Positions 1 to 64,000 of a stretch of DNA of 64,000 nt are shown piece by piece. The translations under genes and the position numbers were made by a program. Origin of the DNA: an uncultured Gemmatimonadales bacterium. Its GTDB lineage: Bacteria > Gemmatimonadota > Gemmatimonadetes > Gemmatimonadales > GWC2-71-9. The notes beneath the pieces were generated by a model that made no database searches, was not told the origin of the DNA, and saw only the letters and a program-made list of their open reading frames with translations. The DNA is taken from the NCBI GenBank assembly GCA_963821525.1, contig CAWGED010000005.1, positions 1 to 64,000 on the forward strand. Reading direction: 5' to 3'. How positions within the stretch are numbered: the first letter of the stretch is position 1; each line of letters begins with the position of its first letter.

Positions 1-1458
1 GAGGGCTGAGGATGGTTTGTTGCGTCCACGGCCAATGCCTGCGTGCTTCAGGCCCTCAAAGCCGGTGGTGTCGGGAAGCAAATGACAGGCATCCAGTACC
101 GCCGCCAATTTCTGGCTCTGACGGCGGATTTCCTCCCATCCTTCGGCGTACACCCGATGTGGCGTACAAAGCGCCACCACTTCCGCACCTTCGAGAGCCA
201 TCGGTAATTCGCGGGTGAAGTGACCTCCCAGCTCAAAACGCCGGAGATTCTGGTCTTCGGGGTACACGTACGGATCGTGAATGGTGAATGGGATTCCCCG
301 CTCGCGGAGCAGGCGTGCGAAGTAGAGGGTGGGAGAATTACGGGTATCCTCCGAGTTCCCCCGATAAGCCGCCCCCAGCAGCGCTACTCGACGGCCCCGG
401 AGTGAACCGAACGCGCGCTCGGCGACCGCGAGGGTCGTCGCGGGAGATTCGTCGTTGATCTTCCGAGCCTCGAGGATCAGGGAGCTCGACGTATCCTCGC
501 CGGCTTCCAGCGCTCGCCACCACAACAGAATGCCATCCTTCGGAAGACAATGGCCACCGACGCCCAGCATGGGGACAAGCAAGCCGCCGGTAGGAACCGC
601 CTGGCCATCGCCTGACGCGTCGTCGATCTGGCGGGCTCGCCCGTTGACCTGGTTTCGCAGGGCATAAAAGTCGAGATCTCGCGCATCGCAGTAACGCACC
701 ACCTCGGTCGCATAGGCGATCCGCACATCCCGGTAGGCGTTCTCCAGCGTCTTCACCACTTCGGCCGTCATGCTGTTTGTGGCGTGCAGCTTTCCTCGTG
801 TCACGATCCGTGAATAGATCCGCCGGATCAGACCCGGGGTCTCAGGGTGCAGTCCCGCAATGATCTTGTCCGAGTCCGCTACCCGCTCCACCAGCCGTCC
901 CGGCATGACCCGGTTTGGGCTGTTGCCAAGTAGGATGTCTTGTCCCTCGACCAGCCCATGGCGCGCGAAATGGTCCCGGATGACGGTTGCCATCGAGGAG
1001 GGGGCGAGGGTCGACTCAAATACGATGACTGGGATGTTGGCTGCCGGCTTCTTCTTCAGGGCGGCGGCGATCCCGGTCAAGGCTTCAAACAGGGGGCCAT
1101 AGTCCGGCTCATTGCCCTTCTTGTCGGTCTGCACCGAGACCAGAATCAGGTCGGCATCGGAAAGCGCGTCGTAATCGTGCGCCGCCGCAAGCAGCCCGGC
1201 TTCCACTGATTCTTTCACGATCCGGTCGAGGTCGGGCTCAACTCCGCCAATCGGGGAGCGTCCCTGGTTGATCGCGTCAACCTTCCACCCCGATGTCGGC
1301 GAGTTCCGTTGGACCACGAGCACCCGCGCCGGCTCGGTTGATCCTTCGCGGATCCGGGCATGGGCCAGCATGGCCGCCATGGGCATCCCGACGATGCCGG
1401 GGCCGACCACGGCGATCTTGTTGACCGTCCAACGGGGCGGATCGAGGGTCAGTGGCAT
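1..1458 (-). CDS. Nucleotide-sugar dehydrogenase (UDP-glucose/GDP-mannose/UDP-ManNAc dehydrogenase family), 3' end runs off the window
   Basis: Manual translation from ATG at 1458 (absent from the ORF track because no stop lies in the window): KIAVVGPGIVGMPMA Rossmann motif, FESTLAP, AEVVKTLENAYRDVRIA, catalytic GVGGHCLPKD, LLGAAYRGNSEDTRNSP. Confidence 0.9.
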   Translation of the reverse strand, partial: MPLTLDPPRWTVNKIAVVGPGIVGMPMAAMLAHARIREGSTEPARVLVVQRNSPTSGWKVDAINQGRSPIGGVEPDLDRIVKESVEAGLLAAAHDYDALSDADLILVSVQTDKKGNEPDYGPLFEALTGIAAALKKKPAANIPVIVFESTLAPSSMATVIRDHFARHGLVEGQDILLGNSPNRVMPGRLVERVADSDKIIAGLHPETPGLIRRIYSRIVTRGKLHATNSMTAEVVKTLENAYRDVRIAYATEVVRYCDARDLDFYALRNQVNGRARQIDDASGDGQAVPTGGLLVPMLGVGGHCLPKDGILLWWRALEAGEDTSSSLILEARKINDESPATTLAVAERAFGSLRGRRVALLGAAYRGNSEDTRNSPTLYFARLLRERGIPFTIHDPYVYPEDQNLRRFELGGHFTRELPMALEGAEVVALCTPHRVYAEGWEEIRRQSQKLAAVLDACHLLPDTTGFEGLKHAGIGRGRNKPSSAL

Positions 1459-3401
1459 GTGATAGTCGGTTTGTTGACCTGTCGCTTCATCGTCTCGTCC
1501 GTCCCGACCGCCCTGTCCGCCCCGTCAATGAATGTCCTGAACCACAACTCGAGATTCAGTAAACCCCAGAGCCGGCGACTGAAGGCCGTCTCGTAGTCCA
1601 TCAGCTTCTGCACTTCTTCTACGTCGAAGATCCCGCGCTCACGGCAGGCGCGAGAAAGCAGGATATCGGAGAAGAACTGACGGGATCGTCCCCGGGCCCA
1701 AAGATGGAGCGGGACCGGGAATCCCATCTTGTCCTTGCGGTGGAGTATGGGCGGAGGGAGCAGATCCTTGACCGCCCGCTTGAGGATGAACTTGAGCTCT
1801 CCTCCCTTGAACTTGAGCCGAGGCGGCATGCTGGTCACGAGATCGACGAGCCGGTAGTCGAGCAACGGTACCCGGGATTCAAGCGAGGAGGCCATGCTGA
1901 CTCGGTCCTCGACCTGCAGCAATGCAGGAAGGCCAGTGACCAGGTCATAGTTGGTCATCTTGTTGTAGTAGGACAGAGTCTGCGGGTGGTTGAATACTCC
2001 CTGGAACTGCGCGAAGATGGCCTCACTCGTCGTACTGGGCCCGAAACTCCGAGGTCAGCAGGCTGATCGCGCCACCGCTGCGGTCGATGAGCCGTGAAAT
2101 AGCGGCGGTCCATGTCCTCGAACATGCCGCTGCGCCAGAACTGCTGTAGCATCGGGACGTACTGCCGCAGGTAGTGGAGATTCGGGACGATGGATGCGAA
2201 GGTGACGACATGCTCCGCCTCTTCGTTGCTCTCGTAGATGGCTCCTTTGATTGCCTGCTCGAAGTAGGCCACCAAATAGCGGACGTACCCGCCGAAGATC
2301 TCGTCTCCTCCCTGGCCACCGAGGCAGACCTTCACGTGCCGTGCGGCGAGCCGCGACACGATGTATTGGGGAAAGAGTCCGGGGCCGGCCACCGGCTCGT
2401 CCATGTGGTAGAGCATGGTCGGCATCAGGTCCACGAACTCATCTTCTGTCGGAACCACTTCGAGCAATTCGGCGCCACAGTGTCAGGGCGACCTCGCGAG
2501 CATAGGGCGATTCATCGAACTCGGGCCCGTCCCGGAAGGCGCCATTGAAGGTCTTGAGCGGCGAACCGCTGAGCTTAGCCGCCAGCAGCGTGACGACGCT
2601 GGAGTCGAGGCCTCCGCTGAGGTAGGCGCCGACCGGCACATCGCTTCGCATCTGGAGCCGCACCGCATCTTCCACCAGCCGCTGCACCTCTTCGACGAAG
2701 TACTCCTCGGTGTGGTGCCGGTCGATCTCGAAACCCGGCTCCCAGTAGCGGGTGGTTCTGCGCTGGCCGGTGGAGCAATCGATCACCTGATAGTGTCCCG
2801 GCAGCAGCTTGCCGATTCCCCGAAAGAGCGTGCGCTCGCCGAGTACGTACTGGAACGTCAGGTAATCGTTGATCGATTCGGGATCAGGCTCTGCCTGAAC
2901 CTCGGGATGCCGCAGGAGAGCCTTGATCTCGGACGCGAATAGCAGGCAGTTGTGCCGGGTGTGGAAGTAGAGCGGCTTGACGCCGAGGTGGTCACGTGCC
3001 GCGAGCAGGCGTCCGCGCCTCCGATCGTACAGCAGGAAGGCAAACATGCCGTTCAGTCGCCGAACGCACTCGGGGCCGTACTCGGCGTACAACCGCAGGA
3101 TTACCTCGGTATCGGAGGTCGTCCTGAACGTGTGCCCCTTGGCGCGAAGCTCGTCCCGAAGCTCCACGTAATTGTAGATCTCACCATTAAAGACAATGGT
3201 GAAGCCGTCCACCTCCATCGGCTGATGGCCGGTGGTCAGGTCAATGATGGAGAGACGCTTGTGATAAAGGCCGAGAGGCCCGTCCAGGAAGGCGCCTTCG
3301 TCATCCGGGCCGCGATGGTTCAGGGCATCGGCCATGTGGCGCAGCAACCGGAGATCAACCGGTGCGCCGTCGAGTCGGAGGATGCCGACGATGCCGCACA
3401 T
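1449..3401 (-). CDS. asnB: Asparagine synthase (glutamine-hydrolysing)-type amidotransferase, split by 2 frameshifts
   Basis: N-terminal [71 protein letters not shown] across ORFs 2439-3401, 1955-2467 and 1449-1958. Confidence 0.9.
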
Positions 3402-3412
3402 ATTGCGACCCC

Positions 3413-3461
3413 TCAGCCTTCTGCCGTCAGACGGCTCGCCGCTGCCGACTGGCGGCTTCCC
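3413..3461. repeat. Imperfect inverted heptamer (CGTCAGC/GCTGACG-like) element in the 3' end of the deacetylase gene
   Basis: tcagcct-tctgccg-tcagacg followed by gctgccg-actggcg-gcttccc; encodes SRQSAA...LTAEG. Confidence 0.45.
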
Positions 3462-4465
3462 GCCGATGATTCACGGAGCACCGTGCGGTTGTCCATCGAG
3501 GGCCGAGGCAGATCGGAAGGCTCGGGCCGCTCCAGGATCGAACGGGCGTGCTGACTCATGGCGACCAGGCGATATCGCTCTCCCAACGCCCGCAGCACCT
3601 TGCGAAACAGGGCCATCTTGCGTGCGCCCGACAGGTCCATCCCGGGGAAGAACGCCAATTCCTTGACCTGGTCTCCACCCAGTACGTCGAGCGGATGCAG
3701 CAGGAAGCTCGGCTCCACACCCGATGCACGGCATGCCGCAAGAGCAGTACGCAAATACGACATCATCAGGCTTTCGGAGACTCGGGCCAGGTAGAGCAAG
3801 TAGCTCAGGTGAAACGGTGCCTTGAGCACCGGCATCGTCGTTACCGGGATTTCCAGCAGGGTACGTCCCCCCGATAGAGACCAGCGGTAGGGCTTTACCG
3901 GACGCAACCCGTCGCGAAAGCTGCCGAAGAGCTGCTTCCGCTCGGCACGCTGTGCGGGGGTGAGGCGTGCGGTCCAGAAGTAGTACGCCCGGGCGAGCGG
4001 GCCGATGTAGGTCGGCAGCGTTGACGCGTCGTAGAGGTATCCGCGGTCCGCCAATACCTCGAGGAGATCGCGACTCCAACTGTACCCCGGCCCTCGGAAC
4101 CCGATCGGTCGGACTCCGGTTACCTGGGCGAGCGCGTCCTCCGCCTCGGCGATGTCGGCCTCGAGTCGGTCTCGGGGATAGAGGTGTAGCCAGGGCTCGT
4201 GCTGAAATGAATGGTTTCCGACCTCGTGACCGCGACTGATGAGGGACTGGAAGGCCTGGCGGTTGCCAGGCTGCGCCGCGTCCACTCCCACGCAGAAGAA
4301 GGTGATCCGCAGGCCGAGCTCATCCAGGGCGTCGAGCAGGGGCGGGAAGAAGGCGTCGAGATAGGACGGCCGACTCTCCCACCCTGCGTCCCCGTGCGTT
4401 TTGAGGTAGGACCACAGGTTGTCCACGTCGAGCGAAACGCTGGCCAGGGGTCGCGTGTCGGTCAT
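3413..4465 (-). CDS. Polysaccharide deacetylase (CE4/NodB family)
   Basis: SLDVDN, ITFFCVG, HEVGNHSFQH, GFRGPG, YLYDAS, LLEIPVT, FLLHPLD. Confidence 0.85.
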   Translation of the reverse strand: MTDTRPLASVSLDVDNLWSYLKTHGDAGWESRPSYLDAFFPPLLDALDELGLRITFFCVGVDAAQPGNRQAFQSLISRGHEVGNHSFQHEPWLHLYPRDRLEADIAEAEDALAQVTGVRPIGFRGPGYSWSRDLLEVLADRGYLYDASTLPTYIGPLARAYYFWTARLTPAQRAERKQLFGSFRDGLRPVKPYRWSLSGGRTLLEIPVTTMPVLKAPFHLSYLLYLARVSESLMMSYLRTALAACRASGVEPSFLLHPLDVLGGDQVKELAFFPGMDLSGARKMALFRKVLRALGERYRLVAMSQHARSILERPEPSDLPRPSMDNRTVLRESSAGSRQSAAASRLTAEG

Positions 4466-5820
4466 GAAGTGGCTGTTTGCACCACGTTGGGCGTCAGATA
4501 TCGCTCCAATTCAATCGCCTTCTGGTTGGCGAGCCCGATCGTCTCGTTGAGATTCAGAGTGCCGTTGGCGATCTGCGCCGAGTTCACTATGAAGACATGT
4601 GCGAGCGAGGTTCGTGCCGGCGGCAGGTTCTGTGCCGTGTATTGAAGCGTCGAGACCGCGAGCACCTCGCGCACCCGTGAGACTTCGAACGCGAGAACAT
4701 CCTCCCGCCGGAAGTGCGGATACATCCGTTCGAGCGCGGCCAGGAACTCCTCCTTCACTTCCGCGTCGCTCCGTTGCCAGAACGGGTCATCCTGGGTCAG
4801 GTAACGCGGCAGGTAAACGAGCGAATTCCCTCCGAACGCCGAGCGATCCACCAGGGCGGTCATCTCGATGACTGCGGTAAACGGCACCCAGCTCTCGGTA
4901 ATGTTGGTGACGTAGTATCCGGCAAGAGGCCGGCGCAGTAGCAGCGACGCGCAGGTGATCCCCTGGTACACGACACTCTTCAGTCGCTCCCGCTCCGCCC
5001 CGGTCAGTTCCGGGCACATCGCGGCGACCTTCCCGCAGGGAACCGTCAGGATCACGTCGTCGAACTGGAGGGCTTCACCGTTGGCCAATCGTACGGTCGC
5101 CGCGTCCGCCGGTCCGCCGGTCCGCCGGTCCCGCCCTCGACCGCCTCGACCGACGCCCCGCAGCGGAATTGCACTCCCTCGGCCTCCAACCGTTCGCGAA
5201 GCCGCGGCAAGCACCTCGGCATATCCCCCTTCCACATAGCCGAACATCTCGCGCTTCAAGCCCGACCGCCGCGCCGCGTACATCCTGGCGATGATGGCCC
5301 AGATGAAGGCCGCGCTCGCCAGGCGGTAGTTCTCTCCCAGCTTGCTCTTGAGTAGCGGAATCCAGATCCGCTCCAGTGTCCGGCGACCTGACAGCCGCCC
5401 CAGCCATTCCGTCACCGGGACGGCCTCGAGCGGCTGCCCATCGCGAATGCGAGATGCGTAAAGAATCGTCGCGGCGAGCCGGACTTTGTCCACCAGGTTG
5501 AGCGGCGGGAACCTGAGAAACTCGAGACTAGTCGAAAGGGAAAACAGCTTGCCATCGGTATAGAACCCGGTGCGGGTAGTACCCCACCGCAGCCGGTCTG
5601 CGAGACCAAGTTCCTCGAGTAACGCTCTGAGGTTGCTGTCGGACATCAGGATCACGTGGTAGAACCGGTCCCACGTGAATCCGCCGATGGACTGGGGAGC
5701 GGCAAGGCCGCCGGTCGCGGCGGCTCCTTCGATCACGGTGACCGAATGCCCGCTGCGGCGTAGACGTAGGGCGAGAGTCATCCCCAGCACTCCGCCGCCC
5801 ACCACGGCGACATCAGACAC
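4462..5820 (-). CDS. NAD(P)/FAD-dependent oxidoreductase (HemY/amine-oxidase-like, glycan-locus type)
   Basis: VAVVGGGVLGM, GGLAA...WDRFYHVI, GYVEGGY; GTG start at 5820 overlaps the upstream stop; internal compensated frame change at about 5104-5205. Confidence 0.8.
   Translation of the reverse strand: MSDVAVVGGGVLGMTLALRLRRSGHSVTVIEGAAATGGLAAPQSIGGFTWDRFYHVILMSDSNLRALLEELGLADRLRWGTTRTGFYTDGKLFSLSTSLEFLRFPPLNLVDKVRLAATILYASRIRDGQPLEAVPVTEWLGRLSGRRTLERIWIPLLKSKLGENYRLASAAFIWAIIARMYAARRSGLKREMFGYVEGGYAEVLAAASRTVGGRGSAIPLRGVGRGGRGRDRRTGGPADAATVRLANGEALQFDDVILTVPCGKVAAMCPELTGAERERLKSVVYQGITCASLLLRRPLAGYYVTNITESWVPFTAVIEMTALVDRSAFGGNSLVYLPRYLTQDDPFWQRSDAEVKEEFLAALERMYPHFRREDVLAFEVSRVREVLAVSTLQYTAQNLPPARTSLAHVFIVNSAQIANGTLNLNETIGLANQKAIELERYLTPNVVQTATS
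5104..5131. repeat. 8-bp tandem repeat (GTCCGCCG)x3.5 inside a coding region
   Basis: gtccgccg gtccgccg gtccgccg gtcc read directly. Confidence 0.85.
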
Positions 5821-7546
5821 CCTGGCGCTCCACGGCAACGGTGGTGTCGGTCATGGTGCTCTTCGGGTCCACCGGCTGGAGTCGAGCCTGTTGCCCGCTC
5901 ATCCGCACGGCAGTGAGCCGTGCCAGGAGTCCCAGATGTCCCAGGATCGTCGTCAGTACTCGCATCTTGGAGCGACCCAGCATCCTCACCTGCAGGGTGG
6001 CCGGGAATTCCACGATGGTCCCCCCCGCCAAGTCCAGCCTGGCGAGCAACTCGACGATGCCCAGGAAGTCGGTGTTCCGAACCCCCACCTGCAACACTCG
6101 CTCCCGACGATAAACCCGGAAACAGGCCGTGTAGGTGTGCAGCTTGTGCCGGAGGAGCAGTCGGTAGAGCCGCGAGAGGGAACGGGAGAGCGAGAGTCGC
6201 CAGGCTGGCAGGTTACGCACGCTGCCTCGGGGGTGATAAGGCGACGCGGTCACCAGGTCTACATCGGCCGCGAGTAAAGGAATCATCTCGCCAAGGACAT
6301 GGGGATCGTAGGTACAGTCACAGTCAATGGAGCAGACGACATCGGTTTCGGCCGCAGCTAGTCCGGTGCCGATTGCGCCGGCCACGCCGAGGTTCCTGGG
6401 ATGGCTCACGATTCTATGGTTGGCCCGCTGGCCGAACAGTCGCTGCAACGCACCCAGTGTGTCGTCGCTGCTCTTGTCATCCACAAACAGGAACTGCAGG
6501 CGGTACCGGTTCCCCAGTTCTTCTTCCACGCTGCGCAGGGTGTTCGCCAGATAGGGCAGGATCAGCTCTTCGTTATAGCAGGGAACCACAATCGTCGCCG
6601 GGAGTCGCCCGTCCGCCGCCTTGGGGGAAGCCCGTACGATCGGCACTGGAGCGGGTGCTGCGGGCTTGGGGGGCGGAGGCGGCTGAGTCTGCACCGCGAG
6701 CCCCAAGTGGTCCGCCACCGCCGTGAAACGGTAGCGAGAGAGGTATTCTCTGATCCGGTCCGGCATGCGGTCCAGATTGCGATAGGTTCGCACTCGCTGA
6801 ATCCAGGAAGCCGCGCTGATCTTGGGTGGATCGGGATCAAGCTCCCACACATGGAAATACATCAGGTACGGCGAAGTGTAAGTCCTGGTCCAATGCTCCA
6901 CCGCGCGTCGCACCAGCCAGGGCGGAAGCTGGCGGTACCAGTTGCCACCTGCGATCGGCACGCCCAACCCAAATAACTCGATCGATGAAATCGGGAACTC
7001 CCAAAGAGTGCGATCCCCGAACTGATGCAGATGGGCGAAGCGCCGCCACGGCTCCGACGCGAAGCGGCCCAGAACCGAGCACACACTCGAGTCGTACTCG
7101 TACCCTTCCTCGCAAAGCACGTCGAGCGCCCACAGGTCGACTGGCCGCAGCCACTCATCCGCCACTCGATAGCCGAGAATTCGCTGACCGGAGGCGCGAC
7201 GAAGCGCCTCCCGGGCCCGGGCCAGATCCTCGCGAAACTCACCCGGGGTCATCGCCCGCATGCTTCGATGGTAGTAGCCCTTGCTGGCAACCTCGTGGCC
7301 TCGCCGCGCGATTTCGGCGATCAGCTCGGGCATCGTATCGGCGATCCAGCCCAGCACGAAAAAGGTTCCCCGGACTCCGAATTCATCGAGGAGATCGAGG
7401 GCCCGCCTGGTGTTGGCCTCCACCCGAGGCTCGAACCGGTACCACTCCCCGCGCTGGATGAGCCGGTTGAATGAGCCGACCTGGAAGTAGTCCTCCACGG
7501 CCACGGTCACGAGATGGCGTCGCGCTGCGGATTCAGTCGAAGGCAT
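5813..7546 (-). CDS. Fusion: DUF3473-type polysaccharide deacetylase (XrtA/PEP-CTERM-locus subfamily) + Pro-rich linker + GT2 glycosyltransferase
   Basis: TVAVEDYFQV, GTFFVLGWIA, YEYDSS, PIAGGNWYR, YFHVWELDPD; linker PPPPPKPAAPAP; then IVVPCYNEE, FVDDKSSD, IDCDCTY; single open frame, ATG at 7546. Confidence 0.85.
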   Translation of the reverse strand: MPSTESAARRHLVTVAVEDYFQVGSFNRLIQRGEWYRFEPRVEANTRRALDLLDEFGVRGTFFVLGWIADTMPELIAEIARRGHEVASKGYYHRSMRAMTPGEFREDLARAREALRRASGQRILGYRVADEWLRPVDLWALDVLCEEGYEYDSSVCSVLGRFASEPWRRFAHLHQFGDRTLWEFPISSIELFGLGVPIAGGNWYRQLPPWLVRRAVEHWTRTYTSPYLMYFHVWELDPDPPKISAASWIQRVRTYRNLDRMPDRIREYLSRYRFTAVADHLGLAVQTQPPPPPKPAAPAPVPIVRASPKAADGRLPATIVVPCYNEELILPYLANTLRSVEEELGNRYRLQFLFVDDKSSDDTLGALQRLFGQRANHRIVSHPRNLGVAGAIGTGLAAAETDVVCSIDCDCTYDPHVLGEMIPLLAADVDLVTASPYHPRGSVRNLPAWRLSLSRSLSRLYRLLLRHKLHTYTACFRVYRRERVLQVGVRNTDFLGIVELLARLDLAGGTIVEFPATLQVRMLGRSKMRVLTTILGHLGLLARLTAVRMSGQQARLQPVDPKSTMTDTTVAVERQGV

Positions 7547-7614
7547 ACCAGTCCGGCGTGAGGTGCGGGACCCTAATGAGCAATAATTTACGGTCCCGGA
7601 GCACATGAGGCGTT

Positions 7615-7630
7615 AGCAAGAGAGAGGCCA
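7615..7630 (-). promoter_or_regulatory. Putative sigma54 (-24/-12) promoter for the leftward operon
   Basis: Reverse strand TGGCCT-CTCTC-TTGCT, GG-N10-GC spacing, about 70 nt upstream of ATG 7546. Confidence 0.6.
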
Positions 7631-7653
7631 AGCACTGGCCTCTCGCGAGCCAT

Positions 7654-7669
7654 TGGCATCCTCCTTGCC
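7654..7669 (+). promoter_or_regulatory. Putative sigma54 (-24/-12) promoter for the rightward gene
   Basis: TGGCAT-CCTCC-TTGCC, GG-N10-GC spacing, 18 nt upstream of ATG 7687. Confidence 0.6.
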
Positions 7670-7686
7670 AAGTCCTACCTCCCTTT

Positions 7687-9310
7687 ATGGCTACGACCTC
7701 TTCCGCATCCCCTGACCAGCCAGCCTCCGTGCGTCCGTCCAGAGTCCAATGGACCCTGGTTCTGATCCTGCTCGCAATTCACGCAGTTGCTGCCTGGCTC
7801 GTGCGCCCTCCCCTCCTGACTCCTCAGTCCAACGACGATGGACTATACCTGCTGCTCAGCCGGTCATTGCGCCATCTGAAGTACGTAGATACCCACGTCG
7901 TGGGTACGCCGTATCAAGCACAGTATCCACCCGGCTACCCGGCCATCCTCGCGGTCACGGGGGCGCTGTTTGGCGATGGGCTGGATGTCGCACACGCTAC
8001 CACGATTCTGATGTCCGTACTGGGCCTGCTGGTACTGTTCGACCTGGCCCGACGATTGATCGGTCCGTGGCCTGCTCTTGCTCTGCTGGGTGCACTCGCC
8101 CTCAACAACCAACTGCTTGAGTTCTCCAGCCGCCTTGCCTCCGAACAGCCCTACATCGCGCTGAGCATGCTTACGCTTTGGGCGGCGGTCGCGCTGCCCG
8201 AAGGCCCGCGGCGGATATGGGTTGTCGGAGCGACCAGCATCCTCGCGGCGCTTACCCGCAGTGTCGGAATCGCCCTCGTAGCCGCAGTCCTTCTGACTGT
8301 GGCTGCTGGAGCGGCGTTACCGCGCTGCCGCCGCGTACGGACTCGCCGCCGGTGTTACCGTCGGCGCCTGGATGTTGTGGAACTTCCTGGCTCCCAACCA
8401 GTTCTCGGAGCGCTCATATGCCGCGGTATTGTCCAAGCCGCGTACGGCGCATCCGGGGTTGCTCGACTCGGCATTGACCCGGTGCATCACATTCTTCAAG
8501 ACCTACATTGTTGGCTCGGCCCAGGCGGGCCTCGAAGTTCCGACGATACCCGGCACGGGAATCGACAATGCCATCTGGCTGGGACTGATTCTAGGGCTGG
8601 GCGGCATCGGTATACTGCTGGCGTGGCGTCGGGCGCGTCTGATCCCGCTGTATGTCGCGATCTATTTTGCGGTCCTGATGGTCTACCCCGTCAAGCTCTC
8701 CCGCTTCTACGCACCCTTGGTCCCGCTGGAACTGCTGGCGATGCTGATGGGCGTGGCCTGGTTGAGTCGGCGCCGTCCTCGCGCCGTGCTTCCGCTGAGC
8801 CTGGCCATCACCCTGCCCATCATGGCATCCACCTGGAGATCCGCGCTGACTGAGCTGGCCGAGGCCGGGCGATGCCGCCGGGTGAGCACTCCGACCAACC
8901 CGCAATGTTTCCCTCCAGCCGGACGGGCCTTCCTCGCGGCAGTCCGCTACGCCGCAGACAGCCTGCCGCCCGGCTCAGCGGTCCTCACCATCAAAGAGTC
9001 GCCGTTCTACTACTACACCGGTCACCGGGTCATGCATCCGCAATTGCCGGTCGTGAAAGCCAGGGACCACGTCCTGTCCTACATCACCCAGCGCGGGGTC
9101 TACTACATCGTCCTCTCGGCCTACCCCGGAGGCGGCGTGGTGGCCGGGACCCTCAGCTCTGATTGCCACCATTTGGAGCAGCTGTTCGCCGTGGAGCCTT
9201 TGACCTATGTGCTTCGAGTCCAGCGGCCAGGCGAGCCGCCGCCGCGGGTTGATGGCTGTACTGCTGTCACGGATGCAATTCTGCATACTAGGAAAAGCGG
9301 AGACCGTTAG
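7687..9310 (+). CDS. Polytopic membrane protein, GT-C (ArnT/PMT-like) glycosyltransferase, 1 frameshift
   Basis: TM1 then NDDGLY acidic loop, YPPGYP, SEQPY, LTRSVG, RFYAP; many hydrophobic helices; ORFs 7687-8853 and 8372-9310 join near 8310. Confidence 0.7.
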
Positions 9311-9719
9311 GCACAGTCTGCCCAAATCCTCACATCTCCCTCTCGGATTGGAGTGTTGCGTCGAGGCAACATACTGCGGTGTGGGTCCATCTAGTGGCGA
9401 ATTGTATGGCGCAAATACCTCGATGTGTTGGACCGATCCCCGTGAACATGACGTTTGCGGACCCCAGGCGTCACGGGTTTGACCGTTAGGCCCGATTCGA
9501 GGTCTGGCCAGCCGAGGCCTGAACTCGTCCTCATGCCGCAGGCATGTCGATTTGAGGCGGATCCAGTAGATGTTTCACTAATTATTGCCGGGTATAAGGT
9601 TATGAACAGCACTCGGCGAACGATCCCAACAAAAATGGCTGGTCGGAGGTTCCTAGGTGGCCCCTCCTTTGCTCTTCGGTACTAGATATGGGCTTCCGAT
9701 TCAGCAACTCCTTGCGCCA

Positions 9720-10193
9720 ATGAGCGATGCACTGTCCGCCCCGGCCGGGGAAACCAGTCCGGGGGGGACCGACCATGGGGGCATTCTGCGGCCAATTCTG
9801 GCGTTGCTGCTTCTCGCCTCCGGGCATCCGTCACGGCTGACGCCGGCGCTGCGGGCAGTGGCTCGCGCGTGCAGTGATTTTGGGGTGCGGCTTGTTGTGA
9901 TATGGCCCGGCGCCGTAGCGAGCTTACGTGCCATTCCCGAGGCGGGTGACCTCGAGGTCGTGTCCGTGCCTCCCGAGTCCGAGCTTATGGAACGACGCCG
10001 GATTGCCGCGGCCCAGGTGAGCGCTGACCTGATGATGTTCGTCGACGAGCGGGACGTGGAGCACCAAGTCTGGTCGGAAGTGCTGGCCAGCCGGGTGGGA
10101 TTCCTGCGCGGTACCAAGCCGGATGAGCCGGGAGTCGATTGGCGGGCTACCCTCGCCGACCTTGGCGTGAAGCCCGATGCCGACATCCGCTGA
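9720..10193 (+). CDS. Hypothetical protein, possibly a degenerate GT-A N-terminal half
   Basis: Alternating beta/alpha pattern, RRRIAAAQVSADLMMFVDE resembles the GT2 segment before DxD; overlaps the next gene start. Confidence 0.5.
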   Translation: MSDALSAPAGETSPGGTDHGGILRPILALLLLASGHPSRLTPALRAVARACSDFGVRLVVIWPGAVASLRAIPEAGDLEVVSVPPESELMERRRIAAAQVSADLMMFVDERDVEHQVWSEVLASRVGFLRGTKPDEPGVDWRATLADLGVKPDADIR

Positions 10194-11091
10194 GCGGTCA
10201 GTGAAATCACTTTCGGTCGTTGTTCCCTCGGTCAACGGCTGGGGTGATCTCGAAGGGTGCCTGCAGGCGCTCGAAGGACAGAGGACCGATGCGGACCTGG
10301 ATGTGCTCGTGGTTGATCGTATCGGTGATGGGATCCGTGAGCAGGTGCGTCAACGCTTCCCGCGAGTCACGGTGATACCGGCGCCTTCGGAGACGACGAT
10401 TCCTGATCTCCGGGCCATGGCGTTCGAGCGGGCCCGGGCGGACTCGGTGGCAGTGATCGAGGACCACGTCATCGTTCCCGAAGGATGGGCCGCGCAGTTG
10501 CTCGCGGCACAGGCCAGGGGCGAGGAGGTCGTGGGCGGTTCGGTCGACAATGCGGCAACCGCGCGGCTGGTCGACTGGGCGGCATTCCTCTGCGAATACA
10601 GCCAGCTCCTCCCGCCACTTCCGGAAGGGCCGGTTCCGGGACTCACCGGGAACAACACGGTCTACCGGAGGTCGCTGCTGGAAAAGCACCGGGATGCCAC
10701 CCGGGCCGGGCGCTGGGAGAACTATCTTCATGATGCCCTGCGCCGCGATGGGGTAGTCCTCTATCAGCGCCCGGAAATCCGGGTGGGTCACAAGAAGCAC
10801 TACACCGTGTGGGAGTACCTCTCTCAACGGTTCCTCTACGCCCGATCCTATGCCGGCGTCCGGGTCGAGGGAGCCCCACTACCTCGGCGCTTGGTTTACG
10901 GTCTCGCGGCACTCGCGCTGCCGCCGGTTTTGTTCCTCCGAGTGGTCCGAACCGTATGGAGGAAAGGACGTCATCGCTCGGAGTTGTTGCGCTCGATCCC
11001 TCTTCTCACGCTCTTTGTGTCTTCCTGGGGGCTGGGCGAAGTGGTCGGCTATTGGTTTGGAGCTGGCGACGCATTGAGCAAGGTCTGCTGA
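10177..11091 (+). CDS. GT2-family glycosyltransferase
   Basis: LSVVVPS, VAVIEDH, VVGGSVDN, GNNTVYRR, C-terminal hydrophobic helices. Confidence 0.8.
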   Translation: MPTSAERSVKSLSVVVPSVNGWGDLEGCLQALEGQRTDADLDVLVVDRIGDGIREQVRQRFPRVTVIPAPSETTIPDLRAMAFERARADSVAVIEDHVIVPEGWAAQLLAAQARGEEVVGGSVDNAATARLVDWAAFLCEYSQLLPPLPEGPVPGLTGNNTVYRRSLLEKHRDATRAGRWENYLHDALRRDGVVLYQRPEIRVGHKKHYTVWEYLSQRFLYARSYAGVRVEGAPLPRRLVYGLAALALPPVLFLRVVRTVWRKGRHRSELLRSIPLLTLFVSSWGLGEVVGYWFGAGDALSKVC

Positions 11092-11152
11092 GGACACAGA
11101 TGCGACAGATCCTGAGTCCGTATATCGATTCCCAAGCAGTTGCGGAGGCACG

Positions 11153-12645
11153 GTGACCGGTCCAACACCAGGGGCGCGTCAGGTAACCCGGATCAAGCCC
11201 GGCGACCGCACGGTCGTGATCGGGGCGGGGCCGGCCGGTCTGACCGCGGCCTATCTCCTCGCCAAGGAGGGGTATGCCGTCACGGTGCTCGAAGGCGATG
11301 ACATGGTGGGAGGGATTTCCCGCACTGCGCAGTACAAGGGCTTCCGCTTCGACATCGGCGGCCACCGCTTCTTCACCAAGATCGCGCCGGTAGAAGCGCT
11401 GTGGCATGAGATCCTGGGAGACGAGTTCATCAAGGTGCCCGCGCACTGTCCCGCATCCACTACAACGGCAATTATTTCGACTATCCCCTGAAGGCCGCGA
11501 ACGCGCTGAAGGGTCTTGGCCTCTGGAACGCGATCCGAATCGTCCTGAGCTACCTGCGCTCGCATTGGTGGCCCAATCCGGTCGAAGAAAACTTCGAGCA
11601 ATGGGTGACCAACCGCTTTGGTCGGCGGCTTTATCTGATCTTCTTCAAGACCTACACGGAGAAAGTCTGGGGAATTCCCTGTACCGAGATCCGTGCCGAA
11701 TGGGCCGCGCAGCGGATCCAGGGACTGTCGCTCGCCAAGGCGATTCTCTCCGCCGCGGCGCTCAATAAGCGGTCCACGGCGATCAAGACGCTCATCAACG
11801 AGTTCGAGTATCCCCGGCTGGGCCCCGGCCAGATGTGGGAAATGACCCGCGATCGCCTCGTCGAGATGGGTCATCCGGTTCACATGAAGCACTACGTGAC
11901 GGCGATCGAGCTCAAGGATGGGAAAGCGGTAGCGGTGCGCGCCTCGACACCCGACGGCGAGAAGCGGTTCGAAGCCGATCACGTCATCAACACCATGCCG
12001 GTCCGCACCCTCGTGCGGTCGCTGCAGCCCGCGGCTCCCGCCGCCGTGCGAGAATCGGCCGAGGGGCTGGGCTACCGGGATTTCCTGGTCGTGGCCCTGA
12101 TGCTGGACCGGAGCGATCTCTTCCCCGACAACTGGATCTACATCCACACGCCGGGTGTCATGGTGGGGCGGATCCAGAACTTCAACAACTGGAGCCGAGC
12201 CATGGTGCCGGTGCCGGGGATGACCTGCCTGGGAATGGAGTACTTCTGTTTCGAGGGAGACGGCCTCTGGGCGAGCCCCGATGCGGACCTGGTGAAGCGC
12301 GCCGCGACCGAGCTGGAAGCGCTGGGTCTGGCGCGAGCCTCGGACGTGAAGGACGGCACAGTCATCCGGATGCCCAAGGCTTATCCGATCTACGATTCGA
12401 AATACCGCGATTGCCTCGACGGCGTTCGGCGCTTCATCGATCCGATTCCGAACCTGCATACGGTTGGGCGCAACGGTATGCACAAGTACAACAACCAGGA
12501 TCATTCGATGCTCACCGCGATGTTCGCAGTGCAGAACATGAAGGGAGCCTCGCACGATATCTGGGAGGTAAATACCGACTTCGAGTACCACGAAGAGCAG
12601 AAGCTGGAGCCGAAAGAGGTCGGAACGGTCCCGGCAGGACGGTGA
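11153..12645 (+). CDS. FAD-dependent oxidoreductase, UDP-galactopyranose-mutase-like, 1 frameshift (about 11445)
   Basis: VIGAGPAGL, GFRFDIGGHRFF, YTEKVWG, WAAQRI, AYPIY, GRNGMHKYNNQDHSM. Confidence 0.8.
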
Positions 12646-12649
12646 CCGC

Positions 12650-13829
12650 ATGCGCATCGGGGTGGACGCCACCTGCTGGGCCAACGGCCGGGGATACGGC
12701 CGCTTCACCCGGCAATTACTCCCGGCGATGGCCCAACAGGCGCCGAACGACGAGTTCCAGTGCTTTCTGGACCCGGCGGCGTTCGAGCGATTCGACCTGT
12801 CGGGACCCAATGTGCACCCCGGTCCTGGTGGAGCAGGGGACGGCACCGACGGTGGCCGCCGCGGCGAATGGCTATCGTTCGCCAGGCGACATGTTGCGCC
12901 TCTCGCGGGCGGTCTGGCGGGCGCATCCCGACGTGTTCTTCTTCCCTTCGGTCTACACCTACTTTCCGCTTCCTCCGGGCCAGCGAGCCGTGGTGACGGT
13001 GCACGACGCAATCGCGGAGCGTTTCCCCGAGCTCACCCTGCCCACCCCGCGCGCACGATTGTTCTGGAAACTCAAGGTGGGCCTCGCTCTGCGTCAGTCC
13101 CGTCTGGTCCTCACGGTTTCGGATTTCGCGGCCCGGGAAATTGCCGAGGTGCTTCACATCGCACCGGAACGGATTCGCGTGGCCGGCGAAGCTCCCGCTC
13201 CCGACTTCCGGCCCTCCGACTCGAGCAGGGATATTCAGGCCGCCGCCTTCCGCGCCGGAATGCCGCCCGGCGCCCGGTGGTTCGTCTACGTCGGCGGATT
13301 CAATCCCCACAAGAACGTGGATGCCGTGGTGCGGGCTCACGCGGCGCTGGTCAAGGAGGCTGGCTCCAGCGCACCGCATCTCCTGCTGGTGGGCACCATC
13401 GACAAGGACGTCTTCCATGGCGATCAGGCGACGATTCGCCGCGCCATCGCGGAGGCAGGGACCGATTCGCTGGTGCACTGGACCGGCTTCGTTCCCGACA
13501 GCGAGCTGCGGCACCTGCACAGTGGAGCCGTGGCCCTCGTCCTGCCGTCGGCCAATGAGGGGTATGGATTGCCGGCGGTGGAGGCTGCCGCCTGTGGTGC
13601 GCCGGTGATCGCGACGACGGCGAGTCCATTGCCGGAATTGCTGGAGGGCGGCGGGATCTTCGTGCGGCCGGGAGACGAAGCGGCCCTCCAAGCAGCGTTC
13701 CGTACCATGCTGTGCGATGAAGCGGCCCGCACGGCCATGGCTCGCGTCGCGCGGGAGCGTGCCAGCCAACTCTCCTGGGAGCGAGGGGCAGCGACGACTC
13801 TCGCCGCCTTGCGCGAGGCGGCCGCGTGA
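12650..13829 (+). CDS. GT4 glycosyltransferase, 1 frameshift (about 12820)
   Basis: MRIGVDA..GYGRFT, VTVHD, TVSDF, VGGFNPHKN, PSANEGYGLPAVEAAACG. Confidence 0.9.
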
Positions 13830-15145
13830 CCGGGCTCAAGTTCTGCTTCCTTACCACCTTCTACCCGCCGTACAACTTTGGTGGCGACGGCATCGGCGTT
13901 CAACGACTCGCCAGAGGGCTGGTCAAGGCGGGGCACCGGGTCACGGTGGTGCACGATGTGGATGCCTACAACCTGCTGCACAAAGGCCCGGAACCGGCCG
14001 ACGTCCAGGAGCCCGCGGGTCTCGAAGTGGTGCGGCTTCGCAGTGGCCTGGGGAGCTTATCGTGCCTGCTGACTCAGCAGCTCGGCCGTCCGGTGGTCAA
14101 TGGGTCGCGCATCCAACGAATCCTTGACCAGGGAGAGTTTGACGTCATCAACTTTCACAACGTCTCCCTGGTCGGCGGGCCGGGGTTGCTGGCGTACGGA
14201 CGGGGTCTCAAGCTTTACATGGCCCATGAGCACTGGCTGGTGTGCCCTACTCACGTGCTTTGGCGCCACGGCAGGGAGGTCTGCACCGGCCGGGAATGCG
14301 TGAGGTGCCAGCTCCACTATCGGCGGCCGCCTCAAATGTGGCGCGGTACCGGTTTCCTGGAGCGTCAGCTCCACCATGTTGACGCCTTCATCGCGATGAG
14401 TGAATTCAGCCGGGCGAAGCACCGCGAGTTCGGCTTTCCGCGGGACATGGAGGTGCTGCCCTACTTCCTGCCGGACCCCGAAGCTGGCGGCGCCAAAGTT
14501 GGGGGTGCGTCGCCTCATCCGAGGCCATATTTCCTCTTCGTTGGCCGGCTGGAAAAGATCAAGGGTCTGGACGACGTGATCCCGGTGTTCGGGGAATACT
14601 CCGGCGCCGACCTGGTGATCGCGGGAGACGGGGAATACGCGGCAACCCTGCGCGAACGGGCAAAGGGACTGGCGCGGGTGCACTTCCTCGGCCGAGTGGG
14701 GCTGGACGAGCTACGGCGGTACTACGAACATGCCGTGGCACTGATCGTCCCTTCGGTGTGCTTTGAGACTTTCGGCATCATCTTGATCGAAGCGTTCAAG
14801 CAGGGCACGCCGGTCATTGCTCGAAGGATCGGGCCCTTCCCCGAAATCGTCACGAGTTCGGGCGGCGGCGAGCTCTTTGCAACACAGGAGGAGCTGACCG
14901 CCGCGATGAGGCGCCTGCAGGAGAATCCGGAACACCGGGCCCGCCTGGCTCAGGCAGGATACCAGGCATTCTTGCAGCATTGGTGCGAGAGCGCAGTGGT
15001 CCCCGCCTATCTGGACATCGTGGCGCGGGCCGCGAAAAACAAGGGAGATTCGCAGGTACTCCAGAAGTTGGGCGGCAGGCCGTCCGCCACCAGCCGTCAG
15101 CCGTCAGCGGCGACTGGTGCGACGACGGTGCATTCCGACGGCTGA
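13826..15145 (+). CDS. GT4 glycosyltransferase
   Basis: FYPPYNFGG, HEHWLVCP and Cys cluster, FVGRLEKIKG, PSVCFETFGIILIEAF. Confidence 0.9.
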   Translation: MTGLKFCFLTTFYPPYNFGGDGIGVQRLARGLVKAGHRVTVVHDVDAYNLLHKGPEPADVQEPAGLEVVRLRSGLGSLSCLLTQQLGRPVVNGSRIQRILDQGEFDVINFHNVSLVGGPGLLAYGRGLKLYMAHEHWLVCPTHVLWRHGREVCTGRECVRCQLHYRRPPQMWRGTGFLERQLHHVDAFIAMSEFSRAKHREFGFPRDMEVLPYFLPDPEAGGAKVGGASPHPRPYFLFVGRLEKIKGLDDVIPVFGEYSGADLVIAGDGEYAATLRERAKGLARVHFLGRVGLDELRRYYEHAVALIVPSVCFETFGIILIEAFKQGTPVIARRIGPFPEIVTSSGGGELFATQEELTAAMRRLQENPEHRARLAQAGYQAFLQHWCESAVVPAYLDIVARAAKNKGDSQVLQKLGGRPSATSRQPSAATGATTVHSDG

Positions 15146-15156
15146 AGGCTGACGGC
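15081..15156. repeat. Inverted heptamer repeat element (CGTCAGC)n ... (GCTGACG)n spanning the GT4 stop codon
   Basis: gccgtcagccgtcagc (15093-15108) pairs with gctgaaggctgacggc (15141-15156) at 15 of 16 positions. Confidence 0.7.
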
Positions 15157-15167
15157 GCGAGGTAACC

Positions 15168-16144
15168 ATGAAAGTCTTCATCTCCGGCGGGGCGGGTTTC
15201 ATCGGCTCCCATCTCTCTCAGCGGCTATTGGAGCGGGGAGACAAGGTGCTCGTGCTCGATGACCTGTCCACCGGCAGCATGGACAACATCTCGCACCTGA
15301 TCGGGAAGCCGGGGTTCGAGTACCGGGTAGGGCTCGGCGCTCGACTCGCCCCTCGTCTCGGAATGCGTCGACCGGTGCGATGTGACGGTGCACCTCGCCG
15401 CCGCGGTGGGCGTCCGGCTCATCGTGGAAAAGCCGGTTCATACCATCGAGACCAACGTTCGGGCCACCGAGACGGTGCTCAATGCCGCGGCCAAGAAGCA
15501 GAAACTGGTTCTGCTCGCCTCGACTTCCGAGGTCTACGGCAAGAGCGAGAAAATTCCCTTCAGTGAGGATGACGACCTCAAGCTGGGCCCGACTATCAAT
15601 TCCCGCTGGGCCTACGCCTGCTCCAAGGCGCTCGATGAATGGCTTGCTCTCGCATACTATCGAGAGAAGGATGTCCCCGTCATCATCGCACGCTTCTTCA
15701 ATACCGTGGGTCCGCGGCAGACCGGGCGGTACGGGATGGTATTGCCGAACTTCGCGGCCCAGGCGTTGGCAGGAGAGCCGATCACGGTCTATGGAACCGG
15801 CACTCAATCCCGCTGCTTCGGCCACGTGAAGGACGCGGTCGAGTCGGTGATCCGTCTGCTGGAGACTCCAAGTACCGATCGGGAAGGTCTACAACGTCGG
15901 CGGCGATGAAGAAGTGACAATGTACCGGCTGGCCGAAATGGTCCGTGATGCAGCGGGAAGCAGCTCCGAAATCGTTCTGGTTCCCTATTCCGAAGCCTAT
16001 GCGGAGGGCTTCGAGGACATGCAGCGTCGAGTTCCCGATCCGCGAAAGCTCGAGAAGGCCATCGGGTTCCGTCCCCGTACACCGCTGTCCCAGATCATTG
16101 CGGATGTCGTAGCGGACCAGAGGGCCAGATTGGCGGCGAAGTAG
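15168..16144 (+). CDS. NAD-dependent epimerase/dehydratase (extended SDR), 2 frameshifts
   Basis: SGGAGFIGSHL, DDLSTG, HLAAAVGV, ASTSEVYG, YACSK, RFFNTVGPRQ. Confidence 0.9.
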
Positions 16145-16149
16145 ACCAC

Positions 16150-16899
16150 ATGCGCGCAATCCTGACCTATCACTCCATCGACTCCTCGGGCTCGCCAATT
16201 TCGGTGTCGCCCGCGGCATTCCGGCAGCAGGTAGAGTGGCTGGCGTCGGGAAGGGTCCGGGTGGTGAGCCTCGAGGAATTGCTGAGGACTCCGCAGGGCG
16301 AGGACGCGGTCGCGCTCACTTTCGACGATGGGTTCGTCAATTTCGGCACCGAAGTGGCGCCGCTGCTCAAGGAGTACAGCCTGCCGGCTACGGTGTTCAT
16401 CGTGGCGGGCCAGGTTGGCCGGACCAATGACTGGGGTGGACGGGCCGATCCCCGAATTCCAACACTGCCTCTCCTGGGTTGGGAGCGGTTGGCGCTTTTG
16501 GGAGAGCGGGGCGTGCGGCTCGGCGCACACACCATGACGCATCCCCACTTGACCAAGCTCCCGCCTCACGCGCTGGAGGATGAGCTTGCCGGGGCGGCGG
16601 AACTGATCCGCGAGGAAACGGGCCGCCGGCCCGACGAGTTTGCCTATCCCTATGGCGACGTGAATCCGGGGGTCGCCGCGGCGGTTGCCAGAGTCTATGC
16701 CCGGGCCTGCACCACCGAACTGCGGGTGATTCGCCCTGGGGACCGTCCCGAGCTGCTTCCCCGGCTCGACATGTTCTACTGGCGTGAGCCGGGGCGGCTC
16801 GAGGCGTGGGGCAGCGCCCGGTTCCAAGGCCGCCTCTGGATGCGAGCCCAGGCCCGACGGCTGCGGGAACGACTCGTTGCGGGGAGCTCTCGATGGTAA
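16150..16899 (+). CDS. Polysaccharide deacetylase (IcaB/PgaB-like CE4)
   Basis: ILTYH, LTFDDG, ATVFI, GAHTMTHP, FAYPYG. Confidence 0.9.
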   Translation: MRAILTYHSIDSSGSPISVSPAAFRQQVEWLASGRVRVVSLEELLRTPQGEDAVALTFDDGFVNFGTEVAPLLKEYSLPATVFIVAGQVGRTNDWGGRADPRIPTLPLLGWERLALLGERGVRLGAHTMTHPHLTKLPPHALEDELAGAAELIREETGRRPDEFAYPYGDVNPGVAAAVARVYARACTTELRVIRPGDRPELLPRLDMFYWREPGRLEAWGSARFQGRLWMRAQARRLRERLVAGSSRW

Positions 16900-18004
16900 C
16901 CCCGGATCGTCCGCTGCTCTCGGTCATCGTACCGGCGCATAACGGGACCAAAGTCCTGCCTCTGAGCCTTCCTGCGCTGGCGGCGAGCGATCTGCCCCGG
17001 GCCTGCTGGGAGTTGATCGTGGTTGACGATGCCAGCAGCGACGCGACCGCTGAACTGGCGGCCTCCTACGCCGACCTGGTAGTTCGCCTGGCGGGGGCAC
17101 CGCATGGGCCCGCCTACGCCCGAAACCGCGGCGTCGAGGTGGCGCGCGGCGATGTCGTCGCGTTCATCGATGCCGACGTTGTCGTCCACCCGGATACTTT
17201 GCGCCGGATCGCCTGGCAGTTCGCCAACGATCCCGAACTGGGCGCCGTCTTCGGCTCGTATGACGACCGGCCGCCCAGCCCCGGTCTGGTTTCCCAGTAC
17301 CGCAATCTTCTCCACCACTACCATCACCAGGAGAATCCTGGCGAGGCCGAGACGTTCTGGGCCGGGTGTGGGGCGGTGCGCACCTCGGTCTTCCGCGACG
17401 CGGGCATGTTCGACGAATGGCACTACCGCAGACCTTCGATCGAGGACATCGAGCTCGGGCATCGGATCCGGCGGCTGGAGCGCAAGATCCTGCTACGGCC
17501 CGAAATCCAGTGTTCTCATCTCAAGCACTGGACCCTGACCAACGTGCTCCGGACCGACCTGCTGGACCGCGGCATTCCCTGGATGCGGCTGCTGCTGCAG
17601 GAGGGCAAGCTGGGCCAGCGCACCTCGCTCAATCTCAAGACCATCGAGAAGGTCAAGACGGGCCTCACGGGCATAGCCGTCGCGCTGTGTGTCGTCAGCC
17701 GCGCTGACCCGGCAGCCGCGCTGGCTCTTCGGCGTGCTGGGTGCCTCGCGCTGGTCTGGCCATGAGCGCGCCAGTCTACCGATTCTATCACCGGACCAGG
17801 GGTCTCTGGTTTACCCTGAGGATTATTCCGCTCCACCTCTGTTACTACCTGCTGAACGGCCTCGCCGCGGGTACCGGCTGGTTCATGCACCATATGATCG
17901 GCGCGCCGGCCCCGACCCCGGAGGTACAGGCCTTCGCCGAGGTGGGACTCCAGACCTGGCCGCCGCTGCCGCGCAAGGCGCAGGGCAGCGCATGGGGCCG
18001 CTGA
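16893..18004 (+). CDS. GT2 glycosyltransferase with C-terminal TM region, frameshift near 17700
   Basis: SVIVPAHN, VVDDASSD, GPAYARNRG, FIDAD, FDE..IEDIELG. Confidence 0.88.
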
Positions 18005-18023
18005 GGCGAGGGTATATATTTCC

Positions 18024-18422
18024 ATGACCGCTCTCCCAGACCAGAGGATGGCCTCAAGACCCTCGCTCGGCGATGGATCGCTGCCGCCCCAGCTGGCCCT
18101 CGCGTTCGCGCCGCTGCATAAGCGGGCGTTCGGGACGGCGCTCGGCTTGGCCTGTGGTCTGCTCTTCTTTGGATTCACCGCGATGTATCTCATCCGCGGT
18201 CCAGTGGAGGGAACCAATCTCTGGCTGCTGGGGCAATACTTCAAATTCTACCGGGTGACCTGGCCCGGTGCGTTCATGGGGTTCGTGTGGGGCTTTGTGG
18301 TGGGCTTTGTGGCTGGCTGGTTCATCGCGTTCTGCCGCAACCTGATGCTCGCGATCTCCATCTTCGTGATCCGGGCTAAGGCGGACCTGAACCAGAGCCA
18401 TGACTTCCTGGATCACATCTGA
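18024..18422 (+). CDS. Small membrane protein, paralogue of the next gene
   Basis: Hydrophobic helices with Gly-rich patterns; LLGQYFKFYRVTWPG. Confidence 0.7.
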   Translation: MTALPDQRMASRPSLGDGSLPPQLALAFAPLHKRAFGTALGLACGLLFFGFTAMYLIRGPVEGTNLWLLGQYFKFYRVTWPGAFMGFVWGFVVGFVAGWFIAFCRNLMLAISIFVIRAKADLNQSHDFLDHI

Positions 18423-18443
18423 CCGCACTGAAGCGAGCCAAAC

Positions 18444-18742
18444 ATGACCGAGAATGAAGAATCCCTGAATGTCGCCATCCTTCGCCTGAACGGACGAGCC
18501 TGGGGTATTGCCGCGGGGATGTTGCTCGGCGGCGGGCTGTTCATTGCAACCAACATTCTGGTCCTGAAGGGCGGACCGACGGTGGGGAAGCACCTCCGAC
18601 TACTGTCGGTGTTCTTTCCCGGCTACAGCGTGACCTTCGTGGGCAGCGTCATCGGCTTCATCTATGCCTTTGTGCTGGGCTACGCGGTCGGACGCCTCAT
18701 CGGCGGGTGTATACAACAAGCTGGTGGGGCCGCGCGACCTGA
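18444..18742 (+). CDS. Small membrane protein (3' end uncertain, frameshift)
   Basis: RLNGRAWGIAAG, LLSVFFPGYSVTFVGSVIG, continues GVYNKL in another frame. Confidence 0.65.
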
Positions 18743-18752
18743 AGCGGGTCGC

Positions 18753-20082
18753 TCAATCGGCTGCGGTTACCGTGAGGGCTCCCGCCGCCGGAACCGTTAT
18801 AGCGAGTGCTTTGTTGGGCTGCACGCTCGCGACCGATGCCTCCCTTCGTTGTCCGTCCGCCCCCGCAAACGTGATCGCGTAGCTCCCTGGCGGCAGCCCC
18901 GTAAGGTCGGCCCGCGCGGCACCGGTGGAACTGATCACGGTGACGAAGCGCCGTCCGGTCGCCGAAAGGCCACGGGCACGAGTTCCGGATCGTCACTCGT
19001 CGCTTCGACCCGAGTGGCTCCCGGCCGCACGTAGTTGAAGAACTGCGCCAGCGCCGGAGTGCGGTGTCCCACCTTCCAGGTTCCTACGGCACTGTCTGAG
19101 TAGAAATAGTTTGCGCCGTTGTCGCCGCCGTGCGGGCCGACCAAAGTGTATTGCGCCCACGCCGACACATTGGCTTTGGTGAGATCCTCGGCAAGCTCCC
19201 GGTGATCGGCTCTTATGTGCTCCAGCATCGCGGTAGTCCAGCCATGGTCCTTGCTGAGGCTCCGCAGCTGATCGAATGTCGCCGCGACGGGGGTGCGGTA
19301 GCGGTGGTAGGAGAGCTCGGTGACGTACCCGGCGGCCCCCGGATGGTTCAGGGCCTTCTGGACGTATTCCGGTACGAGATTGGGGTCCAGGGTCGACGGC
19401 ATGCTGAACCGCATCTTTTGGAACCCGGCTTTGCGCGCGGCATCGCCGGCGGCGACGAGATACACGCCCATCTGGTCGGGGCTCATCCTGACCTTGCCGT
19501 TGTCGGGCTCCAGGCGCATTTCCCAGACGTCGGGCTCGAGCGGAACAGAATAGGCCGTCTTGAGATGGTTGAGCACGGCCAGCATGAATTCCACGTACTC
19601 CGCGGGATTCTCCTGAAGAAACCGGCTGGAGGGCTTGAATCCCACGAAGCAGACGTTCAGCACGAAGCGGTCGCCCCGGGCTTCGACCCGCGCTTTGATC
19701 GGCAGGACGTAGTCTTTGACATGGCGGTCGAAGATCTGCCACCAGAATCCCTCGGGCACCATCACGTTCGGGATCGTCGTTGTCGTTGGATCCGATGGCG
19801 AGCTCCGGCGGGTAGTGGGTGTGATCCACGGACTCGATCACGTTGCCCTGGGCCTGGAGCCGCAAGCCGGGTGATGCCGTACTGGTCAACCGCAACTCCG
19901 ATAAGCGAATCACGTGACGCGGGGTTCAGGCCATCGTCATCGATCGCAAGCGTGGCTTCCCACCCGTTGATCGTCTGGTGAGTGCGAGTCGAATCGATGG
20001 CGATCCGCGCCGTGCCTTTGGCTCCGCATCCCAGCACGAGCGTGACGCCGAGAAGCGCAGTGAGTTTCGGAATGTGGCTCAA
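18753..20082 (-). CDS. Lipoprotein with GH30-like (clan GH-A) barrel and C-terminal beta-sandwich, frameshifted
   Basis: Lipobox LVLG-C; HQTINGW, MRLEPDN, ELSYHRY, MLEH, QFFNYVRPGATRV, VAFRRPDG; ORFs 19762-20082, 18935-19765 and 18753-18938. Confidence 0.65.
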
Positions 20083-21723
20083 GGGGTTCCCGAGATCGTG
20101 ATGACGCCGGATGCAGGAATCGTCGTAGTGAAGGTCTGGCCCGCCAGAATCGTCTGCACGGCGCCCACGGCGCCGGGCTGTGCGGCCGTCGAAAAGCTTA
20201 CCTGATAATCACCGGCCGGGAGACCACCGATATTCAGGGTTGCTGCCGCGCTGGTATTCGCCACCAGCACGAACTTCCCGTCTGGTCTCTCGAACGCGAC
20301 CGGCTTGATGGTCCCATTGGAGGACGTCGCCGCCACCCGCACCGCGCCACGCCGGATGTACTTCATGTACTGGCGAAGGTACCAGGCGCCTGGCTCCAAT
20401 GTGATCGCCCCGGTTGAGGGTGTCACAAGGATGTACTTGCTCTGTTTCGCGGTTGGATTGCTGGGGACCGGCCCGGCCAGGGTGTACCTCTGCCAAGCCG
20501 AATTGTTGGCCTGGGTGAGGTCATCATAAAGCTCGTTCTGGTCGGCGCCGATATGCTCGAGCATCGAGGTATTGGCCCCGAGTGAACTGCCCAGCTGCGC
20601 GATGTTCGGCAGGGTGTTGCCAGTCGGCGCGCCATAACGATGATAACTGATCTCGTCGAGTGACGTCGTGCCCGGCACTGCCATGACAGCGTTGGCGTAG
20701 CTCACCGTCTGGTTGGAATTGACCAGCGAAGGAGCGATGAATTTGATGCCGGTGAAACCCGCCGCCTGCATCCTGGTCCGGAGTGCCGCCCAGTCCTGTC
20801 CCAGTTCGGTGCCCGGTTATCTGCGGCTCTAGCATGAGCTCGAAGTACTGCGGGGTCAGGTTGAAGGTGGAGCGGAGATGCTCCAGCACGGTGACCCCAA
20901 ACTCGGCATACTCCGCCGGGTTGGCCCGGACCGGGGCGCAACTGCATCTGCATGCAGACGATATTCAGGTTGAGCAGGAAGTCGGCCCCTGCCCGCTGCT
21001 TGAGCGGAAGCACCCATTTCGTCACGACTTGATCGAACTCAGTCCAGCGGAATCCCGCCGGCGTTCGTGCTGTTGGGGTCAGCGTTGTCATTCTTCCACA
21101 GGAAGGGCGAGTCGGGGTTTCCGCTCGGCGTGCCGTCGGTTTCGATGTTGTTCCACGTGGCTTGCAACCGGATCCGATTGATCCCCAGCTCATTAACAGC
21201 GAGGTGGGTGACCGAATCGGCCAACGCCGTGCTGTAGGAATAGGGCGGGTCGGCCGAATTGGTCGAAGCGACTTCCCACGCCTCCCAAGTCTGGAAGGTC
21301 TGGGCCGGATTGACCGTCACATTGGGTGGGTTGTTGTTCCCGGTCACGATGGTAACCGTGGCGGACTGCTGATGACTCCCCGCGCTGACCGAAAGGGAGA
21401 AGATCCCGGTCGAGGAACCGGCCGTGAACAGTCCTGCGGTATCGGCCGCCGTGCTGGTGGATTGGCGGGTACCGCCGTTTACGCTCCAGTTGAAGTCGGG
21501 GCAGGCCACCGGAATGCCTTGTATGTCGCGGCAGGATGCCACAAATAGCTCGGTCCCCGATGGCGACATAGTCACTGTGGCAGGGGTCAAAGCGATCACC
21601 GCGAGCTGGCCCGGGCTGTATTCCGATCGCATCCGAGCTGGTTCCAGCGCAGCCCAGACCGAGCAGCAGAAGCGCCGCAAGTTGGCCTGCTCCATACCGA
21701 TAGGGCTTGTAAGCAACGTCCAT
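20079..21723 (-). CDS. Lipoprotein with Ig-like domain and GH30-like domain, frameshifted; paralogue of 18753-20082
   Basis: Lipobox LGLG-C; ALTPATVT..FNWSV..GLFTAG Ig-like stretch; FQTWEAW, MLEPQ, EISYHRY, MLEH, QYMKYIRRGAVRV, VAFERPDGKFVLV. Confidence 0.65.
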
Positions 21724-21803
21724 GTGGTATTTTCCTTGCTGCTGGCCGCCTGGATCGCTGAATCGCCTGAGGCGGCACTAACACAATTCATGCCCGGGTC
21801 CGA

Positions 21804-22709
21804 ATGCCTGTGAGCGAGGTTACGACGGTTGACGCCAGTCTCCGCGATTGGCTCCGCCTCATTCGGCCGCAGCAGTGGATCAAGAACGCGTTCGTTCTGA
21901 CCCCGTTGCTCTTCTCCGGGAAGTTTCTCGACTTCCGCGCCGATCTGCGCGCCGGTTTGGCGTTCATCTCGTTCTGTCTCTTGGCCAGCGCGGTCTATAC
22001 CTGGAACGACATTCTCGACCGTGAGGGAGACCGGCAGCATCCGACCAAGAGACTCCGTCCAGTCGCCGCGGGCCGGATCGGCGTGTCGTCGGCGGGGTGG
22101 CTAGGAGCCGTCCTGGCAGCCTGTGGCTTGGCGGGGTGCGCCATTCTCGGCCCTCCGGTGCTGATCGTCGCCGTCGCATATCTGGCGCTGAATCTTCTCT
22201 ACTCCTTCCGGCTGAAACACATCGTTGTGCTGGACGTGTTCTGCGTCGCTGGGTTCTTTCTGCTGCGGCTGCTCGCGGGTGCGCGGGCGGTGGCGGTGGT
22301 GCCGTCCATCTGGCTCCTCCTCTGCGGCGGGCTCCTCACCCTCTACCTCGGCTTCGCCAAACGACGTCATGAGCTGGTCCTGCTGGGCAGCGGATCGTCC
22401 CAGCACCGGAGTGTCCTCGCGGATTACAGCCCGGCATTCCTGGATCAGATGTCCGGCGTGCTGCTCTCCGTGACGATCGTGGCCTATATCATGTACACGC
22501 TGTCGCCGGAGAAACTGGCGGAGATCGGCTCCCACCGCCTCACCTATAGTACCGGCTTCGTGCTTTACGGCGTCTTCCGCTACCTGTTCCTGGTTCACCA
22601 GAGGGAAGGGGGCAACCCCAACGACGTCCTCTTCACCGATCGAGCGCTTCTGGCGTCGGTCGTACTCTGGTTTCTCTACTGTTTCTGGGTGATCTATTCT
22701 CCGCGCTGA
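21804..22709 (+). CDS. UbiA-family prenyltransferase, decaprenyl-phosphate phosphoribosyltransferase (DPPR synthase)-like
   Basis: RPQQWIKN, WNDILDREGDRQHPTKRLRPVAAG, YSFRLKH, KRRHEL, GVFRY. Confidence 0.88.
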   Translation: MPVSEVTTVDASLRDWLRLIRPQQWIKNAFVLTPLLFSGKFLDFRADLRAGLAFISFCLLASAVYTWNDILDREGDRQHPTKRLRPVAAGRIGVSSAGWLGAVLAACGLAGCAILGPPVLIVAVAYLALNLLYSFRLKHIVVLDVFCVAGFFLLRLLAGARAVAVVPSIWLLLCGGLLTLYLGFAKRRHELVLLGSGSSQHRSVLADYSPAFLDQMSGVLLSVTIVAYIMYTLSPEKLAEIGSHRLTYSTGFVLYGVFRYLFLVHQREGGNPNDVLFTDRALLASVVLWFLYCFWVIYSPR

Positions 22710-22716
22710 GTCCGCC

Positions 22717-24103
22717 GTGGCCCGCAACTTCCTCGCGCTGGGCGGCGGGGAAGTGGCGGCCCGGGTCATCTCCTTCGGTGCGACGGTCTATCTGGCTCGC
22801 ACCGTGGGCGCGTCCGGGTATGGCCATATCGCCGTCGCGATGGCGGTCATGCTCTACCTCACGTATCTGACCGATTGCGGGGTGGAAGTGCTGGGGGTGA
22901 GGGAGGTCGCGGCTGCGCCGACGCAGATCGGGAAATTGGTTCCTCCGGTCTTATCGCTCCGCCTCGCTGTCGCTGCGACCACCGTCCTGATCATCACAGT
23001 TCTCGGCCTTACCGTACTTCCACAGCCTGATGGTGCGGTGCTGGCAGGCTACAGCCTGATTCTGCTAGCCGTGGGTGGCAACACTCGCTGGGTCCATCTC
23101 GGATTGGAGCGCGCAAGTTTCGCTGCGATGGCTCGAGCCGCCGGCGAAGCCACGATGCTCACACTCGTACTGCTTCTGCTCCGCGACGCAGGCGATCTCG
23201 GCCGGGTCCCACTGGCCCAGTTTACCGGCGACATGCTCGCCGCGATTCTACTGGCTTGGGGGTTGAGCCGATCGGTCACCGCCTCGTCATGCGGTGGGAC
23301 CTCCTGGAGGCCGGTCCCGTCGTACGGCAAGGATCCTGGCTGGTCGCCAACGCAATCGTAGGTCTCCTGATCTACAACTCGGACCTGATCTTCCTTCGGA
23401 TTTTCCGGACACCGCAGGAAGTTGGTCATTATGCCGCGGCTTATACTCTCATCAGCTTCCTCCTTAATCTGGGGATGACATACGGTCAGAGTCTGCTGCC
23501 AACTTTGACCCGCCTCGCCGAAACCTGCCGAGCAACGAGGGCTCTATCATGCCGCCATGGCTCAGGTTTTCGCCGGCGCTATGCCGGTGGCGGTTGGTGG
23601 GACACTCGTGGCCCGCGGCATACTGCACCTGGTCTTCGGCCCACGGTTCATCCCGCGACCGCCGCCCTCATCGTGCTGCTCTGGTCGATTCCTGTTGCCT
23701 TCTTCCGCAACGTCCCTCAGACGGCCCTCATCGCTGCCGGGCGGCAGGAGTGGGTCTTCCATGTCACCTTCGTTTCGGCGGTGCTGAATCTCGCACTCAA
23801 TGTCGCCTTAATCCCCCGCTGGGGCATGATGGGGGCTGCAATGGCCACGCTCGGCACCGAGATCGTCCGCACCGCGATCACCCTGCGTGGTGCGATTCGG
23901 GCGGGTTTCCCTCTGCCCTCCCCGGCCAGATTCTGGCGCGCCTCCAGTCGCTACCGTGGCGATGGTGGAGGCGCTGCTGGTCCTCCGGCCCGGCCCAGTG
24001 GTCGCCTCCATTCTTCTCGGGGCGCTTACCTATGGCGCGGTGCTGATCCTGGTCCGGGGAATCCGGGCTCCGGCGCGGCAAGCCTCCCGAACTCACCCTG
24101 TGA
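22717..24103 (+). CDS. wzx: Wzx-type oligosaccharide flippase, several frameshifts
   Basis: ARNFLAL..ARVISF..YLARTVGASGYG, DCGV, NSDLIFL..VGHYAAAY, LNLALNVALIPRWGMMGAA. Confidence 0.8.
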
Positions 24104-25119
24104 CCACCGTCTCGTCACGCGATTACCGGCTCAGTGCCGGCCATCCGATTTGGATGGCGCTCCGCATCGCACTGGGCCTTGGGCTGCTCATCTTCGTGCT
24201 GGAGAAGACCGGCGGCTGGAGGAGCGTCGCCCAGCTCTTCAGCGTGCCGTGGCTGGTGCCGGGATTCGTGCTGTTTACGCTGGTGGGGGCCGCGGTGGAG
24301 GCTCGCCGGCTCTCGCTGCTTCTCCGCTCACAGCGGCGCGAGCTCCCTTTCGCGCCAGCCTGACTCTGGTGGTCATCAGCGTCTTCTTCAGCCTGTGTAT
24401 TCCGGGGGGGACCGGCGGCGACCTCGATCAAACTCTACTATCTGGCCCGGGAGAATCCGGTCTCGTAGTATCGAGATGGCCACCGTCATCGTGGTTGATC
24501 GCGCGGTAGGCTTGTTCTCCATGCTGCTCCTGGTGGCTGTGCTGGGTCTGGTCCATTGGCGGCTGCTGCTGGGGGGAGGGCCGGTCGCGGTGCTCGCAAT
24601 CGCAGCGTTCACCGGGCTTCTGCTGGTGGTCGTGCTCGCCGCGCTGTCTTGGTCTTCCTCGGTCCGCGCGGTGCCGCTTGTATCGCTGGCTTACGACCCG
24701 GGCGCCGTTTCACCGCGTGATGGCTCGAATACTCGACGCGCTGCACGAGTTCCGCACCCATAGGGACGCGGTGTTCCGCGCGGTGGTCTTTTCCACCCTG
24801 GGGCAGTTGGCGCTTGGCCACCGCGTTTGCCGCGGCCGGGAACCGTCCTGGTGCCGGGCTGCCCGGTACTGCTCACTCCGTTTCCTCTCGCTGCTTGGAC
24901 TGGTGGCCAACTGGGTGCCGCTCACTCCGGGGGGCTTGGGTGTCGGCGAGGCGGCGTTCGCCGGCCTGTTCCGGCTGCTTGGGTTTCGCCGGCGGCGAGA
25001 AGCTGCTGTTCGCCTGGCGGGTGGGCATGCTGCCGCTGGCGATCCTCGGCGCGCTGCTCTACATCCTCCGGTTCCGCCGTCGGGTTGTGCTGGCCGGCCC
25101 CGATTCGAGCGCGCCGTGA
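24100..25119 (+). CDS. UPF0104/lysylphosphatidylglycerol-synthase TM-domain (AglD2-like) putative lipid-linked sugar flippase, frameshifted
   Basis: IPGGTGGD..KLYY, VDRAVGL, PLTPGGLGVGE; highly hydrophobic. Confidence 0.8.
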
Positions 25120-26187
25120 GCCCGAATTCGACCGGCGGGCTCACTGTTCGCACGATCAGCGAGGCCGACGCTGCGGCCTGGACTGCATTCCTGGAACGGC
25201 ATCCCGGGGCCACGCTGTACCAGACGCTGCCCTGGCGGGATGTCATACTCGGAGGTCTTCGGTCACCAGCCTCATTACCTGCTCTGCGAACGAGCGGGCA
25301 GCCGGTGGGTGTGCTCCCGCTCTTTCTGGTCCGGTTTCCCTTCCTCGGGTCGAAGCTCATTTCGCTGCCGTACGATGTGGGCTCCGGTGGTCCGCTGGGC
25401 GATGCCGTCGCGGAAACCGCGCTGGTGGACCACGCGATCGAGCTGGCCCGGCAGCTCAAGGTCGGCTTCCTGGAGTTCCGATGTGGCGCTGCGCTTCAAG
25501 GGGAAGTCCAGCCGGCGCTGATCCGGAGCGAGCCGGTCGTCATTTCCGACATGGAGCTCGATGCGCGTGACAAGGTCTGGGCCAGGGTCAGCACCGACAA
25601 CCGGCAGTCGATCCGCAAGGCGCAACGCCGGGGTGTCATTGTGCGCGAGGCCCAGAGTCTGGAAGATTTTCAGGCCTTCTACGCCGTGTACCTCTGCGCC
25701 TTCCGTGAATTCGGCACGCCTCCCTACGGCGAGCGCTACTTCCCCGCCGTGTGGCGCCGGCTGTCTCCCTCCAAAGCGGTGCGGTTGTTGTTGGCCGAGG
25801 TGGAAGGGCGGGTGGTCGGGGGCCTGTTGCTCTACTGCTGGCAGAAGAACCTGGTGAGCAAGTTCGCCACGGCCCTGCCCGAGGCGGTGCCGCTCAGGGC
25901 CTACGCCGCATTGTACGGCCGCGCCATCGATCTCAGCCTCGAGATGGGTGCGGAGCGCCTGAGCTGGGGTACCTCCTCGCGTCAGCAGCAGGGTTTGATC
26001 GAATTCAAGGAACGCTGGGGCGCCACCAGCCGTCCCGCGGTCTTTTATGATCTGGCCGTCCGGCGGCGGCCGCCCTCCATCGAGGCGTATTATGATTCCG
26101 AGGGCGTGACCCGGAAAACATGGCGCCGATTGCCGCTTCCGGTCACCCGGGTCTTGGGTGGGCTGGATCAACCGTTGGTTCTGCTGA
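25116..26187 (+). CDS. FemAB-like GNAT acyltransferase (XrtA/PEP-CTERM-locus type)
   Basis: WTAFL..ATLYQ..W, GVLPL..SKLISLPY..GG, RQSIRKA, REFGTP, WGTS..GLIEFKERWGA, WRRLP. Confidence 0.8.
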
Positions 26188-27006
26188 TGCGCGGCGGCCT
26201 TCCGGAGCAATAGAAGGTGTTTCGGGCGCCGATGTCGAGGAAGGTGGCGGCATGGACCAGCGACTGTTTGCGCTCGATGTCGAAGCCGATCCGGCGAGCA
26301 CGATCTTCGAAAGTCGTCGTCGCTGGTGAAATTGAACACGTGGTCGAATTGCGGGATATTGGTCGCGGTGGTCGCCACGACCCTGCCCTCGGGTTCCAGG
26401 GCGTCATGACAATCTTCCAGCAGCCGGTAGGGCTCGTGCACGTGCTCCAGCAGCTCGATGGCCAGAACGGTGTCGAACCGGCCAGCGCCGCGCTCGAACG
26501 CCTTGCGATGAAACCGGGCGCGCCGCATGGTGCCGCGCCATGACTTCGTCGATTGTCAGGTCGTAAACATCGATCTCCCGGGCGCGCCCGCTGAGCAGGT
26601 GCAGCTCCAGGCCAGGGCCCGCACCGATGATCGCCGTCCGACCCAGGGAGAACTCCAGTTCGTCGAGGGCCTTGAAGATCTGGAACCGGTGGCCGCTCAC
26701 CAGGACCGAGAGCAGAAGCGCCGCATCGTAGGCCACCCTGTCGGGTGCCGGGGGCGGCGCGCTCGTCATGTTCGAGCGGGTAGCGTCCGGTTTCCTTGAA
26801 CCGCTTCATGTCGTCGGTATAGCGGGCGATAAACCCGTGGTATTCCCGCAGAAAACCTGCTCCGAAAGCCCCCGCAGGCCGCAGAAGATGTCGATGTATC
26901 GATCGATGCGCTCCGCTAGCGACCGGTCCGGCGCCGAGGCGTGCTTGAGAATCTCCGCATGACTGATGCGGAGTCTCCGGTCCTGACGGCCGATCGCCTC
27001 GATCAT
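26168..27006 (-). CDS. Class I SAM-dependent methyltransferase, several frameshifts
   Basis: IIGAGPGLE (motif I), DVYD, FDTVLAIELLEHV, LEPEGR assembled from overlapping minus-strand ORFs. Confidence 0.7.
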
Positions 27007-27038
27007 GTCGCACCCTTTGTCGATTCGCTGACCACGTG

Positions 27039-28812
27039 ATGGAACGAGTTACCTACGCCCAGGCGCAGGCGTTGAGAGACGAGCAACTGGCGGGCCTTCC
27101 TCCGCTCCGGATCGCCCTGCTCGCCAACATTGTCGTCAATCCCCTGGTGGCGTTCCTGCGCCACGCGGCGTATCGCCTGGGTTTCCGGGGCGAGTGCCGC
27201 ATCGGCCAGTACGACAACGTGCTGCAGGCAGCGCTCGGGAGCGAACCCGGCCTGCTCGGGCCCGAGACCGACGTCGTGCTGGTGTTCCTCAAGCTGGAAA
27301 CGCTTTCTTGGCCGATGGCTCGCGGGGTTCCCCGGTCTTACGCCCGACCAGCTGCAGGCCGAGCTGGAACGGGTCAAGACGTACGTTATCGACGTACTTG
27401 CGGGAATCCGGCGCCAGACTTCCGCGCTGATCCTCTGGTATGGGTTCGAGCGGCCGCTCTATCCTGCCCTGGGCATCGCGGATGCGCAACGTCCCGACGG
27501 CCAGTCAGGACGATCGAGACTCTCAACACCGCCGTCCGCGATGCCTGCAAGCCCATGCCGGGGCCTACTGGATCGACGCCGATGCCTGTCTGGGACGAGT
27601 CGGGGAGAAGGCGTACTACGATCTGCGCTACTGGCATATCGGCAAGGCGCCGTACTCCCTGGCTGCGGTCCGGGAGATTGCCGACGAGATCGTCAGGTTC
27701 GTACGCGCGCTCAAGGGAAGGAACAAGAAGGTCCTGGTGCTCGATTGCGACAACGTCCTCTGGGGCGGTACCATCGGCGAAGACGGGCTCGAGGGCATTC
27801 GGCTGGGGCACACCTACCCCGGGTCGGCCTACCGCGAATTTCAGCAGGAAGTCGTGAATCTGCACGGCCGGGGAATCGTGCTGGCGCTGTGCAGCAAGAA
27901 CAACGAAGCCGATGTGTGGGAGGTGTTCGACCGGCATCCTGATATGGTACTCGCAGCGGAGACATCTCGCGGCGGCACAGATCAACTGGGAGGACAAGGC
28001 GACAAACCTGCGACGCATCGCCGCCGAGCTGAACCTCGGCCTCGACAGCCTGGTCTTCGTGGATGACAGCGACTTCGAAGCAAATCTCATCCGGCAGCTA
28101 TTACCCGAAGTCGAGGTGCTGCGGGTGCCTTCGGACACCGGGGTGGAGCACCGTACGCCTGCTGGCCAGCTGTGGCTGGTTCGATACGCTCACCCTGTCG
28201 GCCGAGGACCGCGAACGCGGCGCCGCCTACCAGGCGGAAGCAGAGCGGCAACGGCTCCGCGGTGGGCAGCGACGACCTCGAGACCTATTACCGGTCGCTC
28301 GAGATGGTGCCGGAGATCCGGCTGGCCGATCCCCTCACCATCCCGCGCATCGCGCAGATGACCCAGAAGACCAACCAGTTCAACCTTACCACGCGGCGCT
28401 ACTCGGATGAGGAGATCTCCCGGCTCGCCGCCAGCGACTCGGCCGACGTGATCTGGCTCCGGCTGCGCGATCGCTTCGGAGATGCGGGCATCGTCGGAGT
28501 CTGCATCCTGCGCTATGAGGACCGGCGGGCCATCTTCGATACCTTGCTGCTCTCCTGTCGGGTGCTGGGCCGCGGGGTGGAGGACGCCTTCTGGCCCATT
28601 GCCTGCGGCGCGCGGCGACCCGGGGCTGTGAACTCGCGGTCGGAGAGTACCGCCCCACCCAGAAGAACGGCCAGGTGAGCGACTTCTTCCCCGCCGCGGA
28701 TTTGCGCCGCTGCCGGGCGATGGAGACGGCCAGCGCTTCAGTGTCGAATTGCCGGCAAAGCTCGAAGCCGCCGGGGTTCTTCGCCCGCATCGAATCGGAG
28801 CTGGTCCCCTGA
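27039..28812 (+). CDS. fkbH: FkbH-like HAD-IIIC glyceryl transferase/phosphatase, frameshifted
   Basis: KKVLVLDCDNVLWGGTIGEDG, CSKNN, INWEDK, FVDDS..E, QMTQKTNQFNLTT, DRFGDAGIVG, LLSCRVLGRGVE. Confidence 0.9.
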
Positions 28813-28831
28813 GTGTCGCCATGGAGGATCG

Positions 28832-29655
28832 ATGAGCCTGCGTGACCGTGTGATCCGGGTAACCAGCCAGGTGTTGAACCTGCCGGCCGAGTCGATCACC
28901 GATGACTCCTCACCCCGCACGGTCGAGGGTTGGGATTCACTGGGCCACATGAATCTCATGCTCGCTCTGGAGGAAGAATTCGGCGTGCAGCTCAGCGATG
29001 AGCGGATCCTGCAGCTCCTCAGCGTGGGAGCCATTCTCCAGGCGCTCGGGGAGCTGTCGGGCCCGGGGCGAACCATGCCTAACATCCGGCACATTCTCTC
29101 GCACTATCGCTTCAAGGAAGTCGTCGTCCGCTTGGCGGAGGAATATCTCTGGTGGCTGATCCGGAGCCTGCCGGGGTTCGAAGGCGTATGGTTGCGCTAC
29201 CTGTTTCTCAAGTTGACGACCAGGCGGCTGGACGGGTTCTGCTGGATCAGCCAGGGCTGCAGCATCGCGAACAGCTTCGGGCTCTCGATCGGTACCAAGT
29301 TCGCGACCAACCGGAACTGCACCATCGACGGAATCGGCAGGATCGAGATTGGGGACAACACCGGCATCGGACCCAACTGTGTGATCCAGTCGCAGGAACA
29401 CACGATGCTCAACGAGGAGGGGCATTTCGGCGAGGAGGCGTACCGCCGCCGCCCCATTACCATCGGGTCCAATGTGTGGATCGGTTCCAACTGTTACATC
29501 AAGGCTGGGGTGACCATCGGAGACAACGCGTGGTCGGGGCCTGCTCCAATGTGGTATCCGATGTGCCGGCCAACGGCCGGGTGATTGGCGTCCCCGCCCG
29601 ACCCTACGTGCAGGCCATGCGGGACCTGCTGACCGGTTATCGACAGTCGCCATGA
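28832..29655 (+). CDS. Acyl carrier protein read in frame into a left-handed beta-helix (hexapeptide) acyltransferase; C-terminal frameshift
   Basis: GWDSLGHMNL phosphopantetheine motif; hexapeptide repeats IEIGDNTGIGPNC, ITIGSNVWIGSN, VTIGDN; tail VVGACSNVVSDVP..GVPAR; internal ATG at 29075. Confidence 0.85.
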
Positions 29656-29680
29656 CCTTTCCTTCGAAGAGGCTCCACTG

Positions 29681-31866
29681 ATGAAGGCCGTGACCCAGGA
29701 CATGCAGAGCGGTGGATTGGCCGTGGCAGACGTCCCGCCCGCGCTGCAGCCGGGCGGTATGCTGGTGCGGGTCCGACGGTCGCTGATCAGTCTCGGCACC
29801 GAGCGGGCGATCATCGCGCTTGCCAAGAAGGGGCCGATCGGCAAAGCGAAGGACCGGCCCGACCTGGTGCGCAAAGTGATGAACCGCGCCAAACAGGAAG
29901 GACTGTGGAACACCTACCAGGTGGTGAAGAACCTGATCAGCTCGCCGATCCCGCTGGGCTACTCCTGCGCCGGTGAAGTGATGGCGGTGGGGCGGGAGGC
30001 CGGAGAATTCCAGGTGGGTGATCGCGTGGCCTGCGCCGGGCTCAATTTCGCCAATCACGCCGAGGTGGACTACATCCCGCGCAACCTCGCGACCGGATCC
30101 CGGACGAGGTCTCCTACGATTCGGCCTGCTTCGTCGCGCTGGGCGCGATCGCGATGCAGGGAGTGCGGCTGGCCCAGATCGAATTCGGCGAGACGGTAGT
30201 GGTGCTGGGGCTCGGGCTGGTGGGCCAGATCGCCGCGCAGCTCGCGCGCTGTGCCGGCGCCACCGTGTTGGCTTTGATCCCGAGCCGGCCAAGGTGGAGC
30301 TGGCCCGCGAGCTGGGAGCGCACCACATCGCCACGAGGCCGAAGAGCTCGCGCCTGGTGCAGGACATCACCGACCGCCACGGCGCCGACGCCGTACTGGT
30401 CTGCGCCGCAACCAAGTCGGACGGGCCTCTGCGCAGGCCGCGGAGGTTTCGCGTCTCAAGGGACGCGTCGTCATCGTGGGGGACGTGGGGCTGCAAGTTG
30501 AGCGGCGGCCTTTCTTCGAGAAGGAGCTGAACCTCGTCGTAAGCCGGTCCTACGGGCCGGGCCGCTACGAACCGGCTACGAAGTGCACGGCATCGATTAT
30601 CCGCTGCCCTACGTCCGTTGGACCGAACGCCGCAACATGGCCTCGTTCCTGGATCAGATCGGCCGCGGGGCGATCGCCGTGGAGCCACTGATCACCCAGC
30701 GCTATCCGATCGCGCAGGCGGAGACCGCGTACGAGGTCGTGACCGGCGAACGCAAAGAGCCGGCGATCGCGATCGTACTCGCGTATGAGGGCGGGCTGGA
30801 CCCGGCCAGCAAGGTCATGATACCGCCCGTCCCGCCAGGCCCGAACCGGCACGATCCGGCTCGGCGTGATCGACGCCGGGCAGTTCGCCAAAGGCATCCT
30901 GCTTCCCGGTTTCTGCGCAAGGAGAGAGGTCAGATCGAGGCCGTTTGCACGGTCTCCGGGTTCACCGGCGGCACTCGGCGGATCGTTACGGGGCGAGATT
31001 CTGTACCAGCGATCCGGCCGAATTGCTCAAGATGCGGCGATCAATGCGGTGCTCATCGCGACCCGCCATAACCAACATGCCCCCCTCACCCTCGCGGCGC
31101 TCGCCGCCGGAAAAGCGGCCTTCGTCGAGAAGCCGCTGGCGCTCACCGAGGATCACTGGTGGAAGTCGAGGCCGCGGCACTGAACGACGCCTCGCCGGAC
31201 AGCTGATGGTCGGCTTCAACCGGCGGTTTTCTCCGCTCGCCGTGAAGTGCCGCGACTTCTTACAGAACCGGCAGGAGCCGCTGTTTTCAGCCTGCTGTAT
31301 CGGGTCAACGCCGGTCGGCTTCCCGCCGATAGCTGGGTCCGCGATCCCGTCGATGGCGGCGGCCGGATCATCGGCGAAGTGTGCCATTTCGTCGATCTCT
31401 GTCTTACATGACCGGCTCCCTCCCGGAGCGGGTATTTGCCGAGAGGTGAAGTCGGCCGCCATCGGCTGGGCGACGTGAGCCGATGAGCATCACCATCAGG
31501 TTTACTGATCACTCGATTGCCACGATCCAGTACTTCAGCAATGGCGATACCAGCGTGCCGAAGGAGTATTTCGAGTATGGCGGCGGCCAGTCCGCCGTGG
31601 TGGACAACTACCGCAGCCGCCGACCTGCACAGCGGTAACAAACGCAAGCGCCGCAGGGGCTTGATCAACCAGGCCAAGGGCCATGCCGAGGAAATTGTCG
31701 CGTTCGTGAAAGCCGTAAGCACCGGCGCGGAAATGCCCATCGATATCCCCACATTGATCGCCGTTACCCAGACCACTCTACTGATTCATCGCAGCCTCGG
31801 AAACCGGAGTGCCGGTGAGAATGTCAACCGCCGCAGCGCGGAGCAGACGAGGTGGAGTAGCGATGA
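29681..31866 (+). CDS. Bi-domain oxidoreductase (MDR/Zn-ADH-like + Gfo/Idh/MocA), many frameshifts, end approximate
   Basis: SLISLGTE, PLGYSCAG, GLGLVG, SRSYGPGRY, YVRWTERRN, IATRH, FVEKPLA, VGFNRRFSP, GGRIIGEVCHF, KGHAEE. Confidence 0.85.
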
Positions 31867-33602
31867 CCCGGCACGCCGAGGCAGCGAATTCTACCGGAGG
31901 GCCTGATACTCGAGCAGAGGCGCCCAGGGTCCTTAGCCTCATGGACCGGGAAGCGCTGGGAGCCCGACTGCCGGTTGCTGCGATCGCACGTACTGGGCCT
32001 GGAAGTTTGTCGATTACCCAGGCGCCCGCTTTCAGGAAGCGCTGTGCGTGCTTAGTTTTCTCTACGCCACGGATCTGTCGGCAAGCCCCTATTTTCACAA
32101 CCGGCGGCTGCTCGAATGGATCGACCTCGGGCTGCTCTACTGGTGCTCGATACAGTACACCGACGGCAGCTTCGACGAAGCCTACCCTTACGAACGTTCT
32201 TTAGCCGCGGTCTCTTTCACCTGCTTTTATGTGGGAGAGGCGATACGCTTCCTGGTAGGCGATTGCCCGCCGGCCACGCTTGAGCGCGGGTCCGCCGCGC
32301 CATGCGGCGGGCCGGCAACTGGTCACCCGCAACGACGAAACGCACGGCTTCCTCTCTAACCACCTGGCGGCCGCGGCGGCCGCGCTGCTGCACATACAAC
32401 ACCACATCACCGGGGAAGATCGCTTTTATAAACGCAGAGCCGCTATTTTTTGGCCCGCATCCTGGCGCGTCAATCGGAAGAAGGCTGGTATGACGAATAC
32501 AGCAGCGGCCGGATCCCGGTTACCAGACTCACGGCAGTTTCTATCTGGCCCGTTACTGAGCCAGTTGAACTCTGACACCGACCTCGCCGGTTCGCTCTGC
32601 CGCTCCATTGCGCTTCCTCGCCATCTTCGTGCATCCAGATGGCAGTATCGGCGGCGAGTATGCCAGCCGCAATACCCAGACCTATTACCCGGCCGCGTTC
32701 GAGATGCTTCAGCCGGCCGTGATGAAACCTCATCGTGGATCGCGGAAACCATGCGAGGCTCTTTATCGCCAGCGCGGCGGCGGCGGGCCTGCGCTCGGTG
32801 GGAATGCCTATAACTATTTCCCGTTCCTCAACAACATGGTGTTCGCGTACCTTGCGTGTGCACAAAACGGCGGCGGTCATTCAGCCGCCGCGCGGAAACC
32901 TGAAGCTGCTGCGGAGCGGGGTGAGTGTGGTTTCCGAAGGCGGGCATCGCGCGCATCCGCAAGCCAGCCTTTACGACGCGTACGTGGGCACCGCGAAGGG
33001 CGGGATAGTGAAAGTCTTCGACCGCACGCAGAAGCGGGGCCGCGGTGTACAGTGACTGCGGCTATATCGGCCGCTTGAGAGAGCGGGGGCGCGGGTTCTC
33101 GAATCAAAGCCACGATCCGAATCGCCCGGTCACCGTGACCATCAAGGAAATTACACTGGGCGGCGGGGGTTTTACAACGATCTCGCGGCCCACCATGAAG
33201 CCCATGCGCTTCGTCGCCTTCCGCCTGTTTACGCTGACTGCAAACAACGGCTGCCGTACCTGGAGCGCAACGGCTCAAGGCGCTGCTGGTGAAGGTATTG
33301 ATCTATGGCCGCAAGCCGCTGGACCTGAGAATTTCGTCGAACCATCCGGTTCGATGAAAACAGAACGTCAACACGTGCTCGACAAGATCCAAGGCGGCGC
33401 CGGCAATCTAGGTGAGAAAACCTCCGTCGAGTGGGGAAGTCTTCACCACGATCCATATGGGTTCGTCGCAATACTTTATCCCCAACGAACTGGAACGAAT
33501 GAATCCTGGAGAGGATGCCCCGATCAATCCACGGGACCTCGGGACCGCGGGAGTGACGTTGGAACGCAGCGTCAGTGTGGTCAGCGGGAGAATTACGCCT
33601 GA
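31863..33602 (+). CDS. Conserved glycan-locus hypothetical protein, probable alpha/alpha-toroid (heparinase II/III-like), many frameshifts
   Basis: Reconstructed motifs [67 protein letters not shown]. Confidence 0.55.
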
Positions 33603-33603
33603 C

Positions 33604-35493
33604 ATGTGCGGGATCTGCGGTTTCGCCGGAATTCGAGAAGACGGTCTGCTGCGAGCGCATGACCGACCGCGCTCGCCACCGCGGTCCGGACGTGTCCGGG
33701 CCTTCCAGTGCCGACGACGTCGGGCTGGGCATCGCCGCCTCAGCATCATCGACGTCGCCGGCGGCCCCCAGCCGATCGACAACGAGGACGGCTCGCTCGT
33801 CCTCATCGTCAACGGCGAAATCTACAACTACCGGAGCTCCGCGAAGAGCTGTCGCGACCGCGGCCACCGGTTCCGGACGCACTCGGACACCGAAGTCGAT
33901 CCTGCACCTGTACGAAGAGCTCGGGCCCGGTGCCTGCACGCCTGTCGGCATGTTCGCCCTCGCCATGTACGGGACAAGCGCGCGCCGTTATTTCTGGCGC
34001 GCGATCGCTGGGCATCAAGCCGCTCTACTACTCGACTCGGCGGCCGATTTCTTTCGCCTCCGAGTTCAAGGCGATCCTGCAGATATCGCGGCTTCGAGCC
34101 CACGCTGAATCCGCGCGGCCGTCCACGACTACCTGGCGCTGCGCTACGTGCCCGGCCCCGGCGGCATGTTCCGCGAGCTCCGCAAGCTGCCCGCCGGCCC
34201 ACTACGCCATCGTCGAGGACGGCGAAGGTCAGCCGAGCGCTATTGGCAGCCCGGAGCTCTACGCCGGCCCCTTCAGCGGGCACCGAGAGGAGTACCTGGA
34301 AGGTATGCCGAGCGGTTCGAGCGCAGCGTCCGCCGCCGCATGATCTCCGAGGTGCCGCTCGGCGCCTACCTCAGCGGGGGCCTGGATTCCAGCACCATCG
34401 TGGCGGCGATGTCCAAGCTCACTGGCCAGCCGGTCCGCACGTTCACGGTGGGATTCGACTACGAGCACGACGAACTCGCCGATGCCGGCCGAAACCGCGC
34501 GGCTCGGCTGCCAGCACACTCCGATCGCGTGCCGGACCTCCGACATCGAACTGCTCCCGAAAATCGTCTACCACCTGGACGAACCGGTCGGCGATCCGAT
34601 CGTGATCCCGATGTACCAGCTCGCCCGGGAGGCCAAGAAACAGGTCACCGTGATTCTCGCGGGCGAAGGAGCGGACGAGACCATGGGCGGCTATCTCTTC
34701 CACAAGGCGCTGCTCTGAAGGGCCATCGGCTCGCCCGATCATGCCGCGCTCTCGTCCGCAGCGCCCTGCTCGCCCCCGCTCTGCGGCCACGCCGGCCGCG
34801 TCGTTCAACCTGGCCTTCCACTACCCGGCCGCGCTGGGGTCGCGCGGCAAGCGGAAGGTGCTCGATTTCGTGGGTCTCGTCGAGCCGGACCAGCTTTCGG
34901 GCGTACCGCCATCTGATCTCGCTCTTCGACGGGCGCGACACCGCGCGGTCTGTACACGCGACGATTTCCAGGGCGGAACGGCGCTCGGCCGGCGGCGCCG
35001 CAGCCGGCGGCGGCGAGCGCGCCGTAACTGAACCGCATGATCGCACCTGCAATTCGCCGACTGGCTGCCGGAAGACATCCTCATGAAGCAGGACAAGATG
35101 TCGATGGCGAGCGGCATCGAAGCCCGGGTGCCGTTCCTGGATCACGAACTGGTGGAGTAGTGCTCCGGATCCGCCCGCGCTCAAGATTGCGGCGGCGTGC
35201 ACCAAGTACCTGCTGCGCCGTTACGCCGGGCGCTCGCATCCCGCAATAGCCGGCCGGCGGAAGATGCCGTTCTATGTGCCGATGGAACGGCCTTCGCGGA
35301 CCCGCTTCCGTGATATGGTGGAAGACACGCTCTCCGAGCGAGCGTCCGGGACCGCGGCCTCCTCCGTCCCGAAGCGGTGGCGCGATTGCGGCAGGCGAGG
35401 TCTGGCGAGTTCGTATACGTAAAGCAGGCGTTCAGCCTGATGATGCTGGAATTGTGGTGTCGGATGGCGATAGATCGCCGGGGACGTCCTTAA
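33604..35493 (+). CDS. asnB: Second asparagine-synthase-type amidotransferase, heavily frameshifted
   Basis: [70 protein letters not shown]. Confidence 0.85.
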
Positions 35494-35517
35494 CTCGGGC
35501 TTTGTCGGGAGCCAACC

Positions 35518-37266
35518 ATGACCGCGTCCGCCGAACTCGTCAGGGATTCGCTCGCGGGCGCTCCCTTGGCTCGTCGTACTGGCGCTGGTGCTCTACCTCC
35601 CCGGCTTCTGGTGGGGTGCGCCTCAGGCTACCGCCGAAGATCGGATCAAGGCGTGGGCGGTGGATGACGAGACCCCGCTGGGTCCCGCTCGCCGAGGTGC
35701 ACAACATCATCGCTCCCCGACCCGACCGTAACCTGGGCTATCCGTTGCTGTATTCGTTTCTGGTAGTCGGGGTTCAGGCGCCCTACCTGCTTTACCTCAA
35801 GGCGAGTGGAGGGCTCGGTGCGACCGGGGCAGGGTATCCCTTCGGCCTCACGGAACCGGTGGGTGCCCTCCGGATGCTCACCTGGCTTGCGCACCTCCTC
35901 ACTCTCGTGATGGCGGCGGTCGTCATCGCGGCGGCCTATGACACCGCGCGCGTGCTGTGGGGCGAGCGAGCCGCGATCCTCGCGGCAGTTTTCGTCACTT
36001 GCTGCTATCCGATGTTCTACTACTCGCGAACCGGCAATGTCGATGTGCCCATGCTGTGCTTCATGGCGCTCGCCGTCGCCGCCTTCGCGAGGATCCGGGT
36101 GCTCGGCACTCTCGGTCCGGCGCATTGTGGCACTCGGATTGTTCGCCGGCGCCGCCCTCGCGGTGAAAGAGGAAGCCATCGGGGTACTGCTTCCAATGGC
36201 GCTGCTGCTGGTATTGCTGCCGGGTCAGTTCCCGTTCGATGAGAGCAGCATCTCCAAGGGCCGATGGAGGGCACTCGCCTTCGGTCTCGGGGCCTCGGTG
36301 CTGGCGCTCGGTCTCGGCGGCGGGTTCTTCATCGAACCACATCGCTACATCATGCACCTCGAATTTCTTACCGGACGCCTGCACGCCGCGCCCGACGCCG
36401 GCGGGCTCATTCCGTTCGCCTTCCCCTACACGCTAGACGGCAACCTGACTTATGCGAGGCAGATCGTTGGCTACCTGGCTGACACGCTGACCGGCCCTGG
36501 CCTTCTGCTGGCCCTCGGCGGGTTGATCTGGGCGGTGCGGCGAGATCCGCCGAGCCGCGTCGTTGCCTGCCTGGTACTGGGCTATCTCGGATTCATCTTT
36601 GTCGTGCTCCGTTCCGGCCAGCTTCGGTACGTGCTGCCTGCCGGGTTTCTGCTGGCGCTGTTTGGCGGGTACGCCACGTCACTGATCTGGCAATCGAAAC
36701 AGGTCGCGGTGCGGGCATCGCTCGCGATCCTGGCGGTCGTGGCTCTCGGATTGAACCTTCTCCGGGGGATCGACCTCACCTACGCGATGATGCGCGATTC
36801 ACGCTGGGAAGCGGCCGCCTGGCTCGCGGAGCGAACCAAACCTGGTGATCACATCGACTATTTCGGCGCGTCTCAGAAGTTGCCGCCACTCGAAACCGGC
36901 GTCGTGACCGATCGCGCGACCGAGTATTTCGGACTGTTCTACGCGCACCGAATTGATCCCGCAAAGGTCGAAGAGGTTCTGAAGCGATGGCATGACCGCA
37001 ATCCCAAATTCGTCATCGTCATGCCCGATCACACCAGCCGGCCTGGGGCGCCGTTCGACGTCTCGCTACCTCCTTCACTGTACGACGATCTGGTTGCCGG
37101 TCGCCGCGGCTGGAAGCTCGAGGCAATGTTTGAAACCCCTCCGTTGCTTCCTTGGGTAAAGCGACCGCCGCTCGATTACCCCATGGTCAACCCTCCCATT
37201 CGGATATTTGGTCCTAGCTCAGAGCTGTGGCGGAGGCGCTTCAAGTGTGGCATCAAAGCAGCATAA
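35518..37266 (+). CDS. GT-C (ArnT/PMT_2-like) membrane glycosyltransferase, frameshifted
   Basis: WAVDDE first-loop acidic motif, YPLLY, YYSRTGNVDVP, AVKE, RYVLP, AAAWL. Confidence 0.75.
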
Positions 37267-37368
37267 TTACTGGACTCCTCGACTGGGTGGGTACTTGCGA
37301 AGCCTTGGGCGGGGCATGGCTTCTGCCTTCGGGGTGTCCAGCTTTCGTTCGTTTCGCCGTCCAGGCGA

Positions 37369-38614
37369 ATGTCGAAACTTCCCCATGCGATTGGCCCGCG
37401 ACCTATGGGCGTAGGGATGCGAGAAGGGCTGCGTCATTCGAGGTTGGAAGACGTTGCGGCGACCTATGAGCGATCTCTTGCCGAGGCGGCGGGCGGCGGC
37501 GAGGCCGTAGCCTTTGCCTACGCGCGGACTGCGCTCCAGGCGATTCTCACGGCCGAGGAAATCGGGGCGGGCGATGAAGTCGTTCTGTCGCCGCTGACCT
37601 GCAAGGTGATTCCGCTCGCCCTCCTCGCGCTGGGCATCCGCCCGGTGTTTGCGGACATCGCGGCCCGGCGCATTGAATCTCGACCCCGAGAAGGCCGAGG
37701 CTGCGATAAGTCCCCGCACCAGGGCGATCCTCTTCCAGCATACCTACGGGACCAGCCACGGTGGCCGTCGAGGCCGCCGAGCTTGCCTGCTCGTCGCGGT
37801 CTGATTCTGATCGAGGACTGCGCCCAGAATCTGCCTTGGTGGGTAGTCAACCCACCGTCCCGGACAGTTCGGGAAGGCGGCAATCTTCAGTACCAACCTC
37901 CGAAAGCCCTTGCCGGCCGGCAGCGGTGGTGCGGCCGTAACCCGGGACCCGGTTTTAGCCGCTTCGCTGAGGGCCTATCGAGATCGCCTCCCCTCTCCGT
38001 CCGCCATCCGGCGAGCGTCTGTTGCGCCTCGAATCATGGGTTCACGCGCAAGTGCTTCGACCGGCATTGTACTGGCCTCTGTTTGAGCTCGCCCGCTCTC
38101 TCCGTTCCGGATACCGTGAAGCGGGAGTCGCCGAGGAAGTCGCCTCGGAGATCACGGCGGTCTCGTTTCGTCCGAGCCCCTTTCAGATCCTCGAGGGGAT
38201 GTCCCCCACTGGCTGGGTCTCCTGCCTGAGCTGGCCGCTCGCCGAAGCGAGCACGCAACGGCCTACGGCGAGGCGATGCGCAGCATGGGACGGGAGCAGA
38301 AACCATCCCCGGCCGCCGGCAATCAGCCGCTCTACTACTTTCCAGTACTGGTGGACGACAAGCGCTGCTCTGCTTCCGGGCTGCGAAACTGCGGTGTATC
38401 GAGATCGCCGCATGGCCGATCTGGACGCCCATCTTCCCGGTGGAACAAGCAGGCCGCCCCTCGAGACCTACGGTTATGTCCTCTCGGAAGCTGCCCCCTC
38501 GCCGAGCAGACGGCCCACCGACTAGTGGGATTGCCGACCGACCACCTCACCAAGGCTCGACATCGTCAGGCCGTCATCGACCTGCTGCGATCCCAGCTGC
38601 GGCGGGGACTGTGA
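37369..38614 (+). CDS. DegT/DnrJ/EryC1/StrS PLP-dependent aminotransferase, frameshifted, start approximate
   Basis: ARTAL, GDEVVLSPLTC, PVFADI, FQHTYG, IEDCAQ, FSTNLRKPL (PLP lysine), LVGLPT. Confidence 0.8.
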
Positions 38615-39539
38615 CCAGCCCGGCCCGCCCACCCGCCGTTGTACACGTGGACCTCGATGGCTACTCAGCCATCTGTGCCGCCCACGGCTGGTCGATGCCC
38701 GCCGGGGCCTCGACCACCTGTTCCTGAGTGGTCTCGGCAATGCGCTCGAGGCATTGGCCCAGGCCCGGCTTAACGCGACCCTGTTCGTGATCGCCCAGGA
38801 CCTCGCCGACCCGGCCAAGCTCGCCCTGCTGCGAAAGGCGGTGGGAGCAGGGACACGAGATCGCGTCGCACACGATCTCCCACCGTCGCCTGACCTTATC
38901 TCTCGACTCGGGAAAAGGCCATGGAAATCGGCGGCAGTCGCGAGCGGATCGGAGCCAGGTCTGGGGGTTCCCGTGCTTGGCTTCCGCGCTCCAGCGTTCG
39001 ACCTGGACCGCGAGGGACTCGATCTGGTGGCTCAAGCGGGATATCGCTACGACTCGTCGCTCTTTCCCAACGCCCGCTCGGCCCGGAGGATTTCAGGTTA
39101 AACGGGTATCGGAGTGGCCCCACCGACTGTTGCCCACCCGGGAACTCCTGGAGCTGCCACTGCCGGGTTTCGCCCCGCTTCCGCTTCCATACCACCCTTG
39201 TTACAGTCTCGTTCTTGGCACTTGGTACTTCCGGAACGGTCTGCAGCGCAGTGCCCGAATAGGGGCGCCGCTGGTGCTGCTGTTTCATCTAACGGACTTC
39301 GCCGATCCCTTACCTGCCGAAGGGTTTCTGGATGGAAGCGGCGGTTCTTCACTCTGTCCTACCTGAGCGCCGCGGAAAAGAGGAAGCGGTGCGGAGTCAT
39401 GCTGGCCGAAGTGACCAACCGCTATCAGGTCGGGCGGACCGCGGAGTTGCTGGAAGTATTCCGAGGCGGCCAGCCAGTAATGCAGGGTAGACGATTTTCC
39501 GATCGCCAATCGCGCGTTCTCCGGCCAGAGAGGTTGTGA
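38611..39539 (+). CDS. Polysaccharide deacetylase, frameshifted
   Basis: VHVDLDG, ATLFVIA, GFRAP, YRYDSS, LLELPL, LFHLTD. Confidence 0.75.
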
Positions 39540-40561
39540 TGGACGTTTCGGTGGTGTGCCCGTTCTACAACGAGGCGGGGATCCTCGAGGCGTCAGTGCG
39601 AGGCCTGCTGGCGCAGCTCGAGCTGCTGCCGCACGACTGGGAACTGATCATCGTCGATGACGGCTCTTCCGATGGTTCCGGCGCGCTCGCGAAGAGCCTC
39701 ACGCCGTTGAGTCCGCGGCTGAGGGTACTGGGTTATCGTACCAACCGGGGCAGGGGTCACGCGCTACGAACCGGCATCGCGGCGGCCCGGGGCGACACGA
39801 TCGTTACCACGGAGATCGACCTTTCCTGGGGCGATACCATCGTACACGAGCTGGTGGCCGAGATGCTCCGCCATCCCGAGACCGATATGGTGGTGGCGAG
39901 CCCCCACCTCCCCGGAGGCGGGTATCGGAACGTTCCGTTCAAGCGGGTCCTCCTGAGCCGGGTCGGCAACATGATCATCCGGGCTTGCCTATCGCGGGCC
40001 CCGACCATGAACACCGGAATGACCCGAGCGTACCGCCGCGAGCTGATTCAGTCGCTGCCGCTCAGCGAAGATGGCAAGGAGTTCCATCTCGAGGTGATCC
40101 TCAAGGCGACCACGTTCGGCGCCCGGCTTCGGGAAATCCCCGCCATGCTCGAGTGGAAGGAGTACAAACACCAGGGCCAGCGGGTGAAGAGGAAAAGCTC
40201 TTCGCGGGTCAGGCTGTTGATCGTGACCCATAGTCTGTTCAGCTTGTTCGCCGATCCTATCCGCTATGTTTGGGCTATGAGCCTCGCCAGCTTATTCATC
40301 GGGGGAGTCGCCCTGATTTGGGCGGTCATCGACTATGTACGGCACGCAGTGTCGATCTACATGGCCTTGCTGAGCGTTTCGATGGTGATCCTGGGCATTG
40401 TGCTGTTTGTCATGGGCGTGGTTCTCCAGCAGGGCAACATTATTCAGCGCGAGCTCTGGTCGATCCAGCGGCTCATGATCAGGGCCGGCAATGACAAGCG
40501 GCCTTCGGACCTTATTTCCGGCCGGATCATCTCGGCTGAGCCCACGAGTGTGGAACTGTAG
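39536..40561 (+). CDS. GT2 polyprenol-phosphate glycosyltransferase (DPM1/GtrB/ArnC-like) with 2 C-terminal TMs
   Basis: SVVCPFYNE, VDDGSSDG, NRGRGHALRTG, TEIDLS, TGMTRAYRR. Confidence 0.85.
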   Translation: MMDVSVVCPFYNEAGILEASVRGLLAQLELLPHDWELIIVDDGSSDGSGALAKSLTPLSPRLRVLGYRTNRGRGHALRTGIAAARGDTIVTTEIDLSWGDTIVHELVAEMLRHPETDMVVASPHLPGGGYRNVPFKRVLLSRVGNMIIRACLSRAPTMNTGMTRAYRRELIQSLPLSEDGKEFHLEVILKATTFGARLREIPAMLEWKEYKHQGQRVKRKSSSRVRLLIVTHSLFSLFADPIRYVWAMSLASLFIGGVALIWAVIDYVRHAVSIYMALLSVSMVILGIVLFVMGVVLQQGNIIQRELWSIQRLMIRAGNDKRPSDLISGRIISAEPTSVEL

Positions 40562-40706
40562 ACTAAAGCGATGGGGAATAGCAGCTTACGTATCGAGGCA
40601 AGGGGCGCCAAACGTCATCCCGATTCCCAAAGGGTGCCCTGCGTTACTGTGGGCTGGACGCAGCACAAATAGTGTTTTTCTAGGTCAGATGATGGATCTC
40701 CTTTGA

Positions 40707-40722
40707 TGGCACGGGGATTGCC
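40707..40722 (+). promoter_or_regulatory. Sigma54 (-24/-12) promoter upstream of the small peptide and sulfatase-like array
   Basis: TGGCAC-GGGGA-TTGCC, near-consensus TGGCAC-N5-TTGC in a noncoding gap. Confidence 0.75.
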
Positions 40723-40894
40723 AACCAAACTTGCCTCAACCCGGCGCTTGCAGAGCCGCAGCCGGCGAGGTTGGGTAACTAACGCGGTAGTCCTCAGCGG
40801 CCCGGCCGGCGTCGTTCCGACGCCAGGTCATGAATAGGTCTCCGGACAGGCCTTCTGTCTGGAATTCGCACGAAAGGGTTCGGCTTCCGTGACG

Positions 40895-41052
40895 ATGCAT
40901 CGACTCGGCTTCAGCCTTGTTCTCTACGTCGGTCCCGATCAGATCCTTCCGCTGACCTCCATCCTCGGCGCGTCGGCGGCGCGCTCATGATTTTCTGGCG
41001 CCAGGTTGTGGGTCTCTTCCGGCGAATTCGCTCCGTCTTCGTTCGGGAATAG
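40895..41052 (+). CDS. Small single-TM peptide with YVGP motif (about 52 aa if one missing base is restored)
   Basis: MHRLGFSLVLYVGPDQILPLTSILGA / GGALMIFWRQVVGLFRRIRSVFVRE*; as written, frame 1 stops after 31 aa; not in the ORF track. Confidence 0.65.
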
Positions 41053-41122
41053 CGGTCAGCATTGGCAGTGCGGGCCTCTGCGGCATGCGGAGGGGGTCCG
41101 CAGTGCGCTATAATCCCGTCTA

Positions 41123-42984
41123 ATGTCCCTCCCCAAGCCGGATCTCGCGCGGCCACCCCAGGAACCTCCCGACTGGAGATTCCGCTGGTTCATCATGGCC
41201 GCCGTGTCCCTGGCGCTCGCTTGTGGACTCTGGAAGCCTTGGCTTCCCTCCTACTGGGGACTCGCCAAGGAATCTTGAGCTGGAAGACGGGAAATTCGGT
41301 GAAGGTCCTGATAGCGGCTCCAGCCGTTTATCTCCTGGTCTTCCTTCCTGCCGCCATTCTCTTCGCCCTGCTCGACCGAGCGCTGAAGCAACGCTGGGCG
41401 GACGTCGCCATGATCTTCAGCTTCATCTCGCTGCTCGGCATTTCCGTCACCACTCTGATGCGTCCATGGTTTTCCGCCGGCACTTCTGTGCTGCTGGGGT
41501 TGGGCATGGCATCGGTGGCCCTCCGGATCTACGCCTCCAATCGCACCCGGTGGGGCTTTGCCCTGGTGAGAAGTGCGCCGTGGCTCGTGGCCGCGGCGAT
41601 GCTGATCGGAGTGATTGGCACCGGGTCCACGGGAATCGCCGAGCGGCTCGCGATCGCGCGCCTGCCCGCGGTCCCGGCTTCAGCGCCCAACGTGTTGCTG
41701 ATCGTGATGGATACCCAGCGCGCCGACCACCTCACCGCGTATGGATACTCCCGAGCCACCACTCCTCGGCTGGGGCGTCTCGCCGACGAGGGGGTCAGAT
41801 TCACATGGGCCACTTCGCCTGCCGTTACGACGCTGCCGTCTCATTCCAGCATGATGACGGGACAACTGGTCGGTGAACACGGCGCCGGGGTGAACAGCCG
41901 GCTGTTCCTCGATCGCCGGTTTCCTACCCTCGCCGAACAGATGCGGGTCCGGATACCTGACCGGGGGGTTCGTGGCCAATACGTATTGGACCGGACGTCA
42001 TACCGGGCTTAACCGGGGATTCATTCACTACGAGGACTTCTACGGGGGCCTGATGATGGGTTCACCCGGACCGTGATGGGCCGCGCCATCGCCTATCAGG
42101 TCTTTCCGATGATCGGACAGGTCGATATTCCGGGTCGCAACGCGCGGAAGATGTGAACCGCGAGCTACTCGGCTGGCTCGACCGTCACAGCGGTCGGCCC
42201 TTTTTCGCGTTTCTCAACTATTTCGACGTTCACGCCCCATATCGTCCTCCGCCCGGCTGGGCGGGCCGGTTCTCTTCCCAGGGCGACTCGGTCGCCCGCA
42301 CTCGAAAGATCGAGATCGGCGCGTGGAACGAAGGAACGGTACCGGATTCGGCCGTGCTGGCGGCCTGGCGGACTGTTACGACGAATCGCTGCTCTACCTT
42401 GACCATCAGATCGGTGTCTTACTCGACAGTCTTGCGGCGCGGCACCTGCTGGAGCACACCATCGTGATTGTGACCGGTGATCACGGCGAGAGCTTCGGGA
42501 GCACGGCACGGTGCACCACGGCGCCACGCTGTATCTCGAGCAGATCCGAGTCCCCCTAATTCTCTGGGGACCGGGCCGCATTCCCGCCGGGAGAAAAGTG
42601 GATCGCGCGGTCGATCTGCGCGCGATTCCCGCTACGGTGCTGGAGGTGGCTGGTCTGCCGGCAGCGGGGTTCCCCAGACGGTCGCTTCTCACCTACCTGG
42701 ATCCGGCCGATTCACCGCCGAGCCGGCCCTCTCCGAGGGTCCTCGCGTCCCGGGCAATCCTCCTACCTGGCAGACGGGAAAAGGATGGGTGAAATCGGTC
42801 GCGACTCAGCGCTGGCACCTGATCGAGTTTGAGTCGGGCAATCGTGAGCTGTACGATCTCCAGGCCGATCCGGCAGAGTTGCGAGACCTGGCAGCAGTCC
42901 CCGAGTTGCGGGACACACTGACGGTGCTGGAGCGGGGACTCCCCGGTCCCTTGGGTGCCAGATCGTTCCAGGAGTCCCCGGTGA
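41123..42984 (+). CDS. Membrane-anchored sulfatase-like (alkaline phosphatase superfamily) protein 1, frameshifted
   Basis: N-terminal TMs; PNVLLIVMDTQRADH, TTLPSH, NYFDVH, GDHGE; TATAAT at 41109-41114 just upstream. Confidence 0.85.
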
Positions 42985-44797
42985 CCGAGCCCCCGGTCCG
43001 CTTCACCGGGTTCCGGTTGGTCGGGTTCGCCTTCGCGATCGGCCTGCTCTTCGGGTTCATCGAGGCCGGCCAGGCCGCGCTTTGATTCCTGGTTTTCTGC
43101 GCTCTCGACTGGCGCACGGCGACCGGCTATCCGGTACTGTGGGTCGGTCCCCTGTTTTATGGCGCCGCTTTCGCAGTGTGTGGGGCGCTCGCCGCCCTGG
43201 GCGCACTGGTGCTGCCCCGCGTGCCATGGGACATTCTCCTCCGGCCGGGACTCGCGCTGCTCGGCGGTTGGCTCGCCGTTGAGCTTCACCCCGTCCTGTT
43301 CAGTCAAATCACTTCGGCATTGATAGGTATCGGCCTCGCAGTGGTTCTTACCCGAGCCTATCGGGCGCGGAGAGAGCGCTGGTTCCTCGGGCGCTCAGTA
43401 TCCTGCCGCTCCTGATCGTTCTCGTGACCTGGCCGCGGCCGGCGCGTGGCTCGCGACGATACTGCACGAGCGCTCCCGTCTCGCGGCGCTCCCTGCCATT
43501 TCCGGCGAACGCCCGAACCTGATCCTGTTGGTGATTGACACCCAGCGCGCGGACCATCTCTCGTTTCATGGCTATTCGCGCCCGACCTCGCCCAATCTGG
43601 ATCGTTTTGCCGGACAGGGCTGGACGTTCGACAACGCGACTGCCAGCGCGCCTTGGACTCTGCCCAGTCACGCCACCATGATGACCGGTCACCCGCTGGC
43701 CGACCACCGGGCCGGCGTGGCGAAGCGCCCGTTCCTCGATGACCGGTTCCCCACGATCGCCGAAGCGCTCGGTCATGCCGGCTACGCTACCGGCGGCTTT
43801 GTCGCCAACGTCTTCCGGTGCGGCCGCCGTACCGGCATCGATCGGGGGTTCATACACTACGAGGATTATTTCGGACATCCCGGCGACGCGATCGCCCGCA
43901 CGGTGTTGGGCCGGTGGCTCGCCTACCACGCGCTTCCGGCCCTGGGCCGGCGCGACATTCCCGGCCGCAAGAGTGCCGCCGACGTAAATCGCGAGATGCT
44001 CCAGTGGATCGACGGGCTCAAGGGCCGCCCGTTTTTCGTTTCGCTAACTACCTGGATGTTCACAAACCGTTTCGCCCACCGGCTCCCTACCTCGGCCGGT
44101 TCTCGGGAACTACTCACTTGTCGCGGGCTCCCAGAGAGCCGATGATCGATATCGGAGCCCAGGGCGCCGAGCTCCGGCGGGAGTCTCCGGAGGAGATTCA
44201 GCGGGACATCGACGGCTATGACGAGTCGATTCTCTACCTCGATGCCCAGCTCGGGGAACTGTTCACCGCTCTGGAGCAGCGTGGGTTACTGCAGCGCTCC
44301 CTTGTGATCGTCACCAGCGACCACGGCGAAGCCTTTGGAGACCACGGACTCTTCTCCCATGGCAACAGTCTGTATCGCGATCAGATCCACATCCCTCTGA
44401 TCATGCACTGGCCCGGTCATCTCGACGTCGCGCGCTGGCATCAGCGGTGGGGCTCGATCAGATCGCGCCGACACTGGCGGAAGCGGCCGGACTCACGCAG
44501 GTGACATTCCCCTCACGCTCGCTGTTCGCGCCAGCGGATTCAGCTGCAACTGCGATGTCGCAGGTCGCCGGACGGACTGGGCTGCCGGCGGAGCTCCCGG
44601 TCTCCCGTGGCTGGCTCGCGGCGTTGGTCAACGATCGGTTCCACTACATCCGCTCGCAGGCGGGCACCGCGGAGCTGTTCGACATCACCCGTGATCCCGG
44701 GGAAGAGCACAACCTCGCCTCTGATTCGAGCTTCGCCGGAACCATGAAGGCCCTCGGAGATCGGCTCCACCGCCTCATGCCCAGGCCCATTCAATGA
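42981..44797 (+). CDS. Sulfatase-like protein 2, frameshifted
   Basis: TMs; VIDTQRADH, WTLPSH, NYLDVH, SDHGE, HGNSLY. Confidence 0.85.
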
Positions 44798-46612
44798 GTA
44801 TTTCGTCCGGACGGAGCGGCCCGGTCGTACGGTTGGCACTGTGGTTCGGCCTTGCTACCGGTTTCGGGGAAGTGATACTCCTCGGCCTGCGCCGCTATCT
44901 GCTGCATCGCTTCCTTTTTCTCGGGCAAGACGCGGCGTGGATGGTGCCGCTGGCGGATGCGCTGTGTTTTTCGCGGTCGGCCTGCTGCTCGCCTTGGCGC
45001 ATCGGTGGTGGCCGGGACGATTCACGGCGCCGGCGGTTGCCGGTGTGCTGGCAGGACTCTCGATCTTCGCCCTGCTCCTCATGTACGGTCCGTTGCACCA
45101 AGTGGCGTCGATCCTTATCGCGGTTGGCGTAGGCTACCAGGCCTCGCGGTTTCTCGCTCCCCGTTTCGATCGTTTTCTGGCGGTGGTTGGGCGAACGCTT
45201 CCGGTGCTCGTCGTCCTGCTGCTGGTGACGGCGGGGACGGTTCGCGGGCTCACGCTGTGGAACGAACGCCGAGCGGCCCGCCTGCGGCCTGCGCCCGTGG
45301 CGGGTGCTCCCAACATCCTGCTCATCGTCCTGGACACGGTGCGCTCCCTCAGCCTGAGTGTGTATGGCTACGAACGGGTGACCACCCCCGAGCTGGAACG
45401 CTGGGCGCCCAATGCGGTGCGCTTTGCCCGGGCTCTTTCCACCGCGCCGTGGACCCTGCCTTCCCACTCCACGATGTTCACCGGCCATTTCCCCCACGAG
45501 ATGACCGCCGACTGGCGCACGCCGCTCGACGGGCGCTATCCCACTCTGGCCGAGGTGCTCGAATCCCACGGATATCGGAGCGCGGGATTCGTCGCCAATA
45601 CGATGTACTGCAGCTACGAGACCGGGATACGGCGCGGCTTCGCGCATTACGAAGACTATCCCGTGAACCTGGGCCGCATCCTGTTCAGCTCCACGCTGGG
45701 CAAGCTGGTCAGCGTGAGCCCCTTCTTCCGCGATCGCGCGATCCGCAAGCGAGCGGCCGAAGTCAATCGTGAATTCCTCTCGTGGCTGGACAGAATCGTG
45801 AACCGGGGCCGTTCTTCGCCTTTCTCAACTACTACGATGCGCACGGTCCCTACCAGCCGCCCGCGCCCTTCGACCAGAAGTTCGGCGACGCCTCGCGGCG
45901 CAAGGAGCTGGAGCAGATGCGGGAAGATGCTCCCGCCCTCCAATGGCCGCCGGACGTGATTCAAGCCGCGAAGGACGCCTATGACGGCTCGATCGCCTAC
46001 ATGGACGCCGAGCTGGGAAACTTGTTCCACGAGCTGGATCGGCGCGGGCTCACCCAGAATACTCTGATCATCGTGACTTCCGACCACGGAGAGGAGTTCG
46101 GGGAGAACGGGGTCTTCTGGCACGGCAACAGCCTGTACCGCCCCTCCGTGCAGATCCCCCTGCTGATGAAATTGCCTGGTGGACTCCCCGCCGTCCGCGT
46201 AGTGGATGATCCGGTTTCACTCCGCGATCTGGCGGCCACGATCATGTCCGTCGCCCTGCCCGGCGTGGCCCACCCCTTTCCAGGTGCGAGCCTGAGCCGC
46301 TACTGGCTGTCGGAGAGACGGGATTCGGCGGCAACTGCCGACACCCTGCTCCAGGAGGTGAACTTCGATCCCAGGCTGCCGAGCAATACCCCGGTTTCCA
46401 AGGGCCCGATGCGCGCCGTCGTCTTGGATGGCGGGCGGCTAATCAGGCGGGGAGATGGCTACGAGGAGTTGTTCGATTTCAACCGCGATTCCTCGGAAAC
46501 CAGTAATCTTGCGACCTCCCCCGAGGCTGGCGCTCGGCTCGAACAGCTTCGTGGGGCGCTCAAGGCACTGGTGCCAGTGCGGGCCCAGGCCAACAGCACG
46601 CTTCGCCCATGA
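44794..46612 (+). CDS. Sulfatase-like protein 3, frameshifted
   Basis: TMs; PNILLIVLDTVR, WTLPSH, NYYDAH, SDHGE, HGNSLY. Confidence 0.88.
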
Positions 46613-46691
46613 GCCGGGCCACTGCTGGGGAGACACCAGTCGCCGCAGCGACCAACGATTCACACTGACCTGACGCTCGGGTCGGACACCC

Positions 46692-48490
46692 ATGATCTCA
46701 CCAGCCGCACCACGACCGATCACAGCCCCTGCGGCCGCTCGAGACTCTGACGCTTGCTGCCTGGTTCGGACTGCTCGCCGGAATAGGTGAGGCCGTGGTG
46801 CTCACTTTCCGCAAGTTCGTTCTGCATGCCTCGGTGCTGCGTAACCTGGACATGCTGTGGACCGGTCCGCTCGCCTCGATGGTGCTGCTTTCCTGCCTCG
46901 GGATTCTTTTCCTGTTGTTGTCCCGGGTGTTACCGAGGCTGATCACATGGCGTTTCATCGTGGGCGTCTTTGCGGTGTTCGCCTTCCTTCCGATGCTCTT
47001 GGCCGCGGAGCAGCTGTACCGTGTCGCCGCTGGCCTCCTGGCGATCGGTCTGGGCGTTCAGACTCTACGCATCGTTGCTCCTCGTCGAGAGCGATTCGAA
47101 CGGCTGGTTCACAGGTCGCTCTGGGCCTTGGGACTCGCTGTCGCGCTGGTCGCCGGTGGCCTGCGAGCCTCGTGGGCGCTCCGGGAACGGCGCGGGCTGG
47201 CAGCTCTGCCGGCCGCGTCGAGGGGATCGCCGAACGTGCTGCTGTTGGTGCTCGATACAGTCGCGGCTTTGCGCCTCAGCCTGTATGGCTATCCTCGACC
47301 GAACACGCCTCACCTTGAAGAGTGGGCCCGGCGCGGAGTCCGATTCGATCGCGCCATGTCCACAGCCCCATGGACGCTGCCGTCTCACGCTTCGATCCTG
47401 ACTGGTCGCTGGCCCCATGAACTCAGCGCTGACTGGCTCGCTCCGCTCGATGGGACCTACCCGACCCTGGCCGAGGTGCTCGGAGCTCATGGGTATGCCA
47501 GCGCCGGCTTCGTGGCGAACTCCTATTGCAGCCGCGTCTTCGGGCTGCAGCGGGGCTTCCAGCACTATGAAGATTTCCCCGCGACCCCGGCACAGATTCT
47601 CTTCAGTTCGGCATTGGGCCGGCTGCTGGTGCCGAGCTACGGGTCCGGTTTCACAAGGTGGTTCGGCCCGCAGATGCGATCAACGGCGAGCTTCTGCACT
47701 GGCTCGACGATCGTCCCAAGAATCGGCCCTTCTTCGCCTTCCTGAATTACATGGATGCGCACGATCCCTATGAGCCTCCACCCCCATATGAGGAGCAGTT
47801 CAGCGACCCTGCCTCAATCCGGCTGGTCCATGGCCTTCGCCATGATCGAGTGATCGGCTGGTCTCCCGCCGAGGCTGAGGCCGCCAAGGGCGCCTACGAT
47901 GGTGCGTTGGCCTACCTCGACTCCAGGCTGGGAGCACTGTTCAGCGAGTTGGAACGGCGGGACTCCTGGCAAATACGATCGTCATTGTGACGGCAGATCA
48001 CGGTGAGGAATTCGGTGAACATGGGGTCTTCTACCACGGCAACAGCCTGTATCAGACGGTGGCTCGGGTTCCGTTGATCATCACCTGGATTGGCCACCTG
48101 CCCGCCGGGCGGATCTGACCCCGGTCTCCCTGCGAGACCTGGCGGCGACGGTGATGGATCTGACGGGAGTCGATTAGTCCAGCCTTTCCCCGGCCGTTCC
48201 CTGGAACGTTTCTGGGATCAGCGAGCAGATAAGGCTCCCGTCTCCGACACTCTGCTCATGAAAGTGAGCTATGTACCGAAACTCCCTCGCGGTACACCAG
48301 TGAGTCGGGGGACCATGCACGCGGTACAACTCGGCGGGTACCGGTTGATCGTCAACGGCGATGGGGTGGAGGAACTCTACGATTCGAGACAGCCTCGAGC
48401 GGAACGACCTTCAAGGAACCAGCGCTGGCCGATACCCTCGCGGCCCTCCGCGCGTCGCTCCCAAGTGCGACAAAGTCCGGGTTGGAATGA
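46692..48490 (+). CDS. Sulfatase-like protein 4, frameshifted, ends approximate
   Basis: TMs; PNVLLLVLDTVA, WTLPSH, NYMDAH, ADHGE, HGNSLY. Confidence 0.85.
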
Positions 48491-48497
48491 ACCGACC

Positions 48498-50322
48498 ATG
48501 ACAGCCTCCTCGCCTGTCTCAACCGTCGGCCGAGATCCGGATTGCGGGACTGCATCTCGCTCTGTTTGGCCTCTGGTTGGGTCTGGTCTACGGCTTGATC
48601 GAGGCGCTCGAGGCCATGCTGTGGACTCTGATCCCGGGCGGGCTCTCCTGGCAGAACGGGACCGCTCCACCGATCCTCTGGGTGGCTCCGCTGGTCTATG
48701 GGGGGGCCTTCGGCTTGTGGCACTCCTTGTCGCGGGCCTCTCGAAACTTCTGCCGCGAGTCCGCTGGGACCTCGTCCTGGTCTTCCTGCTGGTTGCCGTC
48801 GGGGCCTAACTGGCGACTCGCTGCAAGGCCTGATCCTTGATGAGCGGGCTTGCCTATTGTTGGGGCTGGGTTCGGTGTTGCTCTGACCCGGGTCTACCGG
48901 CGGCGTCCCGAATGGTGGCTTTCCACCGCACGGGGAACCTTGCGAAGGCTCCTCGGTGCGGTGGCACTCACCGCGGTTCTAATCACCGTCGGCACACGGT
49001 TAGCCGAGGCCGTCGCCTCGCCAGCCTGCGGCAGCCCCAACGGGTCGCCCCAATATCCTCCTTCTCGTCATCGACACCCAGCCGGCCGATCACCTCTCCG
49101 TCTATGGATATGGCCGGCCGACCTCACCGACGCTGGAGCGTCTGGCCCAGGAGGGATGGCTCTTCGAAAACATGACCTCCAGTTCCTCGTGGACATTGCC
49201 GAGTCATGCCACGATGATGACCGGTCGGCAACAGCACGAGCACCGAGCCGGAGTCCTGCGGCGGCCCTATTTGGATCACAAATTTCCAACGATCGCCGAA
49301 CTTCTGCGGCAGGAGGGATACGCGACCGGCGGGTTCGTCGCGAACATTACTGGTGCGGAAGGGAAACCGGCTTGGGTCGGGCTTCATCCGATACGAGGAC
49401 TATTTCCAGAACATGGGCGACGCGCTGGTCCGCACCGTGCTGGGGCGGCGCCTGGCGTACGACGTGTGGCCCAAGCTGGGTCCCCGGAATATCCCCGGAC
49501 GGAAGTCTGCTGCCGACATGAATGCCCATCTGCTGAGCTGGATTGACGGGCTTCACGACCGCCCCTTCTTCGGCTTCGTGAACTACTTCGATATTCACGG
49601 GCCCCTCTTTCCACAGCCGCCGTATCTGGGGCGGTTCTCCGACGTCTCTCGCCGTCCGGCAGGTGAGCCGGGCGTGGCGCTAGGCGCCATCACTGGTGAG
49701 TTCAAACGGCTCACCCCGGAGCAGATCCAGGCCGATATCGATGCCTATGATGAATCGATCCTCTACCTCGATGCCCAGATCGGATCATTGCTGGATGAGC
49801 TGAAGAAGCGGGGCAAGCTGGACAACACCTTGATCATCCTCACCAGCGATCATGGGGAGAGCTTCGGAGAGCACGGCTTCTACTTCCACGGCCACAGTCT
49901 CTATCGGGAACAGGTGGATATCCCGCTGCTGCTCCGCTGGCCTGCCCGGCTACCGCCGGTACACACCGCACCGAGCCAGTGACCTGGAACAGATCGCGGC
50001 GACTATCGCTGAGGCTGCGGGGCTGCCGAGCGGTGCTGTGCCGGGCGTGTCGCTCTTGGGCAAACCAGATTCGGCCGCCGTCGGAATCGCCGAACTGGCG
50101 CAGCGTTCAACCGTGCCGGCTTCCTGGCCCGCATCCCGGGGCTGGCTCGCGTCGCTCACGACCGATTCATGGCATTTCATCATCCTACAGTCTGGTGAGG
50201 CCGAGCTTTACGACTTCCGTCGAGATCCACAGGAGCGGACCAATCTCGCCGCCGACTCGGTTCACCTGGTCGAGCAGTTTCGCGAGCGGTTCAAGCGTCT
50301 GGTACCGATTCCGATTCGATGA
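48498..50322 (+). CDS. Sulfatase-like protein 5, frameshifted
   Basis: TMs; PNILLLVIDTQPADH, WTLPSH, NYFDIH, SDHGE, HGHSLY. Confidence 0.85.
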
Positions 50323-52130
50323 AGGCCTCGCCTGCACCGGCACAGCGACTGACACCCCGCGCCATCCTCTTACTGGGACTCTCGGCTGGTCTGCTCACGG
50401 GTCTAGTTGAAGCGCTGGTGTTCCTATCGCGACGGTTGGTGCTCGGCCGCCTGGTTCACGTTAGCGCCCATTTCGGATGGATGGCCCCGATCGGGGACCT
50501 GGTACTCTTCGCCGGACCTGCGCTCGTACTGTCCCTGTGCGCTCGACTCTGGCCGAGGCTGATGCCGGCGCGACTGGCGTTCTTCCTGTTTGCTTTTCTA
50601 GGGTTCGCCGCCTTGTTGCTGATGGAACCGGGGTTTCACAAGGTGGCGGTCCTGGCCCTGGCAGCAGGCCTGGCGTGGCAGACCGCCCGAATGCTCTCAC
50701 GCAGAACTGGAGCGTTCGAGCAGCGGTCAGGGATTGTCATGGCTACGCTTGCAGCGTGCGTGACGCTGATCGGTGTAATGACGGTCGGAATACAGGCGGT
50801 GCGGGAGCGAATGGCAATCGGACGTTTACCTGCAGCGGCGGGGAATCGCCCGAACGTGCTCCTGATAATCCTCGACACGGTCAGGGCAAAGAGCCTCAGT
50901 CTTTACGGCTACAATCGAGACACCAGCCCATCGCTGACCCGTCTGGCGGGACGCGGAGTACGGTTCGAGCGGGCCTTCTCGACCGCGCCGTGGACGTTGC
51001 CCTCGCACGCCAGCCTGTTGACCGGTGACTATCCCCACCAACTGTCGGCGGACTGGATCGAGCCACTGGATCGCAAGGTTCCCACCCTGGCTGAGCGGTT
51101 CAGTGCCGAGGGTTATCTGACCGGTGGATTGGTTGCCAACGTGGGCTACTTGAGCTGGGAATTCGGACTGAACCGGGGGTTCGCTCACTATGAGGACTAC
51201 CTCTTTCGTCCGCGGGACATTCTCGAGTCAACCTCGATCGGGAGACAGCTGGACTACAGTTACCTCCTCCGTGACTTGCTACATACCGACCAGCATCTGG
51301 TTCGGATCGACGCGCCGTCCATCAGCCGGCGCTTCCTGAGTTGGGTAGACAAGCGCGGAGACCGCCCCTTCTTTGCTTTCCTCAACTATTACGACGCGCA
51401 CGGTCCTTATCTCCCGCCCTCGCCATGGGACCGTCGCTTCGGTGCGGCCCGTCAGGATAACCGCAGCACACTTCATCGTTTTCTGAGCCGGCCGTTCGGT
51501 CCGCTTCCCCAGGCGGTGGTCGACCGGGAGATGGAGCAATACGATGGTGCCCTCGCCTATCTCGACGACCAGATCGGTAAGCTCATCGAGGAGCTGGATC
51601 GTCGCCATCTGCTCGATCACACCATCGTGCTCCTGACCGCGGATCATGGCGAAGAGTTCGGTGAGCATGGCCTGTTCGATCATGGAAATTCGCTCTACCG
51701 GCCCTCGGTTCAGGTCCCCCTTCTGGTCGTGTACCGTGGGGTGGCTCCGGCGGGCAGGCAGGTGGAGCAGCCAGTGACCCTGCGGGATGTCGCCGCCACC
51801 CTGGCCGACTTGGCTGGACTGCCAGCTGGGGAGGTTCCGGGGGTCTCTTTGGCCCGATTCTGGCGAGAGAGTCCCCCGGTTGAGCCCCGTACGCAAAGCC
51901 CTGTCATTTCAGAGGTTAGCAAAGGGATCCGAACCCCGCCCTGGTATCCGGTCAGCAAGGGGGACATGCGTTCATTGGTAGAAGGGGGCCATCGCTACAT
52001 CTTGGGTGGGGATGGCACGGAGAAGCTGTTCAGTCTGAGCGACGTTTGGGAACGAAATCCCCTGTCTCTGTCGGATTCGTTGGTGCTACCCTTTCGGAAA
52101 GAACTTGCCCGCTGGCCATGGCACAGATAG
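50319..52130 (+). CDS. Sulfatase-like protein 6 (intact, 603 aa)
   Basis: About five N-terminal TMs; PNVLLIILDTVR, WTLPSH, NYYDAH, ADHGE, HGNSLY. Confidence 0.92.
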   Translation: MKASPAPAQRLTPRAILLLGLSAGLLTGLVEALVFLSRRLVLGRLVHVSAHFGWMAPIGDLVLFAGPALVLSLCARLWPRLMPARLAFFLFAFLGFAALLLMEPGFHKVAVLALAAGLAWQTARMLSRRTGAFEQRSGIVMATLAACVTLIGVMTVGIQAVRERMAIGRLPAAAGNRPNVLLIILDTVRAKSLSLYGYNRDTSPSLTRLAGRGVRFERAFSTAPWTLPSHASLLTGDYPHQLSADWIEPLDRKVPTLAERFSAEGYLTGGLVANVGYLSWEFGLNRGFAHYEDYLFRPRDILESTSIGRQLDYSYLLRDLLHTDQHLVRIDAPSISRRFLSWVDKRGDRPFFAFLNYYDAHGPYLPPSPWDRRFGAARQDNRSTLHRFLSRPFGPLPQAVVDREMEQYDGALAYLDDQIGKLIEELDRRHLLDHTIVLLTADHGEEFGEHGLFDHGNSLYRPSVQVPLLVVYRGVAPAGRQVEQPVTLRDVAATLADLAGLPAGEVPGVSLARFWRESPPVEPRTQSPVISEVSKGIRTPPWYPVSKGDMRSLVEGGHRYILGGDGTEKLFSLSDVWERNPLSLSDSLVLPFRKELARWPWHR

Positions 52131-54000
52131 TTGCGGGAGTCCCGTTGCAGTCCCGAAAAGTGTGCGACGAGGGGGGGGCGGATCGGTCCGCGCTTCAGCC
52201 GTCGCTTCTGATCTTGGCTGTGTGGTTCGCGCTCGCCGCCGGGCTGCTGGAAGGGGCCTGGAGGGTGTTTCAGCGCCTGGGATTGCACCAGTTCGTTGGC
52301 CTGCCGTTCGATATCGTCTGGATGGCTCCGACAGTCGATTTTCTCTGGTTGTTGCTACCGACCCTCCTGCTGATACTGGCCCGTCGGCTGACTCCGGGGA
52401 AACTGCCATTCGGCGCCCTGGTCGGAATCCTGGGTGGCCTGGCCGCTTTGCCCCTCTTCCTGCTGGTCACGTCCATGCATAAGGCGGTCGCGCTGGTGCT
52501 CGCCGTGGGCGTGGGCATTCAACTGAGTCGTCTGGTGTCGGGACGGGCGCTGGCGGTTGCTGCCTTCATGCGGCGGACCCTGCCGCTGCTGGGCATTCTG
52601 TTCGCCAGCGGGGCCAGCCTGGTGTTGAGCATCGAATGGTTGAATGAACGTGCCGCATCGACCCGCTGGCCCGCCGCATCTCGAGACAAACCCAATGTTC
52701 TTCTGCTGGTCTGGGACACGGTACGAAACGATGAGTCAGCGTCGCGGGATACACCCGGCCTACCACACCGTTTCTCGAGTCAGTGGCCCGGGAGGGAGTT
52801 CGCTTCGAGCATGCGTTCAGCACCGCGCCCTGGACCCTCCCCTCCCATGGGAGCATGTTCACCGGTCAGTGGCCCTTCATGTTTTTCCGGGGGATCTGGG
52901 CGCCCGTGGAGATGCCGACACCGACCCTGGCGGAGGCGCTCTCTCAGGCGGGCTATCGGACCGGCGGGTTTACCGCCAACCTGGCCTACACCACCCGGGA
53001 GCACGGGATTCACAAGGGCTTTGCGCATTACGAGGATTTCAGCCGCACGATGGGGACAGCGCTCGCCAAGTCGCGCATCAGCCGGGTGATCCTGGATCCG
53101 CAATGGGTACGCCACATCATCGGATACTACGATTTGATGGGGCGGAAGCGGGCGGACGTGATCAACACCAGTTTCCTGCGCTGGCTGGACCAGGATGGCT
53201 CCAGGCCATTCTTCGGATTTCTCAATTATTTCGACGCCCACGCGCCCTATATCGCTCCCTCACCGTTCCGGGAACGGTTTGCTCTCGCCCGGCGGGGAAA
53301 GTATGAGATCATTCCGCAGCCGGGACAGGGAGGCGGTCCCTCGCGTACCCCTGAGGCCCACCGATACTGGCGCGCCGAATACGACGCCCTCATCGCATCC
53401 CTGGATGACGCGACCCGGAGGCTGTTCGCCGAGCTGGCCCACCGAGGTCTGCTCGACAATACCATCGTCATCATCACCTCGGACCACGGCGAGCAGTTCG
53501 GCGAACATGGCAAGTGTTGCCACATGAACACCCTCTATCGGGCGGTCCTGGAGGTCCCACTCTTGATCCGGTTTCCACCTGCCGTGCCGGCCAATCAGTC
53601 CATTCCAGCCCCGGTGAGTCTTCGGGACATACCGCGCACCGTGCTCACCCTGACCGGTGTGGCCGCGGAAAGTATCCCTGGGCGCTCCCTCACTCGCTTC
53701 TGGAAACCGGAACCCGCTGCGCCCGATTCGTTGATTCTGGCCGAGTTGTCCACCTCGCGCCGTGGTAACCTCGGCCCTCACGCGGTGGTGTCCAACGGTG
53801 TCTTCTACATTCGGGCAGGAAAGGATTCGGTTGAGCTCTACGACCTGCTGGACGACACGGCCCAGGCCACCAGCCTGCATCGTCATCCGGCTCGCAGCGC
53901 CGATCTGGCTCGCTTCAGACATGTGACGGACAGCCTCGCCGAGCTTTACCGGCGGAGGAGCCACACAACCGACGAAGTCGAAGAGGAGGACGAGCAGTGA
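52118..54000 (+). CDS. Sulfatase-like protein 7, frameshift near 52730
   Basis: TMs; PNVLLLVWDTVR, WTLPSH, NYFDAH, SDHGE, CCHMNTLY. Confidence 0.88.
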
Positions 54001-55827
54001 GCACGGACCCTTCGACTGCACTGGAGGTGCCGAGCCACAGGCTGATCGGGTGGGGCGCCGCGCTTGGCATCGGCGCCGGTCTGATCGAGGCCGCGATGGC
54101 GACCATTCGGTCGGGTCGCACCGCGCTCTTGATTGGGAGGGTGCGGCGACTTTGTCTGGTTGGCCCCGCTGGTTGGTCTGCTGCTCGGCTTGAGCAGCGT
54201 GATTCTCCTGATCGGAGCGCGCCGGCTGTGCTCCCCGCGCGTTTACCCCTCGGGTGATCCTCACCATCGTCGGCACCGTCGTTTTCCTAAGCCCGATTTT
54301 TCTTTTCCAGCGGATGCATCGACTCGCCGCGCTGGTGCTGGCGCTGGGAATCGGGTTCCAGCTGGCGGCCTGGCTCACTCGGCGAGCCGCCGCATCGCGC
54401 TGATGCACTGGATGCTTCCACTTGGTAATGTTCTGCTGGATCGCTGGCGGACTGGGATTGGAGGTGGTACGGAACCTGCGCGAGCGCGCCGCCATCCGAA
54501 GGCTCCCACCCGCCGAAGCCGATCGTCCGAACGTCTTGCTCCTGGTGCTGGATACGGTTCGCGGAATGAGCCTGAACCTGTACGGGTACCCGCGAGCTAC
54601 CACTCCTGAGTTGAAGAAGCTGGCTGAGCGAGGCGCCCGGTTCGACTACGCGGTGGCGCCGGCGCCATGGACCCTCCCTTCTCACGGGTCGATCTTCTCT
54701 GGACGTTTACCCCGGGAATTCAGCACCACCTTCCGTACCCCGTTCGACGAGAAATTCCCCGTGCTCGCCGAGGCGCTCGCCGGTCACGGCTACGTGACCG
54801 GTGGGATTCGTCGCCAACATCTGGTATTGCGCGGCTGGCCACGGTCTGGAGCGGGGATTCCTCGCAGTATCGCGACTACCCCCGCACCACGTGGCGAGTG
54901 GTCGAAGGGTCGGCACTCGGTCGTTGGCTCTTCGAGCAGGCCACCGTCCGCAGGTTTGTCGGCTGGTACGAGATGCTTTGGCGCAAGAACGCCGGACGGG
55001 CGGTGAACGAATTTCTCGCAGTGGGAAGCGAAGCCGCGCGATGGACGTCCCTTCTTTGCGTTTATCAATTTCTTCGACGCCCACAACCCATTCGTCCCAC
55101 CGGCGCCTTTCGATACCATGTTCGCGACCGTCCAGGACGACACTATGATCCGCGCTTCAAGATGCCGGAATTTTCCGACCTCACGGCCGATGAGATTGAG
55201 TTCACCCGGGACCAGTACGAAGGAGCTATCGGATACATCGACCGGTCCGTCGGGCATATGTTGACCGAGCTGGATCGGCGCGGCGTCTTGAAGCACACGA
55301 TCGTTGTGATCACCTCCGACCACGGCGAGCAGTTCGGCGAGCACGAGCTCCTGGGGCATGGCAACAGCCTGTATTCGCAAGTGCTCCACGTTCCGCTCGT
55401 GATCGTGTATCCCCCCAAGGTGCCTGCCGGCTCGGTCGTGGCGCCCCCCGTAGGGCTTCGCGACATCCCGACCACGGTCCTTGACCTTGCTGGTCTGCCG
55501 AACGATCGCGGCCTTCAGGGGCGCTCCCTTACCCGCTTCTGGGAACGTCCAATGGACTCCGGGGACGTGGATGAGGTCATCGTTTCCGAAATGCCGGGCG
55601 CGAGCGCTGCCAATGCCGTCTCTCTCATTGCGGACGGGCATCACTACGTCCGCTGGTGGAAGCGGGCGGAAGGCGTCTACGACCTTCGAACCGATCCGAC
55701 CGAACAAACCAATCTGGTCGGCACTCCCATAGGAGATTCGCTGCTGACCCGGTTCCGGGACATGGCGGCTGAACTGTCCCAGAAGTTTCCCGGGCTCAGG
55801 AAGGGGGAGGCGAATGACACGCTCTGA
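53997..55827 (+). CDS. Sulfatase-like protein 8, frameshifted
   Basis: TMs; PNVLLLVLDTVR, WTLPSH, NFFDAH, SDHGE, HGNSLY. Confidence 0.85.
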
Positions 55828-56024
55828 GGCCCGAGCGGCCGGAGTCATTCGACGGTCTGGTGTCATTACATTTGCGACCGATGATGACTCGCTCGAGCTC
55901 TATGGCGCCAAGGCTCGTCCACCCCCATTTCGTTGGGTAGTGCTGAAATCGACGATGACCACCGCTGACGACTGCTGCGCGGTGACTGCGAACCACGGCA
56001 GCGAAGCTAAGAAAGGTGAGGCGA

Positions 56025-57886
56025 GTGACACATTCTGACGTGATGGCCCCAGGCCACGGCGCCGCTCCTCGGGCGGCCCAGGCACAACCTGTGGCCGAAG
56101 AGCGGATGAACATCGTGATCGGCGGCCATGTCGACCACGGGAAGAGCACGATCGTGGGCCGGCTGCTTGCCGACACTCATTCGCTGCCCGAGGGGAAGCT
56201 CGAGGCGATCAAGGCGCTCTGCGAGCGCACCGCCAAGCCGTTCGAATACGCCTTCCTGCTCGACGCGCTTAAGGACGAGCAGTCGCAGGGCATCACGATC
56301 GACGCAGCGCGGGTCTTCTTCAAGACGGCCAAGCGCCACTACATCATCATCGATGCGCCAGGGCACATCGAGTTCCTGAAGAACATGGTCACCGGCGCCT
56401 CCCGCGCCGAGGCTGCCCTCCTGGTCATCGATGCCAAGGAAGGAGTCCAGGAGAATTCCCGCCGCCACGGCTACATGATGTCCATGCTCGGCATCAAACA
56501 GATCGCCGTGCGTGGTCAACAAGATGGATCTGGTCGATTACAGCCAGCGCCACTACGAGGGGATCGTCCGGGAGTACACCGATTTCCTGAACCGGATCGG
56601 GGTTCATCCCGCGTGCTTTATTCCCGCCGCGGGACGGGAAGGCGACAACATCGCGAGCCCGTCGCCCAAGCATGAAGTGGCACACGGGTCCGACGGTGCT
56701 CCAGGCGCTGGATCAATTCAAAAGCGAAGGTCCCGCGGTAGGCCAGCCGTTCCGGATGCCGGTACAGGACGTCTACAAGTTCACCAAGCAGGGAGACGAC
56801 CGCCGCATTATCGCCGGAACCGTGGAAACCGGAACGCTGCGGGTCGGAGATGAAGTCGTCTTCTATCCTTCCGGCAAGCGCAGCCGGGTAAAGTCGATCG
56901 AGTCCTTCAACACGCCGGTCCGGCAGCAGGCGGAGGCGGGCCAGGCTGCGGGCTTCACGCTGTCGGAACAGATCTACGTCGCGCGGGGTGAGCTGGCCAC
57001 GGTCGCGACCGAGCCCAAACCCAAGGTCACTACCCGTCTCCGGGTGAGCCTCTTCTGGCTCGGCAAACAGCCCTTCATCAAGAAGAAGGATTACCTGCTC
57101 AAGCTGGGCTCGGCCCGCGTGCCGGCCCGTCTCGAAGAGATCACCCGGGTAATCGACGCCTCCAACCTGAATACCAGCGACACCAAGGACCGGGTGGACC
57201 GCCACGCTGTGGCGGAGTGCGTCCTCAAGCTCAATCGAGCGCTCGCTTTCGATCTCGCCGAGGAAATCGACGCGACCAGCCGCTTCGTCCTGGTGGACGA
57301 CTACGAGATCCGCGGCGGAGGCATCGTCCGCGAGGCGCTGCCCGACCGGCAGACCGAAATTCGCGAAAAGGTGATGCTCCGGAACTACAAGTGGGAGCCG
57401 AGCATCATTCAGCCGGAGCGCCGGGCAGAGAAGTACAGCCAGAAAGCCTCTCTGCTCCTCATCACCGGTGCCAAGGAGAGCGACCGCAAGTCGCTCGGCA
57501 AGGAGGTCGAGGCCCGGCTGTTCGAGGACGGACGCGTGGTCTACTTCCTCGGGATCGGGAATGTGCTCTACGGCATTGATGCCGACATCGAGCGCAAGTC
57601 CGAGAACCGGCAGGAGCACCTCCGCCGGCTGGGTGAGGTCGCCAACCTCATGCTCGATTCCGGGGCGATTCTCATCGTGACCGCAGCCGACCTGTCGCAG
57701 GAAGACCTGGAGGTCATCAAGACATCGGTTGATCCTGACCGGATCGAAACCGTCTGGGTGGGAGACAGCGTGACGACCGACATCACCTGCGACCTGATCC
57801 TGGCCGAACAGGAGGCCGAGGAAGAGGGGGTCGAGCGGATCAAGCGTCTGTTGCAGGACAAGGGCGTCCTGTTCCGGCCCTGGTGA
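56025..57886 (+). CDS. cysN: Sulfate adenylyltransferase GTPase subunit with a degenerate C-terminal APS-kinase-like domain, 2 frameshifts
   Basis: [51 protein letters not shown]-terminal [28 protein letters not shown]. Confidence 0.9.
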
Positions 57887-59250
57887 GCATGGTGAACGAG
57901 TCCGCCTCCGCGGTTTCTCCCGACGCCCTCACCCGGCTCACCGCGCTTGCGGTGAGAGCGGGCCAGGCGGCCATGGTGCACTACCACGACGGGGTCGCGG
58001 TCCGCCAGAAGGGCGACAAGGGCCCGGTTACCGCTGCCGATCATGCATCGCACGCCGTGATCGTTGAGGAGTTAGCGGCCTGGGACTCCTCGATCCCCAT
58101 CATTTCGGAGGAAGGGGACATTCCCGGGTACGAAGCCCGCCGGGCTTGGCGCCGATTCTGGTTGGTGGATCCGCTCGACGGCACCAAGGAATTCATCCAG
58201 AGGAACGGCGAGTTCACGGTGAACATCGCCCTGATCGAAAACGGAGTTCCTGTCCTCGGTGTGATCTATGCGCCGGCGTTGAGCCTGCTCTATTACGCCG
58301 GTCAGGGACTCGGCGCGTGGAAGCGCGAGGCTGGTGGTCAGCCGGAGCGTATCCTTTCTCGCCCACCGCTGCCGGGCCATGCCCTTCGGGTGGCGGAGAG
58401 CCGGTCCCATCCTTCAGAGGAACTGGAGCAGTATCTCAAGACGATCAAGGTCGCGGACCGGGTGCCGGCCGGGAGCTCGCTCAAGTTCTGCTGGGTCGCT
58501 GAAGGAAAGGCGGATATCTATCCCCGCCTGGGCCCGACGATGGAGTGGGACGTAGCGGCCGGGGACTGCATTTTCCGTAACTCCGGTACGCATGGGCCCC
58601 GGCGCTCGTCGCTCGTCTACAACCAGCCCGAGCTCCGCAACCAGGGGTTCATCGTCGGGCTGGACGACAGCGAGCTGGACACCTCCAGCAGTCGTGGCCG
58701 CGTGCTCTGGTTTACCGGCCTCTCCGGTTCGGGCAAGAGCACCATCGCGCGGCTGGTGGTGGAAGAACTGGAACGCCGGGGTAGTCCGGTCGAATATCTC
58801 GATGGAGACACGATCCGCGATATTTTCCCGGCGACCGGCTTCACTCGCGAAGACCGCGACCAGCACATCCGCCGGGTGGGTTACCTGGCCAGCCGCCTCG
58901 AGCGCCACGGAGTGACGGTAATCGCGTCGCTGGTGTCCCCCTACCGCGCTTCACGGGACTTCGTGCGCGGGCTGTGCCGGGACTTCGCCGAGGTCTGGGT
59001 CGCGACGCCGTTCGAGGAATGTGAGCGTCGAGATGTCAAGGGACTCTACGCCAAGGCCAGGCATGGCGAGATCAAGAACTTCACCGGGCTCGACGACCCG
59101 TACGAGCCTCCGGTGACGCCGGAGCTGACCATTCAGACTACGGGGAGAACTCCCGAGGAGTGTGCCGGGGAGGTCATCGGATGGCTGGATCAGATGCCAA
59201 CCGTAGTCGCGGAAGCCGGCAGGGTGCCGCAGCTTCACGAGAACTATTGA
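57883..59250 (+). CDS. cysQ-cysC: In-frame fusion of 3'(2'),5'-bisphosphate nucleotidase CysQ and adenylyl-sulfate kinase CysC
   Basis: [35 protein letters not shown]; then [36 protein letters not shown]; one uninterrupted 455-aa frame. Confidence 0.92.
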
Positions 59251-59260
59251 GGACTTAGTC

Positions 59261-60143
59261 ATGGATCATATTGATCAGCTGGAACACAGGAGCGTGCACA
59301 TCTTCCGTGAAGCCTATGCCAACTTCAAGAGCCTCTGCATGCTCTGGTCGATCGGCAAGGACAGCACGGTCCTGCTCTGGCTCGCGCGCAAGGCCTTCTT
59401 CGGGCATGTGCCGTTCCCCCTCGTTCACATCGATACCTCGTTCAAAATTCCGGAGATGATCCGCTATCGGGATCGCCTCGCGGCCGAGTGGAACCTGAAC
59501 CTCATCTACGGGCAGAACGAAGGCGCGCTGCGGGAGAAGCGCACGTTCCCCGACGGGGCCGTGGATCGCATCACCTGCTGCAGTCTGCTCAAGACTGAAG
59601 CGCTGAAAAGGACCCTTTCCGGGGAATGGCCGCGCTACCGCTTCAATCACGCGAAGAAGGCCTACGAGCTCGACAAGAACACCGAGCCCTTCACCGGCGT
59701 CATCGTCGGCGCCCGGGCCGACGAGGAAGGCAGCCGCTCCAAGGAGCGGTATTTCTCACCCCGGAACCGCGAGAACTCCTGGGATGTGGGCGACCAGCCG
59801 CCCGAGTTCTGGAACCAGTACAAGACCGACTTCGCGCCGGGCACCCACCTGCGGATCCACCCGCTGCTGGACTGGACCGAGCTGAACATCTGGGAATACA
59901 TCGAGCGGGAGAACATCCCGACGGTGTCGCTCTACTACAACCACGGCGACGGGATCAGGTATCGCTCGCTGGGTTGTGGACCCTGCACCAAGCACGTCGA
60001 GTCCGACGCGCAGAAATGTTCAGGAGATCATCGTCGAGCTGAAGACCGGCAAGTTCGCAAACATCGCGGAGCGGTCGGGCCGGGCCCAGGACAAGGACGA
60101 TGGCGGCGGGCTCGAGACTCTTCGGCGCGACGGGTACATGTGA
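59261..60143 (+). CDS. cysD: Sulfate adenylyltransferase subunit 2, frameshift near 60015
   Basis: [47 protein letters not shown]; true tail [15 protein letters not shown]. Confidence 0.92.
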
Positions 60144-60721
60144 CCGTCCTCAAGACCCGTCGTCGGATCACATCGCCGTTGAGGATCCGATAGCTCTCCA
60201 CTGCCACCCCCGGGGTCGCGCCGTCCGCGATCGTGTTCTCGAGCGCTGTGGACCCGCTGCGGCGAGTTCGGCATCCAGAGGCTCCCCATCCCGAGGGCTA
60301 CCTCGGAACCGGACTGAACATCCTCACCACGAACCTCCCTGCATGACGCGATAGGGCACACTCTACCCGGGCATCTCGGAAATTCAGCGGGACCTCCTCG
60401 CCAAGCCTTGGCCTCTTGCGAGTCCGGCGGCGATAGGGGTGACACGAGCCTGTGGCCGCCGAGCCACATGGGATCGTGGTTTTTCCGGAGCCGAGCAGGC
60501 CCCTATGCTTAACTCAATATATCACAATAGCTTACCTGGTAATCGGGCCGGAGCCTACTTGGGTAATCCGGACCTGCTACCCGCGGCACGCGGATCGCAT
60601 ATGTCGGTTCCGATCCAGTTTCAGCTCCCTGCGGCCATCCACGAGGCCACGCTTCCGTTACCGACCTGCGGAGCAGTGGTTCCGCGGCACCGTGCTTTCT
60701 CTCTCCTCACCAGTGAGGGAT

Positions 60722-62224
60722 ATGCGTCGGCTTTGCGCCTTGACCTTGTGGGGGTTTGCAGCAGCTCCGCTTCGGGGGCAGTCGGCTGCGCCCCTGCCTC
60801 TCGTCCTCACTCACATCACTGTCGTCGACATCACTGGCGGGCCGTCCCGACCCGACATGTCGGTGACGATTTCCGGCGGTCGGATCGCTTCGATCGCCCC
60901 TTCGTCCGGCGCAGTCGTGCCACACGGGATGAAAGTGGTGAATGCCGCGGGCAAGTATCTCATTCCCGGTCTCTGGGACATGCACGTGCATCTCACGGAA
61001 GCTCCGTCAGACGGTGAGGAGAGCGCGCTATCCGCCAAAGCGAATGCCCGGACTTACTACTTCCCGCTGCTTGTTGCCAATGGAGTGCTTGGTGTTCGTG
61101 ATATGGCGGGCATGCTCGATACTCTGATCAGCTTCCGAAAGGAGATCGCCTCGGGCAAGACCCTTGGGCCGCGCCTCATGGTCACGGGATTCAAACTGGG
61201 GTCGGCCAAGCCGGTGGTGTCGGGAGCGCCGGCGCCGGTCGAGACAGCGGCTCAGGTCCGCACCGCGGTGGAATTGCTTCGCCAGCACGGCGCCGACTTT
61301 GTGAAGGTGGATTTGGGGCCCGAAAGCGTGGGTCTCTATCCGGTCCTCGCGGAGGCCGCGAAGAGCCAGGGCCTGACCTTCGTGGGCCATGTGCCGCTCA
61401 CCATGAATCCGGGCGATGCCGCGGCGCTGGGACAGCGCAGCATCGAGCACCTGATGCAGGTTCCCCTCGCGTGTTCGAGTGAAGAGGCCGGCCTGCGCCG
61501 CAGGCTGCTCGCGCTCCGCGCCAACGCCAGCTTCATGCAACGATTAGCGGGATGGCGCCTTTGGTATCGGGACTTGCCGCACCAGTACGCGGTGTCGGAA
61601 CGGATTGCCGCCACCTACGACAGCGTCAAGGCGACGGCGCTGTTCAAGAGATTCGTGGACAGTGGGTCGTGGCAGACTCCAACCTTGTTCCTGGAGCGCG
61701 ATCGTGCCCTGCATATTCCGGGCAACAGCCCGGAGCTGGAGGCTCGTTTCGGTCTCGCCAGTAAGATGCGACGACCGATCCGCCCGTTCAGCAGGGAAAA
61801 TGGTGCGCGAAGTGAAGCCTATTACCGCCGGGAGCTTCAGATCGTTGGCGCGATGCACCGGGCAGGCGTCGGTCTTCTTGCAGGCACCGATCTTCCTGTC
61901 GGTCACGCCATTCCCGGATACAGCCTGCACGAGGAACTGGCGCTGATGGCGGAGAGCGGATTGTCCCCTCTTGCGGCGCTGCAGACTGCCACGCTCAATC
62001 CGGCCAGGTTCTTTGGACTTACCGATTCGCTCGGCACGGTGGAGGTGGGAAAGGTGGCAGACCTCGTCGTCCTCGCGGCCGACCCCCTCGCCAACATCAC
62101 GAATACCAGGCGAATTGACGCTGTGATTCTACACGGCAAGTTGTTGGACCGCCATGAACTGGATCAAATGTTGGAGGAAGTGGCAAGTCAGATGTTGGCC
62201 CGAGTGGCAATTAAGACTCGCTGA
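60722..62224 (+). CDS. Secreted metal-dependent amidohydrolase family protein
   Basis: Signal-like N-terminus from ATG 60722; IPGLWDMHVH, FVKV, GHVP, SIEH, AGTD, ATLNPA, GKVADLVVL. Confidence 0.88.
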   Translation: MRRLCALTLWGFAAAPLRGQSAAPLPLVLTHITVVDITGGPSRPDMSVTISGGRIASIAPSSGAVVPHGMKVVNAAGKYLIPGLWDMHVHLTEAPSDGEESALSAKANARTYYFPLLVANGVLGVRDMAGMLDTLISFRKEIASGKTLGPRLMVTGFKLGSAKPVVSGAPAPVETAAQVRTAVELLRQHGADFVKVDLGPESVGLYPVLAEAAKSQGLTFVGHVPLTMNPGDAAALGQRSIEHLMQVPLACSSEEAGLRRRLLALRANASFMQRLAGWRLWYRDLPHQYAVSERIAATYDSVKATALFKRFVDSGSWQTPTLFLERDRALHIPGNSPELEARFGLASKMRRPIRPFSRENGARSEAYYRRELQIVGAMHRAGVGLLAGTDLPVGHAIPGYSLHEELALMAESGLSPLAALQTATLNPARFFGLTDSLGTVEVGKVADLVVLAADPLANITNTRRIDAVILHGKLLDRHELDQMLEEVASQMLARVAIKTR

Positions 62225-62327
62225 GCGGAACAGAGAGGGAGGGGCGTCACTCCGCAGTAATCTTCGCTGCCGCATTCTCGAAGGTTTCCCCATGAATGCC
62301 AACGGGAAAACCGACGGGCCGAATGGA

Positions 62328-63239
62328 TTACGGTCGGCGCGTGATGTAACCGATCAGCTCCCCGAAACTCCAGGCAGCCAGCAAGAGAAAAACCAATGGA
62401 CTGACCGCGACGAAGCGCGAGGCGTTGACCCGCTTCTGGAATTGCATCCGCAGGTGGCGAAGCAGCAGGACGAAGGGGAGCACCGGGCAAAGAGCCGCAA
62501 GAAACACGCGGCGCAGCGAGCTGGTCTCCCTCGCTCGCGTGTAAGCGAACAGCCGTCCCCATCCGATTCGCTCCGACAAGACCCCGCCGAGCGTCACTCC
62601 ATCCCGCATCTGGTCCACGGCGAAGGACGGATCGAGCCATAGTACCTCTCCTGCTCGTTGCAACGCCCAGTGGACGGTCGTTTCGTGATAGCGCGATGCC
62701 CAAAGCTCCCGAGTCTTCTCCAGCGCGTGGCGCTTGTAGCAGATATTCACGTCGGAGACGTAGGGCCGCGGCCCTGCCTCGAAGGGAAGCTGGTAACGAC
62801 CGAAGTCGCAGAAATAGACCGCCCAATTGAGCAGCCGGTCCCGCCCGTTCTGAATCGCCCCACCAATCACGGCATGCGAGAGTCCGGCGTGCAATTCGGA
62901 GACCCGTGCAGCCCAGTCCGAGCGTGGCACCCCACGATCCTCGAGAATGGCGATCAGTTCCCCTCCGGCGATTGCCAGTCCCGCGGCTCTCCGCCGGTCG
63001 AACAGCTCATGCTGGCCCGCGGGACTCGGCTTGGGCCGGACAGTGTCGAGTCGTCCCAAGGCGAGGAAGCGAAAGCGCGGGAACCGCCGCTCCAATTCCG
63101 CCATGCCTTGCACGCTGTCATCCCAAGGGACGATGACTTCCAGCTCGGGTCCTCCGATCTGCTCGTTCAGCGCGCCGAGGCAGCGATCGAGGGTCGCTCC
63201 TCCATCCACGATCGTGACAACCACCGATAGGCGGCTCAC
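62328..63239 (-). CDS. GT2-family glycosyltransferase, paralogue of 10177-11091
   Basis: LSVVVT, IAILEDR, IGGAIQN, WAVYFCDF, NICYKR..LEK, WSFGELIGY; GTG start overlaps the upstream stop. Confidence 0.8.
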   Translation of the reverse strand: MSRLSVVVTIVDGGATLDRCLGALNEQIGGPELEVIVPWDDSVQGMAELERRFPRFRFLALGRLDTVRPKPSPAGQHELFDRRRAAGLAIAGGELIAILEDRGVPRSDWAARVSELHAGLSHAVIGGAIQNGRDRLLNWAVYFCDFGRYQLPFEAGPRPYVSDVNICYKRHALEKTRELWASRYHETTVHWALQRAGEVLWLDPSFAVDQMRDGVTLGGVLSERIGWGRLFAYTRARETSSLRRVFLAALCPVLPFVLLLRHLRMQFQKRVNASRFVAVSPLVFLLLAAWSFGELIGYITRRP

Positions 63240-63649
63240 AACACCGCCTCCGCAATGCGAGTTGCGTTGGCCATGAGGGTGAAGGTGAGGTCCTTGGCCG
63301 GCGAGAACGGGAACCCGGCTCCAGCTGTGATGATCGGGGTCTCGAATTGCCACTTGGGTCCATCTGGGCGACATCCGTGCCCCACCGCCGATTGCGACAT
63401 CGGCAGGAACCCCGCGTAGTGCACACGGGCCCCGTTGGGCAGGGCTCGTGTCATGCCCGGAGGGACGATCCCGCCCAAGCGCGCGAGCGCCTGTTTGACC
63501 GCCTGGATGGCTTCATCCGAACGACGGCCCAGGCTGGGGGCGGCGCGATACTCCAAGGACCAGCCTGGTAGCCGGCGGTCTTCCAGCGGCTCGATGTGGT
63601 GAAGGCTCGGTACTCCTCTGCGAGAGCTCTTCATCGACAATGGAGTCAT
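63236..63649 (-). pseudogene. C-terminal fragment of a GMC-family oxidoreductase (internally deleted)
   Basis: 137 aa with HYAG.LPM and FPFSPAKDLTFTLMANATRIA but no N-terminal FAD-binding GxGxxG. Confidence 0.65.
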
Positions 63650-64000
63650 CTGCCACGGAGGCTCTCACGAAGCATCGGGTCAATCGGTTGCATCTCCGGA
63701 ATGAACGGCTCGACCCAGGGATGTGGAGCCGCCGTACCATCGTTGGCAAACGATGCGAGTTGACCCGCGGTCAAGGGAAGAGCAGGGCCGACGCACCGTT
63801 GCAAGACCGCGAGGGATGCCCGGAGGGGTTCGAAGGGAACGTGCACCAGACGTCCTGATCCCCCTCTGACAATCGTGCGGATTCGTCTGATCAGACTCCT
63901 CCATCGGTAGGACTTCCGGGCCTCCGACTTCGAATTCGGTGGCGTCAAGCGAATACCGCTGTGCCGTTGCGATGAGCACTCGAGCCACGTCCTGCACCGC
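63646..64000 (-). CDS. C-terminal part of an NAD(P)-binding SDR/epimerase-like protein (5' end outside the window, 1 frameshift)
   Basis: VQDVARVL..FEVGGPEVL, LIRRIR..LVHVP, LPLTAGQL. Confidence 0.6.
   Translation of the reverse strand, partial: RCRTWLECSSQRHSGIRLTPPNSKSEARKSYRWRSLIRRIRTIVRGGSGRLVHVPFEPLRASLAVLQRCVGPALPLTAGQLASFANDGTAAPHPWVEPFIPEMQPIDPMLRESLRGR

What the first reader, a model, noticed from the sequence alone, without database searches (positions are those of the whole stretch)
40707..60143. Candidate new glycan-decoration system: eight Thr-nucleophile membrane 'sulfatases' coupled to a PAPS-supply module
Seen: a sigma54 promoter, a small peptide, eight co-oriented and mostly stop/start-overlapping paralogues (about 14.7 kb), then cysN, cysQ-cysC and cysD. 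All eight have T-L-P-S-H where true sulfatases have C/S-x-P-x-R. Known: formylglycine is made only from Cys or Ser, while Thr nucleophiles behind a multi-TM anchor typify alkaline-phosphatase-superfamily transferases such as LtaS and EptA. CysDN+CysC make PAPS, and CysQ removes PAP, the by-product of sulfotransfer. No cysH/cysIJ, no formylglycine maturase and no P-loop sulfotransferase is visible in the window. Inference: these are extracytoplasmic transferases rather than hydrolases, installing sulfate (or a phospho-form group) at different positions of the glycan made by the adjacent cluster.
Basis: partly seen in the sequence, partly recalled or inferred. Interest (0 to 1): 0.9.

Follow-up and report, generated by a model that had tools for sequence, protein, structure and literature searches.

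The report
Candidate membrane relay for glycan sulfation
Eight look-alike 'sulfatase' genes, a tiny membrane protein with one fixed tyrosine and the genes that activate sulfate appear to form an undescribed relay that carries sulfate across the bacterial membrane and onto surface sugars; the case so far rests on genomes only.

Summary
Observation confirmed. A Gemmatimonadales genome carries a sigma54 site, a 54-aa peptide, eight 5-TM sulfatase-fold paralogues with T-L-P-S-H, then cysN, cysQ-cysC and cysD. The frameshifts are most likely read errors.

The overlooked peptide is the key. It has an invariant Tyr (Y-x-G-P) and one TM helix. It tracks the enzymes in two phyla: 30 of 32 Gemmatimonadota carriers, and the same 10 of 121 Blastocatellia-class genomes. 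It often lies directly before cys genes. A membrane-anchored SULT-type sulfotransferase (unlinked, contig C19) occurs in 23 of the 32 carriers. A soluble Thr-type phosphodiesterase-like pair occurs in 6 of the other 9, never with it. Two near-complete carriers have PAPS genes but no PF00685/PF13469 or cysH hit.

Best reading: PAPS to loader to membrane carrier (probably the peptide Tyr) to periplasmic TLPSH enzymes to glycan. About 0.68 for sulfate transfer, 0.45 with the peptide as carrier.

Precedents are partial (haloarchaeal Agl30/31, DltX). No biochemistry was possible, the membrane-crossing step is unexplained, and only 5 of 69 enzyme loci have cys genes nearby. The scan met this enzyme family before on other DNA (e1-3620461) and read it as phospho-transfer.

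The parts
40707..40721 (+). sigma54 -24/-12 consensus site
   Evidence: Sequence; 4 strict matches in the genome, kept in G001
40895..41052 (+). Membrane microprotein, about 54 aa: invariant Tyr in Y-x-G-P, one TM helix, basic C-terminal tail; candidate sulfate carrier. One-base deletion in this assembly
   Evidence: 985 homologues; Tyr invariant in 115 of 115; no NCBIfam family
41123..42960 (+). TLPSH paralogue 1 (frameshifted; end approximate)
42966..44797 (+). TLPSH paralogue 2 (frameshifted; start approximate)
44794..46612 (+). TLPSH paralogue 3 (frameshifted)
46690..48484 (+). TLPSH paralogue 4 (frameshifted; start approximate)
48490..50322 (+). TLPSH paralogue 5 (frameshifted; start approximate)
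50319..52130 (+). TLPSH paralogue 6, intact, 603 aa (P0001): 5 TM plus sulfatase-fold domain; D186, T226, H230, H361, D442, H443, H455 conserved
   Evidence: (pLDDT 94)
52140..54000 (+). TLPSH paralogue 7 (frameshifted; start approximate)
54000..55827 (+). TLPSH paralogue 8 (frameshifted; start approximate)
56016..57886 (+). cysN with a degenerate C-terminal APS-kinase domain (one frameshift)
57883..59250 (+). cysQ-cysC fusion (PAP phosphatase plus APS kinase)
   Evidence: TIGR01331 and TIGR00455 both over cut-off
59261..60143 (+). cysD (frameshift near the 3' end)
1..40561 (.). Adjacent glycan cluster (GT2, GT4, PMT_2/GT-C, Wzx-like, UbiA, epimerases, deacetylases, AsnB-type amidotransferases); likely source of the acceptor; runs off the contig start
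   Evidence: 100 of 189 upstream stop-to-stop segments scanned

Best explanation
A relay that sulfates envelope glycans on the outer face of the inner membrane. (1) CysDN and CysC make PAPS and CysQ removes PAP (established chemistry; genes shown). (2) A cytoplasm-facing loader moves the sulfuryl group from PAPS to a membrane carrier. In this genome the loader is the TM-anchored SULT-type enzyme at C19:339319-340430; in other lineages it is a soluble pair of Thr-type PF01663 proteins (co-occurrence shown, activity inferred). (3) The carrier is most likely the invariant Tyr of the Y-x-G-P microprotein, giving a reactive aryl sulfate (inferred; how it reaches the outer face is unexplained). (4) The eight 5-TM TLPSH enzymes take the sulfate, probably through a covalent His or Thr intermediate at a single-metal site, and each puts it on a different sugar position or glycan (architecture shown by model, activity inferred). 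Steps 1, 2 and 4 without naming the carrier: about 0.68. With the peptide Tyr as carrier: 0.45.
For: Peptide and enzyme co-occur. In 284 same-class genomes all 30 peptide carriers have the enzyme, and 30 of 32 enzyme carriers have the peptide. In genus g13 the same 7 of 10 genomes, and in g61 the same 3 of 5, carry peptide, enzyme and SULT. In a second phylum the same 10 of 121 genomes carry both. Peptide-anchored neighbourhoods: the next gene is TLPSH in 16, PF01663 in 14, a cys gene in 12 and something else in 23 of 65 metagenome loci; within 10 kb in 30 genome loci there is TLPSH in 22, cys/sat in 18, PF01663 in 10 and any of them in 29. The peptide precedes cys genes even where no enzyme is adjacent (L210-L212, L223, L227). 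PAPS supply is met by non-homologous genes. APS kinase is in 27 of 32 carriers against 105 of 252 others, and in 10 of 10 carriers of the second phylum. cysH is over cut-off in only 3 of 32. The TM-SULT rang in 24 of 301 genomes, 23 of them enzyme carriers; it keeps the SULT motifs and is closest to small-molecule SULTs. The PF01663 pair is in 6 of the 9 carriers without that SULT and in 0 of 23 with it; five non-Gemmatimonadota peptide genomes have the pair (5 of 5) and no SULT hit (0 of 5). G077 (99% complete) and G137 (one contig) have PAPS genes beside the enzyme but no PF13469, PF00685 or cysH hit. Topology: K+R is 9.7 on the N-terminus/loop 2/loop 4 side against 5.4 on the catalytic side. 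Paralogues are 34-53% identical to each other while orthologues stay 62-99% across genomes. Haloarchaeal glycan-cluster 'sulfatases' fill most of the 40 best-ranked plasmid rows and have Thr at the same column in 4 of 4 examined. Agl30/31 deletions and heterologous expression tie such proteins to glycan sulfation (PMC11980604).
Against: No biochemical evidence. The basic tail puts the peptide N-terminus, and so the Tyr, outside or in the membrane, while the SULT domain faces the cytoplasm; no conserved flippase was found (Wzx-like genes recur but are not universal). The SULT fold has a small-molecule pocket, and its best fold matches act on sterols and phenols, which suits a lipid as well as a peptide. 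Only 5 of 69 enzyme-anchored loci had cys genes in the fetched DNA. G012, G028, G157 and G182 carry the enzyme with no APS kinase or Sat hit, and three of them have no CysD-family hit. G028 and G182 hold P-loop sulfotransferases, so they may be assembly gaps; G012 (97% complete) is unexplained. 12 of 17 genomes in other classes have weaker enzyme hits and no peptide or SULT hit. Ordinary P-loop sulfotransferases lie 10-65 kb from cysC in at least six carriers and could use the PAPS. The active site lacks the Arg/Lys that bind sulfate in sulfatases and resembles phospho-transferases. Genomes are related, so the Fisher p-values overstate. The APS-kinase background rate was not measured in the second phylum.
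Confidence: 0.45

Rival explanations
1. Same sulfate relay, but the carrier is a lipid or small aryl molecule sulfated by the TM-SULT (or the PF01663 pair) and flipped. The peptide is a structural or assembly subunit.
For: The TM-SULT is closest to sterol/phenol SULTs. LtaS/EptA-type enzymes use lipid donors (recalled). It avoids flipping a charged peptide end. It fits all the co-occurrence data.
Against: It does not explain why the Tyr is invariant (115 of 115) and nearly the only Tyr (0.05 others per sequence), or why the peptide gene travels with cys genes away from the enzymes. No conserved gene for a phenolic lipid was found among recurring neighbours.
Confidence: 0.23
2. The enzymes are LtaS/EptA-like transferases of a phospho-form group. 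The cys genes serve ordinary P-loop sulfotransferases and sit nearby only because both belong in glycan islands. This is the reading of earlier finding e1-3620461.
For: 5 TM, Thr and D/D/H ligands, and His in place of the sulfatase Lys; full-length structural match to PbgA/YejM (6xlp, Z 32.7, rmsd 17.5 over 472); 64 of 69 enzyme loci lack cys genes; G012 has no sulfate activation hit; 28 of 32 carriers have some PF13469 hit.
Against: It does not explain the 23-of-24 restriction of the TM-SULT to carriers, enzymes inserted between cysN and cysQC (L025, L206, L213, L214), the peptide directly before cys genes, or G077 and G137. The domain is closer to sulfatases (Z 39) than to LtaS (29.4) or EptA (28.2).
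Confidence: 0.17
3. The enzymes are hydrolases that edit or recycle sulfate or phosphate esters on the cell's own sulfated glycan, which P-loop sulfotransferases make.
For: The best sequence and fold matches are hydrolases: choline sulfatase, phosphonate monoester hydrolase, S1 sulfatases.
Against: No FGly motif and no linked FGE. Carriers without P-loop sulfotransferase hits still pair them with PAPS genes. A hydrolase needs neither a microprotein nor alternative cytoplasmic partners. Deleting the related-fold Agl30/31 lowers sulfation.
Confidence: 0.1

Closest known systems
Halobacterium salinarum Agl30/Agl31 (VNG1056C/VNG1057C), PMC11980604
   Same: Alkaline-phosphatase-superfamily, sulfatase-like proteins in a glycosylation cluster, each needed for sulfation of a different sugar; several paralogues per cluster.
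   Different: One is soluble and one has a single predicted TM, against 5 TM here. The parts read name no donor, and 'PAPS' does not occur in the main text. No microprotein or loader is described.
LtaS / EptA / YejM(PbgA) / BcsG membrane alkaline-phosphatase-superfamily transferases
   Same: Five N-terminal TM helices, extracytoplasmic domain, Thr at the nucleophile position, one metal site.
   Different: Far below family cut-offs; catalytic domain closer to sulfatases; linked to PAPS genes, a SULT and a microprotein rather than standing alone with a phospholipid donor.
S1 formylglycine sulfatases and phosphonate monoester hydrolases
   Same: Fold (Z up to 39) and Pfam PF00884.
   Different: T-x-P-S-H for C/S-x-P-x-R, sulfate-binding Arg/Lys replaced, no linked FGE, 5-TM anchor.
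DltB-DltX-DltD and PatA-PatB tyrosine shuttles (PMC12148441, passages)
   Same: A membrane microprotein or motif with an invariant Tyr links a cytoplasmic donor to an extracytoplasmic transferase.
   Different: They carry acyl groups; the motif is C-terminal FxYxxF; an MBOAT channel loads the Tyr. Here the motif is N-terminal Y-x-G-P and no channel protein is conserved.
Periplasmic aryl-sulfate sulfotransferases (ASST; PMC13426309, passages), and the Cpz8/Cpz4 two-step relay (relay recalled)
   Same: Use of an aryl sulfate instead of PAPS, ping-pong through a covalent sulfo-His.
   Different: Beta-propeller fold, soluble donors, small-molecule acceptors.
Cytosolic SULTs (for the C19 gene)
   Same: 5'-PSB loop, catalytic His and fold.
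   Different: N-terminal membrane anchor; bacterial; distribution tied to TLPSH enzymes.

Membership tests
S1 formylglycine sulfatases | C/S-x-P-x-R motif | tested here: not met
   T-L-P-S-H in 8 of 8; T226 invariant in 105 of 105
S1 formylglycine sulfatases | Sulfatase fold | tested here: met
   (Z 39.0, rmsd 3.0, 380 aligned to 4upl)
S1 formylglycine sulfatases | Basic sulfate-binding residues (roles recalled) | tested here: not met
   H230 aligns with the motif Arg and H455 with a Lys of choline sulfatase; both conserved
S1 formylglycine sulfatases | Linked maturase (FGE) | tested here: not met
   FGE lies at C5:816884 beside a Cys-type sulfatase and on C14
LtaS/EptA/YejM transferases | 5-TM anchor with extracytoplasmic alkaline-phosphatase domain | tested here: met
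   Model, hydropathy and positive-inside count; topology predicted, not measured
LtaS/EptA/YejM transferases | Thr nucleophile position and metal ligands | tested here: met
   D186, T226, D442, H443 invariant
LtaS/EptA/YejM transferases | Family HMM cut-off | tested here: not met
   EptA 47.6 against 561 bits; YejM 35.2 against 825
LtaS/EptA/YejM transferases | Phospholipid head-group donor | not testable with these tools
   Needs biochemistry
Agl30/Agl31-type sulfatase-fold sulfotransferases | Sulfatase-like protein in a glycan biosynthesis cluster | tested here: met
Agl30/Agl31-type sulfatase-fold sulfotransferases | Orthology and shared nucleophile with Agl30/31 | not tested
   Sequences not in the text or supplement read; only four other haloarchaeal plasmid proteins were aligned, all with Thr
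Agl30/Agl31-type sulfatase-fold sulfotransferases | Required for glycan sulfation | not testable with these tools
   Needs genetics and mass spectrometry
DltX-type tyrosine shuttle | Single-TM microprotein with an invariant Tyr | tested here: met
DltX-type tyrosine shuttle | C-terminal FxYxxF motif and MBOAT partner | tested here: not met
   Motif is N-terminal Y-x-G-P; MBOAT appears in few loci
DltX-type tyrosine shuttle | Covalent intermediate on the Tyr | not testable with these tools
   Needs mass spectrometry
SULT-type P-loop sulfotransferase (C19 gene) | 5'-PSB loop, catalytic His, fold | tested here: met
   PF00685 over cut-off; K-C-G-T-T-W and K-T-H conserved; SULT1C2 E 1e-31; fold; motif roles recalled

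The most novel reading that the evidence does not exclude
Bacteria of several phyla have a dedicated pathway for sulfating envelope glycans outside the cytoplasm. A Y-x-G-P membrane microprotein is charged as tyrosine-O-sulfate by either of two unrelated loaders (a membrane SULT or a Thr-type phosphodiesterase-like pair) and feeds arrays of Thr-type sulfatase-fold transferases, each writing one sulfation site. A large set of proteins now annotated 'sulfatase' would then be sulfate writers rather than erasers.
Probability: 0.45. Interest if true: 0.92.

Novelty: categorically new. Interest (0 to 1): 0.8.

Why it matters
How bacteria make position-specific sulfated envelope polymers without recognisable carbohydrate sulfotransferases, and how activated sulfate could act outside the cytoplasm, are open questions as far as my searches and recall reach. 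This module names testable parts: donor genes, two alternative loaders, a carrier residue and the final transferases. It would extend the tyrosine-shuttle principle from acyl groups to sulfate, suggest a chemistry for Agl30/31-type enzymes, and correct annotation for a large family (5176 hits among 8000 candidates scored). Genomes now counted as rich in sulfatases, and so as degraders of sulfated glycans, may instead be producers. Regiospecific transferases that use aryl sulfates would also be useful for making sulfated glycans. The class 'categorically new' applies to the module: each part has a partial precedent, and the class would drop to a new variant if the phospho-transfer rival holds.

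Tried and rejected
Complex prediction of P0001 with the peptide (alignments A1, A3) gave 'no answer' (0.06, mark 0.32). It is no evidence either way. SULT with peptide was not folded (one job per session).

Search for longer proteins with the peptide fused: 2 hits of 140-142 aa among 8000 candidates, weak evidence against fusions. NCBIfam and the Atlas gave the peptide no family name.

The PF01663 pair was not found in this genome; the weak hit at C5:171999 is another phosphodiesterase-like frame. Wzx-like, UbiA, MBOAT and GT-C genes were considered as carrier makers or channels, but none is universal. Pseudogenisation was rejected as the cause of the frameshifts.

Ten literature searches were run. 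Those for the mechanism or motifs found nothing relevant, and one search returned only the Agl30/31 paper. The library omits most subscription papers. The Agl30/31 sequences could not be obtained, so their motif remains unchecked. Scan look-ups by words, by peptide and by relatives found nothing. No reads were laid on the window.
Full report
1. Observation. The window is the first 64 kb of contig C5 of an 81%-complete, 4.33-Mb genome; homologue names point to Gemmatimonadales. Eight T-L-P-S-H motifs lie between 41830 and 54695, followed by cysN, cysQ-cysC and cysD. Only paralogue 6 is unbroken. A near-identical metagenome contig and same-genus genomes have intact arrays, so the breaks are most likely read errors. 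The sigma54 site at 40707 is one of 4 strict matches in the genome and is kept in G001. No P-loop sulfotransferase, FGE or cysH lies in the window.

2. The enzyme. The model of P0001 (pLDDT 94) has five N-terminal helices and a sulfatase-fold domain. Charge bias favours N-in, domain-out (K+R 9.7 against 5.4). The best sequence and fold matches are choline sulfatase, phosphonate monoester hydrolase and S1 sulfatases; LtaS and EptA score lower, and PbgA/YejM is matched over the full length with poor rmsd. D186, T226, H361, D442, H443 and H455 are invariant in 105 sequences and H230 in 104. The motif Arg and one Lys of sulfatases are replaced by His. So it is not an FGly sulfatase and not a member of the named LtaS/EptA families. 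Paralogues in G004 are 34-53% identical to each other, and orthologues are much closer across genomes, which suggests old, separate jobs.

3. First test of the PAPS link. Two of the five had cysN-type genes and three had Sat-CysC fusions. The recurring neighbours were glycan genes, a pair of soluble PF01663 proteins with Thr at the same column, and a small peptide.

4. The peptide. It has about 54 residues: an uncharged start of 1-15 residues, Y-x-G-P-D, one TM helix and a basic tail. It has 985 homologues and no family name; the Tyr is invariant in 115 of 115 aligned; it is under purifying selection. In 301 genomes of the phylum it rang in 31, one of them borderline (E 1e-3) and dropped. The enzyme rang at E up to 1e-50 in 44: 32 in the window's class and 12 weaker ones among 17 genomes of other classes, none of which had a peptide hit. 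All 30 peptide genomes have the enzyme; G157 and G182 have the enzyme only. In a Blastocatellia-centred sample the same 10 of 121 genomes carry both. In 8 of the 10 stretches fetched there the PF01663 pair follows the peptide, usually with the enzyme next, and Sat lies in the same run in G412, G339 and G331. Some of these genomes may be those behind loci. Anchoring on the peptide instead (best 80 of 268 metagenome matches; 15 dropped for under 500 bases downstream; some near-duplicates), the next gene was the enzyme in 16, PF01663 in 14, a cys gene in 12 and other in 23 of 65. In 30 genome loci from 29 genomes, the counts within 10 kb were enzyme 22, cys/sat 18, PF01663 10, any 29. These searches scored a limited number of candidates per genome and can miss copies.

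5. Who loads it. One of the genome's four PF13469 hits (C19:339319-340430, one frameshift) is a SULT-type enzyme with an N-terminal membrane helix followed by a basic stretch, so it probably faces the cytoplasm. Its homologues directly follow the peptide in L143 and L144 and abut the enzyme in G028. It rang in 24 of the 301 genomes: 23 enzyme carriers (46-57% identity, G157 partial) and one weak hit (36%). Of the 9 carriers without it, 6 have both PF01663 proteins, 1 has the larger one only and 2 have neither. None of the 23 with it has the second PF01663 protein; three have the larger one alone and G028 has two divergent copies. Five peptide genomes of other phyla have the pair and no SULT hit. 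This pattern is what two interchangeable loaders would give.

6. Where PAPS goes. APS kinase is in 27 of 32 carriers against 105 of 252 other class members. G246 has cysN at a contig edge. cysH passes cut-off in 3 of 32, so assimilation is not the sink. G077 has peptide, PF01663 pair, cysN, cysQC, cysD and enzyme in one run, and like G137 shows no PF13469, PF00685 or cysH hit; other sulfotransferase families were not searched. Against this: G012, G028, G157 and G182 show no APS kinase or Sat hit, and ordinary sulfotransferases share glycan islands with cysC in several carriers.

7. Mechanism. Best supported is a relay: PAPS to loader to membrane carrier to periplasmic enzyme to glycan. An aryl sulfate is a known donor class for periplasmic sulfotransferases, which use a sulfo-His (PMC13426309, passages). 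An invariant Tyr on a membrane microprotein is a known shuttle for acyl groups (PMC12148441, passages). Shown here: gene content, co-occurrence, order, fold and conserved residues. Inferred: every chemical step. Unexplained: how the charged carrier crosses the membrane. Whether Thr226 or a His takes the sulfate is open; from recall, sulfo-Ser adducts of mutant sulfatases do not turn over, and one search found no paper to check this. The acceptor is unknown; the adjacent cluster is rich in GT-C and polyprenol-sugar enzymes.

8. Relation to what is known. Agl30 and Agl31 are sulfatase-like proteins whose deletion removes, and whose expression in Haloferax adds, glycan sulfate (PMC11980604: parts 1, 3 and 5 of 7, passages, and the text of its one supplement). 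Haloarchaeal glycan-cluster 'sulfatases' fill most of the 40 best-ranked plasmid rows for P0001, and 4 of 4 aligned have Thr, but Agl30/31 themselves were not aligned. A 2024 review lists four sulfotransferase subclasses, none of this kind, in the passages seen (PMC11625862). Searches found no description of the peptide, the motif or the module; the library is incomplete and bioRxiv supplements were closed. I confirm its active-site description but not that reading, which leaves the SULT and cys links unexplained.

9. Verdict. The feature is real and larger than reported. Sulfate transfer to glycan about 0.68 (peptide carrier 0.45, other carrier 0.23), phospho-transfer 0.17, hydrolase 0.10. 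Interest 0.8: the module is well supported across two phyla, not found in print by my searches, and reducible to a few direct experiments.

Noticed in passing
window 18024-18419 and L082:3009-3302: Two small membrane proteins with weak holin_4 scores below cut-off recur just upstream of the peptide in many Gemmatimonadota glycan clusters; role unexplained.
   Followed up: partly
window 56672-57886: CysN carries a C-terminal APS-kinase-like domain scoring far below cut-off, with no recognisable P-loop; the kinase is supplied by the CysQ-CysC fusion.
   Followed up: partly
L088:4230-9207 (G041); also L215, L217, L221: CysC-Sat fusion followed by a PHP-family 3',5'-bisphosphate phosphatase-like gene (below cut-off) in place of cysQ, and a second CysC with an unknown N-terminal part.
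   Followed up: partly
G000:C5:814660-817810: A canonical Cys-type sulfatase beside an FGE gene; a second PF00884 protein at C19:429617 was not examined.
   Followed up: no
G000 contigs C1 and C6 (L001, L002, L004): Three further P-loop sulfotransferases unlinked to the window; the one on C1 lies 1.2 kb from a contig end.
   Followed up: partly
G028:C8:1583-19614: A tandem run of more divergent sulfatase-like frames (800-950 aa), with two PF01663 proteins and a sulfotransferase hit on the same contig; possibly a related system.
   Followed up: no
control genomes: Haloferax volcanii did not ring for APS kinase or Sat, yet Agl30/31 expressed there gave sulfated glycan, so the archaeal donor may not be canonical PAPS.
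   Followed up: no
L062:5669: A second type of small membrane peptide, with Y-L-D-P-G, in a Planctomycetota locus; may be a wider family of Tyr microproteins.
   Followed up: no
L081:14225-18021, L025:7854-9713: LIC_10190-family membrane proteins inserted between the peptide or cysN and the TLPSH genes.
   Followed up: no
window 21071-32846: 87 non-triplet indels against G001 over 11.8 kb at 81% identity (some are alignment noise); ORF calls throughout this assembly are unreliable.
   Followed up: yes
L010, L048, L083, L094: TLPSH genes also sit in Wzc/Wza/exosortase-EpsI loci, so acceptors may differ between lineages.
   Followed up: no

Follow-up and report, generated by a model that had tools for sequence, protein, structure and literature searches.

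A conserved tyrosine-bearing membrane microprotein encoded beside sulfatase-like enzymes and cys genes is a candidate carrier of sulfate

Closest described systems

DltX and PatA are Tyr acyl shuttles that work with MBOAT-SGNH pairs and have a C-terminal FxYxxF motif, and the passages describing DltX state that its loading goes through the MBOAT protein DltB (PMC12148441). Compared with those passages, the microprotein reported here is similar in that a membrane microprotein or fused peptide places an invariant, predicted outer Tyr between a cytoplasmic donor and an outer transferase, and in that both free and fused forms occur. Unlike DltX, its Tyr is near the N-terminus within Y-[IVL]-G-P-[DE], before the helix, and its tail is basic and variable, with no C-terminal FxYxxF. 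Its partners also depart from the MBOAT and SGNH proteins of those passages: they are a PAPS sulfotransferase or phosphodiesterase-fold enzyme together with sulfatase-fold enzymes, no tunnel protein was found, and the predicted cargo is sulfate. The microprotein is not a DltX by motif or by partners, though by analogy it would work like one.

BcsF acts in the production of phosphoethanolamine cellulose in E. coli. According to passages of its description, it recruits BcsE by its C-terminal tail and does not contact BcsG (PMC11470070). Like the microprotein, BcsF spans the membrane once, carries an amphipathic extension and is encoded beside a membrane-anchored transferase of the alkaline-phosphatase superfamily (PMC11470070). 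Unlike what those passages describe for BcsF, the microprotein is conserved at its N-terminal end, where the Tyr motif is predicted to lie outside, and varies in its tail.

Agl30 and Agl31 of Halobacterium are sulfatase-fold proteins that are needed for glycan sulfation, according to passages of the relevant paper (PMC11980604), and the array enzymes of our locus are likewise sulfatase-fold proteins that we propose sulfate glycans. These passages give Agl30 and Agl31 one membrane helix or none, compared with five helices and a T-L-P-S-H motif in the array enzymes; PAPS is absent from the main text of that account, and no microprotein appears in the passages (PMC11980604). The question addressed here is how bacterial glycans come to be sulfated on the outside, given that PAPS synthesis is cytoplasmic. 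Many "sulfatase-like" genes without the formylglycine motif have no assigned reaction.

Tang et al. 2013 reportedly described a two-step sulfation of caprazamycin by Cpz8 and Cpz4, in which a PAPS-dependent enzyme loads a carrier that is then used by a PAPS-independent enzyme; a small molecule reportedly serves as the carrier there, and an aryl-sulfate sulfotransferase acts second. The two-step logic would be the same here, with a membrane peptide as carrier and sulfatase-fold proteins as second enzymes. PbgA/YejM, LtaS and EptA have the same layout as the array enzymes, namely five transmembrane (5-TM) helices with an outer alkaline-phosphatase-fold domain in which Thr occupies the nucleophile position. 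Lipids are the donors for LtaS and EptA. Unlike these three, the array enzymes have a catalytic domain that is closer to sulfatases. What our comparisons add is a PAPS sulfotransferase that is a candidate loader and tracks the microprotein across genomes.

The microprotein gene and its family

The window (the whole stretch of 64,000 nucleotides that was analysed) contains, in order, the microprotein gene, eight array genes, cysN, a cysQ-cysC fusion and cysD (Table 1). Judged by the names of homologues, its genome belongs to Gemmatimonadota. The upstream part includes glycosyltransferases, deacetylases, a Wzx-type flippase and asparagine-synthase-like genes and is, by its gene content, a surface-glycan island.

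Table 1. Positions of the features discussed, numbered from the first nucleotide of the window
Feature	Position	Strand	Remarks
Sigma54-type -24/-12 promoter site	40707..40721	+	TGGCAC-N5-TTGC; same site in G001
Tyr microprotein gene	40889..41052	+	54 aa when intact; one base missing after 40972 here
Invariant Tyr codon	40925-40927	+	residue 13 counted from GTG 40889
Eight 5-TM alkaline-phosphatase-superfamily (sulfatase-like) genes	41123..55827	+	T-L-P-S-H nucleophile motif; outer limits approximate
cysN (ATP sulfurylase GTPase subunit, C-terminal APS-kinase-like domain)	56016..57886	+	two frames; Pfam GTP_EFTU, EFTU_D2, APS_kinase
cysQ-cysC fusion (PAP phosphatase and APS kinase)	57883..59250	+	TIGR01331, TIGR00455 over cut-off
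cysD (ATP sulfurylase small subunit)	59261..60193	+	NF003587 over cut-off

As assembled, the frame from ATG 40895 (40895-40990) encodes 31 aa and then stops, and the hydrophobic helix and basic tail are found in another frame that ends with TAG at 41050-41052. A preliminary description of this DNA held that one inserted base was needed near 40972. An extra A behind this position is present in contigs from all four sequencing runs that cover 40880-41080 (two further runs, X1 and X4, do not reach it); these contigs are 95-99% identical to the window and belong to close relatives rather than, as far as is known, to the source sample. The base is also present, and the frame intact, in six of six aligned relatives. 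Because neighbouring genes in the same assembly have many similar indels with respect to intact orthologues, the missing A is likely an assembly error. The four contig sets and six relatives rule out a true 31-aa stop or pseudogene, the outcome that would have counted against the preliminary description. Single-base indels break most array genes and cysN within 41000-60200 and are probably errors of long-read assembly; the array gene at 50319-52130 is intact.

The ORF is real, as first proposed, and only its start needs correction. The orthologue in genome G001 has no ATG at the position of 40895, and the proteins of P0002, a cluster of 22 members, begin two codons upstream of that position, so the start is probably GTG 40889 and the product 54 aa. 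This GTG is located ten bases after AAAGGG. Six relatives differ over 28 codons by 193 synonymous and 39 non-synonymous changes, a coding signal above chance, and at the level of sequence comparison the ORF is confirmed as protein-coding.

The preliminary description also made this ORF the first after a sigma54-type promoter, and the site at 40707 is confirmed. Of 50 Gemmatimonadota copies, 16 have a site of this pattern in the 260 bases ahead of them, compared with 30 of 2,500 random windows and just 1 of 33 copies outside the phylum. A second sigma54-type site (window 21725-23945) precedes a decaprenyl-phosphate phosphoribosyltransferase-like gene and a Wzx-type flippase gene; in genome G003, genes of these two types immediately precede the microprotein. 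In 16 of 52 Gemmatimonadota loci, the region ahead of the microprotein encodes two small two-helix membrane proteins without a Pfam match, and window 17898-19031 is a candidate counterpart of this pair (compare L059:4184-4910).

The microprotein comprises a short hydrophobic leader, Y-V-G-P-D, a single membrane helix, F-W and a basic amphipathic tail. The predicted structure of the G001 orthologue has helices at residues 3-13, 16-35 and 37-53 (mean pLDDT 78). This orthologue matches no Pfam or NCBIfam family at curated cut-offs, in keeping with its initial description as an unannotated small protein, and 70 members give scattered weak matches to these collections, with at most 6 of the 70 matching any one family. 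Matches in the ESM Atlas (0.85-0.88) are to unnamed clusters and are leads only. No account of the Y-x-G-P motif or of the system was found in the literature covered, main texts mostly from outside subscription journals, and within that scope the family is undescribed.

Homologues and their neighbourhoods had been pointed to as informative, and the search recovered about 1,000 clusters, with the Tyr in every member read. A five-row profile retrieved 218 proteins, and the best 120 all have Y-[VI]-G-P. A 22-row profile retrieved 1,018 clusters at E<=0.001 (255 at 1e-10); among the best 150 representatives, the Tyr is kept in 146 of 146 new ones. All of these 150 are 43-113 aa long, and longer, fused forms may exist. 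Phe does not occupy the Tyr position in any of the 266 homologues read (120 + 146). In one protein (P0135), the Tyr motif is present twice in tandem, and three loci (L065, L121 and L214) each have two microprotein genes.

The Tyr is invariant in three family alignments, as are two Pro, a Ser and a Gly in 70 diverse members; the helix also holds invariant Pro, Ser, Gly and Phe-Trp residues. Ahead of the Tyr, the leader can be as short as one Met or as long as about 50 residues, and the Tyr-to-Trp spacing is 24 in all 261 parsed homologues. Mean net charge is -1.0 on the Tyr side and +4.9 past the helix, and the post-helix side is the more positive in 259 of 261 parsed homologues. This bias across the helix predicts that the Tyr is on the outer face of the membrane, an orientation that the preliminary description had derived from the positive-inside rule. 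An acidic residue is conserved four positions after the Tyr.

A DNA pattern scan of GTDB genomes gave at least 120 matches, in which the Tyr is fixed by the pattern itself. Among the matches listed, 80 are named, 47 of them in Gemmatimonadota and 33 in Acidobacteriota, Chloroflexota, Planctomycetota, KSB1, Calditrichaceae, Nitrospirales, Casimicrobiaceae and three unnamed bacteria.

Partner enzymes and their distribution across genomes

The array enzymes score above the cut-off for PF00884, and their eight T-L-P-S-H motifs are at 41821, 43648, 45444, 47365, 49184, 50985, 52825 and 54662. Alignment with solved sulfatases places the Thr at the formylglycine Cys and the His at the Arg of CxPxR, so the array enzymes, as judged from this alignment, are not formylglycine sulfatases. 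Both residues are invariant in 25 aligned array-type enzymes, as are the metal-site residues D9, D268 and H269 (Asp/Asp/His, as in the sulfatase fold). In their catalytic domains they resemble sulfatases much more closely than phosphotransferases; phosphoethanolamine-transferase models give weak matches, and models of the PbgA/YejM, LtaS and EptA types fall far below their cut-offs.

The N-terminal domain of the array enzyme consists of five helices. Foldseek gave no significant match to this membrane domain, and its closest solved fold is the membrane domain of PbgA/YejM, with a Z score of 7.8 and an rmsd of 4.4 over 148 aligned residues, which is middling for a helical bundle. YidC is absent from the best 50 structural matches. 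This fold match, together with a charge bias that is modest and lies in loops 2 and 4 of the 5-TM enzymes, favours predicted catalytic domains that face outward.

Co-occurrence was analysed in 401 Gemmatimonadota genomes, in which 48 matches to the microprotein profile were obtained and 45 kept. The matches in G084, G256 and G299 were dropped because they correspond to other membrane helices or were not reproduced. Enzymes of the 5-TM array type are present in 57 of the 401 genomes, including 44 of the 45 microprotein carriers, and APS kinase in 42 of 45 carriers compared with 147 of 356 other genomes; the carriers are kin, so p-values overstate the association, and the 5-TM profile was built from genes near microproteins. 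The link to alkaline-phosphatase-superfamily and cys genes, whose absence would have counted against the preliminary description, is very strong. The microprotein was not found in 13 genomes that have only array-like enzymes. Three genomes of the same class have a 5-TM enzyme and no detectable microprotein; one of them, G159, is a single contig that is 95% complete, and its sulfotransferase match is partial.

Genes for sulfatase-fold proteins, phosphodiesterase-fold proteins and sulfotransferases recur around the microprotein, as do cys genes. A cys or sulfotransferase gene, or one of the array or phosphodiesterase type, is within 7 kb in 46 of the 49 loci from Gemmatimonadota and in 29 of the 33 from elsewhere. 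The cys genes are directly adjacent in 17 of the 49 Gemmatimonadota loci, and PAPS genes are within 7 kb in 2 of the 33 loci outside the phylum. MBOAT or SGNH genes occur in a minority of microprotein loci, and neither an MBOAT nor any other conserved multi-pass conduit accompanies the microprotein in the loci examined. No extra YidC was found in the five genomes checked, each of which has one ordinary YidC.

A membrane-anchored sulfotransferase (PF00685, E 3e-43) is the first candidate loader. A profile made from seven sequences, all from loci outside Gemmatimonadota, matches 36 of the 401 genomes, comprising 33 carriers, two non-carriers and one weak match. At E<1e-50 the counts are 33 of 45 carriers versus 2 of 356 others, and both of these others have a 5-TM enzyme. 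Because the sulfotransferase genes of Gemmatimonadota are mostly unlinked to the microprotein, synteny alone does not explain their co-occurrence. In the genome of the window, the gene is at C19:339319-340430, frameshifted into two frames. A correlation between peptide and sulfotransferase distances (rho 0.27; 2 of 2,000 permutations) was set aside as support, being weak and equally well explained by shared descent.

The nearest solved relatives of this enzyme are oestrogen and phenol sulfotransferases, and its PSB loop aligns to that of 1aqu. Residues T114-W122, H178, R197 and S205 are invariant in 27 aligned sulfotransferases; we take H178, R197 and S205 to be the SULT catalytic His and the Arg and Ser that bind the 3'-phosphate of PAPS. 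Lys or Arg precedes the anchor in only 1 of the 27, and a mean of 7.3 such residues follow it, which points to a cytoplasmic sulfotransferase domain.

The second candidate loader is a soluble Thr-type phosphodiesterase-fold enzyme (PF01663) without a signal. It is present in 11 of 12 carriers that lack the sulfotransferase and in 3 of 33 that have it, and no orthologue was found in the 115 non-carriers tested of 356. One carrier, G197, has neither enzyme. The swap between the two recurs in four families. Outside the phylum, the phosphodiesterase-fold enzyme adjoins the microprotein in 16 of 33 loci and the sulfotransferase in 9 of 33, with both in none. From this mutual replacement among carriers and this adjacency outside the phylum, two enzymes of unrelated fold fill what is, by gene content, one slot beside the peptide. 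A second phosphodiesterase-fold paralogue has a tail ending in LGY in 29 of 32 copies read, and this LGY-type paralogue is missing from the three carriers with both loaders. In four Anaerolineae loci (L130, L157, L159 and L177), genes flanking the microprotein encode a 195-aa Sulfotransfer_3 protein, the phosphodiesterase-fold enzyme and a degenerate paralogue of 204 aa, which may represent a third arrangement of loaders.

A possible sulfate relay and competing readings

In our estimate, the chances are even that the conserved microprotein carries sulfate on its Tyr from an inner loader to outer Thr-type transferases, and thereby to surface glycans. PAPS synthesis by CysDN and CysC, and removal of PAP by CysQ, are known chemistry of those families. 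CysDN and CysC would make PAPS here, and CysQ would clear PAP. The SULT1-like sulfotransferase of this genome would then sulfate the microprotein Tyr. In other genomes, the soluble Thr-type phosphodiesterase-fold enzyme would load the Tyr, usually with the second, LGY-tailed paralogue. The short N-terminal segment would move the Tyr-O-sulfate to the outer face, which is the weakest step, and each of the eight array enzymes would take the sulfate onto its own Thr and pass it to its own sugar acceptor. This relay would be the simplest account because it uses every part: PAPS, loader, peptide Tyr, enzyme Thr and glycan. All of its support is comparative, comprising gene content, conservation and predicted topology.

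The carrier idea in the preliminary description is partly supported, by the many homologues, the invariant Tyr and the link to alkaline-phosphatase-superfamily and cys genes, and the candidate loader adds a component absent from that description. Neither an MBOAT-like tunnel protein in the loci examined nor an extra YidC in the five genomes checked was found, a difficulty for the relay, in which the Tyr is predicted outside and the loader inside. The acidic residue four positions after the Tyr is another, since it would hinder the return trip.

If the relay is correct, the Tyr-shuttle principle would extend from acyl groups to sulfate in unrelated proteins. A minimal three-part kit of sulfotransferase, 54-residue peptide and one 5-TM enzyme, drawn from common soil and sediment phyla, would offer a route to enzymatic glycan sulfation.

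It is possible, though we are doubtful, that the microprotein is instead a non-covalent scaffold or gate, comparable to BcsF, that joins the inner sulfotransferase to the outer enzymes, with sulfate crossing on something else, for example as a small phenolic or a lipid sulfate, and the Tyr serving as a docking residue. The same co-occurrence would then be explained without a peptide that flips, and the invariant Pro, Ser, Gly and Phe-Trp residues of the helix would suit helix packing. SULT1-like enzymes normally act on small phenols. BcsF itself, in the passages describing it, crosses the membrane once, has an amphipathic extension, brings in a cytosolic partner and shares an operon with a 5-TM transferase (PMC11470070). 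However, no gene for a separate carrier accompanies the system; the frequent UbiA-family neighbour is present in 11 of 52 loci. This neighbour was rejected as a maker of a phenolic carrier, for it scores as a decaprenyl-phosphate phosphoribosyltransferase. The complete lack of Phe at the Tyr position in the homologues read would be unusual for a packing residue, and the peptide is retained when its inner partner switches to an unrelated fold.

A covalent Tyr carrier could also dispense with the return trip, either because the peptide is sulfated once before insertion and then consumed or because an outward-facing loader uses exported PAPS, and we judge this improbable. The dedicated sigma54-type promoter would suit a high output of consumable peptide in the 16 of 50 Gemmatimonadota copies that have it, and a sodium/sulfate-symporter-like gene near the microprotein in some loci is compatible with single use or outward loading. 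However, the anchor charges of the sulfotransferase and the signal-less phosphodiesterase-fold enzyme place the loaders inside, and single use would cost fused relatives a 700-residue protein for each sulfate.

That the array enzymes are hydrolases, or transferases of lipid-derived phospho groups like LtaS, EptA and BcsG, with the microprotein an accessory and the sulfate genes co-inherited in a glycan island, seems improbable: the Thr nucleophile, five membrane helices and weak phosphoethanolamine-transferase matches would fit, as would the few non-Gemmatimonadota loci with PAPS genes within 7 kb and a look-alike Y-I-D-P-G family that sits with CDP-glycerol-transferase-like domains and choline kinase genes, but the distribution of the unlinked PAPS sulfotransferase follows that of the microprotein, about a third of the Gemmatimonadota loci have cys genes immediately beside it, and the catalytic domains are far nearer to sulfatases than to phosphotransferases.

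Returning to the sulfate relay, a broader version can be proposed tentatively. A reusable peptide without a tunnel enzyme would carry sulfate across on its N-terminal Tyr and would be one branch of a widespread class of anchors capped by a Tyr in Y-x-G-P or Y-x-D-P-G, some of them free, some signal-cleaved and some fused to the loader. Such anchors would bring activated sulfate or phospho head groups to the outside, and their loaders would differ in fold and be able to replace one another. Many "sulfatase-like" Thr proteins would then become a new class of outer sulfotransferases.

Several arrangements resemble such anchors. In five genomes, a distant phosphodiesterase-fold paralogue consists of a signal peptide, Y-V-G-P-G-A-G, a membrane helix, a basic linker and a catalytic domain, and it adjoins a paralogue with a lipoprotein-type signal. 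Scored with the microprotein profile, the fused peptide does no better than shuffled controls. At L256:7538-11900 (G028), and also in L257-L260, the fused form and lipoprotein paralogue are followed by a short ORF ending in LGY, and neighbouring sulfatase-like proteins in these loci likewise end in LGY. None of 104 array-type enzymes in microprotein loci has an LGY tail, compared with 14 of 15 more distant relatives that come from classes in which no microprotein was detected, a contrast that is between subfamilies and is confounded by descent. Five enzymes from three same-class genomes have neither the microprotein nor the LGY tail.

In metagenomes, at least 120 sequences with a Y-I-D-P-G motif share the layout of the microprotein; among those listed, 31 are free and 85 fused. 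The fused forms have a PF04464 (CDP-glycerol-transferase-like) domain (for example L308 and L338, among L287-L406), and their loci adjoin YidC fusions with a weakly sulfatase-like domain and genes for choline kinase or nucleotidyltransferase. Comparison with the microprotein by hhalign gave a probability of 21.5% (P 0.001). Scores above 5 bits were obtained for 12 of 110 Y-I-D-P-G sequences, 11 of 1,100 shuffled sequences and 1 of 164 unrelated helices, in a set preselected on Y-I-x-P, and homology to the microprotein is weakly supported. The free Y-I-D-P-G forms adjoin a sulfatase-like gene and an unnamed gene of 460-560 aa.
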